DNA of 55,740 nt from Burkholderiales bacterium (GCA_035528435.1 DATKYN010000153.1:1-55740), one strand, 5' to 3'; positions 1-55,740 are shown, numbered from the stretch's first letter. Notes: generated from the sequence alone by a model not told the origin. Numbers and translations are program-made.

Positions 1-69
1 CGGTTGGCGTTGGTTCATTCTGGCGATGCGGCCTGTCGTGCGTAATCGCGCATCAGGCAGGGGCCCGGA

Positions 70-954
70 TCAATCGTCGTTGAGTGAAGGCATCCAGTAG
101 GTCGGCCGGATGGATGTTGCCGATGTTGCATTATTCACGACCGATACGCCGGTGGCGATCAGGGCGCTGTCGATCCCGCATGCGGCGGCCCCGGCAATAT
201 CGGTTTCGAGTTGATCTCCGATCATCACCGCGTTGCGCGTGCCGAATCGGTTCATTGCAGCTTCGTACAGATCCCCTTTTGGTTTTCCGAGTCGGTCGAA
301 CACCAGATCCTGGCGTTGCGGGTAGCGGCGCCGCAGGGCTGCCTCAATGATCAGTGCGACACTGCCCGCGGCAATCCCGAACTTATTTTCCCCGTGCGGA
401 AAAATCAGATCGGGGTTGGGCAGCACAAGGCGCACCGGTTTCCCCGCGTCAATCGCCGTAAATAGCGTCGACAACGTCGCGTCAACTGTTTCGACGAAGT
501 TGTAGCCGTTTTCGTCCCCCACCACGAGCACACCGCATGCACTGCTGGCGGGCACCACCGTACCGCCAGCCTGTTCGACAAACCGATTGCTGTCAGCAGT
601 GCCGAGCACAATGCAATCCGCGCCATGCAGGTCGTGTTTGTCGAAATATTCGCGCAGCAATAGCCCGGAAGAGATGATCCGGTCGACCGGGATATCGAGG
701 CCGAAGCCTTGATAGCGTTGCGCTGCTGATGCCGGCAGCTTGGAAGCGTCGTTGGTGAGGACGGCGTAGGGCTTGCCCAATTCACGCAATCGGGTAATCG
801 TTGTCTGCGCGCCCGACAGGGCGCCGGCCGAGTGCACCAACACGCCATAGGCGTCAAACAACAGCAGGTCGTAGCGGTCTATCAGCGCGCCAATTGACAC
901 GCGCGGGATCGGGCTGTCCGATACCGGGTTGTTCAAAACGGTGTCGTTGGTCAA
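70..954 (-). CDS. HAD-superfamily hydrolase, subfamily IIA-like
   Basis: 294-aa ORF. Motif I LLLFDAYGVLV (Asp nucleophile), VLTNDAS, GKP and MIGDQLETDIAGA blocks. TTG start overlaps the TGA of the upstream gene (TTGA at 951-954). Confidence 0.8.
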   Translation of the reverse strand: MTNDTVLNNPVSDSPIPRVSIGALIDRYDLLLFDAYGVLVHSAGALSGAQTTITRLRELGKPYAVLTNDASKLPASAAQRYQGFGLDIPVDRIISSGLLLREYFDKHDLHGADCIVLGTADSNRFVEQAGGTVVPASSACGVLVVGDENGYNFVETVDATLSTLFTAIDAGKPVRLVLPNPDLIFPHGENKFGIAAGSVALIIEAALRRRYPQRQDLVFDRLGKPKGDLYEAAMNRFGTRNAVMIGDQLETDIAGAAACGIDSALIATGVSVVNNATSATSIRPTYWMPSLNDD

Positions 955-2075
955 GCGGTGATCTCGACCGAAGTCAGGGTGTATCGGAAGCTGTCCGGGT
1001 CGAGGCTGTCAAGGTGTCCGCCGGCGGTTTCGCCTTGCGGATACATCATGAAAGGGATTACCGGTCCGTTTGAGAACGGTAATGCAAGGTCATGCGCAAA
1101 ATTGTAGGCGAGCCAGTTGGTCTCCCAGGCACCGAACAATTGCGCCCGAACCCGTTGCACCAGTGGGTGCTCCATTGTCAGCCCGGGGCGCTCTTCCAGC
1201 AGTACCTTGCGCACGTCCGCCGGATCAGCCGGCACCCAGCCGTAGTCTTCGAGAAACACTTCGGCACGGCAATGCTGCGCCTTGCTGATATCCCCGCTCT
1301 TGCCGAGGCTGCGATAGCCAAAACGCGAATCGGCAACGCGCACCCCGTAAACGTCCCGGGCGGGAATGCCCAACGCGCGGCACATGCCGACAAACAGGGT
1401 ATTGATGTCAGCGCACTTTCCGCTGAGGTTGCCTGTCTCGAGCATGGTGCCGATGTCACCGAGTCCGCAACCGCGTGTCTTTGGATCTCGCGCGCTATTG
1501 TCGACGACCCAGTCATAAATCGCTCGTGCCTGGTCAACGTCCGAGCGCGCGGCGCCGCCTGCTGCTCTCGCAGTGCGACGCACTATTCCGTCGGTCGGGA
1601 TCAATCGGGTTGCTTCGGTATAGAGCTGTCGTTCTGAATCTGATAGATGGTGATCGCCGGGGGCGTCCCAGTCGGTTTTTCGATCGCGTGTGGCAAACCG
1701 GCTCGTTACGCTGAGCACTGGCGCAGGCTCATTGTCATCCCACTCCGCAAACAGCATCTGTGTGCCATATTGCGGTTCGGTTACGGTTCGCACGGTTCGC
1801 GCGTTGCCTGTCCACTGGTTGTCCATCGACCGCATCCATGCGTCATTGTGGGCGGAAGGTAATGGCAGCCAGACGCGTGGCGTGCCGGCGGCAGATAGCA
1901 TTTCGATGCGGGTTGTTACTTCAAACACGCGCCAGTCCTGTGGCGTTGGTTCGAACCGGGTGGTCTCAACCGTTCCGGCGTTTTGGCTGCGGGTTGCGGC
2001 AACAGTCAATCGTGGGAGCAGAGTGGTGGCGATCAGTGCTGCGCCGCCGTCCCGAAGGAAAGAACGTCTGTTCAT
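951..2075 (-). CDS. Tat-exported transglutaminase-like family protein
   Basis: 374-aa ORF. Twin-arginine signal MNRRSFLRDGGAALIATTLL. Transglutaminase-core block GKCADINTLFVGMCRALGIPARDVYG, followed by QHCRAEVF and GWVPADPAD. Confidence 0.8.
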   Translation of the reverse strand: MNRRSFLRDGGAALIATTLLPRLTVAATRSQNAGTVETTRFEPTPQDWRVFEVTTRIEMLSAAGTPRVWLPLPSAHNDAWMRSMDNQWTGNARTVRTVTEPQYGTQMLFAEWDDNEPAPVLSVTSRFATRDRKTDWDAPGDHHLSDSERQLYTEATRLIPTDGIVRRTARAAGGAARSDVDQARAIYDWVVDNSARDPKTRGCGLGDIGTMLETGNLSGKCADINTLFVGMCRALGIPARDVYGVRVADSRFGYRSLGKSGDISKAQHCRAEVFLEDYGWVPADPADVRKVLLEERPGLTMEHPLVQRVRAQLFGAWETNWLAYNFAHDLALPFSNGPVIPFMMYPQGETAGGHLDSLDPDSFRYTLTSVEITA

Positions 2076-2123
2076 TGTCTGGTTCTTTGTAACAGTGATG
2101 TGATTCGACGCCAGGGCGCCAGG

Positions 2124-2651
2124 CTATCTGTTCGGCAACAAATTCCGTATTTTCGACTCGACTTCAGGCGCATCCCACTCAATCTCACCGAGTACCTGAT
2201 AGCGAATGTTCTGATCGGCATCGATAATGTATGTGGTCGGCAGGCCTTTTTTCACCCAGGCTTTCGACGCGCGCATGTCGGTGTCCAGCAGCACTGGCAC
2301 GTCGACATTGATCTTTTTGAGAAACGGTGTGATACGTGCCGGTTTCTCTCCGAAGTTCACCGTGACCAGTGCGAACGGTTCGTCGGCGAGTTTTTCGGCG
2401 AGGCGTTCGAACGAGGGCATTTCTTCGATGCACGGCGCGCACCAGGTGGCCCAGAAATTCAGCACCACCACCTTGCCACGGTAGTCCGCGAGGGCGCGCT
2501 CCTGGCCATCGAGATCTTTCAGTGCCAGCGGTGGCGGTGCACCGCCTGTCCATCTCTTCATTTTGGACATGTCGGCTGCGACGGTCGTCGTGACAAAGGC
2601 GACCAGAATGACAGCAAGGAAGGGGAGTATTCGCATCAGATCTTTCGGCAC
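2124..2651 (-). CDS. TlpA/ResA-family thiol:disulfide oxidoreductase (membrane-anchored thioredoxin fold)
   Basis: 175-aa ORF. N-terminal hydrophobic anchor and NFWATWCAPC CxxC motif. Confidence 0.85.
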   Translation of the reverse strand: MPKDLMRILPFLAVILVAFVTTTVAADMSKMKRWTGGAPPPLALKDLDGQERALADYRGKVVVLNFWATWCAPCIEEMPSFERLAEKLADEPFALVTVNFGEKPARITPFLKKINVDVPVLLDTDMRASKAWVKKGLPTTYIIDADQNIRYQVLGEIEWDAPEVESKIRNLLPNR

Positions 2652-2781
2652 AGGAGAATAGACAGGCCGCGAGTTTTACATACCTGATATGAGGCTAACA
2701 ACCCTGCCTGCGCAAAGGTCATGCACTGGCCCGATGCAAGCGAGCCCGCATGACATTCGTGCCAGTGCTTGAGCTTCGGGC

Positions 2782-5481
2782 TTACACGTCCCAGGGATTC
2801 GGCCGGTCCGTTGATATCGCGTATTTCCTGATCGCTTCGCTAACTTGCTTGCGATCGATGCTGCCTTCGTCCGCCAGCGCTTTCAGTGTGGCGATCACAA
2901 CGTGATGACGATCGACTTCGAAGAAGTCGCGCAATGCGGCACGCGTGTCGCTGCGGCCAAAACCATCAGTGCCCAGCGTCACGTAGCGCCGTGGCACCCA
3001 GGTGCGGATCAGGTCGGCAACGGAGCGCATGTAATCGGTAGATGCAATGACCGGCCCGGTTGTATCGCTCAGGCAGCGCTCGACCCATGACGGTTTCGGG
3101 TCGCGCTCGGGGTTATAGCGGTTGTCACGTTCGACCGACATGCCGTCGCGGCGCAGTTCGGTAAAGCTGGTCACGCTCCAGACATCAGCGCTGACTTTCC
3201 AGTCTTTTTCCAGCAAGTCGGCTGCGGCCAGCACTTCACGAAGGATTGCACCGGAGCCGAGCAGTTGCGCCGTCGCGACAGGCTTTTTCGCCTTGCTCTG
3301 GTGCAGGCGGTACATTCCTTTCAGAATGCCCTCTTCGGCCCCTTCCGGCATGGCCGGATGCTGATAATTCTCGTTCATCATGGTGACGTAATAGAACACG
3401 TCTTCCTGCGCCTCCAGCATGCGGCGCATGCCATCGCGGATGATGGTGACGACCTCGTAACCGTAAGTCGGGTCGTAGGCAACACAGTTCGGAACGGTGG
3501 AGAAGAGCAGATGGCTGGAGCCGTCTTCATGCTGCAAACCTTCGCCGGAAAGTGTAGTGCGTCCCGCCGTTGCGCCCAGCAAAAAGCCGCGGGCACGCGA
3601 GTCACCCGCTGCCCACACCAGATCACCGATGCGCTGGAACCCGAAACAGGAATAAAACACATAGAACGGCAACATCGGGATGCCGTGCGCCGAGTAAGAC
3701 GTTGCGGCCGCGAGCCAGGACGAAATGGCGCCGGCTTCGGTGATGCCTTCTTCAAGGATTTGCCCGTTCTTCGCCTCCTTGTAGTAGAGCAACTCATCTT
3801 TGTCCTCTGGCTCGTACAGCTGCCCGAACGGCGAATAGATCGCGACTTGTCTGAACAATGATTGCATGCCAAAAGTGCGCGCTTCATCCGCCACGATCGG
3901 CACGACGTGCTTGCCGAACTGCTTGTCGCGCAGCAGTTGCGAGAGCATGTTCACGAACACCATGGTGCTCGACTGCTCGCGGTCGCCGCTGCCCCCGAGC
4001 AGCTTCGAGAATGCCGCCAATTCGGGCACGTCGAGCGTGTCGGATGTTTTCGCGCGTACGGGAAGGTAACCGCCAAGCGCTTCGCGGCGTGCGTGCAGGT
4101 ACTTCATCTCCGGACTGTCTTTCGCTGGCAGATTGAAGCGCAGGTGCTCCACATCGTCATCCGAAATCGGCAACGCGAACCGGTCGCGGAATGCCAGCAA
4201 GGCGTCGATCTCAAGTTTCTTTTGCTGGTGCGCGGTCATTTTCCCCTGGCCCCAATGGCCCATGCCGTAGCCTTTCTTGGTCTGGGCAAGGATGACGGTC
4301 GGGCGACCTTTATGATTGGCAGCCGCATGGTAGGCCGCGTAGATTTTCACCGGGTCGTGTCCGCCACGCTTGAGCCGGTCGATATCTTCGTCCGACAAAT
4401 GGGATACAAGGCTCTGCAATTCGGGGTACTTGTTGAAGAAGTGCTCCCGGTTGAACTGGCCGTCAGTCGCAGCGTACTTCTGAAACTCGCCGTCAACGGT
4501 CTCGTGCAGGCGTTTCAGAATAATGTTGTCGGTATCGCGTGCGAACAGCGGATCCCAGTCCGACCCCCACATTAACTTGACGACGTTCCAGCCAGCGCCA
4601 CCGAACAGGCCTTCGAGCTCCTGAACCACCGAGCCGTTTCCGCGCACCGGGCCGTCAAGGCGCTGCAGGTTGCAGTTCACCACGAAAATCAGATTATCGA
4701 GACCTTCGCGCGAGGCCAGCGACAATCCGGCGAGTGACTCCGGTTCGTCCATTTCGCCGTCGCCGACGAAACACCACACCTTGCGGTCGTCGGCGGGTTT
4801 GATCTCGCGATGCTCGAGATAGCGGATGAAGCGCGCCTGGTAGATGGCGGTGAGTGGGCCCAGGCCCATGGAGCCGGTCGGAAACTGCCAGAAGTCCGGC
4901 ATCAGCCAGGGATGGCAATATGATGAGAGTCCCTTGCCGCCGGTTTCCTGCCGGTAATTGGAAAGCTGTTCCTCGCCCAACCGGCCTTCCATGAAAGCGC
5001 GCGCATAAACGCCCGGTGCGGAATGGGGCTGGAAATAAATGCAGTCGCCTGACTGACCGGCACGGAAGAAATGGTTGTAGCCGACTTCGAACAGGTCGGC
5101 CGAAGAGGCGTAGGTGGCGATGTGTCCACCCAGTTCCGGATGGGCGCGATTGGCGCGTACCACCATCGCGAGTGCATTCCAGCGAACCAGAGCGGACAGC
5201 CGCGCTTCGATTTCCGGATTTCCGGGAAACTGGGGCTGGTCGGCAAGAGAGATCGTGTTGCTGTAGGGCGTGTTGACCACCGGCGGCATCGGCACGCGCG
5301 ACCGGCGCGCCTGCTCGAGCAACTTCATCAGGATAAAGGTCGCTCGTTCCGGTCCCTCGAGTTCGACGATGGATTTGAACGCATCGATCCATTCGCGTGT
5401 TTCCACTGGGTCCATATCCTGCGGCAGCACACGCCAGAAAGCGGAAACGTTCAAGTCTTGCACTTCGGATAAGTCGGTCAT
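2782..5481 (-). CDS. aceE: Pyruvate dehydrogenase E1 component, homodimeric type
   Basis: Collinear by eye with E. coli AceE along its whole length (DPVETREWIDAF, GGHIATYASSA, GDGEMDEPES, NCNLQRLDGPVRGNG, LGTDGFGRSD). ATG at 5481 follows AGGTGA and is preferred over the GTG at 5508. Confidence 0.95.
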   Translation of the reverse strand: MTDLSEVQDLNVSAFWRVLPQDMDPVETREWIDAFKSIVELEGPERATFILMKLLEQARRSRVPMPPVVNTPYSNTISLADQPQFPGNPEIEARLSALVRWNALAMVVRANRAHPELGGHIATYASSADLFEVGYNHFFRAGQSGDCIYFQPHSAPGVYARAFMEGRLGEEQLSNYRQETGGKGLSSYCHPWLMPDFWQFPTGSMGLGPLTAIYQARFIRYLEHREIKPADDRKVWCFVGDGEMDEPESLAGLSLASREGLDNLIFVVNCNLQRLDGPVRGNGSVVQELEGLFGGAGWNVVKLMWGSDWDPLFARDTDNIILKRLHETVDGEFQKYAATDGQFNREHFFNKYPELQSLVSHLSDEDIDRLKRGGHDPVKIYAAYHAAANHKGRPTVILAQTKKGYGMGHWGQGKMTAHQQKKLEIDALLAFRDRFALPISDDDVEHLRFNLPAKDSPEMKYLHARREALGGYLPVRAKTSDTLDVPELAAFSKLLGGSGDREQSSTMVFVNMLSQLLRDKQFGKHVVPIVADEARTFGMQSLFRQVAIYSPFGQLYEPEDKDELLYYKEAKNGQILEEGITEAGAISSWLAAATSYSAHGIPMLPFYVFYSCFGFQRIGDLVWAAGDSRARGFLLGATAGRTTLSGEGLQHEDGSSHLLFSTVPNCVAYDPTYGYEVVTIIRDGMRRMLEAQEDVFYYVTMMNENYQHPAMPEGAEEGILKGMYRLHQSKAKKPVATAQLLGSGAILREVLAAADLLEKDWKVSADVWSVTSFTELRRDGMSVERDNRYNPERDPKPSWVERCLSDTTGPVIASTDYMRSVADLIRTWVPRRYVTLGTDGFGRSDTRAALRDFFEVDRHHVVIATLKALADEGSIDRKQVSEAIRKYAISTDRPNPWDV

Positions 5482-5596
5482 GAATATCACCTGATGGTCT
5501 GTGGGCACGCCCGATGCGGGGCGTCACTAGTAGCAAGATGGTAGCGTTTTCTGCGAAGCATGGGGTTTCGTTTGAAGCGAGATTGCCGGGTTCATA

Positions 5597-5642
5597 CAGC
5601 ATATAATTCCGAAAATCCGCCTGTTTGAAATATAATATGCTG
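5597..5642. promoter_or_regulatory. AT-rich inverted repeat (CAGCATAT-N30-ATATGCTG) with an embedded TATAAT in the aceE-lrp divergent region
   Basis: 8-nt arms at 5597-5604 and 5635-5642. TATAAT at 5631-5636. The right arm overlaps candidate lrp start codons. The binding protein is unknown. Confidence 0.3.
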
Positions 5643-6203
5643 GGTATGTTGCTCGATTCGATTGACTGGAAAATCCTCTCCCTGCTGCAGCTGGACGCGC
5701 GCTTGTCCAATGTTCAACTGGCGCACGCGGTAGGACTGTCACCGTCACCCTGCCTGGCGCGCGTGCGCGCCCTCGAGCAGGCCGGTTACATCAGCCGCTA
5801 TGTGTCTTTGCTCGATGCACTCAAGGTGGGTCTGAAAGTCAGTGTTTTCATTCAGGTCGCACTCGAACGCCAGGTCGAGAAAGCGCTGGAGATATTCGAG
5901 AACGCGATTCGCGAACGTCCTGAAGTGATGGAGTGTTATCTGATGACGGGAGAGGCCGACTATCTGTTGCGCGTCGTTGTGCCCGACATTCAGGCGCTTG
6001 AGGAATTCGTTCTGAATTTCCTGTCGCGTGTTCCCGGCGTGGGCAACATCAAATCCAGTTTCGCGCTCAAGCAGGTGAAATACCAGACAGCGTTGCCATT
6101 GCCGGTGGAAGCGGCGGTGGGCAACAAGAGTCATACGTCGGGACCAAATCGCCGGGACAAGGCGCGCAAGGTGGGACCTGGCAAGCGGACTCGGCGGGAA
6201 TGA
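5637..6203 (+). CDS. lrp: Lrp/AsnC-family transcriptional regulator
   Basis: HTH block [43 protein letters not shown] and a RAM-domain block ([19 protein letters not shown]). Start is ambiguous (TTG 5625, ATG 5637, ATG 5646). Basic C-terminal tail of about 30 aa. Confidence 0.9.
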
Positions 6204-6844
6204 GCGAGACTCCCGCCAACCCGGCGCAGGCGACAACCGGCATCGGCAACTGGCCCGCGAGTGTGTGCGTTTACTGCGGTTCGAGTAGCGGCGATCGCCC
6301 GGAGTACACCGTTGCCGCGCGTGAACTGGGTGCCTTGTTCGCCCGGCGCGAGATCAGGCTGGTGTTTGGCGGCGGCAGCGTTGGCTTGATGGGGGTGCTT
6401 GCCGACGCGGTGCTGGCCGCCGGGGGCAAGGTCACCGGCGTTATACCAAGGGGGCTGCGCACCGAAGAGCTCGCGCATGAAGGCTTGAGCGAGATGATCG
6501 TGGTTGACTCAATGCATGCAAGAAAGCAGCGCATGGTCGAACTCTCGGACGCGTTTATCGCAATGCCCGGTGGTATCGGAACACTGGATGAACTATTCGA
6601 AACGTTCACATGGCTGCAACTCGGCATTCACAGCAAGCCAGTCGGGCTGCTTAATGTGGCCGGTTATTATGATCCGTTACTTGCATTTCTGAGACACATG
6701 TCCGACCGACAGTTTCTGAGCGAGAAGCACCTCGGGTGTCTGTCGGTTGAAACGGACGCAGAGCGTTTGCTGAAGAAACTGAACAGCTTCAGAACGCCGG
6801 GCGACGGCAAATGGGCGTCTGACACGCAATCTTTGCGGCCTTGA
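6200..6844 (+). CDS. LOG-family protein (nucleotide 5'-monophosphate phosphoribohydrolase, TIGR00730 type)
   Basis: [15 protein letters not shown] and [12 protein letters not shown] motifs. The ATG overlaps the lrp TGA (ATGA at 6200-6203). Confidence 0.9.
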
Positions 6845-7255
6845 TTCGCTTCACGGGGAAGCCGAGGCCCTGCCTTGGACGACGCCCCCCAGATGTCTGG
6901 TTGCCGGAGATTTTGCATTCCGACGGTGCGATGAGCCACGGTCGGTTGGTAATGGAACGGTGCTGTCTTGAGCGTAGAATCTGCGAAAACCAGAGATAGT
7001 GCCCGGGTCGATCTTCAACGGCTGTTTTTCGGTTGGTAGCAGACCATCGGGTTACGGTCTATTGAGAACCGAAACCGTCGGTTTGCGGCCAGAAACAGAA
7101 GGTAACGCTATCGCCGTTACTGATAACATCCAGAAATATCAGTTTCTGTTGAAAAGCAGATTCGTTGCTCATGCCATGACTCAATCCATCAAGGGCGTAC
7201 GTAAATGCCGTGCCTATTCGGCTAACTGACAGAAACCCATCGTTCCGGCTGGATT

Positions 7256-7999
7256 TTATTGGTCAGTTTCTGAGTGTTCGCGACCAAACCGGGTTTGAGG
7301 TAGCGTATCCGTAGCCGACCGAAAAATTCGACTGTCCGCAAGCGCGACCGCGTTAACGATCAGCCATGCCAACAGCATCGTCGTTACGGTATGACTGAGA
7401 AAGTGGTCCCCGATCAACATTTTGTAAGCGCCCATGATCCAGCCAGTCGCCAGGGCTGCAAACAGGGCGCGCCGGCGATTGCGGGAATCTTGAAAAAGAA
7501 AGAACAGCGACAACAGGGCAAATCCGCCACTGGCATGACCAGCCGGAAAGCACCTGTACTTCGCTTTGCTCTGGTTGGTCTTTTGATATCTGCCAAAGAT
7601 GCCGGCGTACACACTGTCGCCACCGAACTGACTGAGGTCTCGGGGGCAAGCGACGTTGGTCGTATTCTTCAAAGCGCCTATGCAGGCCGGAACCAGAATC
7701 AGCGCCAAAAGGACTATCCGCATCCCGCTCTTGTAGGAACTGAGGGCGGGTAATCGGCGGATAAATATGAGGCACAGCATCAGGCCAAGCCCAAAGGTAA
7801 TCAGTATGCGTTTAATGCCATCGTAAAATAGTAACCGTCCCAGGGAGTCGGAGCTGCTGACGACCCACTGCTGTTCAGTAAAGTCGAAAAGCTGCTGTTG
7901 TAGCCAGATATCGGTTGGCGTCAGTTCGAACCAAACCAAACAGACTATCAACGCGCCTAGCGATCCAACAATATGACGGCAGCTAATCTTCGCGCTCAT
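7256..7999 (-). CDS. PAP2-family membrane phosphatase
   Basis: 247-aa polytopic membrane ORF with a PSGH-like block (FPAGHASGG) and a downstream GDHFLSH block. Overlaps the 3' end of the PEtN transferase gene by 17 nt. Confidence 0.75.
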   Translation of the reverse strand: MSAKISCRHIVGSLGALIVCLVWFELTPTDIWLQQQLFDFTEQQWVVSSSDSLGRLLFYDGIKRILITFGLGLMLCLIFIRRLPALSSYKSGMRIVLLALILVPACIGALKNTTNVACPRDLSQFGGDSVYAGIFGRYQKTNQSKAKYRCFPAGHASGGFALLSLFFLFQDSRNRRRALFAALATGWIMGAYKMLIGDHFLSHTVTTMLLAWLIVNAVALADSRIFRSATDTLPQTRFGREHSETDQ

Positions 8000-9653
8000 T
8001 TACGACGAATAGCGCTTCCGGACTGACCGGGATCTCGGCTGCTATCTCGAATGCGGAGAGCAGTGAATGAAATACGGTGTCGTGTGAGTTTGCCTGATCT
8101 CTAACACTCAGCGCACTGCTCAATTCGATATCGGAGGAGTCGCCAATCCATACGATGACCGGTACGTCCGTCTGCTCAACGGGCGCCAGAGCGTAGGGCA
8201 TCCCATGCAGGTACAGGCCATGTTCGCCTAGCGACTCGCCGTGGTCGCTGACGTAGAGCATCGCCGTTTCGAACCGCGGAGTATTGGCTTTCAGTAAAGA
8301 TATAACCTCGGACAGGAAGTAGTCCGTGTAGAGGATTGCGTTGTCGTAAGCATTACCAATTTCTTCATCGGTACAGCGGGATAGCTCCTCGAAGCCGCAA
8401 GCTGGCGTGAACCGCTCGAATTCCGGCGGATACCGCTTGAAGTACGCAGGGCCGTGATTTCCCATCTGGTGTAATACGATCAGGATGTCGCCGCTTTGTG
8501 CGTCTATGTACTCCTGTAGACCACTTAGCATTCCAACGTCGCGACACTCGGCGTCACACACGGGATTAACCCCTGGTTGTGTGAAATTTTCAAACGTCAC
8601 CCGATTCGCGACTCCCTTTGAACCGGAGTTGTTATCCCGCCAAAGGACGTTGACTCCGGCACGCATCAGGACATCGAGCACATTCTCGCTGTTTTCCGCT
8701 GTACGCCGATCGAATTGATCTCGCCCGTCCAGTGCAAACATGCACGGCACTGATATCGCAGTAGACGTCCCACACGCGGAGATATGAGTGTAACTAACGA
8801 CACGATCCTCTTTTTCCAATTCTGGATTGGTATCCCTTGTGTAGCCGTTTAATGAGAACCGGTTCGCTCGCGCGGTTTCGCCTACCACCATAATGATCAA
8901 TTCCGCCTCAGGGTCAGCGCCAGGCATTTCGGCGTCTTCCAGAATTCTGACTGGTTCTGCAAATGCTTCGACTGCATTCGTGGCAGCAAGGAACTTGCCG
9001 ATTGAATAAAGAGCAAATGTCGGATTGCTATAGTAGCGAAGCGGTTTGTGCAGGCGAAACAAGCCGGCGTACGAATCGCTGAAGCTAAACACGCACAATA
9101 GAATGATTGCGATTGCGCCGGCCGCCGACTGCGCTTTGTATTGCAGTTCGTGGAGTCGATTCGAATAGGCAAATGGCCAAAGCCATATTGCAGCAGCCGG
9201 AATTATCCCAGTGAAGATGAACCTCATTATCAAGCCGGCGTTCAACAGGTCCGCAGCTTCAGAGGTATCGGTTTCCAACACATTCTGAATCATGACGGTA
9301 TCTACAACCGCTCCAAACTGGTCCGCAAAATACCCGATTATTGCCGCCAGAATGATAAAAACACTGACCACAATCCGCGCTGGAATGATGCAACTCAGCA
9401 TTGTCATGAGTAGCGTCAAAACAGCAGCGAAGCCGATGCCGATTGACAACAGAAATCCGAAATTTCCTTCACTCCAGGGATACATCTCCAGCACCTTCCC
9501 GAGAAATGTAATATTCCCGGTCAAGGTCAGAAAGATCGCTGTCAAAACGATCAGTTTCGTTTGGGAGAGGCCGTGCTTGGGGCCTGGGTATCGCACTATT
9601 GGGGACCTGCCATGTTTGAAACACTGATATAGAGGGAAGGGCAGGCTACACAC
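7983..9653 (-). CDS. eptA: Phosphoethanolamine--lipid A transferase, EptA/MCR family
   Basis: Five N-terminal TM helices plus a sulfatase-fold domain carrying VVGETARA, CGTSTAISVPCMF, LWRDNNSGSKGV, ECRDVGML, LHQMGNHGPAYFKRY, AYDNAILYTD and MLYVSDHGESLGEHGLYLHGMP. Start uncertain (GTG 9653 or GTG 9596). Confidence 0.9.
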   Translation of the reverse strand: MCSLPFPLYQCFKHGRSPIVRYPGPKHGLSQTKLIVLTAIFLTLTGNITFLGKVLEMYPWSEGNFGFLLSIGIGFAAVLTLLMTMLSCIIPARIVVSVFIILAAIIGYFADQFGAVVDTVMIQNVLETDTSEAADLLNAGLIMRFIFTGIIPAAAIWLWPFAYSNRLHELQYKAQSAAGAIAIILLCVFSFSDSYAGLFRLHKPLRYYSNPTFALYSIGKFLAATNAVEAFAEPVRILEDAEMPGADPEAELIIMVVGETARANRFSLNGYTRDTNPELEKEDRVVSYTHISACGTSTAISVPCMFALDGRDQFDRRTAENSENVLDVLMRAGVNVLWRDNNSGSKGVANRVTFENFTQPGVNPVCDAECRDVGMLSGLQEYIDAQSGDILIVLHQMGNHGPAYFKRYPPEFERFTPACGFEELSRCTDEEIGNAYDNAILYTDYFLSEVISLLKANTPRFETAMLYVSDHGESLGEHGLYLHGMPYALAPVEQTDVPVIVWIGDSSDIELSSALSVRDQANSHDTVFHSLLSAFEIAAEIPVSPEALFVVNERED

Positions 9654-10190
9654 TATCAGTGAAAGCTTAAGGTTTTCTTAATCGCCTCGAATACGCTAAC
9701 GCCGGTAAAGATTCCGGCCCGATCTCAGGCCAGTATGCTGGGTGATCCACGCGATGCCGGTCCCTGCAGAAGCTCTTGGACACGGATGGACGGATGCTCG
9801 GTTCGCGCATCGGGGTGGCATTTCGGCCAAGCCAGGTGCCGCCCAGGCTTGCAATTGCAATCAGAGCCAGTACCGTTCCCCTGCCACCCTGCCACCCTGC
9901 CAATCAACTGTAGAGTCTCCGAAAGCCAGACATCAGGTGGTGTTGTCTAATGGCAGGGCCTCAGCTTTCCGAACTGATGGCCTGCCTCCAGGGTCCTCGG
10001 CAGCTACGAAAAGCTCCACAAACCAGACACTGGCGCCCGGCGCTCGAATAGCTGGATTCGGTTGATTGGTGGTTAAGCAAGCCCGTTCCTGAACGACCGC
10101 GTTCGACGTGGCTACTCACTCAAGCTTCGCCACACTCGCGCGGCGCAACTGCGTTCATAATGACGTCTTCGCAATTATTTCTGTCAGCGT

Positions 10191-10667
10191 ATGAAAATCG
10201 AAAAAAATTCCGCGGTCACAATACGGTTCAGAGTCTCGGAACTGCACGGCAAGCTGCTTGAGGACAGGAAAGAACCGGTAGCCTATCTGCACGGTGGCTA
10301 TGGCAATGTTCTGCCAAAGATCGAAGAAGCGCTGGAAGGGCAAACCGCCGGTTACCGGGTCACGCTTGATCTGCAACCAGGGGATGCGTTTGGCGAACGT
10401 GACGAAAGCCTGGTGCAGACTATTCGCAGGAGCGAGTTCCCGCCCGGCGTGAAAGTGGGCGGCGAGTTGCAGTGGCGGGACGGCGAAGGCCGGGTGCGAA
10501 TGTTCCTGGTCAAGAAGATAAAGGGACAGGAAGTCTTTATCGATGGCAACCACCCGCTTGCCGGCACGGGGTTGCGCTTCGTGGTGACGGTGCTGGATGT
10601 GCGCGCCGCGTCAGGCGAGGAAATCGCGCATGGCCACGTGCATGGAGACGGAGGGCATGATCACTGA
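10191..10667 (+). CDS. slyD: FKBP-type peptidyl-prolyl isomerase, SlyD-like, with a His-rich tail
   Basis: 158-aa ORF. FKBP/IF-domain blocks (VAYLHGGYGNVLPKIEEALEG, GNHPLAGTGLRF). C-terminal HGHVHGDGGHDH. Confidence 0.85.
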   Translation: MKIEKNSAVTIRFRVSELHGKLLEDRKEPVAYLHGGYGNVLPKIEEALEGQTAGYRVTLDLQPGDAFGERDESLVQTIRRSEFPPGVKVGGELQWRDGEGRVRMFLVKKIKGQEVFIDGNHPLAGTGLRFVVTVLDVRAASGEEIAHGHVHGDGGHDH

Positions 10668-10715
10668 CGGGGCGTTGCGGCGATGTGCGAACCGCCGTGC
10701 CGGAATCCTCCCGGA

Positions 10716-13700
10716 TCAATCGGCGGTTGCGAGTCGACGTTCGGCACGGGACATACCAGCGCGGTAAATCAGCGGAATGACGAACAGGGTCATGACCGTT
10801 GCCACCGCCAGGCCCCACATGATGGAAGAAGCCACCGGACCCCAGAGCAGGGACTTGCCGCCAAGCCCGGTCGCCAGCGAGAACAAACCGGCGACGGTGG
10901 TAAACGACGTGATCAGAATCGGGATCACCCGTCTTCTTGCCGCATACACGATGGCGTGCAACACGCTCATCCCGGCGCGCAGGCGCTGGTTGGCCGAATC
11001 GATCAGCACAATCGCGCTGTTAACGGCGATGCCGGTCAGGGCGACCACACCGTACATCGTATAGAGGCTCATTGGATTACCCGTCACCATCAGACCAATG
11101 ACGACACCGGTAAACGCGAGTGGAACGGTGACCAGAATCATCAACGGTTGCAGGTAACTGCGAAACTGCGTGCCGATAATCAGGTAGATCAAACCGATAC
11201 CAAAGATAAACAGCAACAGCATGGCGTCCAGGCTCTCCTGAATATCGTCAAGTGCGCCGGAAAAATCCAGCGTGACATTCGGAAATTCCTGCCGCACTTT
11301 TTCCCACTGCGCGGCCACCATGTCGTTTACCTGCACTTCGTTGAGGCGCTCGCGATCGATGTCGGCTTCAAGCGTGATTGTGCGGCGGAAGTTGTAGTGC
11401 CGGATGCTCTCCTTGCTCGGGCCGGTCTCGATCGTAACCAGTTCGCGAAGCGCTACCTGCCCACCGGTTGGCAGCGGCACCGGTTGATTGAGCAGTTGGT
11501 CGATGCCGCTCATCGTCTCGGGCCGTGCTCGCACCCGCACTTCGACTTTCTCGCCCTTGTCCTGCAGGAAGGTGACGATTTCACCGTCCACGTAGAGCCT
11601 GATGGTTCGCGCAACACTGCCTGGATTCAGCCCGCTTTGCTGGACCGCTTCGTGGTTCAGTCGCATTGTTAGCTGATCCCTGCCGGGGCTGTCGTCATCG
11701 CTGATGTCACTCACGCCTTCGATCGTGGCCAGGTAGGTCGCGAGGGAATCGGTTGCCTCGCGCAGTTCGCCAAAATCGTCGCCACGAATCTTGATGCTGA
11801 CCGCCTTGGTCAACGGCGGTCCGCCCGAAATGCGGGTGAACGTGACCAGCGCGTCGCCATTTCCGGAGGCGACTTCGTCACGCATGTCGGCAATTACCTG
11901 GTCGACGCTGCGCAGCACGCCCTCGCGGGGCTGCAGGCTGACAATGACCTGCGCGTAGCGATTGGCGTATAACGGCTCGGTGTCTGTGTACTTGAGGCCG
12001 GCGACAGTGGTGATTGCCCGGTTCTCCTCGGGCGCGACGTGTTTGCGAACCTTTTGCTCGATACTGGCGGCGCGCGCAAGTGATTCCTCCAGTGCCGTAC
12101 CGGCTGGCATATCGACGTTGACATAAAACAGGCGTATCGGATCGAACGCGAAGAACTGGATCTTTACCAGGCCGGTTCCAACGGCGCCGATTGCCAGTAC
12201 GAATGCACCGAATGCGGCCAGCAAGAACATCCTGGGCCGGCGCATGACATAGAGCAGGGCGCGGGAGTACTTCACTCGCACGCGATGAGTGAAACGCACG
12301 CGGTGTTTGTGCGCCCGGGAAGGTTTGTTGAAGTTGAGTTTCAGGCCCATCACGTGGGCAGGGAGCATCCAGTACGCTTCGATCAGGCTGAACGCGAGTG
12401 CGAGCGTGACCACCGCAGGCACCACCATCATGAACTTGCCGACGATGCCCGGCAGCAGCATCAACGGCAGAAAGGCCGCCATTGTGGTCAGCACCGATGC
12501 CGTGACGGGTGCGAATACTTCCCGGAGTGCTTCCACGCTTGCGGTGATGGCGTTGGCCCCGCGGGTGATGCGGTAGTAGATCGCCTCAACGACCACGACG
12601 GCGTCGTCGACCAGCATGCCCAGCACGATGACGACGCCCAGCAGTATGGACACATTGATGGTCCAGCCTATAGCGTAGATCACCGCAAAGGCACCGGCGA
12701 GCGAGAACGGTATGCCCATGCTGAGCAGTATCGCGATACGGCTGCCAAGAAACGCCCAGGTGGTGATCAGGACCAGAAACAGGCCGAGGGCGGCGTTTCT
12801 TTGCATGATGCCGATCGCTTCCTTCGTTGGCACCGTCTGGTCGTCGACCAGCGCGAGTGCGATACCACTGGCGGCGAGCAACTCGTTTCGTTCGGCGACG
12901 TATTGATTGATCCGCTCGATGAGTTCGATCGTGTTGGTGTAGCCCTTCTTTGTGACCGACAGCATGATGCCGGGGCGTCCGTCCTGGCTGGCAAGCTGGG
13001 ATGGTTTTTCCCGCAGGCGCGACACATCTGCAACGGCTGACAACGGGACGTGTCCGCGGTCGAATCCGGCCGTTACCGGGATTTCGGCGAGCACGCCGGG
13101 GTCGGCGTCTTTGCCGATCATGCGTATCAGCCACTCCTTGTCACCAATTCGTATGCGTCCGCCGAACACGTCGCGAAACCAGTTGGTGACGGCATCGCTT
13201 ACCTGGGTTGCCGTCAGGTTGTGCGCCTCTAGCGCGGCGGGATCGAAGTCGACAACGAGTTCCGGGTCGTGCAGACCGGAGGCCAAAACGTCATCTACAC
13301 CACTGATACGCTCCAGGTCATCGCGAATCTGCCGGGCCGAAGTGCGCAACACTTCATCGTCTGACTGGCCCATTACCAGTACCATGGCTGTCGGAAATCC
13401 GTTTGACGTCGTGATCTCGAGGACCGTCGGATCGTCTACCTCCGGGGGCAGTTCCTGATTGGTCTTGTTCTGGATTTCGCGTCGCAGATCGTTGATGCGC
13501 TTGTCGAACACCTGGGTGCTGATGTCTTCGAAACGAACCAGGATGGTGGAAATGCCTTCTCGGCTGCTGGACGAGACGAAGCGGATGTCGGAAACCTTGC
13601 GGATCGCGTCTTCCAGCGGCTGGGTGACCAGTTTCTCGACATCCTCGGCAGAGGCGCCGCGAAGTGGCGTCGTGACGTTAATCCAGTTGAAATTGATCTC

Positions 13701-13814
13701 CGGATCCTGTTCGCGCGGCATCTGCATATAACCGCCGATGCCCATCACCAGTACAACTGCGAACGTCAGGTTCGCAAAAACGTGATTCGACAGAAAGGAG
13801 CGCAGCAATTGCAT
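10716..13814 (-). CDS. RND efflux transporter, inner-membrane permease (AcrB/AcrD/AcrF family)
   Basis: 1032-aa ORF with the typical 12-TM, two-large-loop layout and RND blocks (GIAVNSAIVLID, ILLSMGIPFSL). Confidence 0.95.
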   Translation of the reverse strand: MQLLRSFLSNHVFANLTFAVVLVMGIGGYMQMPREQDPEINFNWINVTTPLRGASAEDVEKLVTQPLEDAIRKVSDIRFVSSSSREGISTILVRFEDISTQVFDKRINDLRREIQNKTNQELPPEVDDPTVLEITTSNGFPTAMVLVMGQSDDEVLRTSARQIRDDLERISGVDDVLASGLHDPELVVDFDPAALEAHNLTATQVSDAVTNWFRDVFGGRIRIGDKEWLIRMIGKDADPGVLAEIPVTAGFDRGHVPLSAVADVSRLREKPSQLASQDGRPGIMLSVTKKGYTNTIELIERINQYVAERNELLAASGIALALVDDQTVPTKEAIGIMQRNAALGLFLVLITTWAFLGSRIAILLSMGIPFSLAGAFAVIYAIGWTINVSILLGVVIVLGMLVDDAVVVVEAIYYRITRGANAITASVEALREVFAPVTASVLTTMAAFLPLMLLPGIVGKFMMVVPAVVTLALAFSLIEAYWMLPAHVMGLKLNFNKPSRAHKHRVRFTHRVRVKYSRALLYVMRRPRMFLLAAFGAFVLAIGAVGTGLVKIQFFAFDPIRLFYVNVDMPAGTALEESLARAASIEQKVRKHVAPEENRAITTVAGLKYTDTEPLYANRYAQVIVSLQPREGVLRSVDQVIADMRDEVASGNGDALVTFTRISGGPPLTKAVSIKIRGDDFGELREATDSLATYLATIEGVSDISDDDSPGRDQLTMRLNHEAVQQSGLNPGSVARTIRLYVDGEIVTFLQDKGEKVEVRVRARPETMSGIDQLLNQPVPLPTGGQVALRELVTIETGPSKESIRHYNFRRTITLEADIDRERLNEVQVNDMVAAQWEKVRQEFPNVTLDFSGALDDIQESLDAMLLLFIFGIGLIYLIIGTQFRSYLQPLMILVTVPLAFTGVVIGLMVTGNPMSLYTMYGVVALTGIAVNSAIVLIDSANQRLRAGMSVLHAIVYAARRRVIPILITSFTTVAGLFSLATGLGGKSLLWGPVASSIMWGLAVATVMTLFVIPLIYRAGMSRAERRLATAD

Positions 13815-13827
13815 GGCTTTGCGGGCG

Positions 13828-14850
13828 CTACTGAGGGCCGGTCGTCAGAATGGCAGCGCCGTCCTGTAACTGATAGCGGCCCGCGGTGACAATGGCGACG
13901 TCAGGGGCGAGATCGGCTGGCGCAGGGCGGCCTTCCTGGGCCAGTGGCAGGTGCACGAACTTTGCCTTGCTACCTCTCGCGACGAAAACACCCAGCTTGT
14001 CACCACGGCGCAGTACCAGGTCGGGTGGCAGATGCGCCTGTGTCGATTGCCAGACGACACGCCCGGCAGTTCCCGGGAGCGCGCTCTGCTTGACGAAACG
14101 AAATCGTGCTCCCTGATTACGCTCGCGCTGATCGAGTGCAGGCACGATGCGGCGTAGTTTTAACTCAAACGAGCCGGCTGCCGATTCGAAGGTGATGCGT
14201 TTGCTATCCCGCAGTGCCGGGATCAGATCAGGCTGTACTCGCGCGCTGATTTCGATATTGTCGGCATCGAGCACTCGCACCAGTGCAGAGCCGGGCGTGG
14301 CGATCTCTCCAACCTGGCCGATTCGTTCCTTGATGATCGACCGGAACGGTGCCTTGATCAGGCATTTTTGCACATTGCGGCGTGCCGTTGCCATGTCCGC
14401 CTCAGCGGACTTGACCTGAGACGCTGCAGTGCTGAGTTCGTTTTCACGCTGATTCAGCGCCTCGCCGGAGATGAATCCGTCTTCCACCAGACTGCGCGCC
14501 CGATCCATTTGTTGCTCGGCCAACCGGTACGACGATTTCGCCGACTCCAGTGCAGCAGACGCGCGCTCGGCAGCGAGCGCGTAGTCACGCGAGTCCAGCC
14601 GTGCCAGTGTCGCACCCTTGTGTACCACCTCTCCCACTTCGACCGGGATTTCAACAATACGCGCCGTGACTTCTGCGGCGATCCTGCTGTCGTTCAGCGA
14701 GATGACAGTCGCGAATGCCTCGCGCTGGGGATAAACGGCGAGTTCGCCAAAGGCTTGCGTTGTTACCGATACAGCCTGTGCGCCGGCTGTCGTCGGGCCG
14801 AGCAGTGAGAGAATGCTGAGCAGTGGAAGAACGAGAAATACAGTACGCAT
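13828..14850 (-). CDS. RND efflux periplasmic adaptor (membrane fusion protein)
   Basis: 340-aa ORF with a signal peptide and lipoyl/coiled-coil/beta-barrel layout. Lies 13 nt upstream of the RND permease gene. Confidence 0.9.
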   Translation of the reverse strand: MRTVFLVLPLLSILSLLGPTTAGAQAVSVTTQAFGELAVYPQREAFATVISLNDSRIAAEVTARIVEIPVEVGEVVHKGATLARLDSRDYALAAERASAALESAKSSYRLAEQQMDRARSLVEDGFISGEALNQRENELSTAASQVKSAEADMATARRNVQKCLIKAPFRSIIKERIGQVGEIATPGSALVRVLDADNIEISARVQPDLIPALRDSKRITFESAAGSFELKLRRIVPALDQRERNQGARFRFVKQSALPGTAGRVVWQSTQAHLPPDLVLRRGDKLGVFVARGSKAKFVHLPLAQEGRPAPADLAPDVAIVTAGRYQLQDGAAILTTGPQ

Positions 14851-15057
14851 CAGGCTGCTGGGGATTCGTTAGTTGACCGAGGGAAAATGGCTGCAATCCG
14901 GTCCTGGTTCGGTGAAACGATAACCATGCAGGTTTCGCACCATTTCAGCGATCGGGACAGCAGAGTCCATATTAACCAATTATGGGTGGCGTGCGGCCCG
15001 TTCGCGCTGCAGCCGGGGGCGTGATAACGTCCCTCAAACAGACCGCTGACGGTACAA

Positions 15058-15084
15058 CTGGTTCCAGATGGTGACTGGAACCGG
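15058..15084. promoter_or_regulatory. Palindrome CTGGTTCCAG-N7-CTGGAACCGG in the divergent region between the MFP and MlrC-like genes
   Basis: 10-bp arms (one G-T position) at 15058-15067 and 15075-15084, 43 nt upstream of the GTG at 15127. Candidate operator or 5'-UTR hairpin. Confidence 0.3.
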
Positions 15085-15126
15085 GCCGGTTTGAACAGGC
15101 ATCACTTACTGGGGAGAGGGCATCAG

Positions 15127-16623
15127 GTGCGTATTGCGATAGGCGGATTTCAGCACGAAACCAACACGTTTGCGCCGAGCAAGGCGACATTCGCCCGATT
15201 CGAAAAAGGCGAGGGATGGCCACCATTATTACGCGGTGCCGATCTGTTCGACGCCGTGCAGGGCGCGAATATTCCGATCGCCGGCTTTATTCAGGGGATG
15301 CAAGCGACACGCCACACCTTGTTGCCCACCGCCTGGGCTGCGGCCAGCCCCTCGGCGCATGTCACCGAGGATGCCTTCGAGCGTATCGCGACCATGATTG
15401 TCGACGGCATCAAGGCGGCAATGCCGGTGGATGCGGTGTACCTTGATCTACACGGGGCGATGGTGGCGGAGCATGTCGACGATGGTGAAGGTGAATTGCT
15501 GGAGCGCGTTCGCAAAATCGTTGGCGACCGGGTGGCCCTTGTTGCAAGCCTTGATTTACACGCCAACCTCACGCAACGCATGCAACGCAATGCGGACCTG
15601 TTGATCGCCTATCGTACCTACCCGCACGTGGATATGGCCGATACCGGCGAGCGTGTTGCGCAGTTCCTGCAACGTTTGCTCGATGGTGCACAGCGTCCGC
15701 AACTGGCCAGCGTCCGTCTGCCGTTCCTGATTCCGTTGCAGGCCCAATCGACCATGATGGAGCCAAACAGCAGTATCTATTCGAAACTGGCCGGACTCGA
15801 CATGCCGGGCACGGTGCTCTCCTTTACACCCGGGTTTCCGGCGGCGGACTTCGAAGAGTGCGGTCCGGTTGTGTTTGCCTACGCAGACGATGCGGCGGCG
15901 GCCCGTAGCGCTGCCGAGCGCCTGTGGAACATCGTCAACGAAGCCGAGAGCGACTACGACTGTCCGGTGTACGAACCGGGGGACGCAGTACGAAAAGCCA
16001 TGTCCATTGCAGCAACGGCCTCGCGCCCGGTGGTGATTGCCGACACGCAGGACAATCCCGGCGCTGGCGGGGATTCCAACACCACTGGCATGCTGCGCGC
16101 ACTGGTGGAAAATCGCGCCGAGGGTGCTTCCATTGGACTGATGGTTGATCGGGAAGCTGCACTGGCTGCGCATGCCGCGGGTGAGGGCGCCGAAATCGAA
16201 ATTGCGCTCGGCGGTCAGTCTGGTATTCCGGGCGATGCGCCGTTCACGTCGCGTTTTGTCGTCGAGCGTTTGTCGGAAGGCCGGTTCACCTGCACCGGTC
16301 CGTTTTATCGCGGCGTTCATATGCGTATCGGGCCATGTGCCTGCCTGCGTATCGGCGGCGTGCGTGTCGTCGTTGCATCCGACAAACCGCAAATGGCGGA
16401 TCAGCAGATGTATCGATTTATCGGAATCGAGCCAACTACCGAGAATATACTGGTGAACAAGAGTTCTGTGCATTTCCGTGCCGATTTCGCACCCATTGCC
16501 GAACAGATTCTCGTTGCCAAGGCGCCGGGTCCGATGCTGGCCGATCTTGCCGAGTTTCCATGGACCCGGCTGGCGCCGGGCATCCGGGTCATGCCCAACG
16601 GCAAACCGTTCCAGCTTCCTTGA
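15127..16623 (+). CDS. M81-family metallopeptidase, MlrC (microcystinase C)-like
   Basis: N-terminus VRIAIGGFQHETNTFAP is typical of MlrC/DUF1485. The GTG at 15127 follows GGGGAGAGGG and is preferred over the TTG at 15091. Confidence 0.8.
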   Translation: MRIAIGGFQHETNTFAPSKATFARFEKGEGWPPLLRGADLFDAVQGANIPIAGFIQGMQATRHTLLPTAWAAASPSAHVTEDAFERIATMIVDGIKAAMPVDAVYLDLHGAMVAEHVDDGEGELLERVRKIVGDRVALVASLDLHANLTQRMQRNADLLIAYRTYPHVDMADTGERVAQFLQRLLDGAQRPQLASVRLPFLIPLQAQSTMMEPNSSIYSKLAGLDMPGTVLSFTPGFPAADFEECGPVVFAYADDAAAARSAAERLWNIVNEAESDYDCPVYEPGDAVRKAMSIAATASRPVVIADTQDNPGAGGDSNTTGMLRALVENRAEGASIGLMVDREAALAAHAAGEGAEIEIALGGQSGIPGDAPFTSRFVVERLSEGRFTCTGPFYRGVHMRIGPCACLRIGGVRVVVASDKPQMADQQMYRFIGIEPTTENILVNKSSVHFRADFAPIAEQILVAKAPGPMLADLAEFPWTRLAPGIRVMPNGKPFQLP

Positions 16624-16634
16624 AAAGCTGATAC

Positions 16635-17378
16635 ATGCTGGCCGTCGAGAACATCAGCAAATCGTTTGACGATGAAGCGGTGTTGCAACCGGTGTCGCAT
16701 GTGTTCCGGGAAGGCGAAACCACCGCAGTGGTCGGCCCCAGTGGTTGCGGCAAGACCACGCTGCTGCGATTGCTGCTGGGCTTGTTGCAAACTGACACCG
16801 GCGCGGTGAAGTTCGGTACCGAGAAGCTGACGCCGGAAAACGCGACGCGCCTGCGACTGCGCGTCGGATACATCATTCAGCAAGGCGGTTTGTTTCCGCA
16901 TTTGACGGCGCGCGAAAACGTTTCGTTGATGGCGGATTATCTTGGCCAGTCGCGTGAAGTTGTGTCGGCGCGCGTCGATGAGCTTGCGGCTCTGGTCCAT
17001 ATTTCTGCCGATATGCTGTCGCGCTTTCCGAAAAATCTCTCCGGCGGGCAGCGCCAGCGCATCGCGTTGATGCGCGCGCTCATGCTCGATCCGCCAGTGT
17101 TGTTGATGGATGAGCCGCTTGGCGCGCTCGACCCGATGATTCGATTCGATCTGCAGCACGAACTGAAAGCGATCTTTGCCAGGCTGAACAAGACTGTCGT
17201 GCTGGTCACCCATGACATGCATGAAGCGGCATATTTTGCCAGCGAGATACTGTTGATGCGTGGCGGAAGCTTGGTTCAGCGCGGTTCGCTCGACGCATTG
17301 CTGGACTCTCCCGCCGAAGCATTCGTAACGGACTTCATTCGCGCGCAGCGTGCTGATCCGCGCCTGGCGCAGCAATAA
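16635..17378 (+). CDS. ABC transporter ATP-binding protein (osmoprotectant/choline-type, no CBS tail)
   Basis: Walker A GPSGCGKTT, signature LSGGQRQR, Walker B LLMDEP. Confidence 0.9.
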   Translation: MLAVENISKSFDDEAVLQPVSHVFREGETTAVVGPSGCGKTTLLRLLLGLLQTDTGAVKFGTEKLTPENATRLRLRVGYIIQQGGLFPHLTARENVSLMADYLGQSREVVSARVDELAALVHISADMLSRFPKNLSGGQRQRIALMRALMLDPPVLLMDEPLGALDPMIRFDLQHELKAIFARLNKTVVLVTHDMHEAAYFASEILLMRGGSLVQRGSLDALLDSPAEAFVTDFIRAQRADPRLAQQ

Positions 17379-18928
17379 TGCACACTCGGTCACTGCCAGC
17401 ACGGCTCTGTCGGGATTCGCGGCTGGAGGTACCCGGGGCTTGCATCGGTATGGCTGTAGCGGTCCTGGTCTGGGCCGCTGTCTGTGTTGCCGGCCCGGCC
17501 CGCGCGGATGAACTCAAGGTCGGCTCCAAGCGTTTCACCGAGTCCTACATTCTCGGAGAGATCGTCGCGCAAACCGCGGCGCGCGAGGGTGCCGCAGTCG
17601 TGCACCGCCGCGGCATGGGTAACACCGCGATTTTGTTCGAAGCGCTAAAGGCGGGCGGAATTGACGTCTATCCGGATTACACGGGAACGATTGCGCGCCA
17701 GATGTTGCGCACCGACGCGACTGATCTGAAAACACTGAATCGAGGCTTGAGTGAGTTTGGTCTGGGTGTCGCGACGAAGCTGGGATTCAACAACACGTAT
17801 GCGCTTGCACTGCCCGAAGAGACTGCGCAACGCCTCGGGATCACCACCGTCAGCGGGCTTTCCGGCCATCCGGATTTGCGATTCGGCCTTGGGCACGAGT
17901 TCATGGAGCGAAACGATGGCTGGCCGGGCTTGCGCCAACTCTACGGATTGCCACATACGCCCTCCGGACTCGATCATGGTCTGGCCTATGAGGCGATTGC
18001 CGCGGGCCAGATCGACGTGATGGACATTTACGCCACTGATGCCAAGATTTCGCGCTATGCACTGCGCGTGCTGGAAGATGACCTGCGTTACTTTCCGGAA
18101 TACGATGCAGTTCTGGTGTACCGCCTCGATGTGCCGCAACGGTTTCCTCGAGCGTGGCAGGCAGTCACCGGCTTGCGATCGCGTATCGATGCAAAAACCA
18201 TGGTTGCGATGAACGCACGCGCTGAACTGGACGGGGTGGACTTTACCGGGATCGCCGCCGGATTTCTTGGGGGCGCGGCGACAGTGAACGGCGGGGCGAG
18301 CACTTTTCTGGACAAACTGGCCGGCCCTGATTTCTGGCGGTTGACCGGTCAGCACCTGCTGCTTGTTTTTGCGTCGCTCGCGGCGGCTGTGGTCGTCGCT
18401 ATTCCGCTGGGTGTGTGGGCGGCACGCAGCGAGGCGGCGGGTCAGGTGATTCTATCGATCGTCGGATTGATTCAGACCATCCCGGCACTGGCGATGCTCG
18501 TGTTTCTGATCCCCTTGTTGGGCCGTATTGGCATGGTGCCGGCACTGGTCGCGTTGTTTCTGTATTCGCTGCTGCCGGTGGTACGCAATACGCATAGCGG
18601 CCTCACCGACATCGATCCCTCTCTGCGTGAATCGGCGCTGGCGCTCGGGCTTCCGGCCGCTGCCCGGTTGTGGCGCATCGAATTGCCGCTAGCGGCCCGT
18701 TCCATACTGGCCGGCATCAAGACCTCTGCGGTGATTAATGTTGGCACTGCAACAATTGCGGCATTCATCGGTGCCGGTGGTTACGGTGAAAGGTTGGTTA
18801 CCGGTCTTGCACTCAATGACCATGCCCTGTTGCTGGCGGGCGCCATACCTGCTGCAGGGCTTGCTCTCCTGGTGCAATGGGTTTTCGATTTTGCTGACCG
18901 TTGGGTCGTCGCGGACGGCTTGCGCTAG
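17378..18928 (+). CDS. Fused substrate-binding protein and permease of a glycine-betaine/choline-type ABC importer
   Basis: The N-terminal half is an OpuBC/OpuCC-like binding domain (KVGSKRFTESYILGEI, DVYPDYTGT). The C-terminal half is a 5-6 TM permease with an EAA-like loop. The start overlaps the ATPase stop by 1 nt; ATG 17450 is an alternative start. Confidence 0.85.
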   Translation: MHTRSLPARLCRDSRLEVPGACIGMAVAVLVWAAVCVAGPARADELKVGSKRFTESYILGEIVAQTAAREGAAVVHRRGMGNTAILFEALKAGGIDVYPDYTGTIARQMLRTDATDLKTLNRGLSEFGLGVATKLGFNNTYALALPEETAQRLGITTVSGLSGHPDLRFGLGHEFMERNDGWPGLRQLYGLPHTPSGLDHGLAYEAIAAGQIDVMDIYATDAKISRYALRVLEDDLRYFPEYDAVLVYRLDVPQRFPRAWQAVTGLRSRIDAKTMVAMNARAELDGVDFTGIAAGFLGGAATVNGGASTFLDKLAGPDFWRLTGQHLLLVFASLAAAVVVAIPLGVWAARSEAAGQVILSIVGLIQTIPALAMLVFLIPLLGRIGMVPALVALFLYSLLPVVRNTHSGLTDIDPSLRESALALGLPAAARLWRIELPLAARSILAGIKTSAVINVGTATIAAFIGAGGYGERLVTGLALNDHALLLAGAIPAAGLALLVQWVFDFADRWVVADGLR

Positions 18929-19048
18929 GTATAGCAACTCCCCGATCCGGCCCTTGTGGCGGCGTTGCATGTTGCAGTACCGCATGGGCGTCCCGGGCCG
19001 TAGTCTTTTCGGCTATGCGCCGGTCGAGAGGTATCTCGTGTGGCGGGC

Positions 19049-19100
19049 CCAGGTATTACATCAGGTGGTGCTATAACAGGTGGCGCGAACCAGGTGTTAC
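19049..19100 (+). repeat. Nested direct repeats A-B-B'-A' upstream of the small ORF and symporter
   Basis: A = CCAGGTATTAC (19049-19059) and CCAGGTGTTAC (19090-19100). B = CAGGTGGTGC (19062-19071) and CAGGTGGCGC (19077-19086). This gives four CAGGT cores spaced 12-15 nt apart. Confidence 0.6.
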
Positions 19101-19202
19101 GATGCGGTGAGTTCGGTATGATCAAAGCGAACTATGCTCCGTCAATGATCGATGGGCTCGGTTGGTTGGCGAAGTCATCAAGTAATCAGGAGGAGAACAA
19201 TA

Positions 19203-19292
19203 ATGAATGTACTGACATTGATGGTGATCATCATCGCGGTCTATTGGGTGATTGGCATGCTCTGGGTCTCAGGTCAAAGAGACTGGGATTGA
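19203..19292 (+). CDS. Small hydrophobic protein (29 aa), candidate symporter accessory subunit
   Basis: ATG 8 nt after AGGAGGAG. Encodes MNVLTLMVIIIAVYWVIGMLWVSGQRDWD (one TM helix). Ends 36 nt before the symporter ATG. Below the 60-aa cutoff of the ORF track. Confidence 0.5.
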   Translation: MNVLTLMVIIIAVYWVIGMLWVSGQRDWD

Positions 19293-19328
19293 ATTCGTAA
19301 AAAATAAGAATAACGGGGGAGATGAGAA

Positions 19329-20843
19329 ATGACGTATGACACCAACATCGGGATTTGGGGTTGGATCTGGGTTGTCGTGTTCTTGCTGTTGTTTATCGGC
19401 ATCGGCGCTTACGGTATGCGCAAGACCAAGACCGAAGAGGACTTTGCCGTAGCACGCGGTTCGTATGGCCCGTTTATGCTGGCGTTTGCTTTTGCCGCAA
19501 CGATCGCCAGCGGCGCCACCTTCATGAGCTTGCCTGGGATGGCATATTCCAAAGGGTTCGCCGTGCTCTGGTATCCCGCTGTCTATCCCATTGCGATCTA
19601 CCTGGGGATGATCCTGGCGATCAAGCTAATCAAGCGTGCGGGCGACCGGTTCAGATCGAATTCGTTGCCGGAATTCATGGGGCAGCGCTATAACAGCGAT
19701 TTTCTACGTATCGCTTTCGCGCTGCTATCCCTGCTGTTGGTGTTCTACATTGCTGCACAGATCGTTGCCGCGGCAACCATGTTCGAGGTGTTGCTCGATC
19801 TCAACTACATGACCGGCATATACGTGAGTGTGGCCGTGATCGCGTTGTATATCGGAATGGGTGGGTCACATGCCGACATCATGACCGACGGCATTCAGGG
19901 CGTCATGATGGTCATCATCGCGCTGATTATCGCGGCGATGTTCCTGCTATCTCCCGGCGTGGAAGGTACAGGCCCAGCCGCAATCAATCAGGCGTTGGTG
20001 GCCGAAGATCCAGCTTTGGGGTGGGACAACTACTTCATTGCTGGCGATACGATCTTCGGCAGCTTTGGCTTGATACTGCTGTTGTTCATCGCGCACTTGC
20101 CTTTTGCCATGAATCCGCATATTGGCAAACTGGCCTTTGCGCTTAAGGAGCCGAAACAGATTCGCACCTTCCTGCTGATCGCGATTCCGATGGGCTCGAT
20201 TCTCGGCTTCACCGTTCTTGGTGGATTGCATGCGCGTGCACTGGTTGGCCCGGGTCTTCCGCCCGATCAGGTTATCCCGGTCTTGTTTACGCAGTTGTTC
20301 CCGCCTTTCCTGGCGGGGATGCTTGGCGTGGGCGTGCTTTCCGCGATCATGTCGACCTCGGACGGCCTGTTCATCGCCATCGCTGTGATCTTCAGTAACG
20401 ATTTGTACAAGCGTACGCTGGCGCCGGTCATTCACAAGCAGAAGTCAGAACAGCAGATCGACCGTATCGCTCTGAACATCTCGCGCGTTGCCATTATCCT
20501 CGTTGGTGTTGCTGCGGTCTGGCTGGCTTCGGATCGTCCCAAATTCCTGGCGATATTGCTATGGATAGGTATTGGCGGGATTGTTTCCGGCGCGGCGGGT
20601 CCGCTGTTAATCGGGTCACTGTGGAAACGCGCGACCAAGGCCGGCGCGATCCTCTCGTTCATGACCGGGGTGTTGCTCTACGCTTACCTGTATGTCGGGT
20701 ACGGCTGGAAGAACCCCTTTGGGGTTGCCGGCACCTGCGTCGTGGTGGCGTCGGTAGTAATGGTAGTCGCCAGTCTGCTGACCAAGCCATTGCCGCAGGA
20801 ACATCTCGACCGCATGTTCAAACCCGGCAAGGCGACAGCCTGA
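19329..20843 (+). CDS. Sodium:solute symporter (SSS) family transporter
   Basis: 504-aa polytopic ORF with SSS-type blocks (FAVARGSYGPFMLAFAFAATIASGATF, MSTSDGLF). Confidence 0.9.
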   Translation: MTYDTNIGIWGWIWVVVFLLLFIGIGAYGMRKTKTEEDFAVARGSYGPFMLAFAFAATIASGATFMSLPGMAYSKGFAVLWYPAVYPIAIYLGMILAIKLIKRAGDRFRSNSLPEFMGQRYNSDFLRIAFALLSLLLVFYIAAQIVAAATMFEVLLDLNYMTGIYVSVAVIALYIGMGGSHADIMTDGIQGVMMVIIALIIAAMFLLSPGVEGTGPAAINQALVAEDPALGWDNYFIAGDTIFGSFGLILLLFIAHLPFAMNPHIGKLAFALKEPKQIRTFLLIAIPMGSILGFTVLGGLHARALVGPGLPPDQVIPVLFTQLFPPFLAGMLGVGVLSAIMSTSDGLFIAIAVIFSNDLYKRTLAPVIHKQKSEQQIDRIALNISRVAIILVGVAAVWLASDRPKFLAILLWIGIGGIVSGAAGPLLIGSLWKRATKAGAILSFMTGVLLYAYLYVGYGWKNPFGVAGTCVVVASVVMVVASLLTKPLPQEHLDRMFKPGKATA

Positions 20844-20902
20844 TTCGGCGCATGGCATAAGGGCGACATCGGACCCACTTCGGTGTCGGTCGGTAACCAA
20901 AG

Positions 20903-20939
20903 ACCACGCATCGCTATCGCGATGCGTGGTTTTCTTTTT
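20903..20939 (+). terminator. Rho-independent terminator after the symporter
   Basis: Perfect 12-bp stem ACCACGCATCGC/GCGATGCGTGGT, 4-nt loop, then TTTCTTTTT. Confidence 0.85.
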
Positions 20940-21042
20940 CAATTGAATGTAATTGGTTAGTGCGCCGTATATCTGTGTCGTTGACGTATATTGAGCTCGT
21001 GCAATCAGGCGGCTTACCTCCCGTGTAATCAAAAAATGAAAG

Positions 21043-21831
21043 ATGTTCTGTATGACAAGTGATCTGAAGATGCCCACATTCAGGCTCGACGGCAAAGTCG
21101 CGTTGGTAACGGGTGCCGGGCGGGGACTTGGCGCCGCCATCGCCGAAGGCTATGCAGCCGCCGGAGCGGAGGTCATCCTGCTGAGCCGCACGCAAATGCA
21201 TCTCGAAGCGTTATCGGAACGCATCACGCAAGCGGGTGGAAAATCCCGGACTGTCACCTGTGACGTGACTGAAGATGCGAAACTGCGAGAGGCTATCGGT
21301 GCTCTGCCTGCGCTGGATATTCTGGTTAACAACGCCGGCACCAATTATCCAGAGCCTTTCGTTGACGTCTCCGATGAACACCTTGACACCATGCTTGGTC
21401 TCAACATCCGTGCGTGTTTTGTCGCCGCGCAAGCGTCAGTAAAGAAAATGCTCGAAGACGCGGGGCGTCCAGAAAAGGGTGGTTGTGTCATCAACGTTTC
21501 TTCGCAAATGGGGCATGTAGGCTCACCCAACCGCACCGTCTATTGCATGACCAAGCACGCGCTTGAAGGTCTCACCAAAGCGATGGCGGTCGAACTTGCA
21601 CCACAGAATATTCGCGTCAACAGCATCGGACCGACGTTTGCCGATACACCGCTGGTGCGCCGGGTTGTCGATACGCCAGAAAAGCGTGACTTCATCATGT
21701 CACGCATACCACTGGGAAAGCTCGCGACGTTGGGGGATATTGCCGCAGCCGCGGTCTACCTGGCATCTCCCGCGGCAGCGATGGTGACCGGAACGCATCT
21801 GATCGTGGACGGCGGCTGGACTGCGCAGTAA
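21043..21831 (+). CDS. SDR-family oxidoreductase
   Basis: TGAGRGLG cofactor motif, NNAG, catalytic YCMTKHA (YxxxK). Start ambiguous (ATG 21043, 21052 or 21070). Confidence 0.9.
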   Translation: MFCMTSDLKMPTFRLDGKVALVTGAGRGLGAAIAEGYAAAGAEVILLSRTQMHLEALSERITQAGGKSRTVTCDVTEDAKLREAIGALPALDILVNNAGTNYPEPFVDVSDEHLDTMLGLNIRACFVAAQASVKKMLEDAGRPEKGGCVINVSSQMGHVGSPNRTVYCMTKHALEGLTKAMAVELAPQNIRVNSIGPTFADTPLVRRVVDTPEKRDFIMSRIPLGKLATLGDIAAAAVYLASPAAAMVTGTHLIVDGGWTAQ

Positions 21832-22139
21832 GGGAAGACTGCCTTCAGTCCGATGCCAGGCTTGCTTGCCGTTGATAGGAGAAGCGACTGGCGTCATGTT
21901 TGTGTACTAGTTCATGCGCCATTGGCGCCGCCGCTGAAAACACCGGGTAGTAGTGCTTGATGTTCCGGACGTATGTTTTCGGTTCCGAGCCGTGAACGAT
22001 TCCGTGGCGCGCCTGCTTCCAGTACTTGCGATATTCCAGCAGCGCGGGAACGAGGCGATCCCGGTCCGTAACGACTATCCATCAGATGGGGAGGTAGCTA
22101 GTTGGCAAAGCGGTTGACCAACTGGGCTGCCTCAGGCGC

Positions 22140-22400
22140 CTATGCGCCCTCCCGTTCGAGGCCCGAAAGGTCATTCTGATGGATCAGTGCGCGGAGGGTG
22201 TTTATCCGGCGCATATCAGCAAGATCAGGGTGCGGAGCGGCTGGTTCGTCACCGGCAAAACCCGGGCCGGTGAGTACCGGCGGCTCTTCGGGCATGGCGG
22301 GTGTATCAACAGGGTCCAGTGAATTGTCCTGGCCGACACCGTTCGATAGCAGGATCGCAATCGTGGTGATCACGATCGTCAAACCCCGGCACATGAGCAT
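22140..22400 (-). CDS. Hypothetical small protein with an N-terminal hydrophobic segment
   Basis: 86-aa ORF. LTIVITTIAILLSNG followed by a Pro/Asp-rich stretch. No recognisable family; coding status uncertain. Confidence 0.3.
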   Translation of the reverse strand: MLMCRGLTIVITTIAILLSNGVGQDNSLDPVDTPAMPEEPPVLTGPGFAGDEPAAPHPDLADMRRINTLRALIHQNDLSGLEREGA

Positions 22401-22562
22401 TCCCTTGTTTCCCGCATTCGATTCAGCGGTTCAGTTTTATCCCGTCCGTCGGGCGCCTGGCCCGATCTCGTTGTGTCCTTACGGTCTCTGGTGACCATGA
22501 TCAATCGTTAGCGCCTTCGCCGGTCTTTCTGCAAACCGTAGCCCATGAAAAAAGTAGCGGAC

Positions 22563-23591
22563 CTATTCAGGATTGGCGCCATAAAGGCCGACACCAAGCT
22601 CGCCGGAAATATATCGAATTGCTTTCATGGCGCGAATGCTGTTGCCTGATTCATTGAGACGAGGCGAGAAAGCGACAATCGCAAACTTGCCGGGAACCAC
22701 GGTCACAATTCCACCGCCGACGCCGGTTTTGGCTGGCAATCCCGCTGTGTACTGCCATTCACCGGATTCATCGTAGAAGCCCGTCATCGCCATCACGGCC
22801 AGCAGCTCGGGAACATGTCTGGCGGCCAGCACGCGTTTGTTGGTGATCGGGTTCACGCCCTGGTTGGCGAGTGTCGCGCCCATAATCGCCAGGTCGATCG
22901 CATTGACGCCAACCGAGCATTGCCTGGTGTACACGCGCAGCGCTTCCTCTGGATCGCTGTACAAGCGGCCATAATTGTAGAGCACGTTGGCAATGCCACG
23001 GTTGCTCCAGGCGGTGCTGTATTCGGATTCGTAAACATCTTCCAACAGTTCGAGTTCGTTGCCGGCAAAATCGCTTAAATTCTGTAACACCTGATTCCAG
23101 CGATCCTGCTCCGAATCGGCCTGCACCATGCTCACAGCGGCGATTGCGCCGGCATTGACAGAGGGGTTCGCTGAGCGCTCCTCGTACAGTTCAATCGCAA
23201 TCTTGGAATTGAATGGCAGACCGGTAGGCTCAACGCCGATCTTTTCTTTAACCGCCGCCGGACCCTGCTGCTGCATTACCAGTGCAGCGGTGAATGGTTT
23301 GGATACGGACTGGATCGAGAACTTGTAGTTGACGTCCCCGGCCGCGTAGATTTTTCCATCCCGTGTGGCAATGACGACGCCGAACAGATCGCTTGGCACG
23401 GTGGTAAGAATCGGTATGTAATCGGCGTTCTTGCCTTCCTTGAGATCTTCGTATCTGGCGTGAGCCTCGTTGACAACACGTTGCAGCTCATCCGGTGTGT
23501 GATCGGCTGCGCTTGCCAGCGGCATTACCAGCAATGTAAACAGGCATACCGTGCTGGCAAAAAAGTTTCTTCGCATGCTTCCTTTGATCAT
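22563..23591 (-). CDS. glsA: Glutaminase A with a predicted signal peptide
   Basis: Serine-beta-lactamase-fold glutaminase blocks (FSIQSVSKPFTAALV, NAGAIA, TGVGGGI). The ATG at 23591 follows ACGGAGGG. N-terminus MIKGSMRRNFFASTVCLFTLLVMPLASA. Confidence 0.9.
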   Translation of the reverse strand: MIKGSMRRNFFASTVCLFTLLVMPLASAADHTPDELQRVVNEAHARYEDLKEGKNADYIPILTTVPSDLFGVVIATRDGKIYAAGDVNYKFSIQSVSKPFTAALVMQQQGPAAVKEKIGVEPTGLPFNSKIAIELYEERSANPSVNAGAIAAVSMVQADSEQDRWNQVLQNLSDFAGNELELLEDVYESEYSTAWSNRGIANVLYNYGRLYSDPEEALRVYTRQCSVGVNAIDLAIMGATLANQGVNPITNKRVLAARHVPELLAVMAMTGFYDESGEWQYTAGLPAKTGVGGGIVTVVPGKFAIVAFSPRLNESGNSIRAMKAIRYISGELGVGLYGANPE

Positions 23592-23661
23592 GGCTCGACC
23601 CTCCGTCTTCTGTTGGCGGCCGCGCCAGGCGACCGTGTTAAATCCAAAGTGCAATGATCAC

Positions 23662-23700
23662 TGGCGAAAAATCAATGGCGAAAAATCAATGGCGCAATTT
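23662..23700. repeat. Tandem 14-nt repeat TGGCGAAAAATCAA (2 full copies plus 1 partial) upstream of glsA
   Basis: Identical units at 23662-23675 and 23676-23689; degenerate third unit TGGCGCAATTT. Lies 70-110 nt upstream of the glsA start on the other strand. Confidence 0.7.
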
Positions 23701-23886
23701 GATCGTGCTGGCTTGGATTCGTGTAATCAATGATGTGGCCGGCTGCAATGATGTTTCTCCGACCTGGTGTGCAACGCCATGGTACCCGTGACCGATGTGA
23801 CGCATGTCTGCCGGTGAGCGATGCCAGCTAGCGAAACCGGCCAGCCGTCAGTTTGCTGCCAGAAGAACCGGCTTTTTGTACACCGG

Positions 23887-24738
23887 TTAATCGGCTGGCA
23901 GAAACTGAAGTACTTCCTTCAGGACTTCTTCCGGCTTTTCTTCCTGCATCCAGTGTCCGCAGTCGTCGATGATGCCGCCGCGCACGTTGGTGGCTACGCG
24001 CTGTAGTGATTCGAGGGTATCGATTCCGCGGCCGAACCCCTTGCCGCCGCCGAGCGCGAGCACCGGCATTCCCAGCTTTCCGTTTTGTTCGAGCAGTGTC
24101 TCGTTGTGCGCGACATCCTGTTGCAACGCGCGGTAGTACGAAAAGCCGGCGCGCAACGCACCGGGCTGGCGATAGGTGCGCAGATACTCTTCCATGTCCG
24201 CTGGTGAGATCGCACCTGGCTGATAGCCGTAGTTGCGATAGAACCACCCAAGGTAGATGTCTTCACGGCCGGCAACGAGAGCCTCCGGCAGGTCCGCGGT
24301 TCGATGGAAGGCGTGATGCCAGCGTCGGCCGTGTTGCGAGAAAGTGCCGCTGCCATCACCTGGCACCGCGGTGTCCAGCATGACCAGTTTGCGTACGTGT
24401 TCGGGCCAGGTCGCGGCCAGAACGAACGCCACCGGGCCACCCCAGTCATGGGCCATTAGATAGTACTTGTCGATATTCAGATGATCATGAACGAGTTTTC
24501 GAACATCCTCGGCGATCGTGGCTTTGTCATACCCACCCAGTGGCCGTGAAGAGTCTCCAAGCCCGCGCAAGTCGGGTGCGATCAGCGTATAGCGTTCCGC
24601 CAGCGCCGGCATGATCTTGTGCCAGCAATACCAGCTTTGCGGCCAGCCATGTAACAACAGCAGCGGTTCGCCTTTGCCGGCGAGGACGTAATGCAGGGTA
24701 ACTTCGCCGGTGTCGTGGTAATGATGTGTCAGTTTCAT
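23887..24738 (-). CDS. Alpha/beta hydrolase, epoxide-hydrolase-like
   Basis: HGWPQSWYCW oxyanion motif, nucleophile elbow AHDWGG, lid Tyr candidates (WFYRNYGY, FSYYRA), C-terminal CGHWMQEE His. Confidence 0.85.
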   Translation of the reverse strand: MKLTHHYHDTGEVTLHYVLAGKGEPLLLLHGWPQSWYCWHKIMPALAERYTLIAPDLRGLGDSSRPLGGYDKATIAEDVRKLVHDHLNIDKYYLMAHDWGGPVAFVLAATWPEHVRKLVMLDTAVPGDGSGTFSQHGRRWHHAFHRTADLPEALVAGREDIYLGWFYRNYGYQPGAISPADMEEYLRTYRQPGALRAGFSYYRALQQDVAHNETLLEQNGKLGMPVLALGGGKGFGRGIDTLESLQRVATNVRGGIIDDCGHWMQEEKPEEVLKEVLQFLPAD

Positions 24739-24929
24739 GTGTGGTGCTCGCTTTGGTTCGTTTCAGACAATCAAGTTTCACCAACAGGAACAAGCTTCCC
24801 CACTGTGATTGTTCGACGCGGAATGCAAACGTCGATCATCCAGTCGATCCCTGTGGCATGGTGCATTGGTGCCCTCGTTTTGGCTTTTTCTGTTCATATC
24901 CCTGGTGCCGGGGTGGTGTGCGGAGACTA

Positions 24930-26234
24930 CTATTGCACAAACTGCGGCATGATCCAGCGTGGCAGCGCCAGAATCGCGCCCGGGAAGACAATTACGAAAA
25001 TCAGCACGGCGAGCATCGGTGCCAACAAAAAGAAAGTGTCCCGCATTGCCTGTCTGACCGAGATGCCGCCTAGTGACGCTGAGATCAACAGGCACAGCCC
25101 GTAAGGTGGAGTGACAAGGCCGAATGCGATTGACATGATGCCGATCATTGCGAAATGCACCGGGTGCATTCCAACGCTATCGGCGAGAGGTGCGAGGATG
25201 GTGCCAAGAATAATGATCGCCGGAATCGCGTCAATAAAACATCCTACAACCAGGAAGCAGACAGCCACGATAAAGCCAACGCTTGTGACGCCACCGCCCC
25301 AGCCCGATACCGCGTCGACAAACATCTGCGGTACGTGAAAGTACGCCAGAATCCAACCAAAAGCCGACGCCGTGCCAACGCAAAACAGGGTAATCGATGC
25401 AAATCGACCGGATTCGTAAAGTACCGCGGGAATGCGGCTGATCTCTAAGGTGCGGTAGACGAATAATCCGAGCAGCAGAGCGTAGAGAACAGCGACGACT
25501 GACGCTTCGGTCGGAGTGAAAATTCCGCCCACGATGCCGCCGACAATGATCGCCGGCATCAATAGAGGCACTACGGCGCGCGCTACTGCACCCAGAAACT
25601 CGCGCAGAGTTGCCCGTGTGTAGACCGGATAGCCGCGTCGTTTCGCAAAAATCAATACCGCACCCATCAGCGACAGCGCGATCAGCACACCCGGAACTAC
25701 GCCGGCGAGAAACAATCCGCCGATAGAAACCGAAATGACACCGCCCCACACGATCATCAGAATGCTTGGCGGGATGATCACGCCCATCACTGAAGAACAT
25801 GCGGTGATCGCAACCGAGAACGGTGCATCGTAGCCTTCCTTTTTCATGGCGGGAATCAGTACCCCGCCCACGCCGGCTGAGTCCGCAGTGCTGGAACCGG
25901 AAATGCCGGCGAACAACATGCTCACCGATACATTGACATGACCGAGTCCGCCGGGGAGGTGACCAACACTGGTACGCGCCAATTCGATCAGTTTGTCGGT
26001 GATGCCAGCGTAGTTCATCAAATTCGCCGCCAGAAGAAAAAACGGTACGGCGAGCAGAATGAACGAGTTGTACGACTTGAGCATTTCGTTCAGGAGCAGA
26101 AATGGCGTCAGGCGCTGATCGATAAAGAACACCGGTATGCATGCCAGTCCCAATGCAAAAGCAACTGGCACGCGCATGACGATCAGTACGCCGAAAAGAC
26201 CAAACAGGAGTAATGCGACTTCTGCGGGCCCCAT
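24930..26234 (-). CDS. dctM: TRAP transporter large permease
   Basis: 434-aa polytopic ORF with the typical DctM N-terminus (LLLFGLFGVLIVMRVPVAFALG). Lies 1 nt after dctQ. Confidence 0.95.
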   Translation of the reverse strand: MGPAEVALLLFGLFGVLIVMRVPVAFALGLACIPVFFIDQRLTPFLLLNEMLKSYNSFILLAVPFFLLAANLMNYAGITDKLIELARTSVGHLPGGLGHVNVSVSMLFAGISGSSTADSAGVGGVLIPAMKKEGYDAPFSVAITACSSVMGVIIPPSILMIVWGGVISVSIGGLFLAGVVPGVLIALSLMGAVLIFAKRRGYPVYTRATLREFLGAVARAVVPLLMPAIIVGGIVGGIFTPTEASVVAVLYALLLGLFVYRTLEISRIPAVLYESGRFASITLFCVGTASAFGWILAYFHVPQMFVDAVSGWGGGVTSVGFIVAVCFLVVGCFIDAIPAIIILGTILAPLADSVGMHPVHFAMIGIMSIAFGLVTPPYGLCLLISASLGGISVRQAMRDTFFLLAPMLAVLIFVIVFPGAILALPRWIMPQFVQ

Positions 26235-26235
26235 T

Positions 26236-26772
26236 TCAATCTCCTCCGTTCCGGCGTGGCCCCGATCGATCGGAATCCGAACCGGCAGGCGCAGGCGGGT
26301 GTGGGCGCATCAGTGCCACGTCGTCGGCGATCTTTTCGGCCAGGAACAGGGTGAAGACCAGACCGGCGAGCGGCCAGGCGATATGTATGGTCAGCATGTT
26401 CAGGCCGGTCAATTCCGAGGCCTGCGCCCACCCGAACAATGCGAAGCGATAGCCAAACCAGAAAAAAGTCAGCGCTACCAGCAGCATTGCGCCGTGCACC
26501 CACAGCCGGCCGATGGCGCGCGCGCGCGGATTGCGTGGTTCGGCGAGCAGATCCAGGTGGAAATGGGCACCGTCGCGCACCCCAATCATCGACCCGATCA
26601 TGATCACCCAGATAAAACAGAATCGGGCGATCTCCTCGGTCCAGATGAAGTGCGGGATTGACGGCGAGAAGCGCGATACGATCTGCAGCACGATGGGGAG
26701 TATCAGCAGTCCCATCAGTAGTGTGAGCAGCAACTGCAGGGCGCGGTAGACGATGTTGGCAACCCGCTTCAT
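26236..26772 (-). CDS. dctQ: TRAP transporter small permease
   Basis: 178-aa, four-TM ORF between dctP and dctM. Confidence 0.85.
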   Translation of the reverse strand: MKRVANIVYRALQLLLTLLMGLLILPIVLQIVSRFSPSIPHFIWTEEIARFCFIWVIMIGSMIGVRDGAHFHLDLLAEPRNPRARAIGRLWVHGAMLLVALTFFWFGYRFALFGWAQASELTGLNMLTIHIAWPLAGLVFTLFLAEKIADDVALMRPHPPAPAGSDSDRSGPRRNGGD

Positions 26773-26787
26773 GCCTATGTCGCCCGG

Positions 26788-27822
26788 CTAGTTGATATTG
26801 TTGATGCGATCGAGGATCGCTTCGGCACCGACCTCCTTCGCGTAATCAACTCGCACGGGCAGTGTCAGTTCGAGGAGTTTGTCGCGATCAGCAAACGGCA
26901 CCATTTTGAGTTTGCCTTCGCTCGCCATGCCTTCGAGCCGTGCCCGGTCGGCTGCTGACTCTATTTCGCGTCCAAAAACTCCGGATTCTTTTCCAGCACG
27001 TAAAATTGCCGACTGCAGATCCTCGGGTAGGCGCCGGAACGTCTTGCCGCTGAAGCAAAGCGGCCGGACCGTAATCGCGTGCGCCGTCATGGCGATGTAG
27101 GGGCCGACTTCATAGAACTTCATCTGTTCGATGCCGAGCGCTTCGTTCTCGGCCGCTTCGATCACTCCTGTCTGTATGGCGTTGTAGACCTCCGCGTAGG
27201 CGATCACGGTCGGTGTGGCACCGACAGCCTGGAAGGTCTTTGTCTGGATCGGTGCGCCCATGACGCGCATTTTCAGGTTCTTCAGTTCTGCCATGTTGCG
27301 CACAGGTTTGTTGACGATCAGATTGCGCACGCCTCCGCCGCCGTAGCCGATCAACATTACGTCTGCATTTTCCATGACCTGTTTACTAATCGGTTCGAGG
27401 ATGCCAGCGTCGAGAACCTTTCGCCAGTGATCGAAGTCGCGAAACAGGAACGGCATGTCCATCAACGGCGCGGATTTCGCGAACGTCGACATATGAGACG
27501 GCGATACGACCGCATAATCGACGGAAATGCCCTGACTCATGTAAGCGAAGTAATCTTTCTCAAGACCGAGTTCACTGTTGCGATGGAGCACAAAGTCGAC
27601 CGGCTTGCCGTAATACTTTTTCGTTAGCTCTTCGAATTTGAGCAAGGTCTGGTTGTACGGGTGCGTGTCGGCGAACTGTACGGCGCCATGCAGCGTGATT
27701 GTCTTTTCCGTGCACGCCGACAGGAGCAGCGCGAGTGTAATCACCACCAACAGGGGCAGATGTCCGGACGACTGGATTGACAGCCAGTTTCGAACAGGTG
27801 TGTTGTCAGCGTATTCGGCCAT
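26788..27822 (-). CDS. dctP: TRAP transporter substrate-binding protein (lipobox-type signal)
   Basis: DctP-family blocks (LHRNSELGLEKD, FYEVGPYIAMTAH). The ATG at 27822 follows GGGAGAA. Signal ends LLLSAC. Confidence 0.9.
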   Translation of the reverse strand: MAEYADNTPVRNWLSIQSSGHLPLLVVITLALLLSACTEKTITLHGAVQFADTHPYNQTLLKFEELTKKYYGKPVDFVLHRNSELGLEKDYFAYMSQGISVDYAVVSPSHMSTFAKSAPLMDMPFLFRDFDHWRKVLDAGILEPISKQVMENADVMLIGYGGGGVRNLIVNKPVRNMAELKNLKMRVMGAPIQTKTFQAVGATPTVIAYAEVYNAIQTGVIEAAENEALGIEQMKFYEVGPYIAMTAHAITVRPLCFSGKTFRRLPEDLQSAILRAGKESGVFGREIESAADRARLEGMASEGKLKMVPFADRDKLLELTLPVRVDYAKEVGAEAILDRINNIN

Positions 27823-28045
27823 GGTTTGTTCTCCCGTTTGGTTCTCGCTGCCGATGTTACATGGCATTCGCATGCGTGACAGTGTGAAATGCCGACGTTG
27901 ATCTAAGCCGCGCGCCGTGCAGCCACAAAAGAAATGCGTTATTGGCTCACGCAAGAGGCTGGAAGTTTGCGCGTGTTCATGTGCTTGCCGGTGTTGCTGG
28001 CGAACGAGCCCACGGTGTTCCGTGTCAAACTGTTGCGAGACAGTA

Positions 28046-28915
28046 CTAGCTGAAAAACGAAATCAGTGCCTCTGACGTCTCGGCGGGCCTTTCTTCAGCC
28101 AGATAATGACCGCAGTCCAGTGGACCGCCACTGACATCGCTGGCCCATTCGCGCCATACCGAGAGTGTGTCGTACCAGGCCTCAAGCTTTGCCTGTTTTC
28201 CCCATAGCGCCAGCAGCGGGCACGCGATGCGCCTGCCGCTGTCACGGTCTTGTGCGTCGTGTGCGCAATCGATGGTCGCACCAGCCCGATAGTCCTCACA
28301 GATGGCCCGCACCGTTTCAGGATTGCGGAAGCAGGCGAGATAATCGTCGACCGCGTCGGGAGAAAAGAATTTGCGCGGCACGCGGTCGGTATGCCAGCGC
28401 CAGAACCATTCCGGATCAGCATTGATCAATGTTTCAGGCAGTGGCGCCGGTTGTGCCAGAAAAAACCAGTGGTAGTAGCCGAGTCCGAAATCCTTGCCAC
28501 CGCGCTCGAATGCTTCCAGTGTCGGGATGACGTCCAGTACCGCAATCTTTTTCACGACTCCGGGATGGTCGAGTGCCATGCGATAGGCGACACGCCCGCC
28601 CCGGTCATGCCCCGCCACCATGAACTGCTCATGTCCGAGTTGACGCATCACGGCGACCTGATCCTTTGCCATGCTCCGCTTGGAAAAGGCCGCATGATCC
28701 TCGGAAGAGGCAGGTTTGCTGCTCATGCCATACCCGGTAAGGTCGGTGGCGACCACGGTGAAATGTTTGGCCAGGGCCGGCGCGATGGCGTGCCACATAA
28801 CGTGGGTTTGCGGGTTTCCGTGCAATAGCAGCAGTGCCGGCCCGTTGCCCCCGGTACGCAGCCGGATGCAGGCACTACCGGTATCGATGGTTGTCAGCGT
28901 AAAGCCATCAAACAT
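28046..28915 (-). CDS. Alpha/beta hydrolase of the haloacetate/fluoroacetate dehalogenase type
   Basis: HGNPQTHVMW, GHDRGGRVAYR (Asp nucleophile plus two Arg), LDVIPT, YYHWFF (His-Trp), EDYRAG (Tyr), CGHYLAEE (His). Confidence 0.8.
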   Translation of the reverse strand: MFDGFTLTTIDTGSACIRLRTGGNGPALLLLHGNPQTHVMWHAIAPALAKHFTVVATDLTGYGMSSKPASSEDHAAFSKRSMAKDQVAVMRQLGHEQFMVAGHDRGGRVAYRMALDHPGVVKKIAVLDVIPTLEAFERGGKDFGLGYYHWFFLAQPAPLPETLINADPEWFWRWHTDRVPRKFFSPDAVDDYLACFRNPETVRAICEDYRAGATIDCAHDAQDRDSGRRIACPLLALWGKQAKLEAWYDTLSVWREWASDVSGGPLDCGHYLAEERPAETSEALISFFS

Positions 28916-29130
28916 GGGTCACTCTATACTTTCGCAATGAAAACCCGCTACTGATGTTGATAAGGGCGCAGGGGAAAAACGATAAGCCGAACTCGCGCAT
29001 GTTCACGATTGCGGGAATCCCGAATAATTCAAGCCATGCAGGCCAAACAGGATTACCAGGTGCTTCGGGCGTGTCGGTCGCGAGCCGTTCAGTTCCCCGA
29101 AGCCGTCGACGGTCTCTGAGCTCTCCGCGG

Positions 29131-29167
29131 CAAAAAAATCCTGCCATCTCTGTCAGGATGGCAGGAT
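29131..29167 (-). terminator. Rho-independent terminator whose hairpin spans the ADH stop codon
   Basis: Perfect 11-bp stem (29157-29167 with 29038+100 i.e. 29138-29148). The 8-nt loop contains the TGA (29153-29155). The minus strand then reads TTTTTTT (29132-29138). Confidence 0.8.
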
Positions 29168-30205
29168 CACACCTTTACCAGAGGTTTGCTTGTCGAACAG
29201 TTCATAGGCTTCCTTTGCCTGTTCCAGTTTCCAGCGATGCGTGAACAGGCGGTCAAGCACGATTTCCCGGTCTGCGACGTATTCAGCGCACTTGCCTTGA
29301 CCAATCGTGGAGAACGTCCACGAACCGATGACGGTCACCTGACGGCGTAGCATGTCGTTACTCACATTCAAAGTGACGGTGTCGCCTTCGCCGACGAAGC
29401 AGGCCTTGCCCCAGCTTCGCACACACTGCACGGACTGTGTGCGTGCCGTCGGCGCTGATGAGCAATCCATCGACGCATGCGCACCACGTCCATGCGTCAA
29501 CTCCTTGATCGCTTCGACAACGTTCTCTGTCTTCAAGGGATTGATCAGCGCAACGGCACCGAATTCCTTTGCCCGTTGCAGGCGTTCTTCCCCTGTGTCC
29601 AGTGCGATGACCCTTGCGCCCATTTGCGAAGCCAGCAGAGTCGCCGACAATCCGACCGGCCCCTGCCCGAACACCGCGATGGTCTGGTCGCCTTGCAGGT
29701 CGAGACGGTGCAGGGCGCCCCACGCGGTTCCGGTGCCGCAGGATATGGCGGCGCCGGCCTCGAATGACAATTCGTCGGGTAGTGCCACCAGTGTTCGTGC
29801 CGGGCATTTCATGTATTTTGCGTGGGCGCCGTGACCGGTCGCGCCGTAGACTTCTTTTACGCCTTCGTCGCACATCTGCATCCAGCCTGTTGAACAGTGT
29901 TCGCACACGCCGCATCCGCGGTAGTGATGCACCATCACCCGCATGCCGACTTTGGCTTGATTCTCCGGTACGCCAGGACCAACTGCGGCAACTACGCCAC
30001 AGGGTTCGTGTCCGGCAATGATCGGGCCGCTGAGATTGCCAAGTCCCAGCGAAGCAGCGCCGTCTTTTGGACGATAGAACTTCAGATCGCTGCCGCACAT
30101 GCCAGAAGCCTTGATTTCCAGTACGACTTCACCCGGACCTGGCACAGGATCAGGAAAATCGAGTATTTCGAGCTGGCGATTACCGGGGAATACGACGCCC
30201 TTCAT
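29153..30205 (-). CDS. Zinc-dependent medium-chain alcohol dehydrogenase
   Basis: GMCGSD, GHEPCG, structural-zinc CGVCEHCSTGWMQMC, GxGxxG-type FGQGPVG. Confidence 0.9.
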   Translation of the reverse strand: MKGVVFPGNRQLEILDFPDPVPGPGEVVLEIKASGMCGSDLKFYRPKDGAASLGLGNLSGPIIAGHEPCGVVAAVGPGVPENQAKVGMRVMVHHYRGCGVCEHCSTGWMQMCDEGVKEVYGATGHGAHAKYMKCPARTLVALPDELSFEAGAAISCGTGTAWGALHRLDLQGDQTIAVFGQGPVGLSATLLASQMGARVIALDTGEERLQRAKEFGAVALINPLKTENVVEAIKELTHGRGAHASMDCSSAPTARTQSVQCVRSWGKACFVGEGDTVTLNVSNDMLRRQVTVIGSWTFSTIGQGKCAEYVADREIVLDRLFTHRWKLEQAKEAYELFDKQTSGKGVILPS

Positions 30206-30251
30206 GATGAGATCCTTTCGTTATTTTCAGTTTTTCGATTGGCCGGCACGT

Positions 30252-31733
30252 TCAACGCAGCACGAACGGGTTGCCGGTTTTTGCACCGGTGTTGATCCAC
30301 ACGCTCTTCACCTGTAGGTATTCGTGGATAGACTCGATACCGCTTTCGCGTCCCAAACCGGAATCCTTGTAGCCGCCGAACGGGGACATGTAGCTCACTG
30401 CGCGATAGGTGTTGACCCAGACCGTGCCCGCCTGGATGCGCTCCGACATGCGAATGGCGCGGCCGATGTCACTGGTCCAAACGCCTGAACCGAGACCGAA
30501 GCGCACATCATTGGCAATGGTTGCTGCCTCTTCTTCGTCCTTGAACTTGATCACCGAGAGTACCGGGCCGAATACCTCTTCCTGGGCAATGCGCATATTA
30601 TTGGTGACGCCGGTGAATACGGTCGGCTCGACAAACCAGCCTTCACCACATTCCGGCCGTGTCGCCGCCCCGCCGCCCAGCGCCAGTTTTGCACCTTCGG
30701 TTTTTGCGATATCGATGTAGCCGAGGACCTTGTCATACTGAGGTCGCGTCGTGATCGGTCCGACCTGCGTATCCGGGCTCATCGGATCGCCCATGCGGGC
30801 TGTCTTCGCCAACGCAATCAGTTTTTCCATGAAAGCATCGTGAATGCTTTCCTGCAGCAGCAGCCGGGAGCCGGCAATACAGGTCTGGCCGGTCGCGGCG
30901 AAGATACCGGACACGGCGCCGTTCACGGCATCATCGAGATTGGCATCGTCGAACACGATATTTGGCGACTTGCCGCCAAGCTCCAGCGTGACGCGCTTGA
31001 ACGATTTCGCTGCCGCTTCATTGATGGCTCGCCCGGTCGCATCCGAGCCGGTGAAAGATATCTTCTTAACCAAAGGGTGTGTCGTCAGCGGCACGCCGAC
31101 ATCGCGGCCGAAACCGGTCACGACGTTAACGACGCCATCGGGAAATCCGGCTTCTTTAACCAGTTTGACGAACTCGAGTGTCGATGTGGAGGTGAATTCG
31201 GATGGTTTGATGACAACGGTGCAGCCGGCTGCAAGTGCTGGTGCCAGTTTCCATGCCAGCAGCAGCAGCGGCGAGTTCCACGCCGTGATCGCCGCGACCA
31301 CACCGAGCGGTTCGTGGCGGGTGTAATTGAAATAGCCTTTTTTGTCGAGCGGGATCACCGCGCCCTGGATCTTGTCAGCGAGACCGCCGTAGTAATAGAA
31401 CCACTGGGGCACATAGTTGAGCTGTCCCTGCATTTCGGCGAGGAGCTTTCCGTTGTCCTGCACCTCCATTTCGCCAAGCTTTTTTGCATCGCGTGCGATC
31501 AGGTCTCCCAGGCGGTGCACCAGCATGCCGCGCTGACTTGCCGTCATGTCCGGCCACGCGCCTTCGGTGAAAGCCCGATGCGCGGCCGTTACTGCGCGGT
31601 CGACGTCCGCTGCGCCGCCCTCCGCAACCTGCGACCAGACTTTGCCGGTAAACGGGTTGTAACTGTCGAACCACTTGCCGCTTGCTGCTTCGACAAACTC
31701 GCCGTCGATGTACATCTTGAATTTTTCCATCAT
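30252..31733 (-). CDS. NAD(P)-dependent aldehyde dehydrogenase
   Basis: ELGGKSP (catalytic Glu), GQTCIAGSR (catalytic Cys), FTGSDATG. Confidence 0.95.
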   Translation of the reverse strand: MMEKFKMYIDGEFVEAASGKWFDSYNPFTGKVWSQVAEGGAADVDRAVTAAHRAFTEGAWPDMTASQRGMLVHRLGDLIARDAKKLGEMEVQDNGKLLAEMQGQLNYVPQWFYYYGGLADKIQGAVIPLDKKGYFNYTRHEPLGVVAAITAWNSPLLLLAWKLAPALAAGCTVVIKPSEFTSTSTLEFVKLVKEAGFPDGVVNVVTGFGRDVGVPLTTHPLVKKISFTGSDATGRAINEAAAKSFKRVTLELGGKSPNIVFDDANLDDAVNGAVSGIFAATGQTCIAGSRLLLQESIHDAFMEKLIALAKTARMGDPMSPDTQVGPITTRPQYDKVLGYIDIAKTEGAKLALGGGAATRPECGEGWFVEPTVFTGVTNNMRIAQEEVFGPVLSVIKFKDEEEAATIANDVRFGLGSGVWTSDIGRAIRMSERIQAGTVWVNTYRAVSYMSPFGGYKDSGLGRESGIESIHEYLQVKSVWINTGAKTGNPFVLR

Positions 31734-31772
31734 CTGCTCCGAAATAGGTTGTTCTTGATAGTGTTCACTGTG

Positions 31773-32702
31773 TCAGTCGCGCACACCCATTTTTCGTTCC
31801 CTTGCACGCACCAGTGCGCTGACTACGGTGTTAAACGGTGCCGCTACGTTCACCGCTTCAGCGGCTGGCGGAATCGCGCCGTTAATAGCGTCGATCTCGG
31901 ACATGCGTTCTCCCATATGATCGAGCAACATCGACGGGCGCGCGCCGGGTATCTTCGTGCCAAAGTTTTGCACGTACGCAACCGGGTCGTCGAAGTCGAG
32001 CTTGATGCCGCGCGCGCGCGCCACGTTATAGGCTTCCGTTGCGCAACCGGACGCGCTTGTCCAGGCGTCCGGATCGTTCATCACCTCGCCAATCGTCATG
32101 CTGGTAAGTGTGCAGGTGCCCGAAAAACACACGTTGCAGATCAGTTTCTCCCAGATCAACTGATCGATGTCGTCAAAGCACTTCACCCGAAATCCACCCG
32201 ATTGCCATACTTCTGCAACGGCTTCCAGCCGCTTCGTGACCGGCCCGTCAAATTCGCCGAGCCGCACCAGTTCCATGCCATTGTGGTGCGCGTGGCCCGG
32301 TCCGCGCATGGAGGCGCCGAAACCGCCAACCACGCCAACCATGACGTGTTCCTTGCCGATAATTCGCGCCGCGGTGTCCGGTCCGCCCAGGCCGTTCTGT
32401 ATGGAGAGCACCATGGAGTCTTTGCCGATCAGCGGTCCGGCGGCAATCGCAGCACGCTCCACGTCCATCGCTTTGGTGGCTATGATGACGAGTTCGCATT
32501 GTCCCGCTTCGGCTGGATCGGTCGTGGCGTGCAGTTGCACCGTCCGATCACCGGATTTCCCTTCGAGGCGCAAGCCGTTGGAGCGCATCGCGTCCACGTG
32601 TTCCTGCCACGAATCAATGGCCCACACTTCGTGCCCGGCGTCCCCGAGCAGCCCTGCGTAGACGCTGCCCATTGCGCCGCAGCCCATGATGGCGATTTTC
32701 AT
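31773..32702 (-). CDS. Ketopantoate reductase (ApbA/PanE) family oxidoreductase
   Basis: MKIAIMGCGAMGS Rossmann start, PanE-type C-terminal domain (PSMLLDHMGERMSEIDAINGA). RBS GGGAGGAAG. Confidence 0.85.
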   Translation of the reverse strand: MKIAIMGCGAMGSVYAGLLGDAGHEVWAIDSWQEHVDAMRSNGLRLEGKSGDRTVQLHATTDPAEAGQCELVIIATKAMDVERAAIAAGPLIGKDSMVLSIQNGLGGPDTAARIIGKEHVMVGVVGGFGASMRGPGHAHHNGMELVRLGEFDGPVTKRLEAVAEVWQSGGFRVKCFDDIDQLIWEKLICNVCFSGTCTLTSMTIGEVMNDPDAWTSASGCATEAYNVARARGIKLDFDDPVAYVQNFGTKIPGARPSMLLDHMGERMSEIDAINGAIPPAAEAVNVAAPFNTVVSALVRARERKMGVRD

Positions 32703-32912
32703 TGTTTGGTCTTCCTCCCGTGAATGCCCGGCATGGCGCCGTTTTCCGCAAGTTTACGCGAGTACGTTCATGTTCTTCTGCCTGCGAGTGAAACTGTGCC
32801 GGCGCAGTCCTTCCCGCGCGCTAGCCGTTCAAGGCAACCTTGCACGCCCGCATTCCGGGTGGGGCGGTTGGCAGAACCGGAGCATCATGATTGTAAATTG
32901 AGATAACGTATC

Positions 32913-33302
32913 ATGCACACACAGTCGCAAGCGGAGTTCGTGATGCGGTTAGCCCTCCATGCCGTTTTTACCCTTGTATTCGTGATGATGGCGGCGATTC
33001 AGTTAAATGATCCCGACCCGACTTACTGGATTGCAGTCTACGCCCTGGTTGCAGCGATACCGGCGGCGCGGATCTTCGGTCGCCGATTGCCCGGGATTTC
33101 AGTCCTGACCGCGGGCATGGTGCTGGCAGGAATGCTCATCGCGGGGCCCGGCTTCATCGACTTCCTCGTATCTGGCGATTACGCCTCCATCAACGACAAG
33201 ATGTCAGCGGAAAAACCTTATGTCGAGTCCGCACGTGAGTTCATCGGCCTGCTGATGGCAGCGGTTTGCCTGATCGCGTATGCCGGACCGGGGCGGCGCT
33301 GA
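32913..33302 (+). CDS. Small four-TM membrane protein (TMEM220-like)
   Basis: 129-aa ORF. AAIQLNDPDPTYWIAVYALVA block and four hydrophobic segments. Family call is from memory. Confidence 0.55.
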   Translation: MHTQSQAEFVMRLALHAVFTLVFVMMAAIQLNDPDPTYWIAVYALVAAIPAARIFGRRLPGISVLTAGMVLAGMLIAGPGFIDFLVSGDYASINDKMSAEKPYVESAREFIGLLMAAVCLIAYAGPGRR

Positions 33303-33399
33303 GCGACAATGTCAATGGCTCTCGTAGCCCGCAAGCCGGAGCGGCCGAGCACACTTCCGCGTTCCGGAATGAAGCAAAAACACGACGGAGGCTGACGCC

Positions 33400-33819
33400 A
33401 TGAAGAAACTGCCGCGATACATCCTCATTATTCTGTCACTGGTGCTTGCACCAGCGAGCCTGGCCGAGCCGCCGGAGCTGAACAATCCGGAAAAGCTTGA
33501 TCTCAGCCAGCGGCAGTCACTGTCGCCGCAGGAAGCGGCCGCCTTGCGGAATGAGAACGTCATCTACCTGGACGTGCGCAGTACCCTTGAATGGCTGGGC
33601 GGGCACGTTGAAGGCGCGATACACCTCCCTTATGACAAAGTGGCCCAGGATATCGGTTCGGTATTGCCTGATCGCTCGGTCCCCGTCATTACTTATTGCG
33701 TATCCGGAGCCCGGGCCGCATTTGTCATTGATGCAATGCGCAAGCAAGGCTACACGGTGGTGCCGGTAACGAACGGTGGTTACCGCGAACTCATCGCCAA
33801 CGGCATGAAAAAAGACTGA
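33400..33819 (+). CDS. Periplasmic single-domain rhodanese (sulfurtransferase)
   Basis: Signal peptide. YLDVRSTLEWLGGHVEGAIHLP and active-site loop YCVSGARA. Confidence 0.85.
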   Translation: MKKLPRYILIILSLVLAPASLAEPPELNNPEKLDLSQRQSLSPQEAAALRNENVIYLDVRSTLEWLGGHVEGAIHLPYDKVAQDIGSVLPDRSVPVITYCVSGARAAFVIDAMRKQGYTVVPVTNGGYRELIANGMKKD

Positions 33820-33839
33820 CGGCAGGCCGCGGTCTGTGT

Positions 33840-33863
33840 GGCCGGGAAATCTGTTACCCGGCC
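33840..33863. terminator. GC hairpin between the convergent rhodanese and reductase genes
   Basis: GGCCGGG-N10-CCCGGCC. Overlaps the stop codon at 33854-33856. No clear U-tract. Confidence 0.3.
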
Positions 33864-34825
33864 GCGCGCGACACGACACGTAGCACGCGGCAGCACAGAT
33901 CGAGCGTCGGCGTTGCGACACCGAGTTCTGCTGCCAGCTTCAGCGTGTAATCCAGCGTCTCGTTGACTTCCAGCCGGCGGTTACGGTCCGCATCCTGCAG
34001 AATCGACTGACGGAACTCCGGAGCGCTCGCCTTCATCTTCTCGCCGTGTGCCCGTACCGCTTTCACGGCGTCTTGTTCCGTGCCGTTGACGAATGCGGTG
34101 CTGCTGAAACCGCTGTCCTGCAGTTTGACGCCATGGCCGATGGCAACGTTCGCGGTCTCGCGCATGACGCGCGCCGCGATTAACGCCGTATCGGCATCTG
34201 CCATGAATCTCCAGGTCGGCAGGCGCGTCATTACTGCAAGCGTGCTGAATCCCGACCAACCGACGAATTTCGACCATTCAATCGAGGAGATGTCGGCCGA
34301 CCCCTGCGCCTTGAGGCCGGACTGCACAAAGCTGTCCACAATTTTCGCCACGCGATCAGACTCGCCGCCGGCAGGCTCGCCAATAATGGTTGGCCCCGCC
34401 ATGTTGTAGCGCACGGCGCCGGGAAGGCCATCGTTGACGGCAAGGACATTGCCGCCGATCATGCTGACCGCGCCCAGCGTGTGTTGCTTCCCGAACACAT
34501 CATCCAGTTGGTCGTTCTTGAGGACGCCGTTCTGCACCGAGAACGTGCACTCGGCCGCGAGTCCGCCCAGTGGCGCCAGGGCCTGCTCGGTGTCGTAGGT
34601 CTTTATCGCGACAATGAGCACGTCGGTCTGGCGAAGTTCTTCCGGTCGCGTGACGATGTTGCAGTGTGCGGTGAAGGATTCGTGTCCAGTGACGGCAATG
34701 CCGTGCTTCGCGAGTCCCGCAGCCCGCGGCCCGCGTGCAATCAACGAAACCTGGTGCCCGGCGCGTGCCAGATAAGCAGCATAGATTGACCCCAGCGCAC
34801 CAGCACCAACGATTACGAAGTTCAT
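33854..34825 (-). CDS. Ketopantoate reductase (ApbA/PanE) family oxidoreductase, second copy
   Basis: MNFVIVGAGALGS Rossmann start and PanE-like C-terminal domain (SILQDADRNRRLEVNE). Confidence 0.8.
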   Translation of the reverse strand: MNFVIVGAGALGSIYAAYLARAGHQVSLIARGPRAAGLAKHGIAVTGHESFTAHCNIVTRPEELRQTDVLIVAIKTYDTEQALAPLGGLAAECTFSVQNGVLKNDQLDDVFGKQHTLGAVSMIGGNVLAVNDGLPGAVRYNMAGPTIIGEPAGGESDRVAKIVDSFVQSGLKAQGSADISSIEWSKFVGWSGFSTLAVMTRLPTWRFMADADTALIAARVMRETANVAIGHGVKLQDSGFSSTAFVNGTEQDAVKAVRAHGEKMKASAPEFRQSILQDADRNRRLEVNETLDYTLKLAAELGVATPTLDLCCRVLRVVSRAAG

Positions 34826-34945
34826 TGTTTGATTCCTCAGTCAGAAACGATAAGGTTACACAACCAGCACGAGCGGGATACCGTAGGCCGGCCTTGTGAT
34901 TTCACACGGGCACGGGAAGCAAAAACGAAAAACGGGAAACTTTCC

Positions 34946-35665
34946 ATGATCGATCGCGATATTGACATTCAAACCACGGACGGTGCAATGAACACGTTCA
35001 TTACCCACCCTGAAGAAGGTGGACCGCATCCCGTTGTGTTCTTTCTGATGGATGCGCCCGGCAAGCGCGAAGAACTGCACGATATGGCCCGGCGCCTTGG
35101 TACGGCCGGCTACTATGTGATGTTGCCTAATCTGTACTATCGCCGGGTGCGCGAATTCACGATGACGCCAGACAATCGCGAAACGATGTTTGAGCACATG
35201 CGCTCGCTCAGTATCGATATGGCGTGTTCGGATATGCAGACAATGTTTGACTTTGCCGCACGTGATGCTGCTGCGGGCGACGGCAAAGCGGGGTGTGTCG
35301 GTTATTGCATGAGTGGCCCGTTTGCGTTTTCGGCGGCGTCGCGGTTCCCGGACCGGATTGCTGCTGCTGCGTCGATCCATGGCGTGCGCCTGATATCCGA
35401 TGCGGAAGACTCTCCGCACCGGGAGGCTCACAGGATCAGGGGCGAAATGTACTTTGCCTGTGCCGAGACCGATGAATTCGCCCCGCAAAAAATGATAGAA
35501 GATCTTGGCGAATTCCTTGACGGTGTCGATATCGATTCCCGTATCGAGTGGTATCCCGGTACGGAGCATGGCTGGGTGTTCCCAACCAGAGGCGCGAAAT
35601 ATGACAAGGCATCTGCGGAACGGCACTGGGAACGATTGCTGGCGATGTTCCGGCGTTGTTTGTAG
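34946..35665 (+). CDS. Dienelactone hydrolase family protein
   Basis: FLMDAPGKREE, nucleophile elbow GYCMSGPFA (Cys), C-terminal PGTEHGW. ATG 34946 chosen; the ORF is open from 34829. Confidence 0.85.
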   Translation: MIDRDIDIQTTDGAMNTFITHPEEGGPHPVVFFLMDAPGKREELHDMARRLGTAGYYVMLPNLYYRRVREFTMTPDNRETMFEHMRSLSIDMACSDMQTMFDFAARDAAAGDGKAGCVGYCMSGPFAFSAASRFPDRIAAAASIHGVRLISDAEDSPHREAHRIRGEMYFACAETDEFAPQKMIEDLGEFLDGVDIDSRIEWYPGTEHGWVFPTRGAKYDKASAERHWERLLAMFRRCL

Positions 35666-35797
35666 ATACGGGCATCCCGGGCGTGGGCAAACCGCGGGTG
35701 AACCGGGACACGTCCTGACGATGTCAGTTGCGTCAGCAGAAGAATCAGCGGCGTGAGCATAAAAATCAGTGAACCCCGCAGAGACATCGAGGTGAAG

Positions 35798-36634
35798 ATG
35801 CATAACGGTGATCCGGTCCCGTCAATCACGGAAGAGCAAGCAACAGGAGAGACTGCGGCGCTATACGCCGATATTCGAAAGACGCTCGGCATCCCTCTGG
35901 TCAACCTGATCTGGCGCAACCTTGCGACGGTGCCGGGCGCACTGTCCTGGGCGTGGGGCTCGGTCAAGCCGCTGTACGAGAGCGGTCGGATCCAGGATGA
36001 GGCTGTGGATTTGATCGAGACCCTGCGGCTGCCGAATATTCCCCGGTGGCCACGTTCCGCGCTACGCGCTGTAGGTGTCGATTCCCGGGCTGAGAGCGCG
36101 ATTGGCGAAGTGCTCGAAAGTTATGACCGGAGCAACCCGCTTAATCTGGTCGCACTGAACGTATTGCTCGCCATGCTGCGAAATGACGCAGAGAGTACGC
36201 GTACCCCTGTGGTTACTAACCGGCGACCGGCAGAGATTAATATCACGTTACCGAAGCTGGTGAATCTCGATGAAACACCGGCCGACACCGGTGCCCTGGT
36301 CCGTGCAGTCAACCAGCTCGGCGCCCGCGGTCGCGACCACATACTTGTCAGCATGCCACGCCATCTCGCGCATTGGCCCGGATTCCTGGCGTTGTACTGG
36401 GCTGCCATTTCGCCACTGGATGCCAATGGTGATTTGCATCGTTGCATAGACTCGGTATTTGCGGACGGCCGTGCGCGTGGGGCCCCGCTCGCGCGCTACG
36501 TTGATCGGTCCGTAAAACCACCGCAAGGCTCGAGCGAGTCTGTTGAAGCGACGCTGGATGATTTTTGCCGCAACGCGATCTCGCGGATGATTCCGGTCGT
36601 AGGCCTGCTGAAAAAAGCCATGCCGCTGCCTTGA
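35798..36634 (+). CDS. DehI-family (halocarboxylic acid dehalogenase DehI-like fold) protein, function unknown
   Basis: Two internal repeats with the family pattern as I recall it: TAALYADIRKTLGIPLVNLIWRNLATVPGALSWAW and ALVRAVNQLGARGRDHILVSMPRHLAHWPGFLALYW. The ATG at 35798 follows GAGGTG; alternative GTG at 35753. Confidence 0.45.
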   Translation: MHNGDPVPSITEEQATGETAALYADIRKTLGIPLVNLIWRNLATVPGALSWAWGSVKPLYESGRIQDEAVDLIETLRLPNIPRWPRSALRAVGVDSRAESAIGEVLESYDRSNPLNLVALNVLLAMLRNDAESTRTPVVTNRRPAEINITLPKLVNLDETPADTGALVRAVNQLGARGRDHILVSMPRHLAHWPGFLALYWAAISPLDANGDLHRCIDSVFADGRARGAPLARYVDRSVKPPQGSSESVEATLDDFCRNAISRMIPVVGLLKKAMPLP

Positions 36635-36914
36635 TCCGGATCGCATTCGTGGCCTGAACAACGCCGTTAATGTCAGTCCGGGTCGGGTAATCAGCGCGCG
36701 CGGGAGAGGTCGCGCCGAAAGAGCAGCCGAAAGGAAGGCGGATCGTTTTCTTTGGTCTCACCGTGCAATCAACTTTCCGTTTCCGTATGAAACCACTTGT
36801 CATGCAGGGCGAAATCGGGCCCACGATCATCCATGGAGCATACATCCGCGTGGATAGTTGTTATATTAGAGGTGTACTGAAGATTAACGATTAACTTTAT
36901 GATTGGAGAAAGTA

Positions 36915-37472
36915 ATGGCTGGAACTGCTGCCGCAAGAAAGAAATCGGGGGCTACTTCGAATTTGAGAAAGATGGTTACGAAAGACATCGCTTCGCTCAA
37001 AGCAAACCACAAGGATCAGATTGCCGCGATGAAAAAGCGGCTTGAGTCAGCCAGAAAGTCTGTGCTGGCAAATGCCGACAGGTTGAAGAAGCAGGCCGCC
37101 GCACAGCAGAAAAAGGTCGCTGCGGAACTCGCGAAAATGAAAAAGCAGGCGGAAGTTCAGAGAAAGAAAGCTTCGGACGAAATTTCCAGAGAGCTTGAAA
37201 AATTACGCAAGCAGGCGGCTGGGTGGATTGGCAATTCTGCCAAACCGGCATCGGCTAAAAAGAAAAAAACCGCCTCGAAGAAAAAGGCCGTGAAGAAAGC
37301 CGCACCAAAGAAAAAAGCCGTGAAAAAGAAAGCAGCCAAGAAAGCTGCACCAAAGAAAAAGGCTGTGAAGAAGGCCGCGCCGAAGAAAAGAGCAGCGAAG
37401 AAAGCTGCGCCTAAGAAGCGTGCTGTCAGAAAGCAGGCCTCCAAAAAGAGTGCTGCCCGCAAGAAGGGCTGA
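36915..37472 (+). CDS. Histone H1-like Lys/Ala-rich protein (AlgP/BpH1-like tail on a coiled-coil N-terminus)
   Basis: The ATG at 36915 follows GGAGAA. The C-terminal 70 aa are KKAAPKKKAVKK-type repeats; the N-terminal 110 aa are Lys/Ala/Gln-rich and heptad-like. Confidence 0.75.
   Translation: MAGTAAARKKSGATSNLRKMVTKDIASLKANHKDQIAAMKKRLESARKSVLANADRLKKQAAAQQKKVAAELAKMKKQAEVQRKKASDEISRELEKLRKQAAGWIGNSAKPASAKKKKTASKKKAVKKAAPKKKAVKKKAAKKAAPKKKAVKKAAPKKRAAKKAAPKKRAVRKQASKKSAARKKG
37255..37440 (+). repeat. In-frame tandem repeats of about 30 nt encoding (A)APKK(K/R)AVKK
   Basis: Repeated GCNGCNCCNAAGAAAAARGCYGTGAAR units, visible directly in the sequence. Confidence 0.8.
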
Positions 37473-37483
37473 TCGAAGTCGAC

Positions 37484-37508
37484 AAATCGTCCCGTTTCGG
37501 GGCGATTT
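37484..37508 (+). terminator. Hairpin after the H1-like gene
   Basis: AAATCGTCCCG-TTT-CGGGGCGATTT (11 bp including one G-T), 12 nt after the stop. No downstream U-tract. Confidence 0.4.
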
Positions 37509-37784
37509 GCCTCGCCACTGGTCCGATAGCCGTAACAGTTGGAATACACAGTGGGGCCGGGCTTCCCAACGTTACTGCCGGCTGTCACTGTACAAGCTTG
37601 ATGTGCGTCCGGGGTCCGGGATGACCGGGAAGTTTTTGCAGGCCCTGCCACGTGAGGGCAGTATCAGGCACGACGCACAGGGTTCGATAAACGGTTCGGG
37701 CTACAACGACGGCTCGTATCTTCAGGTTGCCGCGTTATATCCGGTCGGTATCTCCTTGATAAAAACCTGACGCCCAGGCTCTGT

Positions 37785-38105
37785 TCAGGCGTTGGGTGTA
37801 TACAACTCCAAACAATTGCCTTCCGGGTCTGGTGTCCGGAAGGCGGTGAATTCGGCGCCTGCTTTCGGTTCCGCGCCAAGTTTTTTTGCCCAGCTGTTGA
37901 GTGCTTCGATCGAGGGCACGCGAAAGCCGATGTGTAGCTCCGGAGAGCGATTGACCGGCTCACCCTGTTCGAAGGCGATGAGTACACCTGGGCCGCGTAC
38001 GATGTGTTTTTCCGCCTTGAGGCCGAACGTTTGTGCATACCATTGGGCCAGCTCAAGTGGATCTTTGGCGGGAATGTTCAGATGTTCTAGTTGAAAATCG
38101 GACAC
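37785..38105 (-). CDS. VOC (glyoxalase/bleomycin-resistance/dioxygenase) family protein
   Basis: 106-aa single beta-alpha-beta-beta-beta module. HLNIPAKD, HIGFRV and EGNCLELY blocks. Confidence 0.85.
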   Translation of the reverse strand: MSDFQLEHLNIPAKDPLELAQWYAQTFGLKAEKHIVRGPGVLIAFEQGEPVNRSPELHIGFRVPSIEALNSWAKKLGAEPKAGAEFTAFRTPDPEGNCLELYTPNA

Positions 38106-38337
38106 GATGGTTTCCTGACTATCGGGTTAAATGAAAGAGACGTCGGCTGAGCACGGGGGCGCATTCTGAGCCGTGAAACAGGCTGATAGTGCGGCCGCTA
38201 ACACTCGGCAATGCTACACTCCCGGAGCAGTTCCTGTCCAAGCATGGCGATGGCGCTTCCGGCTGAGCCGGCTGCCGGAATCGCTACCAAACATGATCGG
38301 AAACATCGGCTTCGTCGTTGTTCCGGAGGAAAACAAA

Positions 38338-39306
38338 ATGATCATTTCGTCCCATAGTTTCCGCCGTCTGGCGAGCCGGGTGCCGGCCACGATACAGGCG
38401 GGACGTGCACAGTATCTGACTTCGCCACAAACGGCTCCCGCCGAACTGCCCCAACGGTCAGCGCATATTTTTTCGGAACAGGCGGGTAAAGCCGCTGAAC
38501 CAGCGGCACCGACCGGCATGATCGATTTCGATTTGTCATCAAAGCTGGCTACCGCCTATCCGGCAACGACCACAAACCTCCTGGCCCGCTACCTGGTGCT
38601 GCGCGAAGGCGAAGAGTATGAGTTCACTGCTCAGGCAACGTCCGTACTGTGCTACGTCGTCAAAGGCAGCGGACGTTCGTTTCGTGAAGATGAAGTCATC
38701 GAATGGACCGACGGCGATGCGTTTCTGTTTCCCGGAGGAGAAGCAATTCTTAACGAGGCGCCTGACGGTGATGCGGTTTTGTTCGTTGTGACGGACGAGC
38801 CATTGCTGGCTTCACTCGGTTGTTCGGCGCCCACCGCAGATGCGGCGCGGGTCCAGTCTGCTCACTACACTGCAAAAACCATAGCGGCGCAGCTCGAAGA
38901 CATGAAAGCGGGATCGAAGGAGCCGCCGACGCAGATGATCCTGAAGCTGGGCAGCACATCGTTTGAGCAGACGGGGTGTGTTGCGCCGGCGATGGCTGCC
39001 GGGATTGCGACCATGGAACCGGGGGCGGAACAAGCACCGCACTGCCACGACGCCGACACGATCTCGCTGTGTCTTGAGTGTGACGGGGTCTTCTCGGTAG
39101 TTGATGGCAACCGTAGCGACTGGATAAAAAATGCTGCGTTGATTACCCCGGCCGGTGCGTTGCACGGCCAGCACAATAATGGCACGAACCGCATGTTCAG
39201 TTTTTTCGTTCAGGACAGAGGGCCTCGCGCCGTTCGCACCTGGGAGCCGGAGCAAACTGAAGCTGGTGCCCAAGCGGAGAATGAGGCTGGCGCGACTGCC
39301 GCGTAA
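38338..39306 (+). CDS. Bicupin protein; only the C-terminal cupin has metal ligands
   Basis: The ATG at 38338 follows GGAGGA. The C-terminal cupin has PHCHDADTISLCLECDG and ITPAGALHGQHN motifs. The N-terminal cupin (VLCYVVKGSG) lacks the His pair. Confidence 0.75.
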   Translation: MIISSHSFRRLASRVPATIQAGRAQYLTSPQTAPAELPQRSAHIFSEQAGKAAEPAAPTGMIDFDLSSKLATAYPATTTNLLARYLVLREGEEYEFTAQATSVLCYVVKGSGRSFREDEVIEWTDGDAFLFPGGEAILNEAPDGDAVLFVVTDEPLLASLGCSAPTADAARVQSAHYTAKTIAAQLEDMKAGSKEPPTQMILKLGSTSFEQTGCVAPAMAAGIATMEPGAEQAPHCHDADTISLCLECDGVFSVVDGNRSDWIKNAALITPAGALHGQHNNGTNRMFSFFVQDRGPRAVRTWEPEQTEAGAQAENEAGATAA

Positions 39307-39386
39307 GACACTGTCAGTGCACCCGTCCCGCGCCGTTCATATCCGCGTTGCGAAGGGGCGCGGGCGCGATGTTTGGTCCAGGGGCT

Positions 39387-40352
39387 TTAGCCTGGTTGCT
39401 TTGCCCGCCTGACTGTCGGAACTCGACGATGCGACCGGGTTTCCTGGCCGGCTTCCCGGAATAACCAGTCGGCGAATTCGATAACGTCGGGATTGTTCTG
39501 CGCGACGCGTGAGGTCAGGACGTAATAGGCGCGGGGCGCGACCGATTTGTCGCTGAATGGCGCAACCAGCCTGCCATCTTGCAACATCTGCTTGAGTAGC
39601 GGGCTTCTGCCCAGTGCGACACCCTGACCGCTGGCTGCGGCAACAACGACCTGCTCATACTGATTGAAACGTACCGAACCGGCTGCCTTGAAGTCGTGCA
39701 GTCCGACTGATTCGAGCCAGGTCGGCCAGTCGAGCCATAAAATGCGATTGGCCGGATCGTCGTAGTGCAACAATACGTGGTGGCGCAAGTCGGACGGCAT
39801 CGCGATTGGTTTGTCGGGATCAGACAGTAGTTGCGGTGCACAGACCGGGAAAACCTCTTCTTCAAACAGCTTTCTTGCGGCGCCATCGGGCATTACGCTC
39901 GTGTAGCGGATGGCAATCTCGACGTTACTGCGTTCCAGATCCATAAATTTGTTGGCGGCCGAAATGCGCACATCCAGTTCCGGATGCTCTCGGGTATAAC
40001 CTGGCAGCCGCGGTATCAGCCACAACGATGCAAAGGATGCCGTTGTCGTCACTGTCAGCGTCCGGGCCTGCTGTTCGTGGCGGATTTTGCGGGCAACATC
40101 CTCGATTGCGCGCAATATTCCGGGCACGGCCTTGTGCAGTGTCTCACCGTCGCGAGTGAGCACCAGTGCCCGCGGTCGCCGTTCGAAAAGCGGCACTCCC
40201 AGCCATTCTTCCAGTGCCTTGATCTGACGGCTGACGGCGGACTGCGTCAGGTTGAGCTCGGCCCCCGCCCGGGTAAAACTGAGATTGCGTGCGGCAGCCT
40301 CGAACCCTTCGATCAGGTCGAGCGGCGGCACGTCGTAGGGCCTGTTACGCAT
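39387..40352 (-). CDS. LysR-family transcriptional regulator (GcvA-like)
   Basis: HTH FEAAARNLSFTRAGAELNLTQSAVSRQIKALEEWLG. ATG 40352 chosen; the ORF is open to 40415. Confidence 0.9.
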   Translation of the reverse strand: MRNRPYDVPPLDLIEGFEAAARNLSFTRAGAELNLTQSAVSRQIKALEEWLGVPLFERRPRALVLTRDGETLHKAVPGILRAIEDVARKIRHEQQARTLTVTTTASFASLWLIPRLPGYTREHPELDVRISAANKFMDLERSNVEIAIRYTSVMPDGAARKLFEEEVFPVCAPQLLSDPDKPIAMPSDLRHHVLLHYDDPANRILWLDWPTWLESVGLHDFKAAGSVRFNQYEQVVVAAASGQGVALGRSPLLKQMLQDGRLVAPFSDKSVAPRAYYVLTSRVAQNNPDVIEFADWLFREAGQETRSHRRVPTVRRAKQPG

Positions 40353-40469
40353 TCCCGATACGCATACGTTGCATTCCAAACTATCGTTTGAAGGAGAAAG
40401 GCGAAACCTCAACAATACACCTCACTGGCACGCCCATTGTGGACTGCCTCCTTCCATGAGGAATTATTG

Positions 40470-40916
40470 ATGAATACCGAAATCGACAACGCAATCCTCA
40501 AGCTTGATCAACATCGCAAACTGTCGCTGCAAGGAGCGAACGGCGAGTGCATCCATGTTCACTGGGGACGCGTTTGGGTGACCGGCGAAGGGGACATTCT
40601 GGACCACGTTGTAAGCAGCGGCGAGTCCTTCGTCATCGAACGCACGGGAACGACCGTCTTGACGGCGATGAGCGATGCCGGTGTATCGCTGATGAAACGC
40701 TGCGCCTCATCTGCCGGGATGTTTGGCAAGACAGACATCGCGCAGAGCGAAGAGGTCCGCAGTGAGGTCGTGTTGACCAATACGGCTGGCGGCGACTTTC
40801 CGAAGTATCGTGAAATCGATCGCAGTGTTAATCGCGGTCATCAGTTGCGCGCCCGTTATGTTGCGGATGCACTTCGAAATGGCTGGGTAACCCTGCGCAG
40901 CGCATTGGCCACGTAA
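40470..40916 (+). CDS. DUF2917-like small protein with a C-terminal extension
   Basis: IHVHWGRVWVTGEGDILDHVVSSGESFVIERTG pattern, typical of the small proteins found divergent from LysR genes. The ATG follows GAGGAA. Confidence 0.5.
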   Translation: MNTEIDNAILKLDQHRKLSLQGANGECIHVHWGRVWVTGEGDILDHVVSSGESFVIERTGTTVLTAMSDAGVSLMKRCASSAGMFGKTDIAQSEEVRSEVVLTNTAGGDFPKYREIDRSVNRGHQLRARYVADALRNGWVTLRSALAT

Positions 40917-41199
40917 TTGTGTGATGGACTCCCGGAGCGCGGCGGGTGCTTCGAGGCGGTCCCGGGTTGCACAGCCAACTTCGAACGCCGAAAGTTTTCG
41001 GTAACCGGGTGCGTGTAGCCAGGCCTGTGTCCAGAAATGCTTTTGCCTTGTCGCGGCGCACCATCGTGCCCATGACGCTCGCGTACGCGCTTGCGTTGAC
41101 ACGTCTAGCGGATTCTGTAATCGTTCCTCTACCTTGGGCAGTAGCCTGGTTCGGCTTGCTGCTTCGGGACCCAAAAATTAAATGAGGGGGAGAAGAATC

Positions 41200-42897
41200 A
41201 TGAGTCGAGTCAGTCAGATTATGCTGACCGGCATTGTCGGAGCCGTGCTGGCAACAGCATCGGGTGCGAGCATTGCCGATTCCAGCGGTCAATGGCTTCA
41301 CTATGGCGGAGATCAGGGAAATCTTCGTCACAGTGCGCTGAAACAAATCAATACACGCAACGTCAGTAAACTAAAAGTCGCCTGGATGCACTCGCTGGGT
41401 TCTCTGGAGACCCAGGAGTCGACTCCGCTGGTGGTCGGCGACACGATGTACGTTACGACGTCGACCGGTCCGCGTTTTGTTTTTGCACTGGACGCGAAGA
41501 CCGGCAAGACCAAGTGGGCACATCAACCGGAAATGCCGAACGATTATTTCGCTACCGTTTGCTGCGGCCTGGATAATCGCGGTGTTGCCTATGCGAACGG
41601 CAAGGTGTTCTTCGGCCGTCTCGACGCAAAGCTGGTCGCGCTCGATGCCAATACCGGCAAGAAGCTTTGGACGACGACGGTTGAAAATTACCGGAACGGT
41701 CATGCGATCACTTCGCCGCCCCTGATTGTCAATAACCTTGTTGTGACCGGAATCGCCGGCGGTGAATACGGTATCCGCGGCTTCATCGCGGCCTACGACC
41801 AGGACACGGGTGAGGAGGTCTGGAAAACCTACACCATTCCGGGTCCGGGTGAGCCGGGCAACGAGACCTGGAAGGGCGATTCGTGGAAAACGGGTGCCGG
41901 TTCGACATGGGGTGTTGGTTCGTACGATGCCAAGCTCAACACCATTTACTGGTCTACCAGTAATGCTGGTCCATGGGGCGGTCATACGCGCAGTGTTGAT
42001 TCCTCCGATTTCGGTGACCTCACCAACAAGTGGACCGCGTCGCAGCTCGCGTTTGACGCGGACACGGGGGCGATCAAGTGGGGCTACCAGTGGACGCCTA
42101 ATGACGTCTGGGATTACGACGGTATCAACGAAGCGGTGCTCTATGATCTGAAGATTGGCGGAAAAACCGTGCCGGCATTGATGCATGCCGACCGGAACGG
42201 CTTCTTCTACGTTCTGAATCGCGCGACTGGTCAACTCATTTCGGCCGATCCGTTCGTCACGGTGAACTGGGCAACGCATGTTGACCTTGAAACCGGCCGT
42301 CCGGTCGAGGCAGCGAACAATGAGAAGCGTCCGCAGCTGGGCAAGTGGGCGCGCAACGTTTGCCCGAACCTGATTGGTGGCAAGAACTGGTCGCCGATGT
42401 CGTATAGCCCGCAAACGGGATTGGTGTACATCCCCGCGTTCAATATGTGCATGGACATCGCTAACAAGGAAGAAGAGTACACCCCGGGTCGCTTCTATCT
42501 CGCTTCCGAGTTCGACCTCGGCAAAGCAGGTGCTACCGGCGATCACCTTGCCATGATGATGGCGTGGGACCCGGTCAAGAAGAAAGAAGTCTGGTCGATC
42601 AAGGAGCCGTTGATGTTCGCCAGCGGTGCAATGACAACTGCCGGCAATCTGCTGTTCTACGGAAACGTTGAGGGCATACTCAAGGCGGTGAATGCCAAGA
42701 CCGGCAAGGTGCTATGGGAGTTTGACGTGGGCACCGGCATCATTCAGAGCCCGATGACGTACACCGTTGACGGCAAGCAGTATCTTGCGGTTGTCGCCGG
42801 CAGGACCAAGGGCCCACCCTCGTTCTTCGGTGCGATTGGTCAACGTGTAACAGAGGCCAGCCCGGAGGGCGGTATTCTGGTCGTGTTTGAACTGTAA
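41200..42897 (+). CDS. PQQ-dependent alcohol dehydrogenase (methanol/ethanol family) with a lanthanide-type DYD motif
   Basis: Signal peptide, vicinal CC (ATVCCGLDNRG), GGEYGIRG, STSNAGPW, WDYDG (42109-42123), HADRNGFFY. The ATG follows GAGGGGGAGAAG. Confidence 0.95.
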   Translation: MSRVSQIMLTGIVGAVLATASGASIADSSGQWLHYGGDQGNLRHSALKQINTRNVSKLKVAWMHSLGSLETQESTPLVVGDTMYVTTSTGPRFVFALDAKTGKTKWAHQPEMPNDYFATVCCGLDNRGVAYANGKVFFGRLDAKLVALDANTGKKLWTTTVENYRNGHAITSPPLIVNNLVVTGIAGGEYGIRGFIAAYDQDTGEEVWKTYTIPGPGEPGNETWKGDSWKTGAGSTWGVGSYDAKLNTIYWSTSNAGPWGGHTRSVDSSDFGDLTNKWTASQLAFDADTGAIKWGYQWTPNDVWDYDGINEAVLYDLKIGGKTVPALMHADRNGFFYVLNRATGQLISADPFVTVNWATHVDLETGRPVEAANNEKRPQLGKWARNVCPNLIGGKNWSPMSYSPQTGLVYIPAFNMCMDIANKEEEYTPGRFYLASEFDLGKAGATGDHLAMMMAWDPVKKKEVWSIKEPLMFASGAMTTAGNLLFYGNVEGILKAVNAKTGKVLWEFDVGTGIIQSPMTYTVDGKQYLAVVAGRTKGPPSFFGAIGQRVTEASPEGGILVVFEL

Positions 42898-42937
42898 GCA
42901 ATCGTGTAGTTGATCAAGTTTGCATGTGCATTAATGC

Positions 42938-42967
42938 GGCGGGGCGTTTATGACGCTCCGCCGTTTT
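42938..42967 (+). terminator. Hairpin plus TTTT after the PQQ-ADH gene
   Basis: GGCGGGGCG-N7-CGCTCCGCC (one G-T) followed by GTTTT. Confidence 0.6.
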
Positions 42968-43079
42968 ACTGTACCGATCCGGATCTGTAACAATTAAACC
43001 TGCAAGTTCGTAGGCGGTTACCAAGGAAAATCGCGTCAATCAGAAATTGCAGCAGTGATAAAGCAAGGGAGAATGTTGG

Positions 43080-43457
43080 GTGCTCAAGTTGTCTACGAGA
43101 GTTATTTTGCAGTTGGCCGTGACGGCCGTGCTAGTTTGCACGCCACCAGTCGCGTTCGGAGAGGACGCGTCGTTGGTCAATCCATACGCCGGCCGGGAAG
43201 ACATTGTCGATGAGGGCGCAAGCCTGCTCAATCAGTATTGCTCGCATTGTCATGGTCCATACGCCGTTCAGGGAGAGCGTCCCCGCGACTTGCGCAGACT
43301 TCAACTTCGTTATGGTGACTACATGATTTCGACCTTCTATACGACGGTGCAAGAAGGCCGGATGGCCAAAGGCATGCCCTATTGGAAGGGTATCCTGGAC
43401 GACGATATCATCTGGAAAATCTATACTTTTCTGCAGACTATTCAGGTCGAGGATTAA
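43080..43457 (+). CDS. Small periplasmic c-type cytochrome (class I), likely electron acceptor of the PQQ-ADH
   Basis: The GTG at 43080 is 7 nt after AAGGGAGA. Signal peptide, one CSHCH haem motif, and a candidate Met ligand in KGMPYW. Confidence 0.8.
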   Translation: MLKLSTRVILQLAVTAVLVCTPPVAFGEDASLVNPYAGREDIVDEGASLLNQYCSHCHGPYAVQGERPRDLRRLQLRYGDYMISTFYTTVQEGRMAKGMPYWKGILDDDIIWKIYTFLQTIQVED

Positions 43458-43483
43458 CAACAGGCAGTCATGGCAGACGCACG

Positions 43484-43510
43484 CCGGAGGCGCTTTCCGG
43501 CCGCCTCCGG
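43484..43510. terminator. Hairpin between the convergent cytochrome c and sulfatase-like genes
   Basis: CCGGAGGCG-N9-CGCCTCCGG, followed by a T-rich GTGTGTTTTGT on the plus strand. Confidence 0.5.
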
Positions 43511-43552
43511 TAGTGTGTTTTGTAAGCCATGCGCAGTGGCTGGGGCTTCAGA

Positions 43553-45010
43553 TCATCTTGTCGGTATGTTCTCGCGCCAGTACACCGGTCGATTGTCGAC
43601 CCCGGGATCACCCAGGTATTTCGCCGGCGCCATCTCGTAGGCATACTCGTTAAGTCGCTGCATCATGGCGGCGACGCGATCCGGATATGTCGCGGCCTGG
43701 TTTTCGGCTTCCTCCGGGTCATTGGCAATCTGAAACAGCTCCACTTTGGTCGGCAACGCCGTGTGAATAATGAGCTTCCATTCGCCGATGCGTATCGCAC
43801 CATGGAACGGTTCGATATTAAGCAAAATCTCTCTTCCCTTGCGTGTGGTGAGTTCTCCATCAGCGATGACGGGAATGGCATCTACACCGTCAGTCTTTTT
43901 TCGTTGTTCAAGTGAGGCGCCGCCAACCGTCAGTAAGGTCACGTACATGTCGGTTACATGAATCGGTTGCGTCACAACTGTTTTTGGTTTGATACGAGCA
44001 GGCCAGTGTGCCAATGCAGCGACGCGGACTCCGCCTTCGTAGAGGCTCCCCTTGCCCTGTCGAAACACACCGTTATCTGAAACCGGGCTGCGGATATCAC
44101 CGTCTCCGGTTGCGAAACGCATCGGTATGGCACCGCCGTTGTCGCTATGGAAAACAATCAGTGTGTCGTTCAGCATGTCGCGCTTTTCGAGTGCTGAAAC
44201 AATTCTTCCTACAGCCGCATCAAGCGCACTCACTGCCGCTGCATAGCTGCGGCGCGCATCGTCGCTGATGTCCTTGTACGATTCGATCAGTGCCTGTGGT
44301 GCTCCCCAGTATTTTGCCGGCGTGTCGAATGCCGCGACCAGCAGCAGAGGTGCGCCGGCAGCATGTTTCTCAATGATGCTCACTGCTTCAGCTGCGAGCA
44401 GTTCTGTTGCATAGCCGTTCTCGAGGATGGCGCGCTCGCCGCGGTACCAGTCTGACTTGACGTCCTTGCGCAAGGCCGGTTCGGCAAGACCGGACAGCGT
44501 GCCGTAAAAGTGATCGAAGCCGCGTTGTGTGGGCCAGAATGCCCTATCGGAATGACCAAGCAACCAACTGCCGACAAAGGAGGTCCGGTATCCGCTCTCC
44601 TTCAGAGCCAGCGCAAACGTGCGTTCCTCTGCAGGCAGCCCGTAATCGCTTGCCGGGCCCACCGACAGCGTTTGCAGTCCGTATCGCATCGGATAACGGC
44701 CGGTCAGCATGGCAGCACGTGTCTGGCTGGAAAATGGTTGCGCGTAGAACGCATTGAGCATGGCCCCGCCAGCGGCAAGGCGGTCGAGATTCGGCGTGCG
44801 CGGTACGCCGCGGTGGAAGCCGACGTCACCCCAGCCCAGGTCGTCGGCCAGTATGTAGACGATATTGGGTCGTTGTCCTTCGACCTGATTGTCAGCGCCG
44901 GAATTGGCCTCCGCTTGCTGTGCTGCAATAAAAATTGCCGCGGTTAGCAGCGCGAGTGCGAGTAGTGCGTGGTCGACATGACTCTTGCCAGAGTACCAAA
45001 CCTGTTTCAT
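43553..45010 (-). CDS. Arylsulfatase-B-like sulfatase-fold protein with a non-canonical active site
   Basis: NIVYILADDLGWGDVGFH, HSDNGG and GKGSLYEGGVRV are conserved. The FGly motif reads SSQTR (44717-44731) and the VGKWHLG block reads VGSWLLG. ATG 45010 gives a signal peptide. Confidence 0.85.
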   Translation of the reverse strand: MKQVWYSGKSHVDHALLALALLTAAIFIAAQQAEANSGADNQVEGQRPNIVYILADDLGWGDVGFHRGVPRTPNLDRLAAGGAMLNAFYAQPFSSQTRAAMLTGRYPMRYGLQTLSVGPASDYGLPAEERTFALALKESGYRTSFVGSWLLGHSDRAFWPTQRGFDHFYGTLSGLAEPALRKDVKSDWYRGERAILENGYATELLAAEAVSIIEKHAAGAPLLLVAAFDTPAKYWGAPQALIESYKDISDDARRSYAAAVSALDAAVGRIVSALEKRDMLNDTLIVFHSDNGGAIPMRFATGDGDIRSPVSDNGVFRQGKGSLYEGGVRVAALAHWPARIKPKTVVTQPIHVTDMYVTLLTVGGASLEQRKKTDGVDAIPVIADGELTTRKGREILLNIEPFHGAIRIGEWKLIIHTALPTKVELFQIANDPEEAENQAATYPDRVAAMMQRLNEYAYEMAPAKYLGDPGVDNRPVYWRENIPTR

Positions 45011-45189
45011 CGTGCGTGCCTCTGCCAGTGCGTAGATAATCACTATGATACGATCATCCGGGAGTGCCACGAAGCGCCGTCTGGCCGTTGCCGCGTGCGC
45101 TTCCCGGGTGTTCCATCGTGCCGGGCTGAAACGCTATCCATGCCCGGTTTCTCGCAGCCGATGGTAAGTGCGGGCGGTAGCTTACTAAA

Positions 45190-46686
45190 ATGTCCGAACC
45201 TGACATGATGATTCGATGGCTGGATCTTGCCGCCCGCCGCATCCGGTGGAACGAGCGGCTCGAGGACGGAACACGGCTGTCGATCTGTTTGCTGGTGCTG
45301 GTGATCGTTTATCAGCTATTGGATGCAGCGCTGGGTATGACGCCGGTGTTGAGCGCGTTAATGCCATTGTTGCTGCTGGCTGTCGCTTTGGTGTTCGGCT
45401 GGTTCGGCTGGCGTTTGATTGGCCGGGATTGTCTGCTGCCGCCGGACCGCGCCGGCGCGGCTGCCGTCGTGGATGCGCGGGCCGGATTACACAACGAACT
45501 TGCCAGTGCGCTCTGGTTTTCGGGTGGCAGCCCCCAGGGCGATCTCGTTCGTTTTCACATGGCACGTGCCGCGCTGACCACCGGGCGGCTGGAGCTTTCA
45601 CGGCTGCTGCCAGTGGAAAAACCACGCAGCCTTCCCTTTGTTCTGGCGCTGATTGTTGTGACCGTCCTGTTGGCGATCATGCCATCGTCGACCGATTTCT
45701 CCCGGGCCACACTGGAAGTGGTTAATCGTCTCGCACAACGCGATGCCGGTTCCGTTGCCTCGCTGGGCGAGGCGGATAGTGAAGATTCCGGATTGGACGA
45801 ATTCTCCGGGTTACGCAGCGAAGCAGCATGGTTGAAAGTTGAAAACCTGGCACGTGAACTCAGGGCCAGTCCGCACAGCGCTGAAATAGCACAGGCGATT
45901 GCGGCGCGTGATGCAAAAAAAGCGTCGCGCCTGCTCGCCGGCATGAGCCGGCGCGAATCGGCCCAGCCGGCTACAGGTTCGGCCGCAAAACCGGATGTCG
46001 AGCAAATGTCGGAGCAACTTGCGAAGGGTATTGTCGATCGCTTGCAGTCGTTGCTGAACGAAGGTGGAGGGTGGTCGGAGCAGCCGGCTGCCGATGACGC
46101 AGGTGGTTCCAATGAGAGAGTCACCGACGACCTGACGCGTGAACTGCGAGAAGAAATGCGAGACGCGCAGGAGAGCCGGCGCGGTGAGATGAGTCCGGAA
46201 GAGCAGGTGCTGAACACGAGGTTGCAGGCGATGTCGCGCGACAGTACCGGCGGGCGCGAGCTCGTACGCGGCGAAGCCAATCCGATGCAGGGTCTTGGCC
46301 GCACAAGTGTTGGCAGTGGCGCGATGGGTCGGCGTGTCGGCGTCAGCACGGGTGGCGCAGGGGATGGCGAACAGCCGCACGGTAATCCGGACGGCGAAGC
46401 CGAGGCTGAGCCGGTACTCGGTCGCAAGACAATGCGTCTGCAACTCCAGATGCAGACCGTAAAAATCGACCAGCCGGAAACGGAACTAGCCGATGGCAGT
46501 GAAGAGTCTTTCTATGCAGCGACCCAGGCGCAGGCAGCCAATACGCAGTACGAAGCCATCGTGGCGCAGCAGCGTGGCGGCGCGGAGCAGAGCACCGGTG
46601 ACGTGGGTGTACCAATTGCCTATCGGGATGCCGCCAGATCGTATTCGGTGCGTCAGCATCGCCGGGAAAGTCTGACCAAGCAATGA
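45190..46686 (+). CDS. Membrane protein with three N-terminal TM helices and a long acidic low-complexity tail (DUF4175-like)
   Basis: 498-aa ORF. First gene of a tightly packed three-gene unit. Family call is tentative. Confidence 0.7.
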   Translation: MSEPDMMIRWLDLAARRIRWNERLEDGTRLSICLLVLVIVYQLLDAALGMTPVLSALMPLLLLAVALVFGWFGWRLIGRDCLLPPDRAGAAAVVDARAGLHNELASALWFSGGSPQGDLVRFHMARAALTTGRLELSRLLPVEKPRSLPFVLALIVVTVLLAIMPSSTDFSRATLEVVNRLAQRDAGSVASLGEADSEDSGLDEFSGLRSEAAWLKVENLARELRASPHSAEIAQAIAARDAKKASRLLAGMSRRESAQPATGSAAKPDVEQMSEQLAKGIVDRLQSLLNEGGGWSEQPAADDAGGSNERVTDDLTRELREEMRDAQESRRGEMSPEEQVLNTRLQAMSRDSTGGRELVRGEANPMQGLGRTSVGSGAMGRRVGVSTGGAGDGEQPHGNPDGEAEAEPVLGRKTMRLQLQMQTVKIDQPETELADGSEESFYAATQAQAANTQYEAIVAQQRGGAEQSTGDVGVPIAYRDAARSYSVRQHRRESLTKQ

Positions 46687-46708
46687 AACGGATCGAGCAC
46701 TGTCTGTC

Positions 46709-48469
46709 ATGAACGCACTGGCGCTTTCTCCGCTGCTCGCGTACACGGTGGTCGCAATCACCGCGCTGCTGATCGTGCTGTTGCATCTGTTGCGCCCGCG
46801 CGCATTGCGCCGCGCGGTATCGTCTACGCTGTTGTGGGTGCAGGTGCTGCGCCAGCGCAGCAAATACCACGCTCCCTGGCGCTGGCTGCTGTCACTGTTG
46901 TTGTGCCTTCTGGTCGGCGCAGCGCTGGCGTTAGCGCTCGGAAGGCCTGAAGGACCTGGCAGTGGTCAGTCGAAAGTTGTAGTGGTTCTGGATAACAGTC
47001 CGTCGATGGCAGCGCGCACTCGCGACGGTACGAGCCGCTGGCATCATGCCGTTGAAAAAGCACACTCGTTGATCGACTCGACTGGCGTTGAGGTCATGTT
47101 GGTCGATACCATGGGCCGCGCACCGGTCGAGGGGTTTGTCCATCCGGCCAGGGCGCTTGACGCACTCGGCCGCTTCCAGGTCGTCAGCCACGGCGCGCCG
47201 CGTGCGCCGGTTCTGCCGGAAACAGGCGAGTTCGATGTGCATGTCATCAGCGATGGCGTCGCAGCATTCGATGTTCCCCCCGATGCCATCGTTCATTCTG
47301 TTTTCGAACAGGCGGTCAATGTTGCGATCACCGGGCTGCAAGTGCGTCCTTATCCGGCTGATCCACTTCGTGTGGAAGCGTTCGTGCAGGTCTACAACGC
47401 GTCGACACAAGCGCAACGCGTGCGTTTGTCGTTGCGAGGATCCGAAAAATTCTCGGTCGCGCAGGAATTGCAAATGGATAGCGGTGAACTGATTGACGCC
47501 AGCTTTGACATCAGTGATTTCGATGCCGGCGTACTTGCCGCAGCTGCCTTGGCCGAAGGCGATGCGTTTGCGTCGGACGATCTTGCGTTTGCAATGGTCG
47601 CGCCCCATCGCGTCCGGGATGTGGTGCTCGTAACCGGTGGCAATGCGCGACTGGAAGATGCGATCCGTTCGCTGCCGGGTGTGCGTCTGGGTGTGATTGC
47701 CCCCGATGCATGGAACGACGCAGTTGGAGCGGATGTCTTCGTGTTCGATCGCTTTACACCGAAGCAACGCCCGTCACGCGGCGTTTTGCTGTTTCGACCT
47801 GGCGCGACGGTCTGGTTGCCCGGCGAACGCAGAGCGGTGCGCGACCCGGTGATCAGTGATTGGTCGCGTGGCGATGATTTGCTTGATGGCGTCGCATGGC
47901 AGCGGCTCAGGGTCGGCCGGGCTTCCCTGATGACGGACCTCCCTGATGAAAGATCTGCGCAAGTCAGGACGGCGGACGGTGCCTTGATTGCTTCGGGAAC
48001 TGAGGGTGGTCGCTGGATCGTCGCTGGATTCTCCGTGGAAGACTCGAATATTTCATTGCAGCCGGGTTTGCCGGTGTTTCTTGGCAACGCATTGCGCTGG
48101 CTTAGTGAGGGTGATGCCGTGATTTCGACCGGGCTTGGAGCCGTACGGGTCCCGTTGCCCAAAGCCCGTGTCGTCGATGGTGCTGGCGCCGCGATGCCGG
48201 TTCGCGTGTTCGGCGGCGAAACCTTGTTCGACGCAACCCGGCCGGATGTGTACACCGCGCTCACGGAGACGGAAAAATTGCGAATTGTCGTCAACGTGCT
48301 CGATCCCCGCGATGCAGATATCAACGTCAGCCGGTTCGAAACTGTCAGCACCAGCCAGGTAGGGTTATCGGGGATCGCGCGAATCGAGCCATGGATTGCG
48401 TTAGTGGTGTTCGCGTTGGTACTGATGCTGATTGAATGGTTGGCCTGGGTCCGCCGCTTCGCGACATGA
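46709..48469 (+). CDS. BatA-type N-terminal double-TM protein with a vWA-like domain
   Basis: N-terminus LIVLLHLLRPRALRR...LLWV (aerotolerance-regulator N-terminal pattern), MIDAS-like VVVLDNSPSM, C-terminal TM helix. Confidence 0.8.
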   Translation: MNALALSPLLAYTVVAITALLIVLLHLLRPRALRRAVSSTLLWVQVLRQRSKYHAPWRWLLSLLLCLLVGAALALALGRPEGPGSGQSKVVVVLDNSPSMAARTRDGTSRWHHAVEKAHSLIDSTGVEVMLVDTMGRAPVEGFVHPARALDALGRFQVVSHGAPRAPVLPETGEFDVHVISDGVAAFDVPPDAIVHSVFEQAVNVAITGLQVRPYPADPLRVEAFVQVYNASTQAQRVRLSLRGSEKFSVAQELQMDSGELIDASFDISDFDAGVLAAAALAEGDAFASDDLAFAMVAPHRVRDVVLVTGGNARLEDAIRSLPGVRLGVIAPDAWNDAVGADVFVFDRFTPKQRPSRGVLLFRPGATVWLPGERRAVRDPVISDWSRGDDLLDGVAWQRLRVGRASLMTDLPDERSAQVRTADGALIASGTEGGRWIVAGFSVEDSNISLQPGLPVFLGNALRWLSEGDAVISTGLGAVRVPLPKARVVDGAGAAMPVRVFGGETLFDATRPDVYTALTETEKLRIVVNVLDPRDADINVSRFETVSTSQVGLSGIARIEPWIALVVFALVLMLIEWLAWVRRFAT

Positions 48470-51195
48470 CGCTGTCGAATCCGCATGCATTCTGGCTGTT
48501 GGGCATTGTGCCGCTGGTGTGGCTGCTCGCATGGCTCAGCCGTGGCTTGCACGCGCCGCGGCGTCTGTCGCTGGCGACAGGAGCAAGAACTCTGGCGCTG
48601 CTGTTACTGGTTGTCGCACTTGCGCAGCCGACTGCGTTGCAACGCCTTGATGTCAAGTCGGTGGTCTACGCCATTGACGTGTCGCACAGTGTTTCCTCTG
48701 CGTTCCTGAAACAGGCACTTGACTGGGCCACCGCAGCCAACCAGAGATATCAGCCGGAGCAGACGCGCTACCTGGTATTTGCTGACGGAGTCCGGTTACT
48801 GGAATCGCCCGAGCAGGTGTTGTCGGTTACGGTCAGTAGCAAGCCCGCGGAGCAAGGCAGATTCGGTAATGCGTCCGGCAACGGGCCGCAGCGCGATCGC
48901 GGGGTGATCGGGCAAAGCGCGACCGACATTGAATCGGCGCTGCATGCCGCGATGTTCGGTTTTGCGCCGGGACACGCCAGGCGTCTGGTGCTGATTACGG
49001 ACGGCAACCAGACTCGGGGTGACATCGAACGTGCCATGACACGGCTGCAGAATGAGCGTGTTCGGGTGTTTGCGATTCCGGCGGCCGCTTCCGCGGACAG
49101 TGATGCGTGGATCGAGTCGATCGAATTTCCGCCGGGTGTGAGGCAGCAGGAACCGGCCGTTGTCCGCGTTGTCGTTCGCTCACTGAACGCGATGCCGGCT
49201 CTGGTTGAGCTGAAAAACGGCGGGCGCGTTCTTGGCAAACGCGAGGTGCGTTTGTCTGCCGGTGAGAGTTCCGTCACGTTTGACACGCGCTTGCCGAAAG
49301 CGGGCACATCTGTTCTGACCGCGCAACTCACGGCAAAAGCCGATCGGGTTGCGGAAAACAATGTGTTGAGCGCGAGTGTCCGGGTTGGACCAAGGCCGCG
49401 TGTGCTCTACGTCGAAGGCACACCGGAAAGCGCACATTATCTTGCCGATGCGTTGCGCGTACACCACATCGATGTAACGGTCTCGACGGCCAAAGGTCTT
49501 GATGACAATCCGGAGCGGCTCAACGGGTATGACGCAGTTATCATCAGTGATGTCTATGCGCACGACTTCGGCCCTGAGACCGTGCGGCGGCTTGGCATGT
49601 TCGTGCACGAACGCGGTGGAGGGCTGGTGTTTGCCGCCGGAGAGAGTACTTACGGAAAGCAGGGTTACGCCGGAAACGATATCGAGCGGCTGCTTCCGGT
49701 GCGGTTCGAGGCAAAGAGAAAGCGCCGGGAGCTTGATCTGGTCCTTCTGATTGACCGTTCGCACAGTATGCGCGGTCGCAAGCTGGAACTGGCGAAAACA
49801 GCCGCCTTGTCGACGCTGGACTTGCTTGAGGAGCAACACCGCCTGGCCGTGATCGGGTTCGACGCGCGACCCCACGCAGTCGTCCCGCTTCGGGAAGTCG
49901 GCAACAAGCGGCGCGCCGAAGATCTCATCTCCAGCATGACCGCAAGCGGCCAGACACGTATCTATCCGGCACTGGCGATGGCACAACGCGTTCTTGCCGA
50001 TTCAACATCAAGCACACGCCACATTATCCTGCTTTCCGATGGCGTAACGGCTGCCGGTAGCGCCGGCGCGAACGCAGCGCAGCGCATACAGGAGGAAATT
50101 CAGCGTGGCCGTGATGAGGCGATTCGCCGGGCTGCCGGACCGAATGGCTCGGCGGCGACGCCAGAGTTGACCTCGCAAGCCGGGAGCATGGAAGAACTTG
50201 TGGCGCAACTTGCGGCCGATGAAATATCCCTGTCCACTATCGCGATCGGCCCGAAACCGAATGTGGACATGATGAGCGCGATAGCAGAAGCCGCCGGCGG
50301 AAAAGCGTATGTCGCCAGCAATGATGCCGAGATGCCGGGCCTGTTCGTATCGGAAACACGCCGATTGCTCGGCGATTCGATTGTTGAAGAACCTTTCAGG
50401 CCGGTTGCCGGTTATCGAGCAGGACCTATTGATGGACTGGATTTCGAGTCGGGTCCGCCGCTGGGCGGTTTTGTCACCACTCGTGCCAAACAGTTCTCCG
50501 ATGTCATGCTGCGCGCACCGGAAGACCAACCATTGCTGGTGGCGACACACTACGGTCTTGGCCGCACTGTGGCGTTCTTGTCAGACGTAAAAAACCGCTG
50601 GTCGTCCCAGTGGCTGCAGTGGGACGGGTACGGCCGTTTCTGGTCTCAGGTGGTGCGCGATGTCATTGCGCGTCGAACCGAAGTCGGGTTCGATTGGCGG
50701 GTGACCCGGACAGGTGGCGATGCCATGGTCGAGATGACCGCTATGTCTGCCGATTACCGATTCCGCAATGGCCTGTATCCGAGAGTAAGGGTGACGGCGC
50801 CGTCAGGGGAAACCGCGACTTTGCTGCTGCGCCAGGTTGCGCCGGGGGCGTACCGGGCGCGGCTGCCAATTTCAGCCGGGGCAGCCAGCCCCTATCGCTT
50901 CGCCCTGGTCGAAGGTGGTGGTATTGCTCGGGCGGACATTGCGCAAGCGGGCGAGCAACTGCTGTCTTATACCTGGACCGATGAGTATCGGTCGTTGCCA
51001 CCGAATAATGCACTGCTGAGAGAACTCAGCGAGAGCACTGGTGGCGTGTTCGCGCCGAAAGCGCAGGACGTGTTTGCCGATTATGGCGACAGCGAGCTGG
51101 TGCCGCAGCCGTTATGGCACTGGTTCGTCGCGGCGGCCTTGCTCCTGTTTCTGGCCGACATTCTGATACGGCGTTCGCCATGGTTTGTTCGATAG
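48466..51195 (+). CDS. Membrane-anchored double-vWA protein with GATase1-like (DUF1355-type) inserts
   Basis: The ATG overlaps the previous TGA (ATGA). Double-TM N-terminus, MIDAS motifs AIDVSHS and LIDRSHSM, VLYVEG...YDAVIISDV...GGGLVFAAG blocks, C-terminal TM helix. Confidence 0.8.
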   Translation: MTLSNPHAFWLLGIVPLVWLLAWLSRGLHAPRRLSLATGARTLALLLLVVALAQPTALQRLDVKSVVYAIDVSHSVSSAFLKQALDWATAANQRYQPEQTRYLVFADGVRLLESPEQVLSVTVSSKPAEQGRFGNASGNGPQRDRGVIGQSATDIESALHAAMFGFAPGHARRLVLITDGNQTRGDIERAMTRLQNERVRVFAIPAAASADSDAWIESIEFPPGVRQQEPAVVRVVVRSLNAMPALVELKNGGRVLGKREVRLSAGESSVTFDTRLPKAGTSVLTAQLTAKADRVAENNVLSASVRVGPRPRVLYVEGTPESAHYLADALRVHHIDVTVSTAKGLDDNPERLNGYDAVIISDVYAHDFGPETVRRLGMFVHERGGGLVFAAGESTYGKQGYAGNDIERLLPVRFEAKRKRRELDLVLLIDRSHSMRGRKLELAKTAALSTLDLLEEQHRLAVIGFDARPHAVVPLREVGNKRRAEDLISSMTASGQTRIYPALAMAQRVLADSTSSTRHIILLSDGVTAAGSAGANAAQRIQEEIQRGRDEAIRRAAGPNGSAATPELTSQAGSMEELVAQLAADEISLSTIAIGPKPNVDMMSAIAEAAGGKAYVASNDAEMPGLFVSETRRLLGDSIVEEPFRPVAGYRAGPIDGLDFESGPPLGGFVTTRAKQFSDVMLRAPEDQPLLVATHYGLGRTVAFLSDVKNRWSSQWLQWDGYGRFWSQVVRDVIARRTEVGFDWRVTRTGGDAMVEMTAMSADYRFRNGLYPRVRVTAPSGETATLLLRQVAPGAYRARLPISAGAASPYRFALVEGGGIARADIAQAGEQLLSYTWTDEYRSLPPNNALLRELSESTGGVFAPKAQDVFADYGDSELVPQPLWHWFVAAALLLFLADILIRRSPWFVR

Positions 51196-51414
51196 TGGCG
51201 ATATCGATAATGATTTCATCCATATTGGTTCCATCATTCGTGTACGACGTGCTCATGATTTGCAAGACACGCAGTGCCGATCCGTGGAAAATGCATTCAT
51301 GCCGGGTTATTGGCATGTTGTTCTCTGCGTGCGCCCGCCCGTCGCTGACGCGCGCCGCGCAAGTGGACGTGCAGGTGTCACGACAGCGCCGGTGACGGCG
51401 CGGAGAGGGAAGAT

Positions 51415-51831
51415 ATGTGCTCTAACGGTTTTGCCGTTTCTGTATTGAAGAAAACGGTATGTACGGTGGCGGCAGTGATTGTCCCGATTGTGTTCGCACC
51501 GGTTGCGGATTCGGTTGCGGCAGAGCCACGCGAATGCATTGAGCTATCCGTTGGTGGTGACGAGGGTGCGAAATTTACCAACGTATGTAACGAAATGATG
51601 AACATGATTTACTGCGTCAACAATCCGCAAAGCCCGAAGACCTGCGCGGCGGAGCGGCTCGCCGTAACCACTCTGGTGCCGCTGGCTTCAGAGATCGTGC
51701 CCGATTTCACCGTGGTTGGTAAAGGGGGTGAGATATTCATCGCGATATGCGCCTACCCGACCGCACCCGTGGGTTGGAAGCCGGGTCGCGATAACCCGTT
51801 CGAGTGCAAGAAAACCTGCGTTATGTGTTGA
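51415..51831 (+). CDS. Secreted Cys-rich hypothetical protein
   Basis: The ATG follows GGAGAGGGAAG. Signal peptide ending ADSVAA. Eight Cys in the mature part, ending CKKTCVMC. No family recognised. Confidence 0.55.
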   Translation: MCSNGFAVSVLKKTVCTVAAVIVPIVFAPVADSVAAEPRECIELSVGGDEGAKFTNVCNEMMNMIYCVNNPQSPKTCAAERLAVTTLVPLASEIVPDFTVVGKGGEIFIAICAYPTAPVGWKPGRDNPFECKKTCVMC

Positions 51832-52124
51832 ATGACCATTGCAGCACATGGGCATGCACTGCACGAGCTGTTACATCGCCTTCCTGGAAATCCTGCACGC
51901 CGCTCCACAGCAGACAGGGACAAGGTACGCAGCCCTTATCTGATCCCGGAATCCGGTTCGCCTTGCTGATGGTGTTGCGGCAGAGAAGATGCTGGAGTGG
52001 ATTGCCCGGGCGATAACATTTCCTGTGGTGATGGTTACGGACAAAGTTCGAACAGAACGTACGGTTGCGAGACGCGGGAAAATTTCTCCAGTCACGATCC
52101 GAAGCGATAGCAGACAAGGCGCCG

Positions 52125-53144
52125 ATGCAAACTGGTGAGCAATTTTGCGATGATCTGCGGGTTGGCAATACTCTGCCCGGTGGTTTGCCCGTGGCACGCA
52201 AGCCATTACTGCCCGCGGAGGAACTTCGGGAGCTGACCGAGTTGAATGCCGCCAGATCGACACTGGCTGTAGCGCAAACCGTGTTGATCACGTTAGTGGC
52301 GCTGGGCGCGGCAGTCCGGTGGCCATTCATCTGGGTATGGGTGCCGGCCGTCCTGATCGTTGCGACCCAGCAGCACGCCATGTTTGTTCTGGCCCACGAG
52401 GCGGCGCATTACCGCCTGTTTCGAAACCGCCGTGGTAACGACATTGTCGGCAGGTTGCTTGGTGCCTTGGCGGGTCTTTCAATGTGCGCCTACCGTGTTG
52501 TACATCGTTTGCACCACAACCATTTGTATGGCGAACGCGATCCTGACATCGCCCTGCATGGCGGCTACCCGCGCGGCAAGGCGTACCTGTTGCGCAAGCT
52601 GGCGGCCGATATGACCGGATTGACGGCATGGAAAACCTATCGCTATTTTCTTGGCATGCCAGCGGCGAATGCACAGACCGGTACAGCACAACGCCCCCTC
52701 GACGACACATCTGTCGCGTTACGGCAAGCGGCCAGAGTGGATCGCTGGCTGGTTGCCGCGATTCAGATCGGGTTGCCCGCTGCAGCGATAATCTTCTTCG
52801 GTTGGTACGGGCTTGTCGTGTACTTGCTGTTATGGGTGTTGCCAGCAGTGACCGTGCTGCAAGCCATATTGCGGTTGCGAGCGGTTTGCGAGCATGGCGC
52901 GCCGGCGGGCACTGATTCGCCACTGCGTGCGGCGCGCACGACGTTGGCCGGCCCGCTATTGCGGCTGATTTTGTTTCCGCACCACGTCAATTATCATGTC
53001 GAACATCATTTGTATCCGGCGGTTCCGCACTACAACTTGCGGCGGCTGCATCAGGTGCTCGCGGGAAGAGGTATTCTGGACGGTGCCGAGGTGCGAAGTT
53101 TTGGTGCGACCTGGGCCCGTATTTATGCTTCACCGGCGGGGTAG
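52125..53144 (+). CDS. Membrane fatty-acid desaturase family protein
   Basis: Three His boxes: HEAAH, HRLHHNH, HVEHHLYP. ATG 52125 preferred; the ORF is open from 52065. Confidence 0.85.
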   Translation: MQTGEQFCDDLRVGNTLPGGLPVARKPLLPAEELRELTELNAARSTLAVAQTVLITLVALGAAVRWPFIWVWVPAVLIVATQQHAMFVLAHEAAHYRLFRNRRGNDIVGRLLGALAGLSMCAYRVVHRLHHNHLYGERDPDIALHGGYPRGKAYLLRKLAADMTGLTAWKTYRYFLGMPAANAQTGTAQRPLDDTSVALRQAARVDRWLVAAIQIGLPAAAIIFFGWYGLVVYLLLWVLPAVTVLQAILRLRAVCEHGAPAGTDSPLRAARTTLAGPLLRLILFPHHVNYHVEHHLYPAVPHYNLRRLHQVLAGRGILDGAEVRSFGATWARIYASPAG

Positions 53145-53188
53145 TGATTTTTCAGGATTTGTTTTGTCCGAAAGGAGAAAGGCGCCCA

Positions 53189-53701
53189 ATGAAGTTTCAA
53201 CAATCGTTGCTGCTGACATTTCTGATGGTTTCGGTTCACGCGGCGCACGCTGAAGCGTTCAAGAACGAGCCGGCGGACTTTCGTGGCATCGAGTGGGGTG
53301 CGCCTTATGCCGAGCATGCCAGCGAGATGAACCTGGTGCGCCGCGACGCGGATGTGCTGGTTTATATGCGCCAGGGCGATGAGAGTGAATCGGACCGGGA
53401 CAGCTTCATGAAGATCGCCTACCGTTTCTACAAGGACCGGTTTAGCGCCGGCATCATTCAGACGTACGGAAACGACGCCAGGAAGCAGTTGCGCAGAAGG
53501 TTGACCGGTAAGTACGGTGAACCTGTCAAAATCAGTCGCAGACAAGAGCTTTATGCATGGGATGGTGAGAGCGTCCAGATCGTCTTGTCCTGTAGTGTCA
53601 CCAGTTACTGCGCCGCGGAATTCATGTCGAAGGACATGATCGCGCTGGAAGAACGCGAAACGGGTCGTCCGGTGCAGGTGCTGCAGAATGACAACGACTG
53701 A
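53189..53701 (+). CDS. Secreted hypothetical protein
   Basis: The ATG follows AAAGGAGAAAGG. Signal peptide MKFQQSLLLTFLMVSVHAAHA. No family recognised. Confidence 0.55.
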   Translation: MKFQQSLLLTFLMVSVHAAHAEAFKNEPADFRGIEWGAPYAEHASEMNLVRRDADVLVYMRQGDESESDRDSFMKIAYRFYKDRFSAGIIQTYGNDARKQLRRRLTGKYGEPVKISRRQELYAWDGESVQIVLSCSVTSYCAAEFMSKDMIALEERETGRPVQVLQNDND

Positions 53702-53800
53702 TGCGCGCATATATCTGTCAGCTACAGCCCGTTCCCGGCCATAGGACTACTCTGCACATGCGTCCTCAGGAAAGTTCCTGCAATCATCAGGAGATGCACC

Positions 53801-55609
53801 ATGTTTGATCGTTTCCAACGTTTTGTGTCTGTTCCGGTTTTGGCCATCGTGACTTGTTTCGGCGTTGCGCCGGCACTGGCGGTGGACGATTCCCGGCTCA
53901 CGTCGGCGTCGAACGAGACGACCGACTGGCTGACCTACGGCCATACCTACGAGAACCAGCGCTTCTCCGCACTTGATCAGATCAATCGGGATAACGTGAC
54001 GCAACTTGTCCCGCGCTGGATTTATCAAACCGGAATCAGCGCGACCTTTCTGGCCAGCCCTGTCGTTGCGGACGGTGTCATGTACGTGTCGACGCCGCGC
54101 AACGACGTTGTTGCGCTGGATGCGGTGACCGGTGCCGAGAAGTGGCGTTATCGCCACCAGATGAAAACGAGCAAGCTGTGCTGCGGACCGGCTAACCGTG
54201 GCGTCTCGATCGGATATGGTGCTGTTTACATGGCCAGCGCGGATGCGCGGCTGATTGCGCTCGACATGGAAACCGGTGCAGTCATATGGGACATCTTCAT
54301 GGCAGTGCCTGATGAAGATCCCACTGAGACCGTCGCCGAACTGGCCAAGGACGATCCTTACCGCAATCAGAAGGTCACCGGTTCCAGTGGCCTCGGTGCC
54401 AACATGGCGCCACTGGTCTTTGACGGCATGATCATCGCCGGTGTGACCGGTGCCGGATACGGATTACATGTGGATGCCGAATCGGGTGAGGAACTCGGTG
54501 CGGTGATCGGCTTCCAGGGCAGTTTCGGCCGACGTGGTTATCTTGCCGCATACGATGCCGAATCCGGCGAAGAAATCTGGCGTTGGTACACGACCAAGGC
54601 CGACGGATGGGAAGGAGAATGGCGAACGGAAACACCGGATGGTGCGCCGTTGTATCGGGATATTGCCGCAGAAAAATCCCGCATGACGGAGTATGCCGAC
54701 GCCTGGAAGGTCGGAGGTGGTTCACTCTGGTCAACGCCGGCGCTCGATTCCGAGCTCGGTCTGCTTTACCTCGGAACAGGAAATCCGGCACCTCAAATGG
54801 ATGATGTTTCACGGCCGGGCGACAACCTGTACACGCTTTCTGTGGTTGCGCTCGATGCGCGAACCGGAAAACTTCGCTGGTATTACCAGCAAGTCCCGCA
54901 CGACCTTTGGGGTTATGACGTCGGTAGCCCGCCAGTACTGTTCGATGTCGAGCACAAAGGGCGGACAGTCAAGGCAGTCGGCGAGGCGTCCAAAACCGGC
55001 TGGTTTTATGTCAATGATCGCGTGACCGGGGAATTGCTGTTCAAATCCGAGAACTATGTTCCCCACCGCAACATCTTTCGCCCCCCCACTGAAGAAGGTG
55101 TGACCATCGCGCCAGGTGCAGCGGGCGGGACTTCGTGGTCACCCGTATCGTTTGATCCCGCGACCGGGCTCGCGTACATCGCAGGTCTTCATATGCCGAC
55201 GAAGTACACGGTGCGAGAGCGCCCGGCCAGCAATGGCAAGCCGGCAGTGCGGTATTCAAAGCTCGAAGTCGCTGATGAACCACGCTGGGGAATACTGAGT
55301 GCCATCGACACCCGTGCCCAGGGAAAGATTCGCTGGCAGACGAAAACGAAAGACATTCTGATTGGCGGTGTGCTGGCCACGTCCGGCGGGCTGGTGTTTA
55401 TGGGGCAGGGAACGGGCGAGTTCTCGGCATTCGATTCCGCAACCGGCGAACATCTCTGGTCGTTTAACTGTGGTGCGGGCGTGAATGCGCCACCGATCAC
55501 CTATGAAATCGACGGTACGCAATACGTGACGGTTGCCGCCGGAGGGCACAATCTGTTCGGCTTTCCGCGCGGCAATGCGTTGATGACGTTTGCGTTACCC
55601 GGGAAGTAA
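53801..55609 (+). CDS. PQQ-dependent dehydrogenase, divergent member of the CC-containing alcohol dehydrogenase family
   Basis: Signal peptide, vicinal CC (SKLCCGPANRG), GTGNPAPQ, propeller repeats. Carries GAGYG (54449-54463) in place of GGEYG and WGYD (54908-54919) in place of WDYD. RBS AGGAGA. Confidence 0.9.
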   Translation: MFDRFQRFVSVPVLAIVTCFGVAPALAVDDSRLTSASNETTDWLTYGHTYENQRFSALDQINRDNVTQLVPRWIYQTGISATFLASPVVADGVMYVSTPRNDVVALDAVTGAEKWRYRHQMKTSKLCCGPANRGVSIGYGAVYMASADARLIALDMETGAVIWDIFMAVPDEDPTETVAELAKDDPYRNQKVTGSSGLGANMAPLVFDGMIIAGVTGAGYGLHVDAESGEELGAVIGFQGSFGRRGYLAAYDAESGEEIWRWYTTKADGWEGEWRTETPDGAPLYRDIAAEKSRMTEYADAWKVGGGSLWSTPALDSELGLLYLGTGNPAPQMDDVSRPGDNLYTLSVVALDARTGKLRWYYQQVPHDLWGYDVGSPPVLFDVEHKGRTVKAVGEASKTGWFYVNDRVTGELLFKSENYVPHRNIFRPPTEEGVTIAPGAAGGTSWSPVSFDPATGLAYIAGLHMPTKYTVRERPASNGKPAVRYSKLEVADEPRWGILSAIDTRAQGKIRWQTKTKDILIGGVLATSGGLVFMGQGTGEFSAFDSATGEHLWSFNCGAGVNAPPITYEIDGTQYVTVAAGGHNLFGFPRGNALMTFALPGK

Positions 55610-55740
55610 ACGGCGAGCGAAAAACGGAAAAAAGAGTTGCCAGTCATGGCCCCTTTTTTCATCTTTGATCCGATGGTTTTCTGAAGCCCGCTATTGGCCG
55701 GAAGCAGCCGCTCACCATCATGTGTTGGCCGGGGACACTG

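Follow-up and report, generated by a model that had tools for sequence, protein, structure and literature searches.

The mcr-1-pap2 unit is the cargo of ISApl1/Tn6330 and is carried on IncX4, IncI2 and other plasmids. mcr genes adjoin pap2 or dgkA, and intrinsic eptA genes adjoin regulators (PMC10285318). Surveys have found phosphoethanolamine (PEtN) transferases linked to pap2 and dgkA to be widespread in environmental bacteria (PMC10285318; PMC12064563), and such transferases, together with their two accessory genes, are the raw material of mobile colistin-resistance genes. The accessory genes hpap2 and dgkA are dispensable, yet they increase resistance (PMC7559476), and DgkA is required to detoxify the diacylglycerol by-product according to Purcell (2022), as cited in PMC12064563.

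A locus of this kind lies on the chromosome of an uncultured environmental bacterium, within the window, that is, the whole stretch of 55,740 nt (55.7 kb) that was analyzed. With a probability of about 0.8, the segment from approximately 6877 to 10117 is an accessory insertion between a LOG-family gene and slyD, carrying a minus-strand operon of eptA, pap2 and a dead dgkA, which derives from a three-gene module and is predicted to function in lipid A PEtN transfer. The identities of the genes, the conserved catalytic residues, the repeat, the dgkA remnant, the empty site and the other cargoes at it are observed directly; the substrate and phenotype, what PAP2 does, that the event was a gain and how the cassette entered are what we infer. 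The locus is a real and fairly ordinary example of the environmental pool that supplies mobile colistin-resistance genes; what it adds is a clean natural case of the module as an insertion, in a hotspot with varied cargo and with its linked dgkA decayed beside an intact eptA and pap2. It is of no evident clinical concern, because the transferase is 43% identical to MCR-1 and its gene is chromosomal, in an uncultured organism and without a mobility gene.

Comparison with Known Systems

The window shares with the mcr-1-pap2 unit the order of the two genes, all of the catalytic and disulfide residues and the PAP2 variant subfamily, and both have the "mcr-type" context, with no adjacent two-component or TetR regulator (PMC10285318). 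The likeness in gene order had been proposed in a sequence-only reading of this DNA, and the same order is indeed present on the mcr-1 plasmid L171. The two units differ in that the mcr-1 genes are 47 nt apart whereas the window genes overlap by 17 nt, in that the window locus is chromosomal, belongs to an uncultured environmental bacterium and has neither ISApl1 nor any other transposase, and in that it contains a dgkA remnant, unlike the mcr-1 unit.

The nearest relatives are the environmental eptA-pap2-dgkA modules L081 (JGI 3300022673), L082 (GCA_021773815.1) and L184 (Logan DRR538840), which resemble the window locus in gene order and in the overlap of eptA and pap2 (17 or 14 nt) but have an intact dgkA, are not flanked by an inverted repeat and lie in entirely different genomic contexts. 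The best plasmid-borne relative (48%) is on the mobilizable Pseudoalteromonas arctica plasmid NZ_CP011027, where eptA-CDF-pap2-dgkA lies beside insertion sequences (IS66) with both accessory genes present; unlike the window locus, it has a cation-diffusion-facilitator gene between eptA and pap2 and a GC content of 0.38, and it is more distant than the chromosomal relatives. The mcr-3-dgkA and mcr-7-pap2-dgkA units likewise link a PEtN transferase to a diacylglycerol kinase (PMC7559476; PMC10285318), although MCR-3 is about 36% identical and belongs to the other major clade. The intrinsic chromosomal EptA (PmrC) of Enterobacterales has the fold and predicted chemistry of the window protein, but no PmrAB-like two-component or TetR regulator is found next to eptA among the annotated ORFs of the window.

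The EptA-Like Transferase

The eptA-like gene occupies 7983..9596 on the minus strand, ends in a TAG at 7983-7985 and encodes 537 aa from a GTG at 9596. The ORF of 556 aa that had been described earlier (7983-9653, minus strand) does exist; however, the GTG at 9653 is merely the start of the longest ORF, and the GTG at 9596, which agrees with the public call P0001 and with relatives of 536-537 aa, is the likelier start. All seven transferase motifs quoted in the sequence-only reading are found verbatim in the protein. Pfam domains EptA_B_N (PF08019, residues 76-223, E 8e-38) and Sulfatase (PF00884, residues 253-536, E 9e-52) are both present, the lipid A-specific NCBIfam domain model NF028537 is passed (592.6 bits against a cut-off of 500), and the best match among solved structures is full-length MCR-1 (9nww, E 1e-135). 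When the two proteins are aligned, MCR-1 residues E246, T285, K333, H390, H395, D465, H466, E468 and H478 are all identical in the EptA-like protein, as are the six cysteines of the MCR-1 disulfides (C281/291, C356/364 and C414/422). Judged from its sequence, the EptA-like protein is a complete lipid A PEtN transferase of predicted activity.

Such an enzyme would consist of a five-helix membrane anchor and a periplasmic, Zn-dependent domain of the alkaline-phosphatase fold. Phosphoethanolamine would be moved from phosphatidylethanolamine onto the nucleophile, Thr298 of the 556-aa ORF, and then to a lipid A phosphate, which would make the outer membrane less negative, so that polymyxins and other cationic peptides would bind less.

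The transferase had been described as MCR-like, and in a tree the protein joins MCR-1 rather than MCR-3, -8 and -9 or enterobacterial EptA (76% bootstrap), but every MCR family cut-off is failed. Because the identity to MCR-1.1 is 43.2% (tblastn) and the score on the MCR-1 family model (NF000465) is 454 bits against a cut-off of 1100, the term denotes resemblance only. The models for MCR-2 to MCR-13 gave 311-437 bits against cut-offs of 1075-1250 and were likewise rejected, as were the canonical EptA equivalogs NF008619 (463 against 660) and NF007160 (323 against 561). Amino-acid identity is 68-70% to the closest EptA relatives, 38% to Pantoea EptA and approximately 36% to MCR-3, and none of the 1798 matches in a plasmid search exceeds 48% identity. 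MCR families are, moreover, families of mobilized genes; the present gene is in a chromosomal context with no transposase, and it is the insert that shows past mobility.

Because the protein lies below every equivalog cut-off, that of EptA included, its target might be something other than a lipid A phosphate, namely Kdo, heptose or protein (cf. EptB, CptA, EptC), and the connection to polymyxins would then be misleading. This reading is quite improbable, because NF028537 is passed, the scores on EptB (172), CptA (93) and EptC (54 bits, PDB search) are far lower, and the protein groups with MCR-1. In addition, the linked PAP2 best matches the lipid A phosphatase model, and a linked dgkA is the signature of lipid-donor chemistry.

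The PAP2 Phosphatase and the dgkA Remnant

As had been reported earlier, pap2 lies at 7256..7999 on the minus strand, encodes a PAP2-family membrane phosphatase of 247 aa and overlaps eptA by 17 nt, its ATG being at 7999-7997. The position of this ATG, 17 nt inside the end of eptA, suggests translational coupling. The generic PAP2 model is passed (PF01569, E 1.7e-17; 63.8 against a cut-off of 27.2). The best NCBIfam match is PAP2_lipid_A (NF028538), at 164 bits below its cut-off of 275, and the score on PAP2_near_MCR1 (NF028536) is 110 bits, also below the cut-off (475). Identity to the mcr-1-linked PAP2 amounts to 36%, and in an alignment the variant motifs KX6CP, PAGH and HxxxH are common to the PAP2 proteins of the window, L081, L082, the Pseudoalteromonas plasmid and mcr-1. 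PAP2 most likely supports the transfer, and may do so either with a lipid A or undecaprenyl (pyro)phosphate as its substrate or through the recycling of a lipid by-product.

The flank of approximately 410 nt downstream of the gene pair, which had been called ORF-poor, is not empty, because it holds a truncated dgkA (diacylglycerol kinase) at 7119..7259 on the minus strand. The remnant comprises 47 N-terminal codons and no start codon: ATA occupies the position of the initiator Met, and an in-frame stop lies just upstream (7265-7263). With L081 DgkA as the tblastn query, the identity is 43% over 47 aa (E 5e-9), and a profile built from 20 linked DgkA proteins is matched at positions 4-39 only (E 1.5e-9). 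Downstream, the frame stays open, without homology, to a stop at 7059, and the profile search found no C-terminal DgkA remains in any frame. A complete DgkA (PF01219, a three-helix protein of approximately 120 aa) is excluded by the lack of a start, of the C-terminal part and of the catalytic core ELLNSxIE, and the sequence is therefore a pseudogene remnant.

The window EptA groups with those of L081 (P0004), L082 (P0003) and L184 (P0002) at 97% bootstrap. Because these three closest relatives all keep eptA-pap2-dgkA intact and the window holds a dgkA remnant, the window operon descends from such a module. The transferase reaction would free diacylglycerol, and its re-phosphorylation would be the job of DgkA; since the DgkA of the module has been lost, a dgkA elsewhere in the host genome must take over this job. 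Decay has thus affected the linked dgkA but neither eptA nor pap2, which are intact and overlap. This loss agrees with experiments in which host dgkA can supply the recycling function, and it hints that PAP2 is the more specifically required accessory gene.

Probable Insertion Between the LOG-Family Gene and slyD

The neighbors of eptA are pap2, the dgkA remnant, the LOG-family gene (6200-6844) on the left of the insert and slyD (10191-10667) on the right, in a chromosomal setting of housekeeping genes; the host is an uncultured proteobacterium, and SlyD, which is 73% identical to proteins of Betaproteobacteria/Burkholderiales MAGs, gives a hint of its affiliation. Four relatives (L167-L170) share the synteny aceE-lrp-LOG ... 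slyD-RND-MFP-mlrC with the window at approximately 80% nucleotide identity, and in all four the LOG-family gene and slyD adjoin, separated by an 81-nt spacer that represents the empty site. The DNA missing from this site corresponds to 6877..10117 (approximately 3.25-3.29 kb). On the left, the junction falls between 6853 and 6877, the left spacer being collinear with the empty site to approximately 6876, and on the right it falls between 10117 and 10143, since homology resumes at 10143 in the comparison with L167 and at 10118 in the comparison with L178-L181. Because empty sites exist in related genomes, the module is demonstrably inserted.

The same junction holds other cargo elsewhere: SulP, decarboxylase and Rieske genes in L166 and L177, SulP and a LOG fragment in L178-L181, and a split arylsulfatase with an IS1182 transposase in L182. 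Thus, at least four different states of the LOG|slyD junction are found among related genomes, and the cassette has been inserted into a hotspot, because some relatives have the two genes adjacent and others carry different cargo between them. Three independent metagenome contigs from the same population show the identical arrangement, and neither a second genomic context nor a plasmid was found for this exact cassette.

The lineages of the window, L166 and L167/L169 lie at roughly similar distances from one another (81-82% identity between window, L166 and L167). This pattern does not formally polarize the event, and neither does the most distant of the SlyD relatives examined, in which synteny is absent, so that a single loss and a single gain are formally about equally parsimonious. 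It might therefore be supposed that eptA-pap2 was present at this locus ancestrally and was passed on vertically, and that the "empty" relatives lost the pair by deletion while other cargo replaced it elsewhere; GC3 and codon usage near those of the host would fit, as would the decay of dgkA, which shows that the module has been resident for some time. Nevertheless, the 81-nt spacer of the empty site is fully covered by the two junction sequences of the window and contains no remnant of the module, the junction is known in the several states just described, and the nearest EptA relatives (68-70%) are in unrelated contexts. The flanking genes of the window are found at 0 of 80 genomic eptA loci, and in the synteny check they stand beside eptA in no relative; conserved flanks had been named in the sequence-only reading as an outcome that would speak against it. 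Vertical inheritance is accordingly judged unlikely, and gain by insertion is preferred.

Inverted Repeat Around the Unit

The sequence-only reading saw no transposase, integrase or terminal inverted repeats. The first part holds, because no transposase or integrase, and no tRNA gene either, is found within the 55.7-kb window, but an inverted repeat had been missed. Its arms, at 6856..6910 on the left (with a weak extension to 6968; pairs I4, I1 and I2 are collinear) and at 9916..9970 on the right (approximately 320 nt upstream of the eptA start, with a weak extension to 9865), bracket a unit of 6856-9970. In a local alignment of 6856-6910 with 9970-9916, the arms are imperfect, with approximately 78% identity over 55 nt, and the score of 48 is significant when compared with shuffled sequences (mean 17.7, sd 2.1, maximum 26). 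The 19-mer GGRAAGCYGAGGCCCTGCC occurs in the window only in the two arms, against an expectation of 0.08. Part of the repeat core recurs (repeat families I5 and D1) at 10009..10029 on the minus strand, in the stretch of 147-172 nt that separates the right arm from the conserved upstream region of slyD. The core GATGTCTGGYTDBCGGAGA has three matches in the window, all at the borders of the islet, against 0.13 expected. In the left flank, inverted copies of the 19-nt core at 6892-6910 (plus strand) and 6980-6998 (minus strand) form a long hairpin at 6892..6998, and the fold of 6850-6999 has an energy of -60.3 kcal/mol (z = -2.7).

These repeats raise the possibility that 6856-9970 arrived as a non-autonomous transposable cassette (a mobile insertion cassette or a composite of the MITE type), whose ends are used by a transposase encoded elsewhere. 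A significant inverted repeat placed exactly around the cargo, motifs that occur nowhere else in the window, additional core copies that make a MITE-like hairpin in the left flank, and a hotspot site that in one relative holds an IS1182 transposase would all agree with it. The arms, however, may not mark the exact ends of the insert. Because its outer approximately 20 nt are collinear with the empty-site spacer of L167/L169 (0-0.2% of shuffles are as good), the left arm probably straddles the junction and overlaps host-like spacer rather than ending there, and the right arm is 147-172 nt inside the right junction. No direct target-site duplication can be read at the outer ends of the arms, no further repeat copies occur in the window beyond the islet borders or in 2 Mb of other loci, both related and unrelated, no copy surrounds the module in L081, L082 or L001, and the repeat has no similarity to the IS region of L182. 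With a single genomic context known, a transposable cassette is an improbable account of the unit. Slightly more doubtful still is the broader proposal that the 3.1-kb unit is an undescribed non-autonomous mobile cassette that moves MCR-1-clade transferases and accessory genes among environmental proteobacteria, with the LOG|slyD spacer as a preferred target; if true, it would be a natural "pre-mobilization" stage, like that of the Moraxella mcr-1-pap2 segment before ISApl1 captured it.

Upstream Region, Possible Transcript End and Base Composition

The non-coding region upstream of eptA (9597..9915, minus strand) is presumed to hold a promoter or regulatory region. A consensus scan of it found no sigma-70-like site, it has no Rfam match, and at the nucleotide level it shows no homology to its counterparts in L081, L082 and L001. 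Directly after the dgkA remnant, the consensus scan detected a terminator-like hairpin at 7102..7120 on the minus strand, consisting of a 6-bp stem followed by CTTCTGTTTC. This hairpin is a possible 3′ end of the eptA-pap2 transcript, although the call is weak because such sites are no more common in the region than in shuffled sequences.

The islet had been described as compositionally foreign. Synteny supports the foreign reading of the insert, but composition speaks for it more weakly than claimed. The unit 6856-9970 has a GC content of 0.528 against 0.583 for the rest, which places it in the lowest 1% of all 3115-nt windows. However, codon position 1 shows the largest drop (0.53-0.56, compared with about 0.63), and the drop at position 3 is modest; GC3 is just 0.8-1.5 sd low, and codon usage is barely deviant. 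In all other hosts examined, namely L081, L082, L001, L002 and the Pseudoalteromonas plasmid, the homologous module likewise has a GC content 2-6 points lower than the DNA around it, and because related modules dip in every host examined, the low GC is weak evidence of foreign origin. Both the codon-position pattern and the dip in other hosts would be expected if low GC were a mere amino-acid bias of membrane-protein genes and no islet existed. As a complete explanation, this bias is refuted and retains hardly any probability, because the non-coding left flank is equally low (0.526) and the syntenic empty sites show an insert whatever its composition; as a caution on GC, it stands. The profile itself, which had it been flat would also have spoken against the sequence-only reading, is not flat, with values of 0.51-0.54 over 6.5-10 kb and 0.59-0.60 on either side (1-kb windows), and the earlier hand counts of G+C were exact, at 27, 29, 29 and 27 of 60 for the lines at 7081, 7801, 8041 and 9301 and at 34, 37, 37 and 41 of 60 for those at 12301, 25501, 41401 and 46201.

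Identity of the gene pair

The locus is an environmental, chromosomally inserted phosphoethanolamine (PEtN)-transferase module with accessory lipid-recycling genes, of a well-known kind; the sequence-only reading described a real observation, and its interpretation is essentially right. Three features lie beyond that account, namely the remnant of a dgkA gene, the proof from empty sites within an insertion hotspot, and an inverted repeat that brackets the module.

Both open reading frames (ORFs) that had been claimed are present, at 7983-9653(-) (eptA, 556 aa) and 7256-7999(-) (pap2, 247 aa), as is their 17-nt overlap, in which pap2 begins with an ATG at 7999-7997 and eptA ends with the stop codon TAG at 7985-7983. 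The seven motifs quoted for EptA were all found verbatim. The 556-aa form exists, yet only as the longest ORF, because the nearest relatives have 536-537 aa and the public gene call for the identical protein (P0001) has 537 aa, with the start codon GTG at 9596; the likely form is therefore the 537-aa one, which also explains why an exact look-up of the 556-aa protein gave no match. A consensus scan found no sigma-70-like promoter upstream of eptA (9597-9915), no Rfam family was matched at the gathering threshold or at E <= 1, and no tRNA gene lies within the window.

EptA consists of an EptA_B_N membrane domain and a sulfatase-fold catalytic domain, and passes the NCBIfam lipid A PEtN-transferase model (592.6 vs a cut-off of 500). 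It falls far under the cut-offs of the EptA model (463 vs 660), of MCR-1 (454 vs 1100) and of all other MCR families. Among solved structures the best match is full-length MCR-1 (9nww, E 1e-135); identity to MCR-1.1 is 43.2% by tblastn and 44% in the residue alignment, whose reference came from an IncX4 plasmid. MCR-1 residues E246, T285, K333, H390, H395, D465, H466, E468 and H478 are all identical in the window protein, as are, in the alignment, the six disulfide cysteines. The description "MCR-like" thus holds as a statement of resemblance, but the protein does not qualify for any MCR family.

The window PAP2 protein matches Pfam PAP2, and its best NCBIfam models are "PAP2 lipid A phosphatase" and "PAP2 near MCR-1", both below cut-off. 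With the mcr-1-linked PAP2 it shares 36% identity and the unusual subfamily variants KX6CP (not KX6RP), PAGH (not PSGH) and HxxxH (not HxxxD).

Relationships of the transferase

The nearest non-self proteins in a large protein collection are 68-70% identical to the window EptA, and the best match among species-representative genomes reaches 63%, the named matches in that set coming mostly from marine Cellvibrionales-type Gammaproteobacteria and from one Rhodocyclales MAG. MCR-3, -8, -9 and -10 are 35-36% identical, as against 43.2% for MCR-1.1. In a neighbour-joining tree of 131 sequences, built with our own code and 200 bootstraps, the window EptA clusters with its closest relatives P0004, P0003 and P0002 at 97% bootstrap. 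MCR-1 and the large environmental clade that holds the window group are united at 76%, and MCR-3/-8/-9 and a Pantoea EptA fall outside this grouping; the node joining 58 environmental sequences without MCR-1 has only 17% support, which leaves the placement of MCR-1 relative to that clade loose.

DNA and protein searches of the PLSDB plasmids returned nothing above 48% identity to the window EptA, the best match (48%) being on a Pseudoalteromonas arctica plasmid that carries eptA-CDF-pap2-dgkA beside IS66. A 6.3-kb segment of this plasmid (NZ_CP011027, locus L172), comprising czcA-eptA-CDF-pap2-dgkA, is 99.9% identical to a Colwellia sp. MAG contig (L020); either this plasmid-borne module is common to the two genera, or the MAG contig was mis-binned.

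A decayed dgkA gene and the predicted pathway

In the loci of all three nearest relatives (L081, L082 and L184, encoding P0004, P0003 and P0002, respectively), the genes are arranged as eptA-pap2-dgkA, with the same eptA/pap2 overlap of 14-17 nt. When the DgkA proteins of these relatives were used as queries, 47 codons were matched at 7259-7119(-), directly after pap2, with 43% identity to the N-terminus of the L081 DgkA (E 5e-9). A profile from 20 eptA-linked DgkA proteins matched the window at positions 4-39 only, and the profile search in all six frames found no DgkA C-terminus in the window. The codon corresponding to the initiator Met of dgkA is ATA, an in-frame stop codon stands directly upstream, and the catalytic ELLNSxIE core is absent from the remnant. 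The 410-nt flank that had been described as ORF-poor is therefore partly a dead dgkA gene and so not empty. A terminator-like hairpin, weakly called, follows the remnant at 7120-7102(-). Loss of the dgkA start through a single ATGA to ATAA change overlapping the pap2 stop was considered and dropped, since the relatives have gaps of 17-34 nt at this position. Among the fetched loci, the transferase is followed by pap2, dgkA or both in a minority, scattered across the tree, which is consistent with published surveys (PMC7559476; PMC10285318).

Its homology to MCR-1 and EptA predicts that the window EptA uses phosphatidylethanolamine as donor, forms a phospho-Thr intermediate and passes the PEtN on to a lipid A phosphate; the predicted transfer would release diacylglycerol and reduce the binding of cationic peptides. 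According to a statement in PMC12064563 that cites Purcell et al. 2022, the toxic diacylglycerol by-product is removed by DgkA, and hpap2 and dgkA raise resistance in E. coli, though they are not essential (PMC7559476). In the window, eptA and pap2 are intact and overlapping and dgkA is decayed, which implies that a host kinase replaces the lost DgkA of the module. We infer the substrate, the phenotype and the role of PAP2 from the sequence.

Insertion between LOG and slyD

Conserved flanks around eptA in relatives would count against a foreign islet; the window's neighbours were found at 0 of 80 genomic eptA loci. The window's arrangement recurs unchanged in three metagenome contigs from the same population, at 99.7-99.95% identity. 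This lineage is present in the samples ENA ERZ27256828, ERZ27256834 and SRR8554512, and relatives of it in JGI 3300083978, GCA_942492245.1, ERZ25039600 and ERZ18545485. A metagenome scan for empty sites with the LOG protein found distant relatives only (62% or less). Related genomes, reached via a SlyD search, keep the window's gene order aceE-lrp-LOG ... slyD-RND-MFP-mlrC-ABC with a nucleotide identity of about 80%, and in these lineages the junction between LOG (6200-6844 in the window) and slyD (10191-10667) is found in at least five different states. It is empty, with an 81-nt spacer, in L167, L168, L169 and L170; it holds eptA, pap2 and the dgkA remnant in the window and L083-L085, a SulP transporter, a decarboxylase and a Rieske oxygenase in L166 and L177, SulP and a LOG fragment in L178-L181, and a split arylsulfatase with an IS1182 transposase in L182. 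The LOG-slyD spacer is thus a hotspot of insertion and rearrangement for variable cargo in this lineage. In L182, a more distant relative, the arylsulfatase-type gene is in two ORFs (283 and 292 aa) beside the IS1182-family transposase (L182:6811-9919); it is not an eptA relative, and resembles a second sulfatase-fold gene of the window (43553-45070(-), 505 aa), which is of the arylsulfatase type, lacks EptA_B_N and is not a PEtN transferase.

The first ~35 nt of the empty-site spacer align with window positions 6842-6876 (equalled by 0-0.2% of shuffles), and its last 48 nt with 10143-10190, so that the whole spacer is accounted for in the window. In closer relatives the right-hand homology reaches 10118. 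These alignments together give an insert of ~3.25-3.29 kb. Gain of the module, rather than its loss elsewhere, is much the simpler reading; it falls short of formal proof, because the three lineages compared (the window, L166 and L167) are about equidistant, and in the most remote relative that was examined the synteny is gone.

The inverted repeat

Terminal inverted repeats had been reported as absent; however, a 55-nt imperfect inverted repeat is present, 6856-6910 pairing with 9970-9916. Its score of 48 compares with 17.7 +/- 2.1 for shuffles (maximum 26), and weaker pairing continues as far as 6968 and 9865. A 19-nt core occurs at 6892(+), 6980(-) and 9916(-), with a weaker copy at 10009-10029(-), and is confined to these sites in the window, against 0.13 expected; the two left-hand core copies pair into a long hairpin. 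The repeat is treated as a real border feature and is not called transposon ends, because no target-site duplication was found at its ends, its left arm overlaps host-like spacer sequence and its right arm lies 147-172 nt inside the right junction, and no further copies were found in 176 loci totalling 2 Mb. It was also not found flanking the module in L081, L082 or the further locus L001, and does not resemble the IS1182 region of L182. It could be an integration scar, for instance from target sequence duplicated in inverted orientation, or could represent the ends of a non-autonomous element.

Base composition

The eight G+C counts made by hand on 60-nt lines were all exact, and the computed profile is not flat, with 0.51-0.54 in 1-kb windows across 6.5-10 kb vs 0.59-0.60 on either side. 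The 3115-nt unit bracketed by the repeat (6856-9970) has a GC content of 0.528 vs 0.583 elsewhere in the window, placing it in the lowest 1% of same-size windows. The GC content of the genes is 2-2.5 sd under that of the window's other ORFs; GC3 deviates downwards by just 0.8-1.5 sd, and codon usage does not stand out. In L081, L082, L001, L002 and the Pseudoalteromonas plasmid, too, the eptA(-pap2-dgkA) module is 2-6 GC points poorer than the DNA around it, so that either an AT shift is intrinsic to these genes or the module is foreign in all of its hosts. Since the same offset was seen in every related-module host examined, composition was downgraded as proof of foreign origin: the foreign islet is supported by synteny, but GC alone is insufficient.

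Second-lowest in GC within the window (0.50-0.515) is 36635-37472, which contains a 189-aa ORF (36903-37472(+)) that matches no Pfam family and is strongly AT-skewed. A further mild dip (0.525) occurs at 42.9-43.6 kb, and the 400-nt intergenic stretch in front of a sodium:solute symporter gene (18929-19328) has a GC content of 0.517; small ORFs are called at its counterpart in L166 and L167.

Other features of the window

Two PQQ-dependent dehydrogenases are encoded at 41182-42897(+) and 53801-55609(+), and a small cytochrome c at 43080-43457(+). The region 45190-51195 may be an uncharacterised operon, in which two large ORFs without a Pfam match (498 and 586 aa) are followed on the same strand by a 919-aa protein with VWA and GATase1-like domains.
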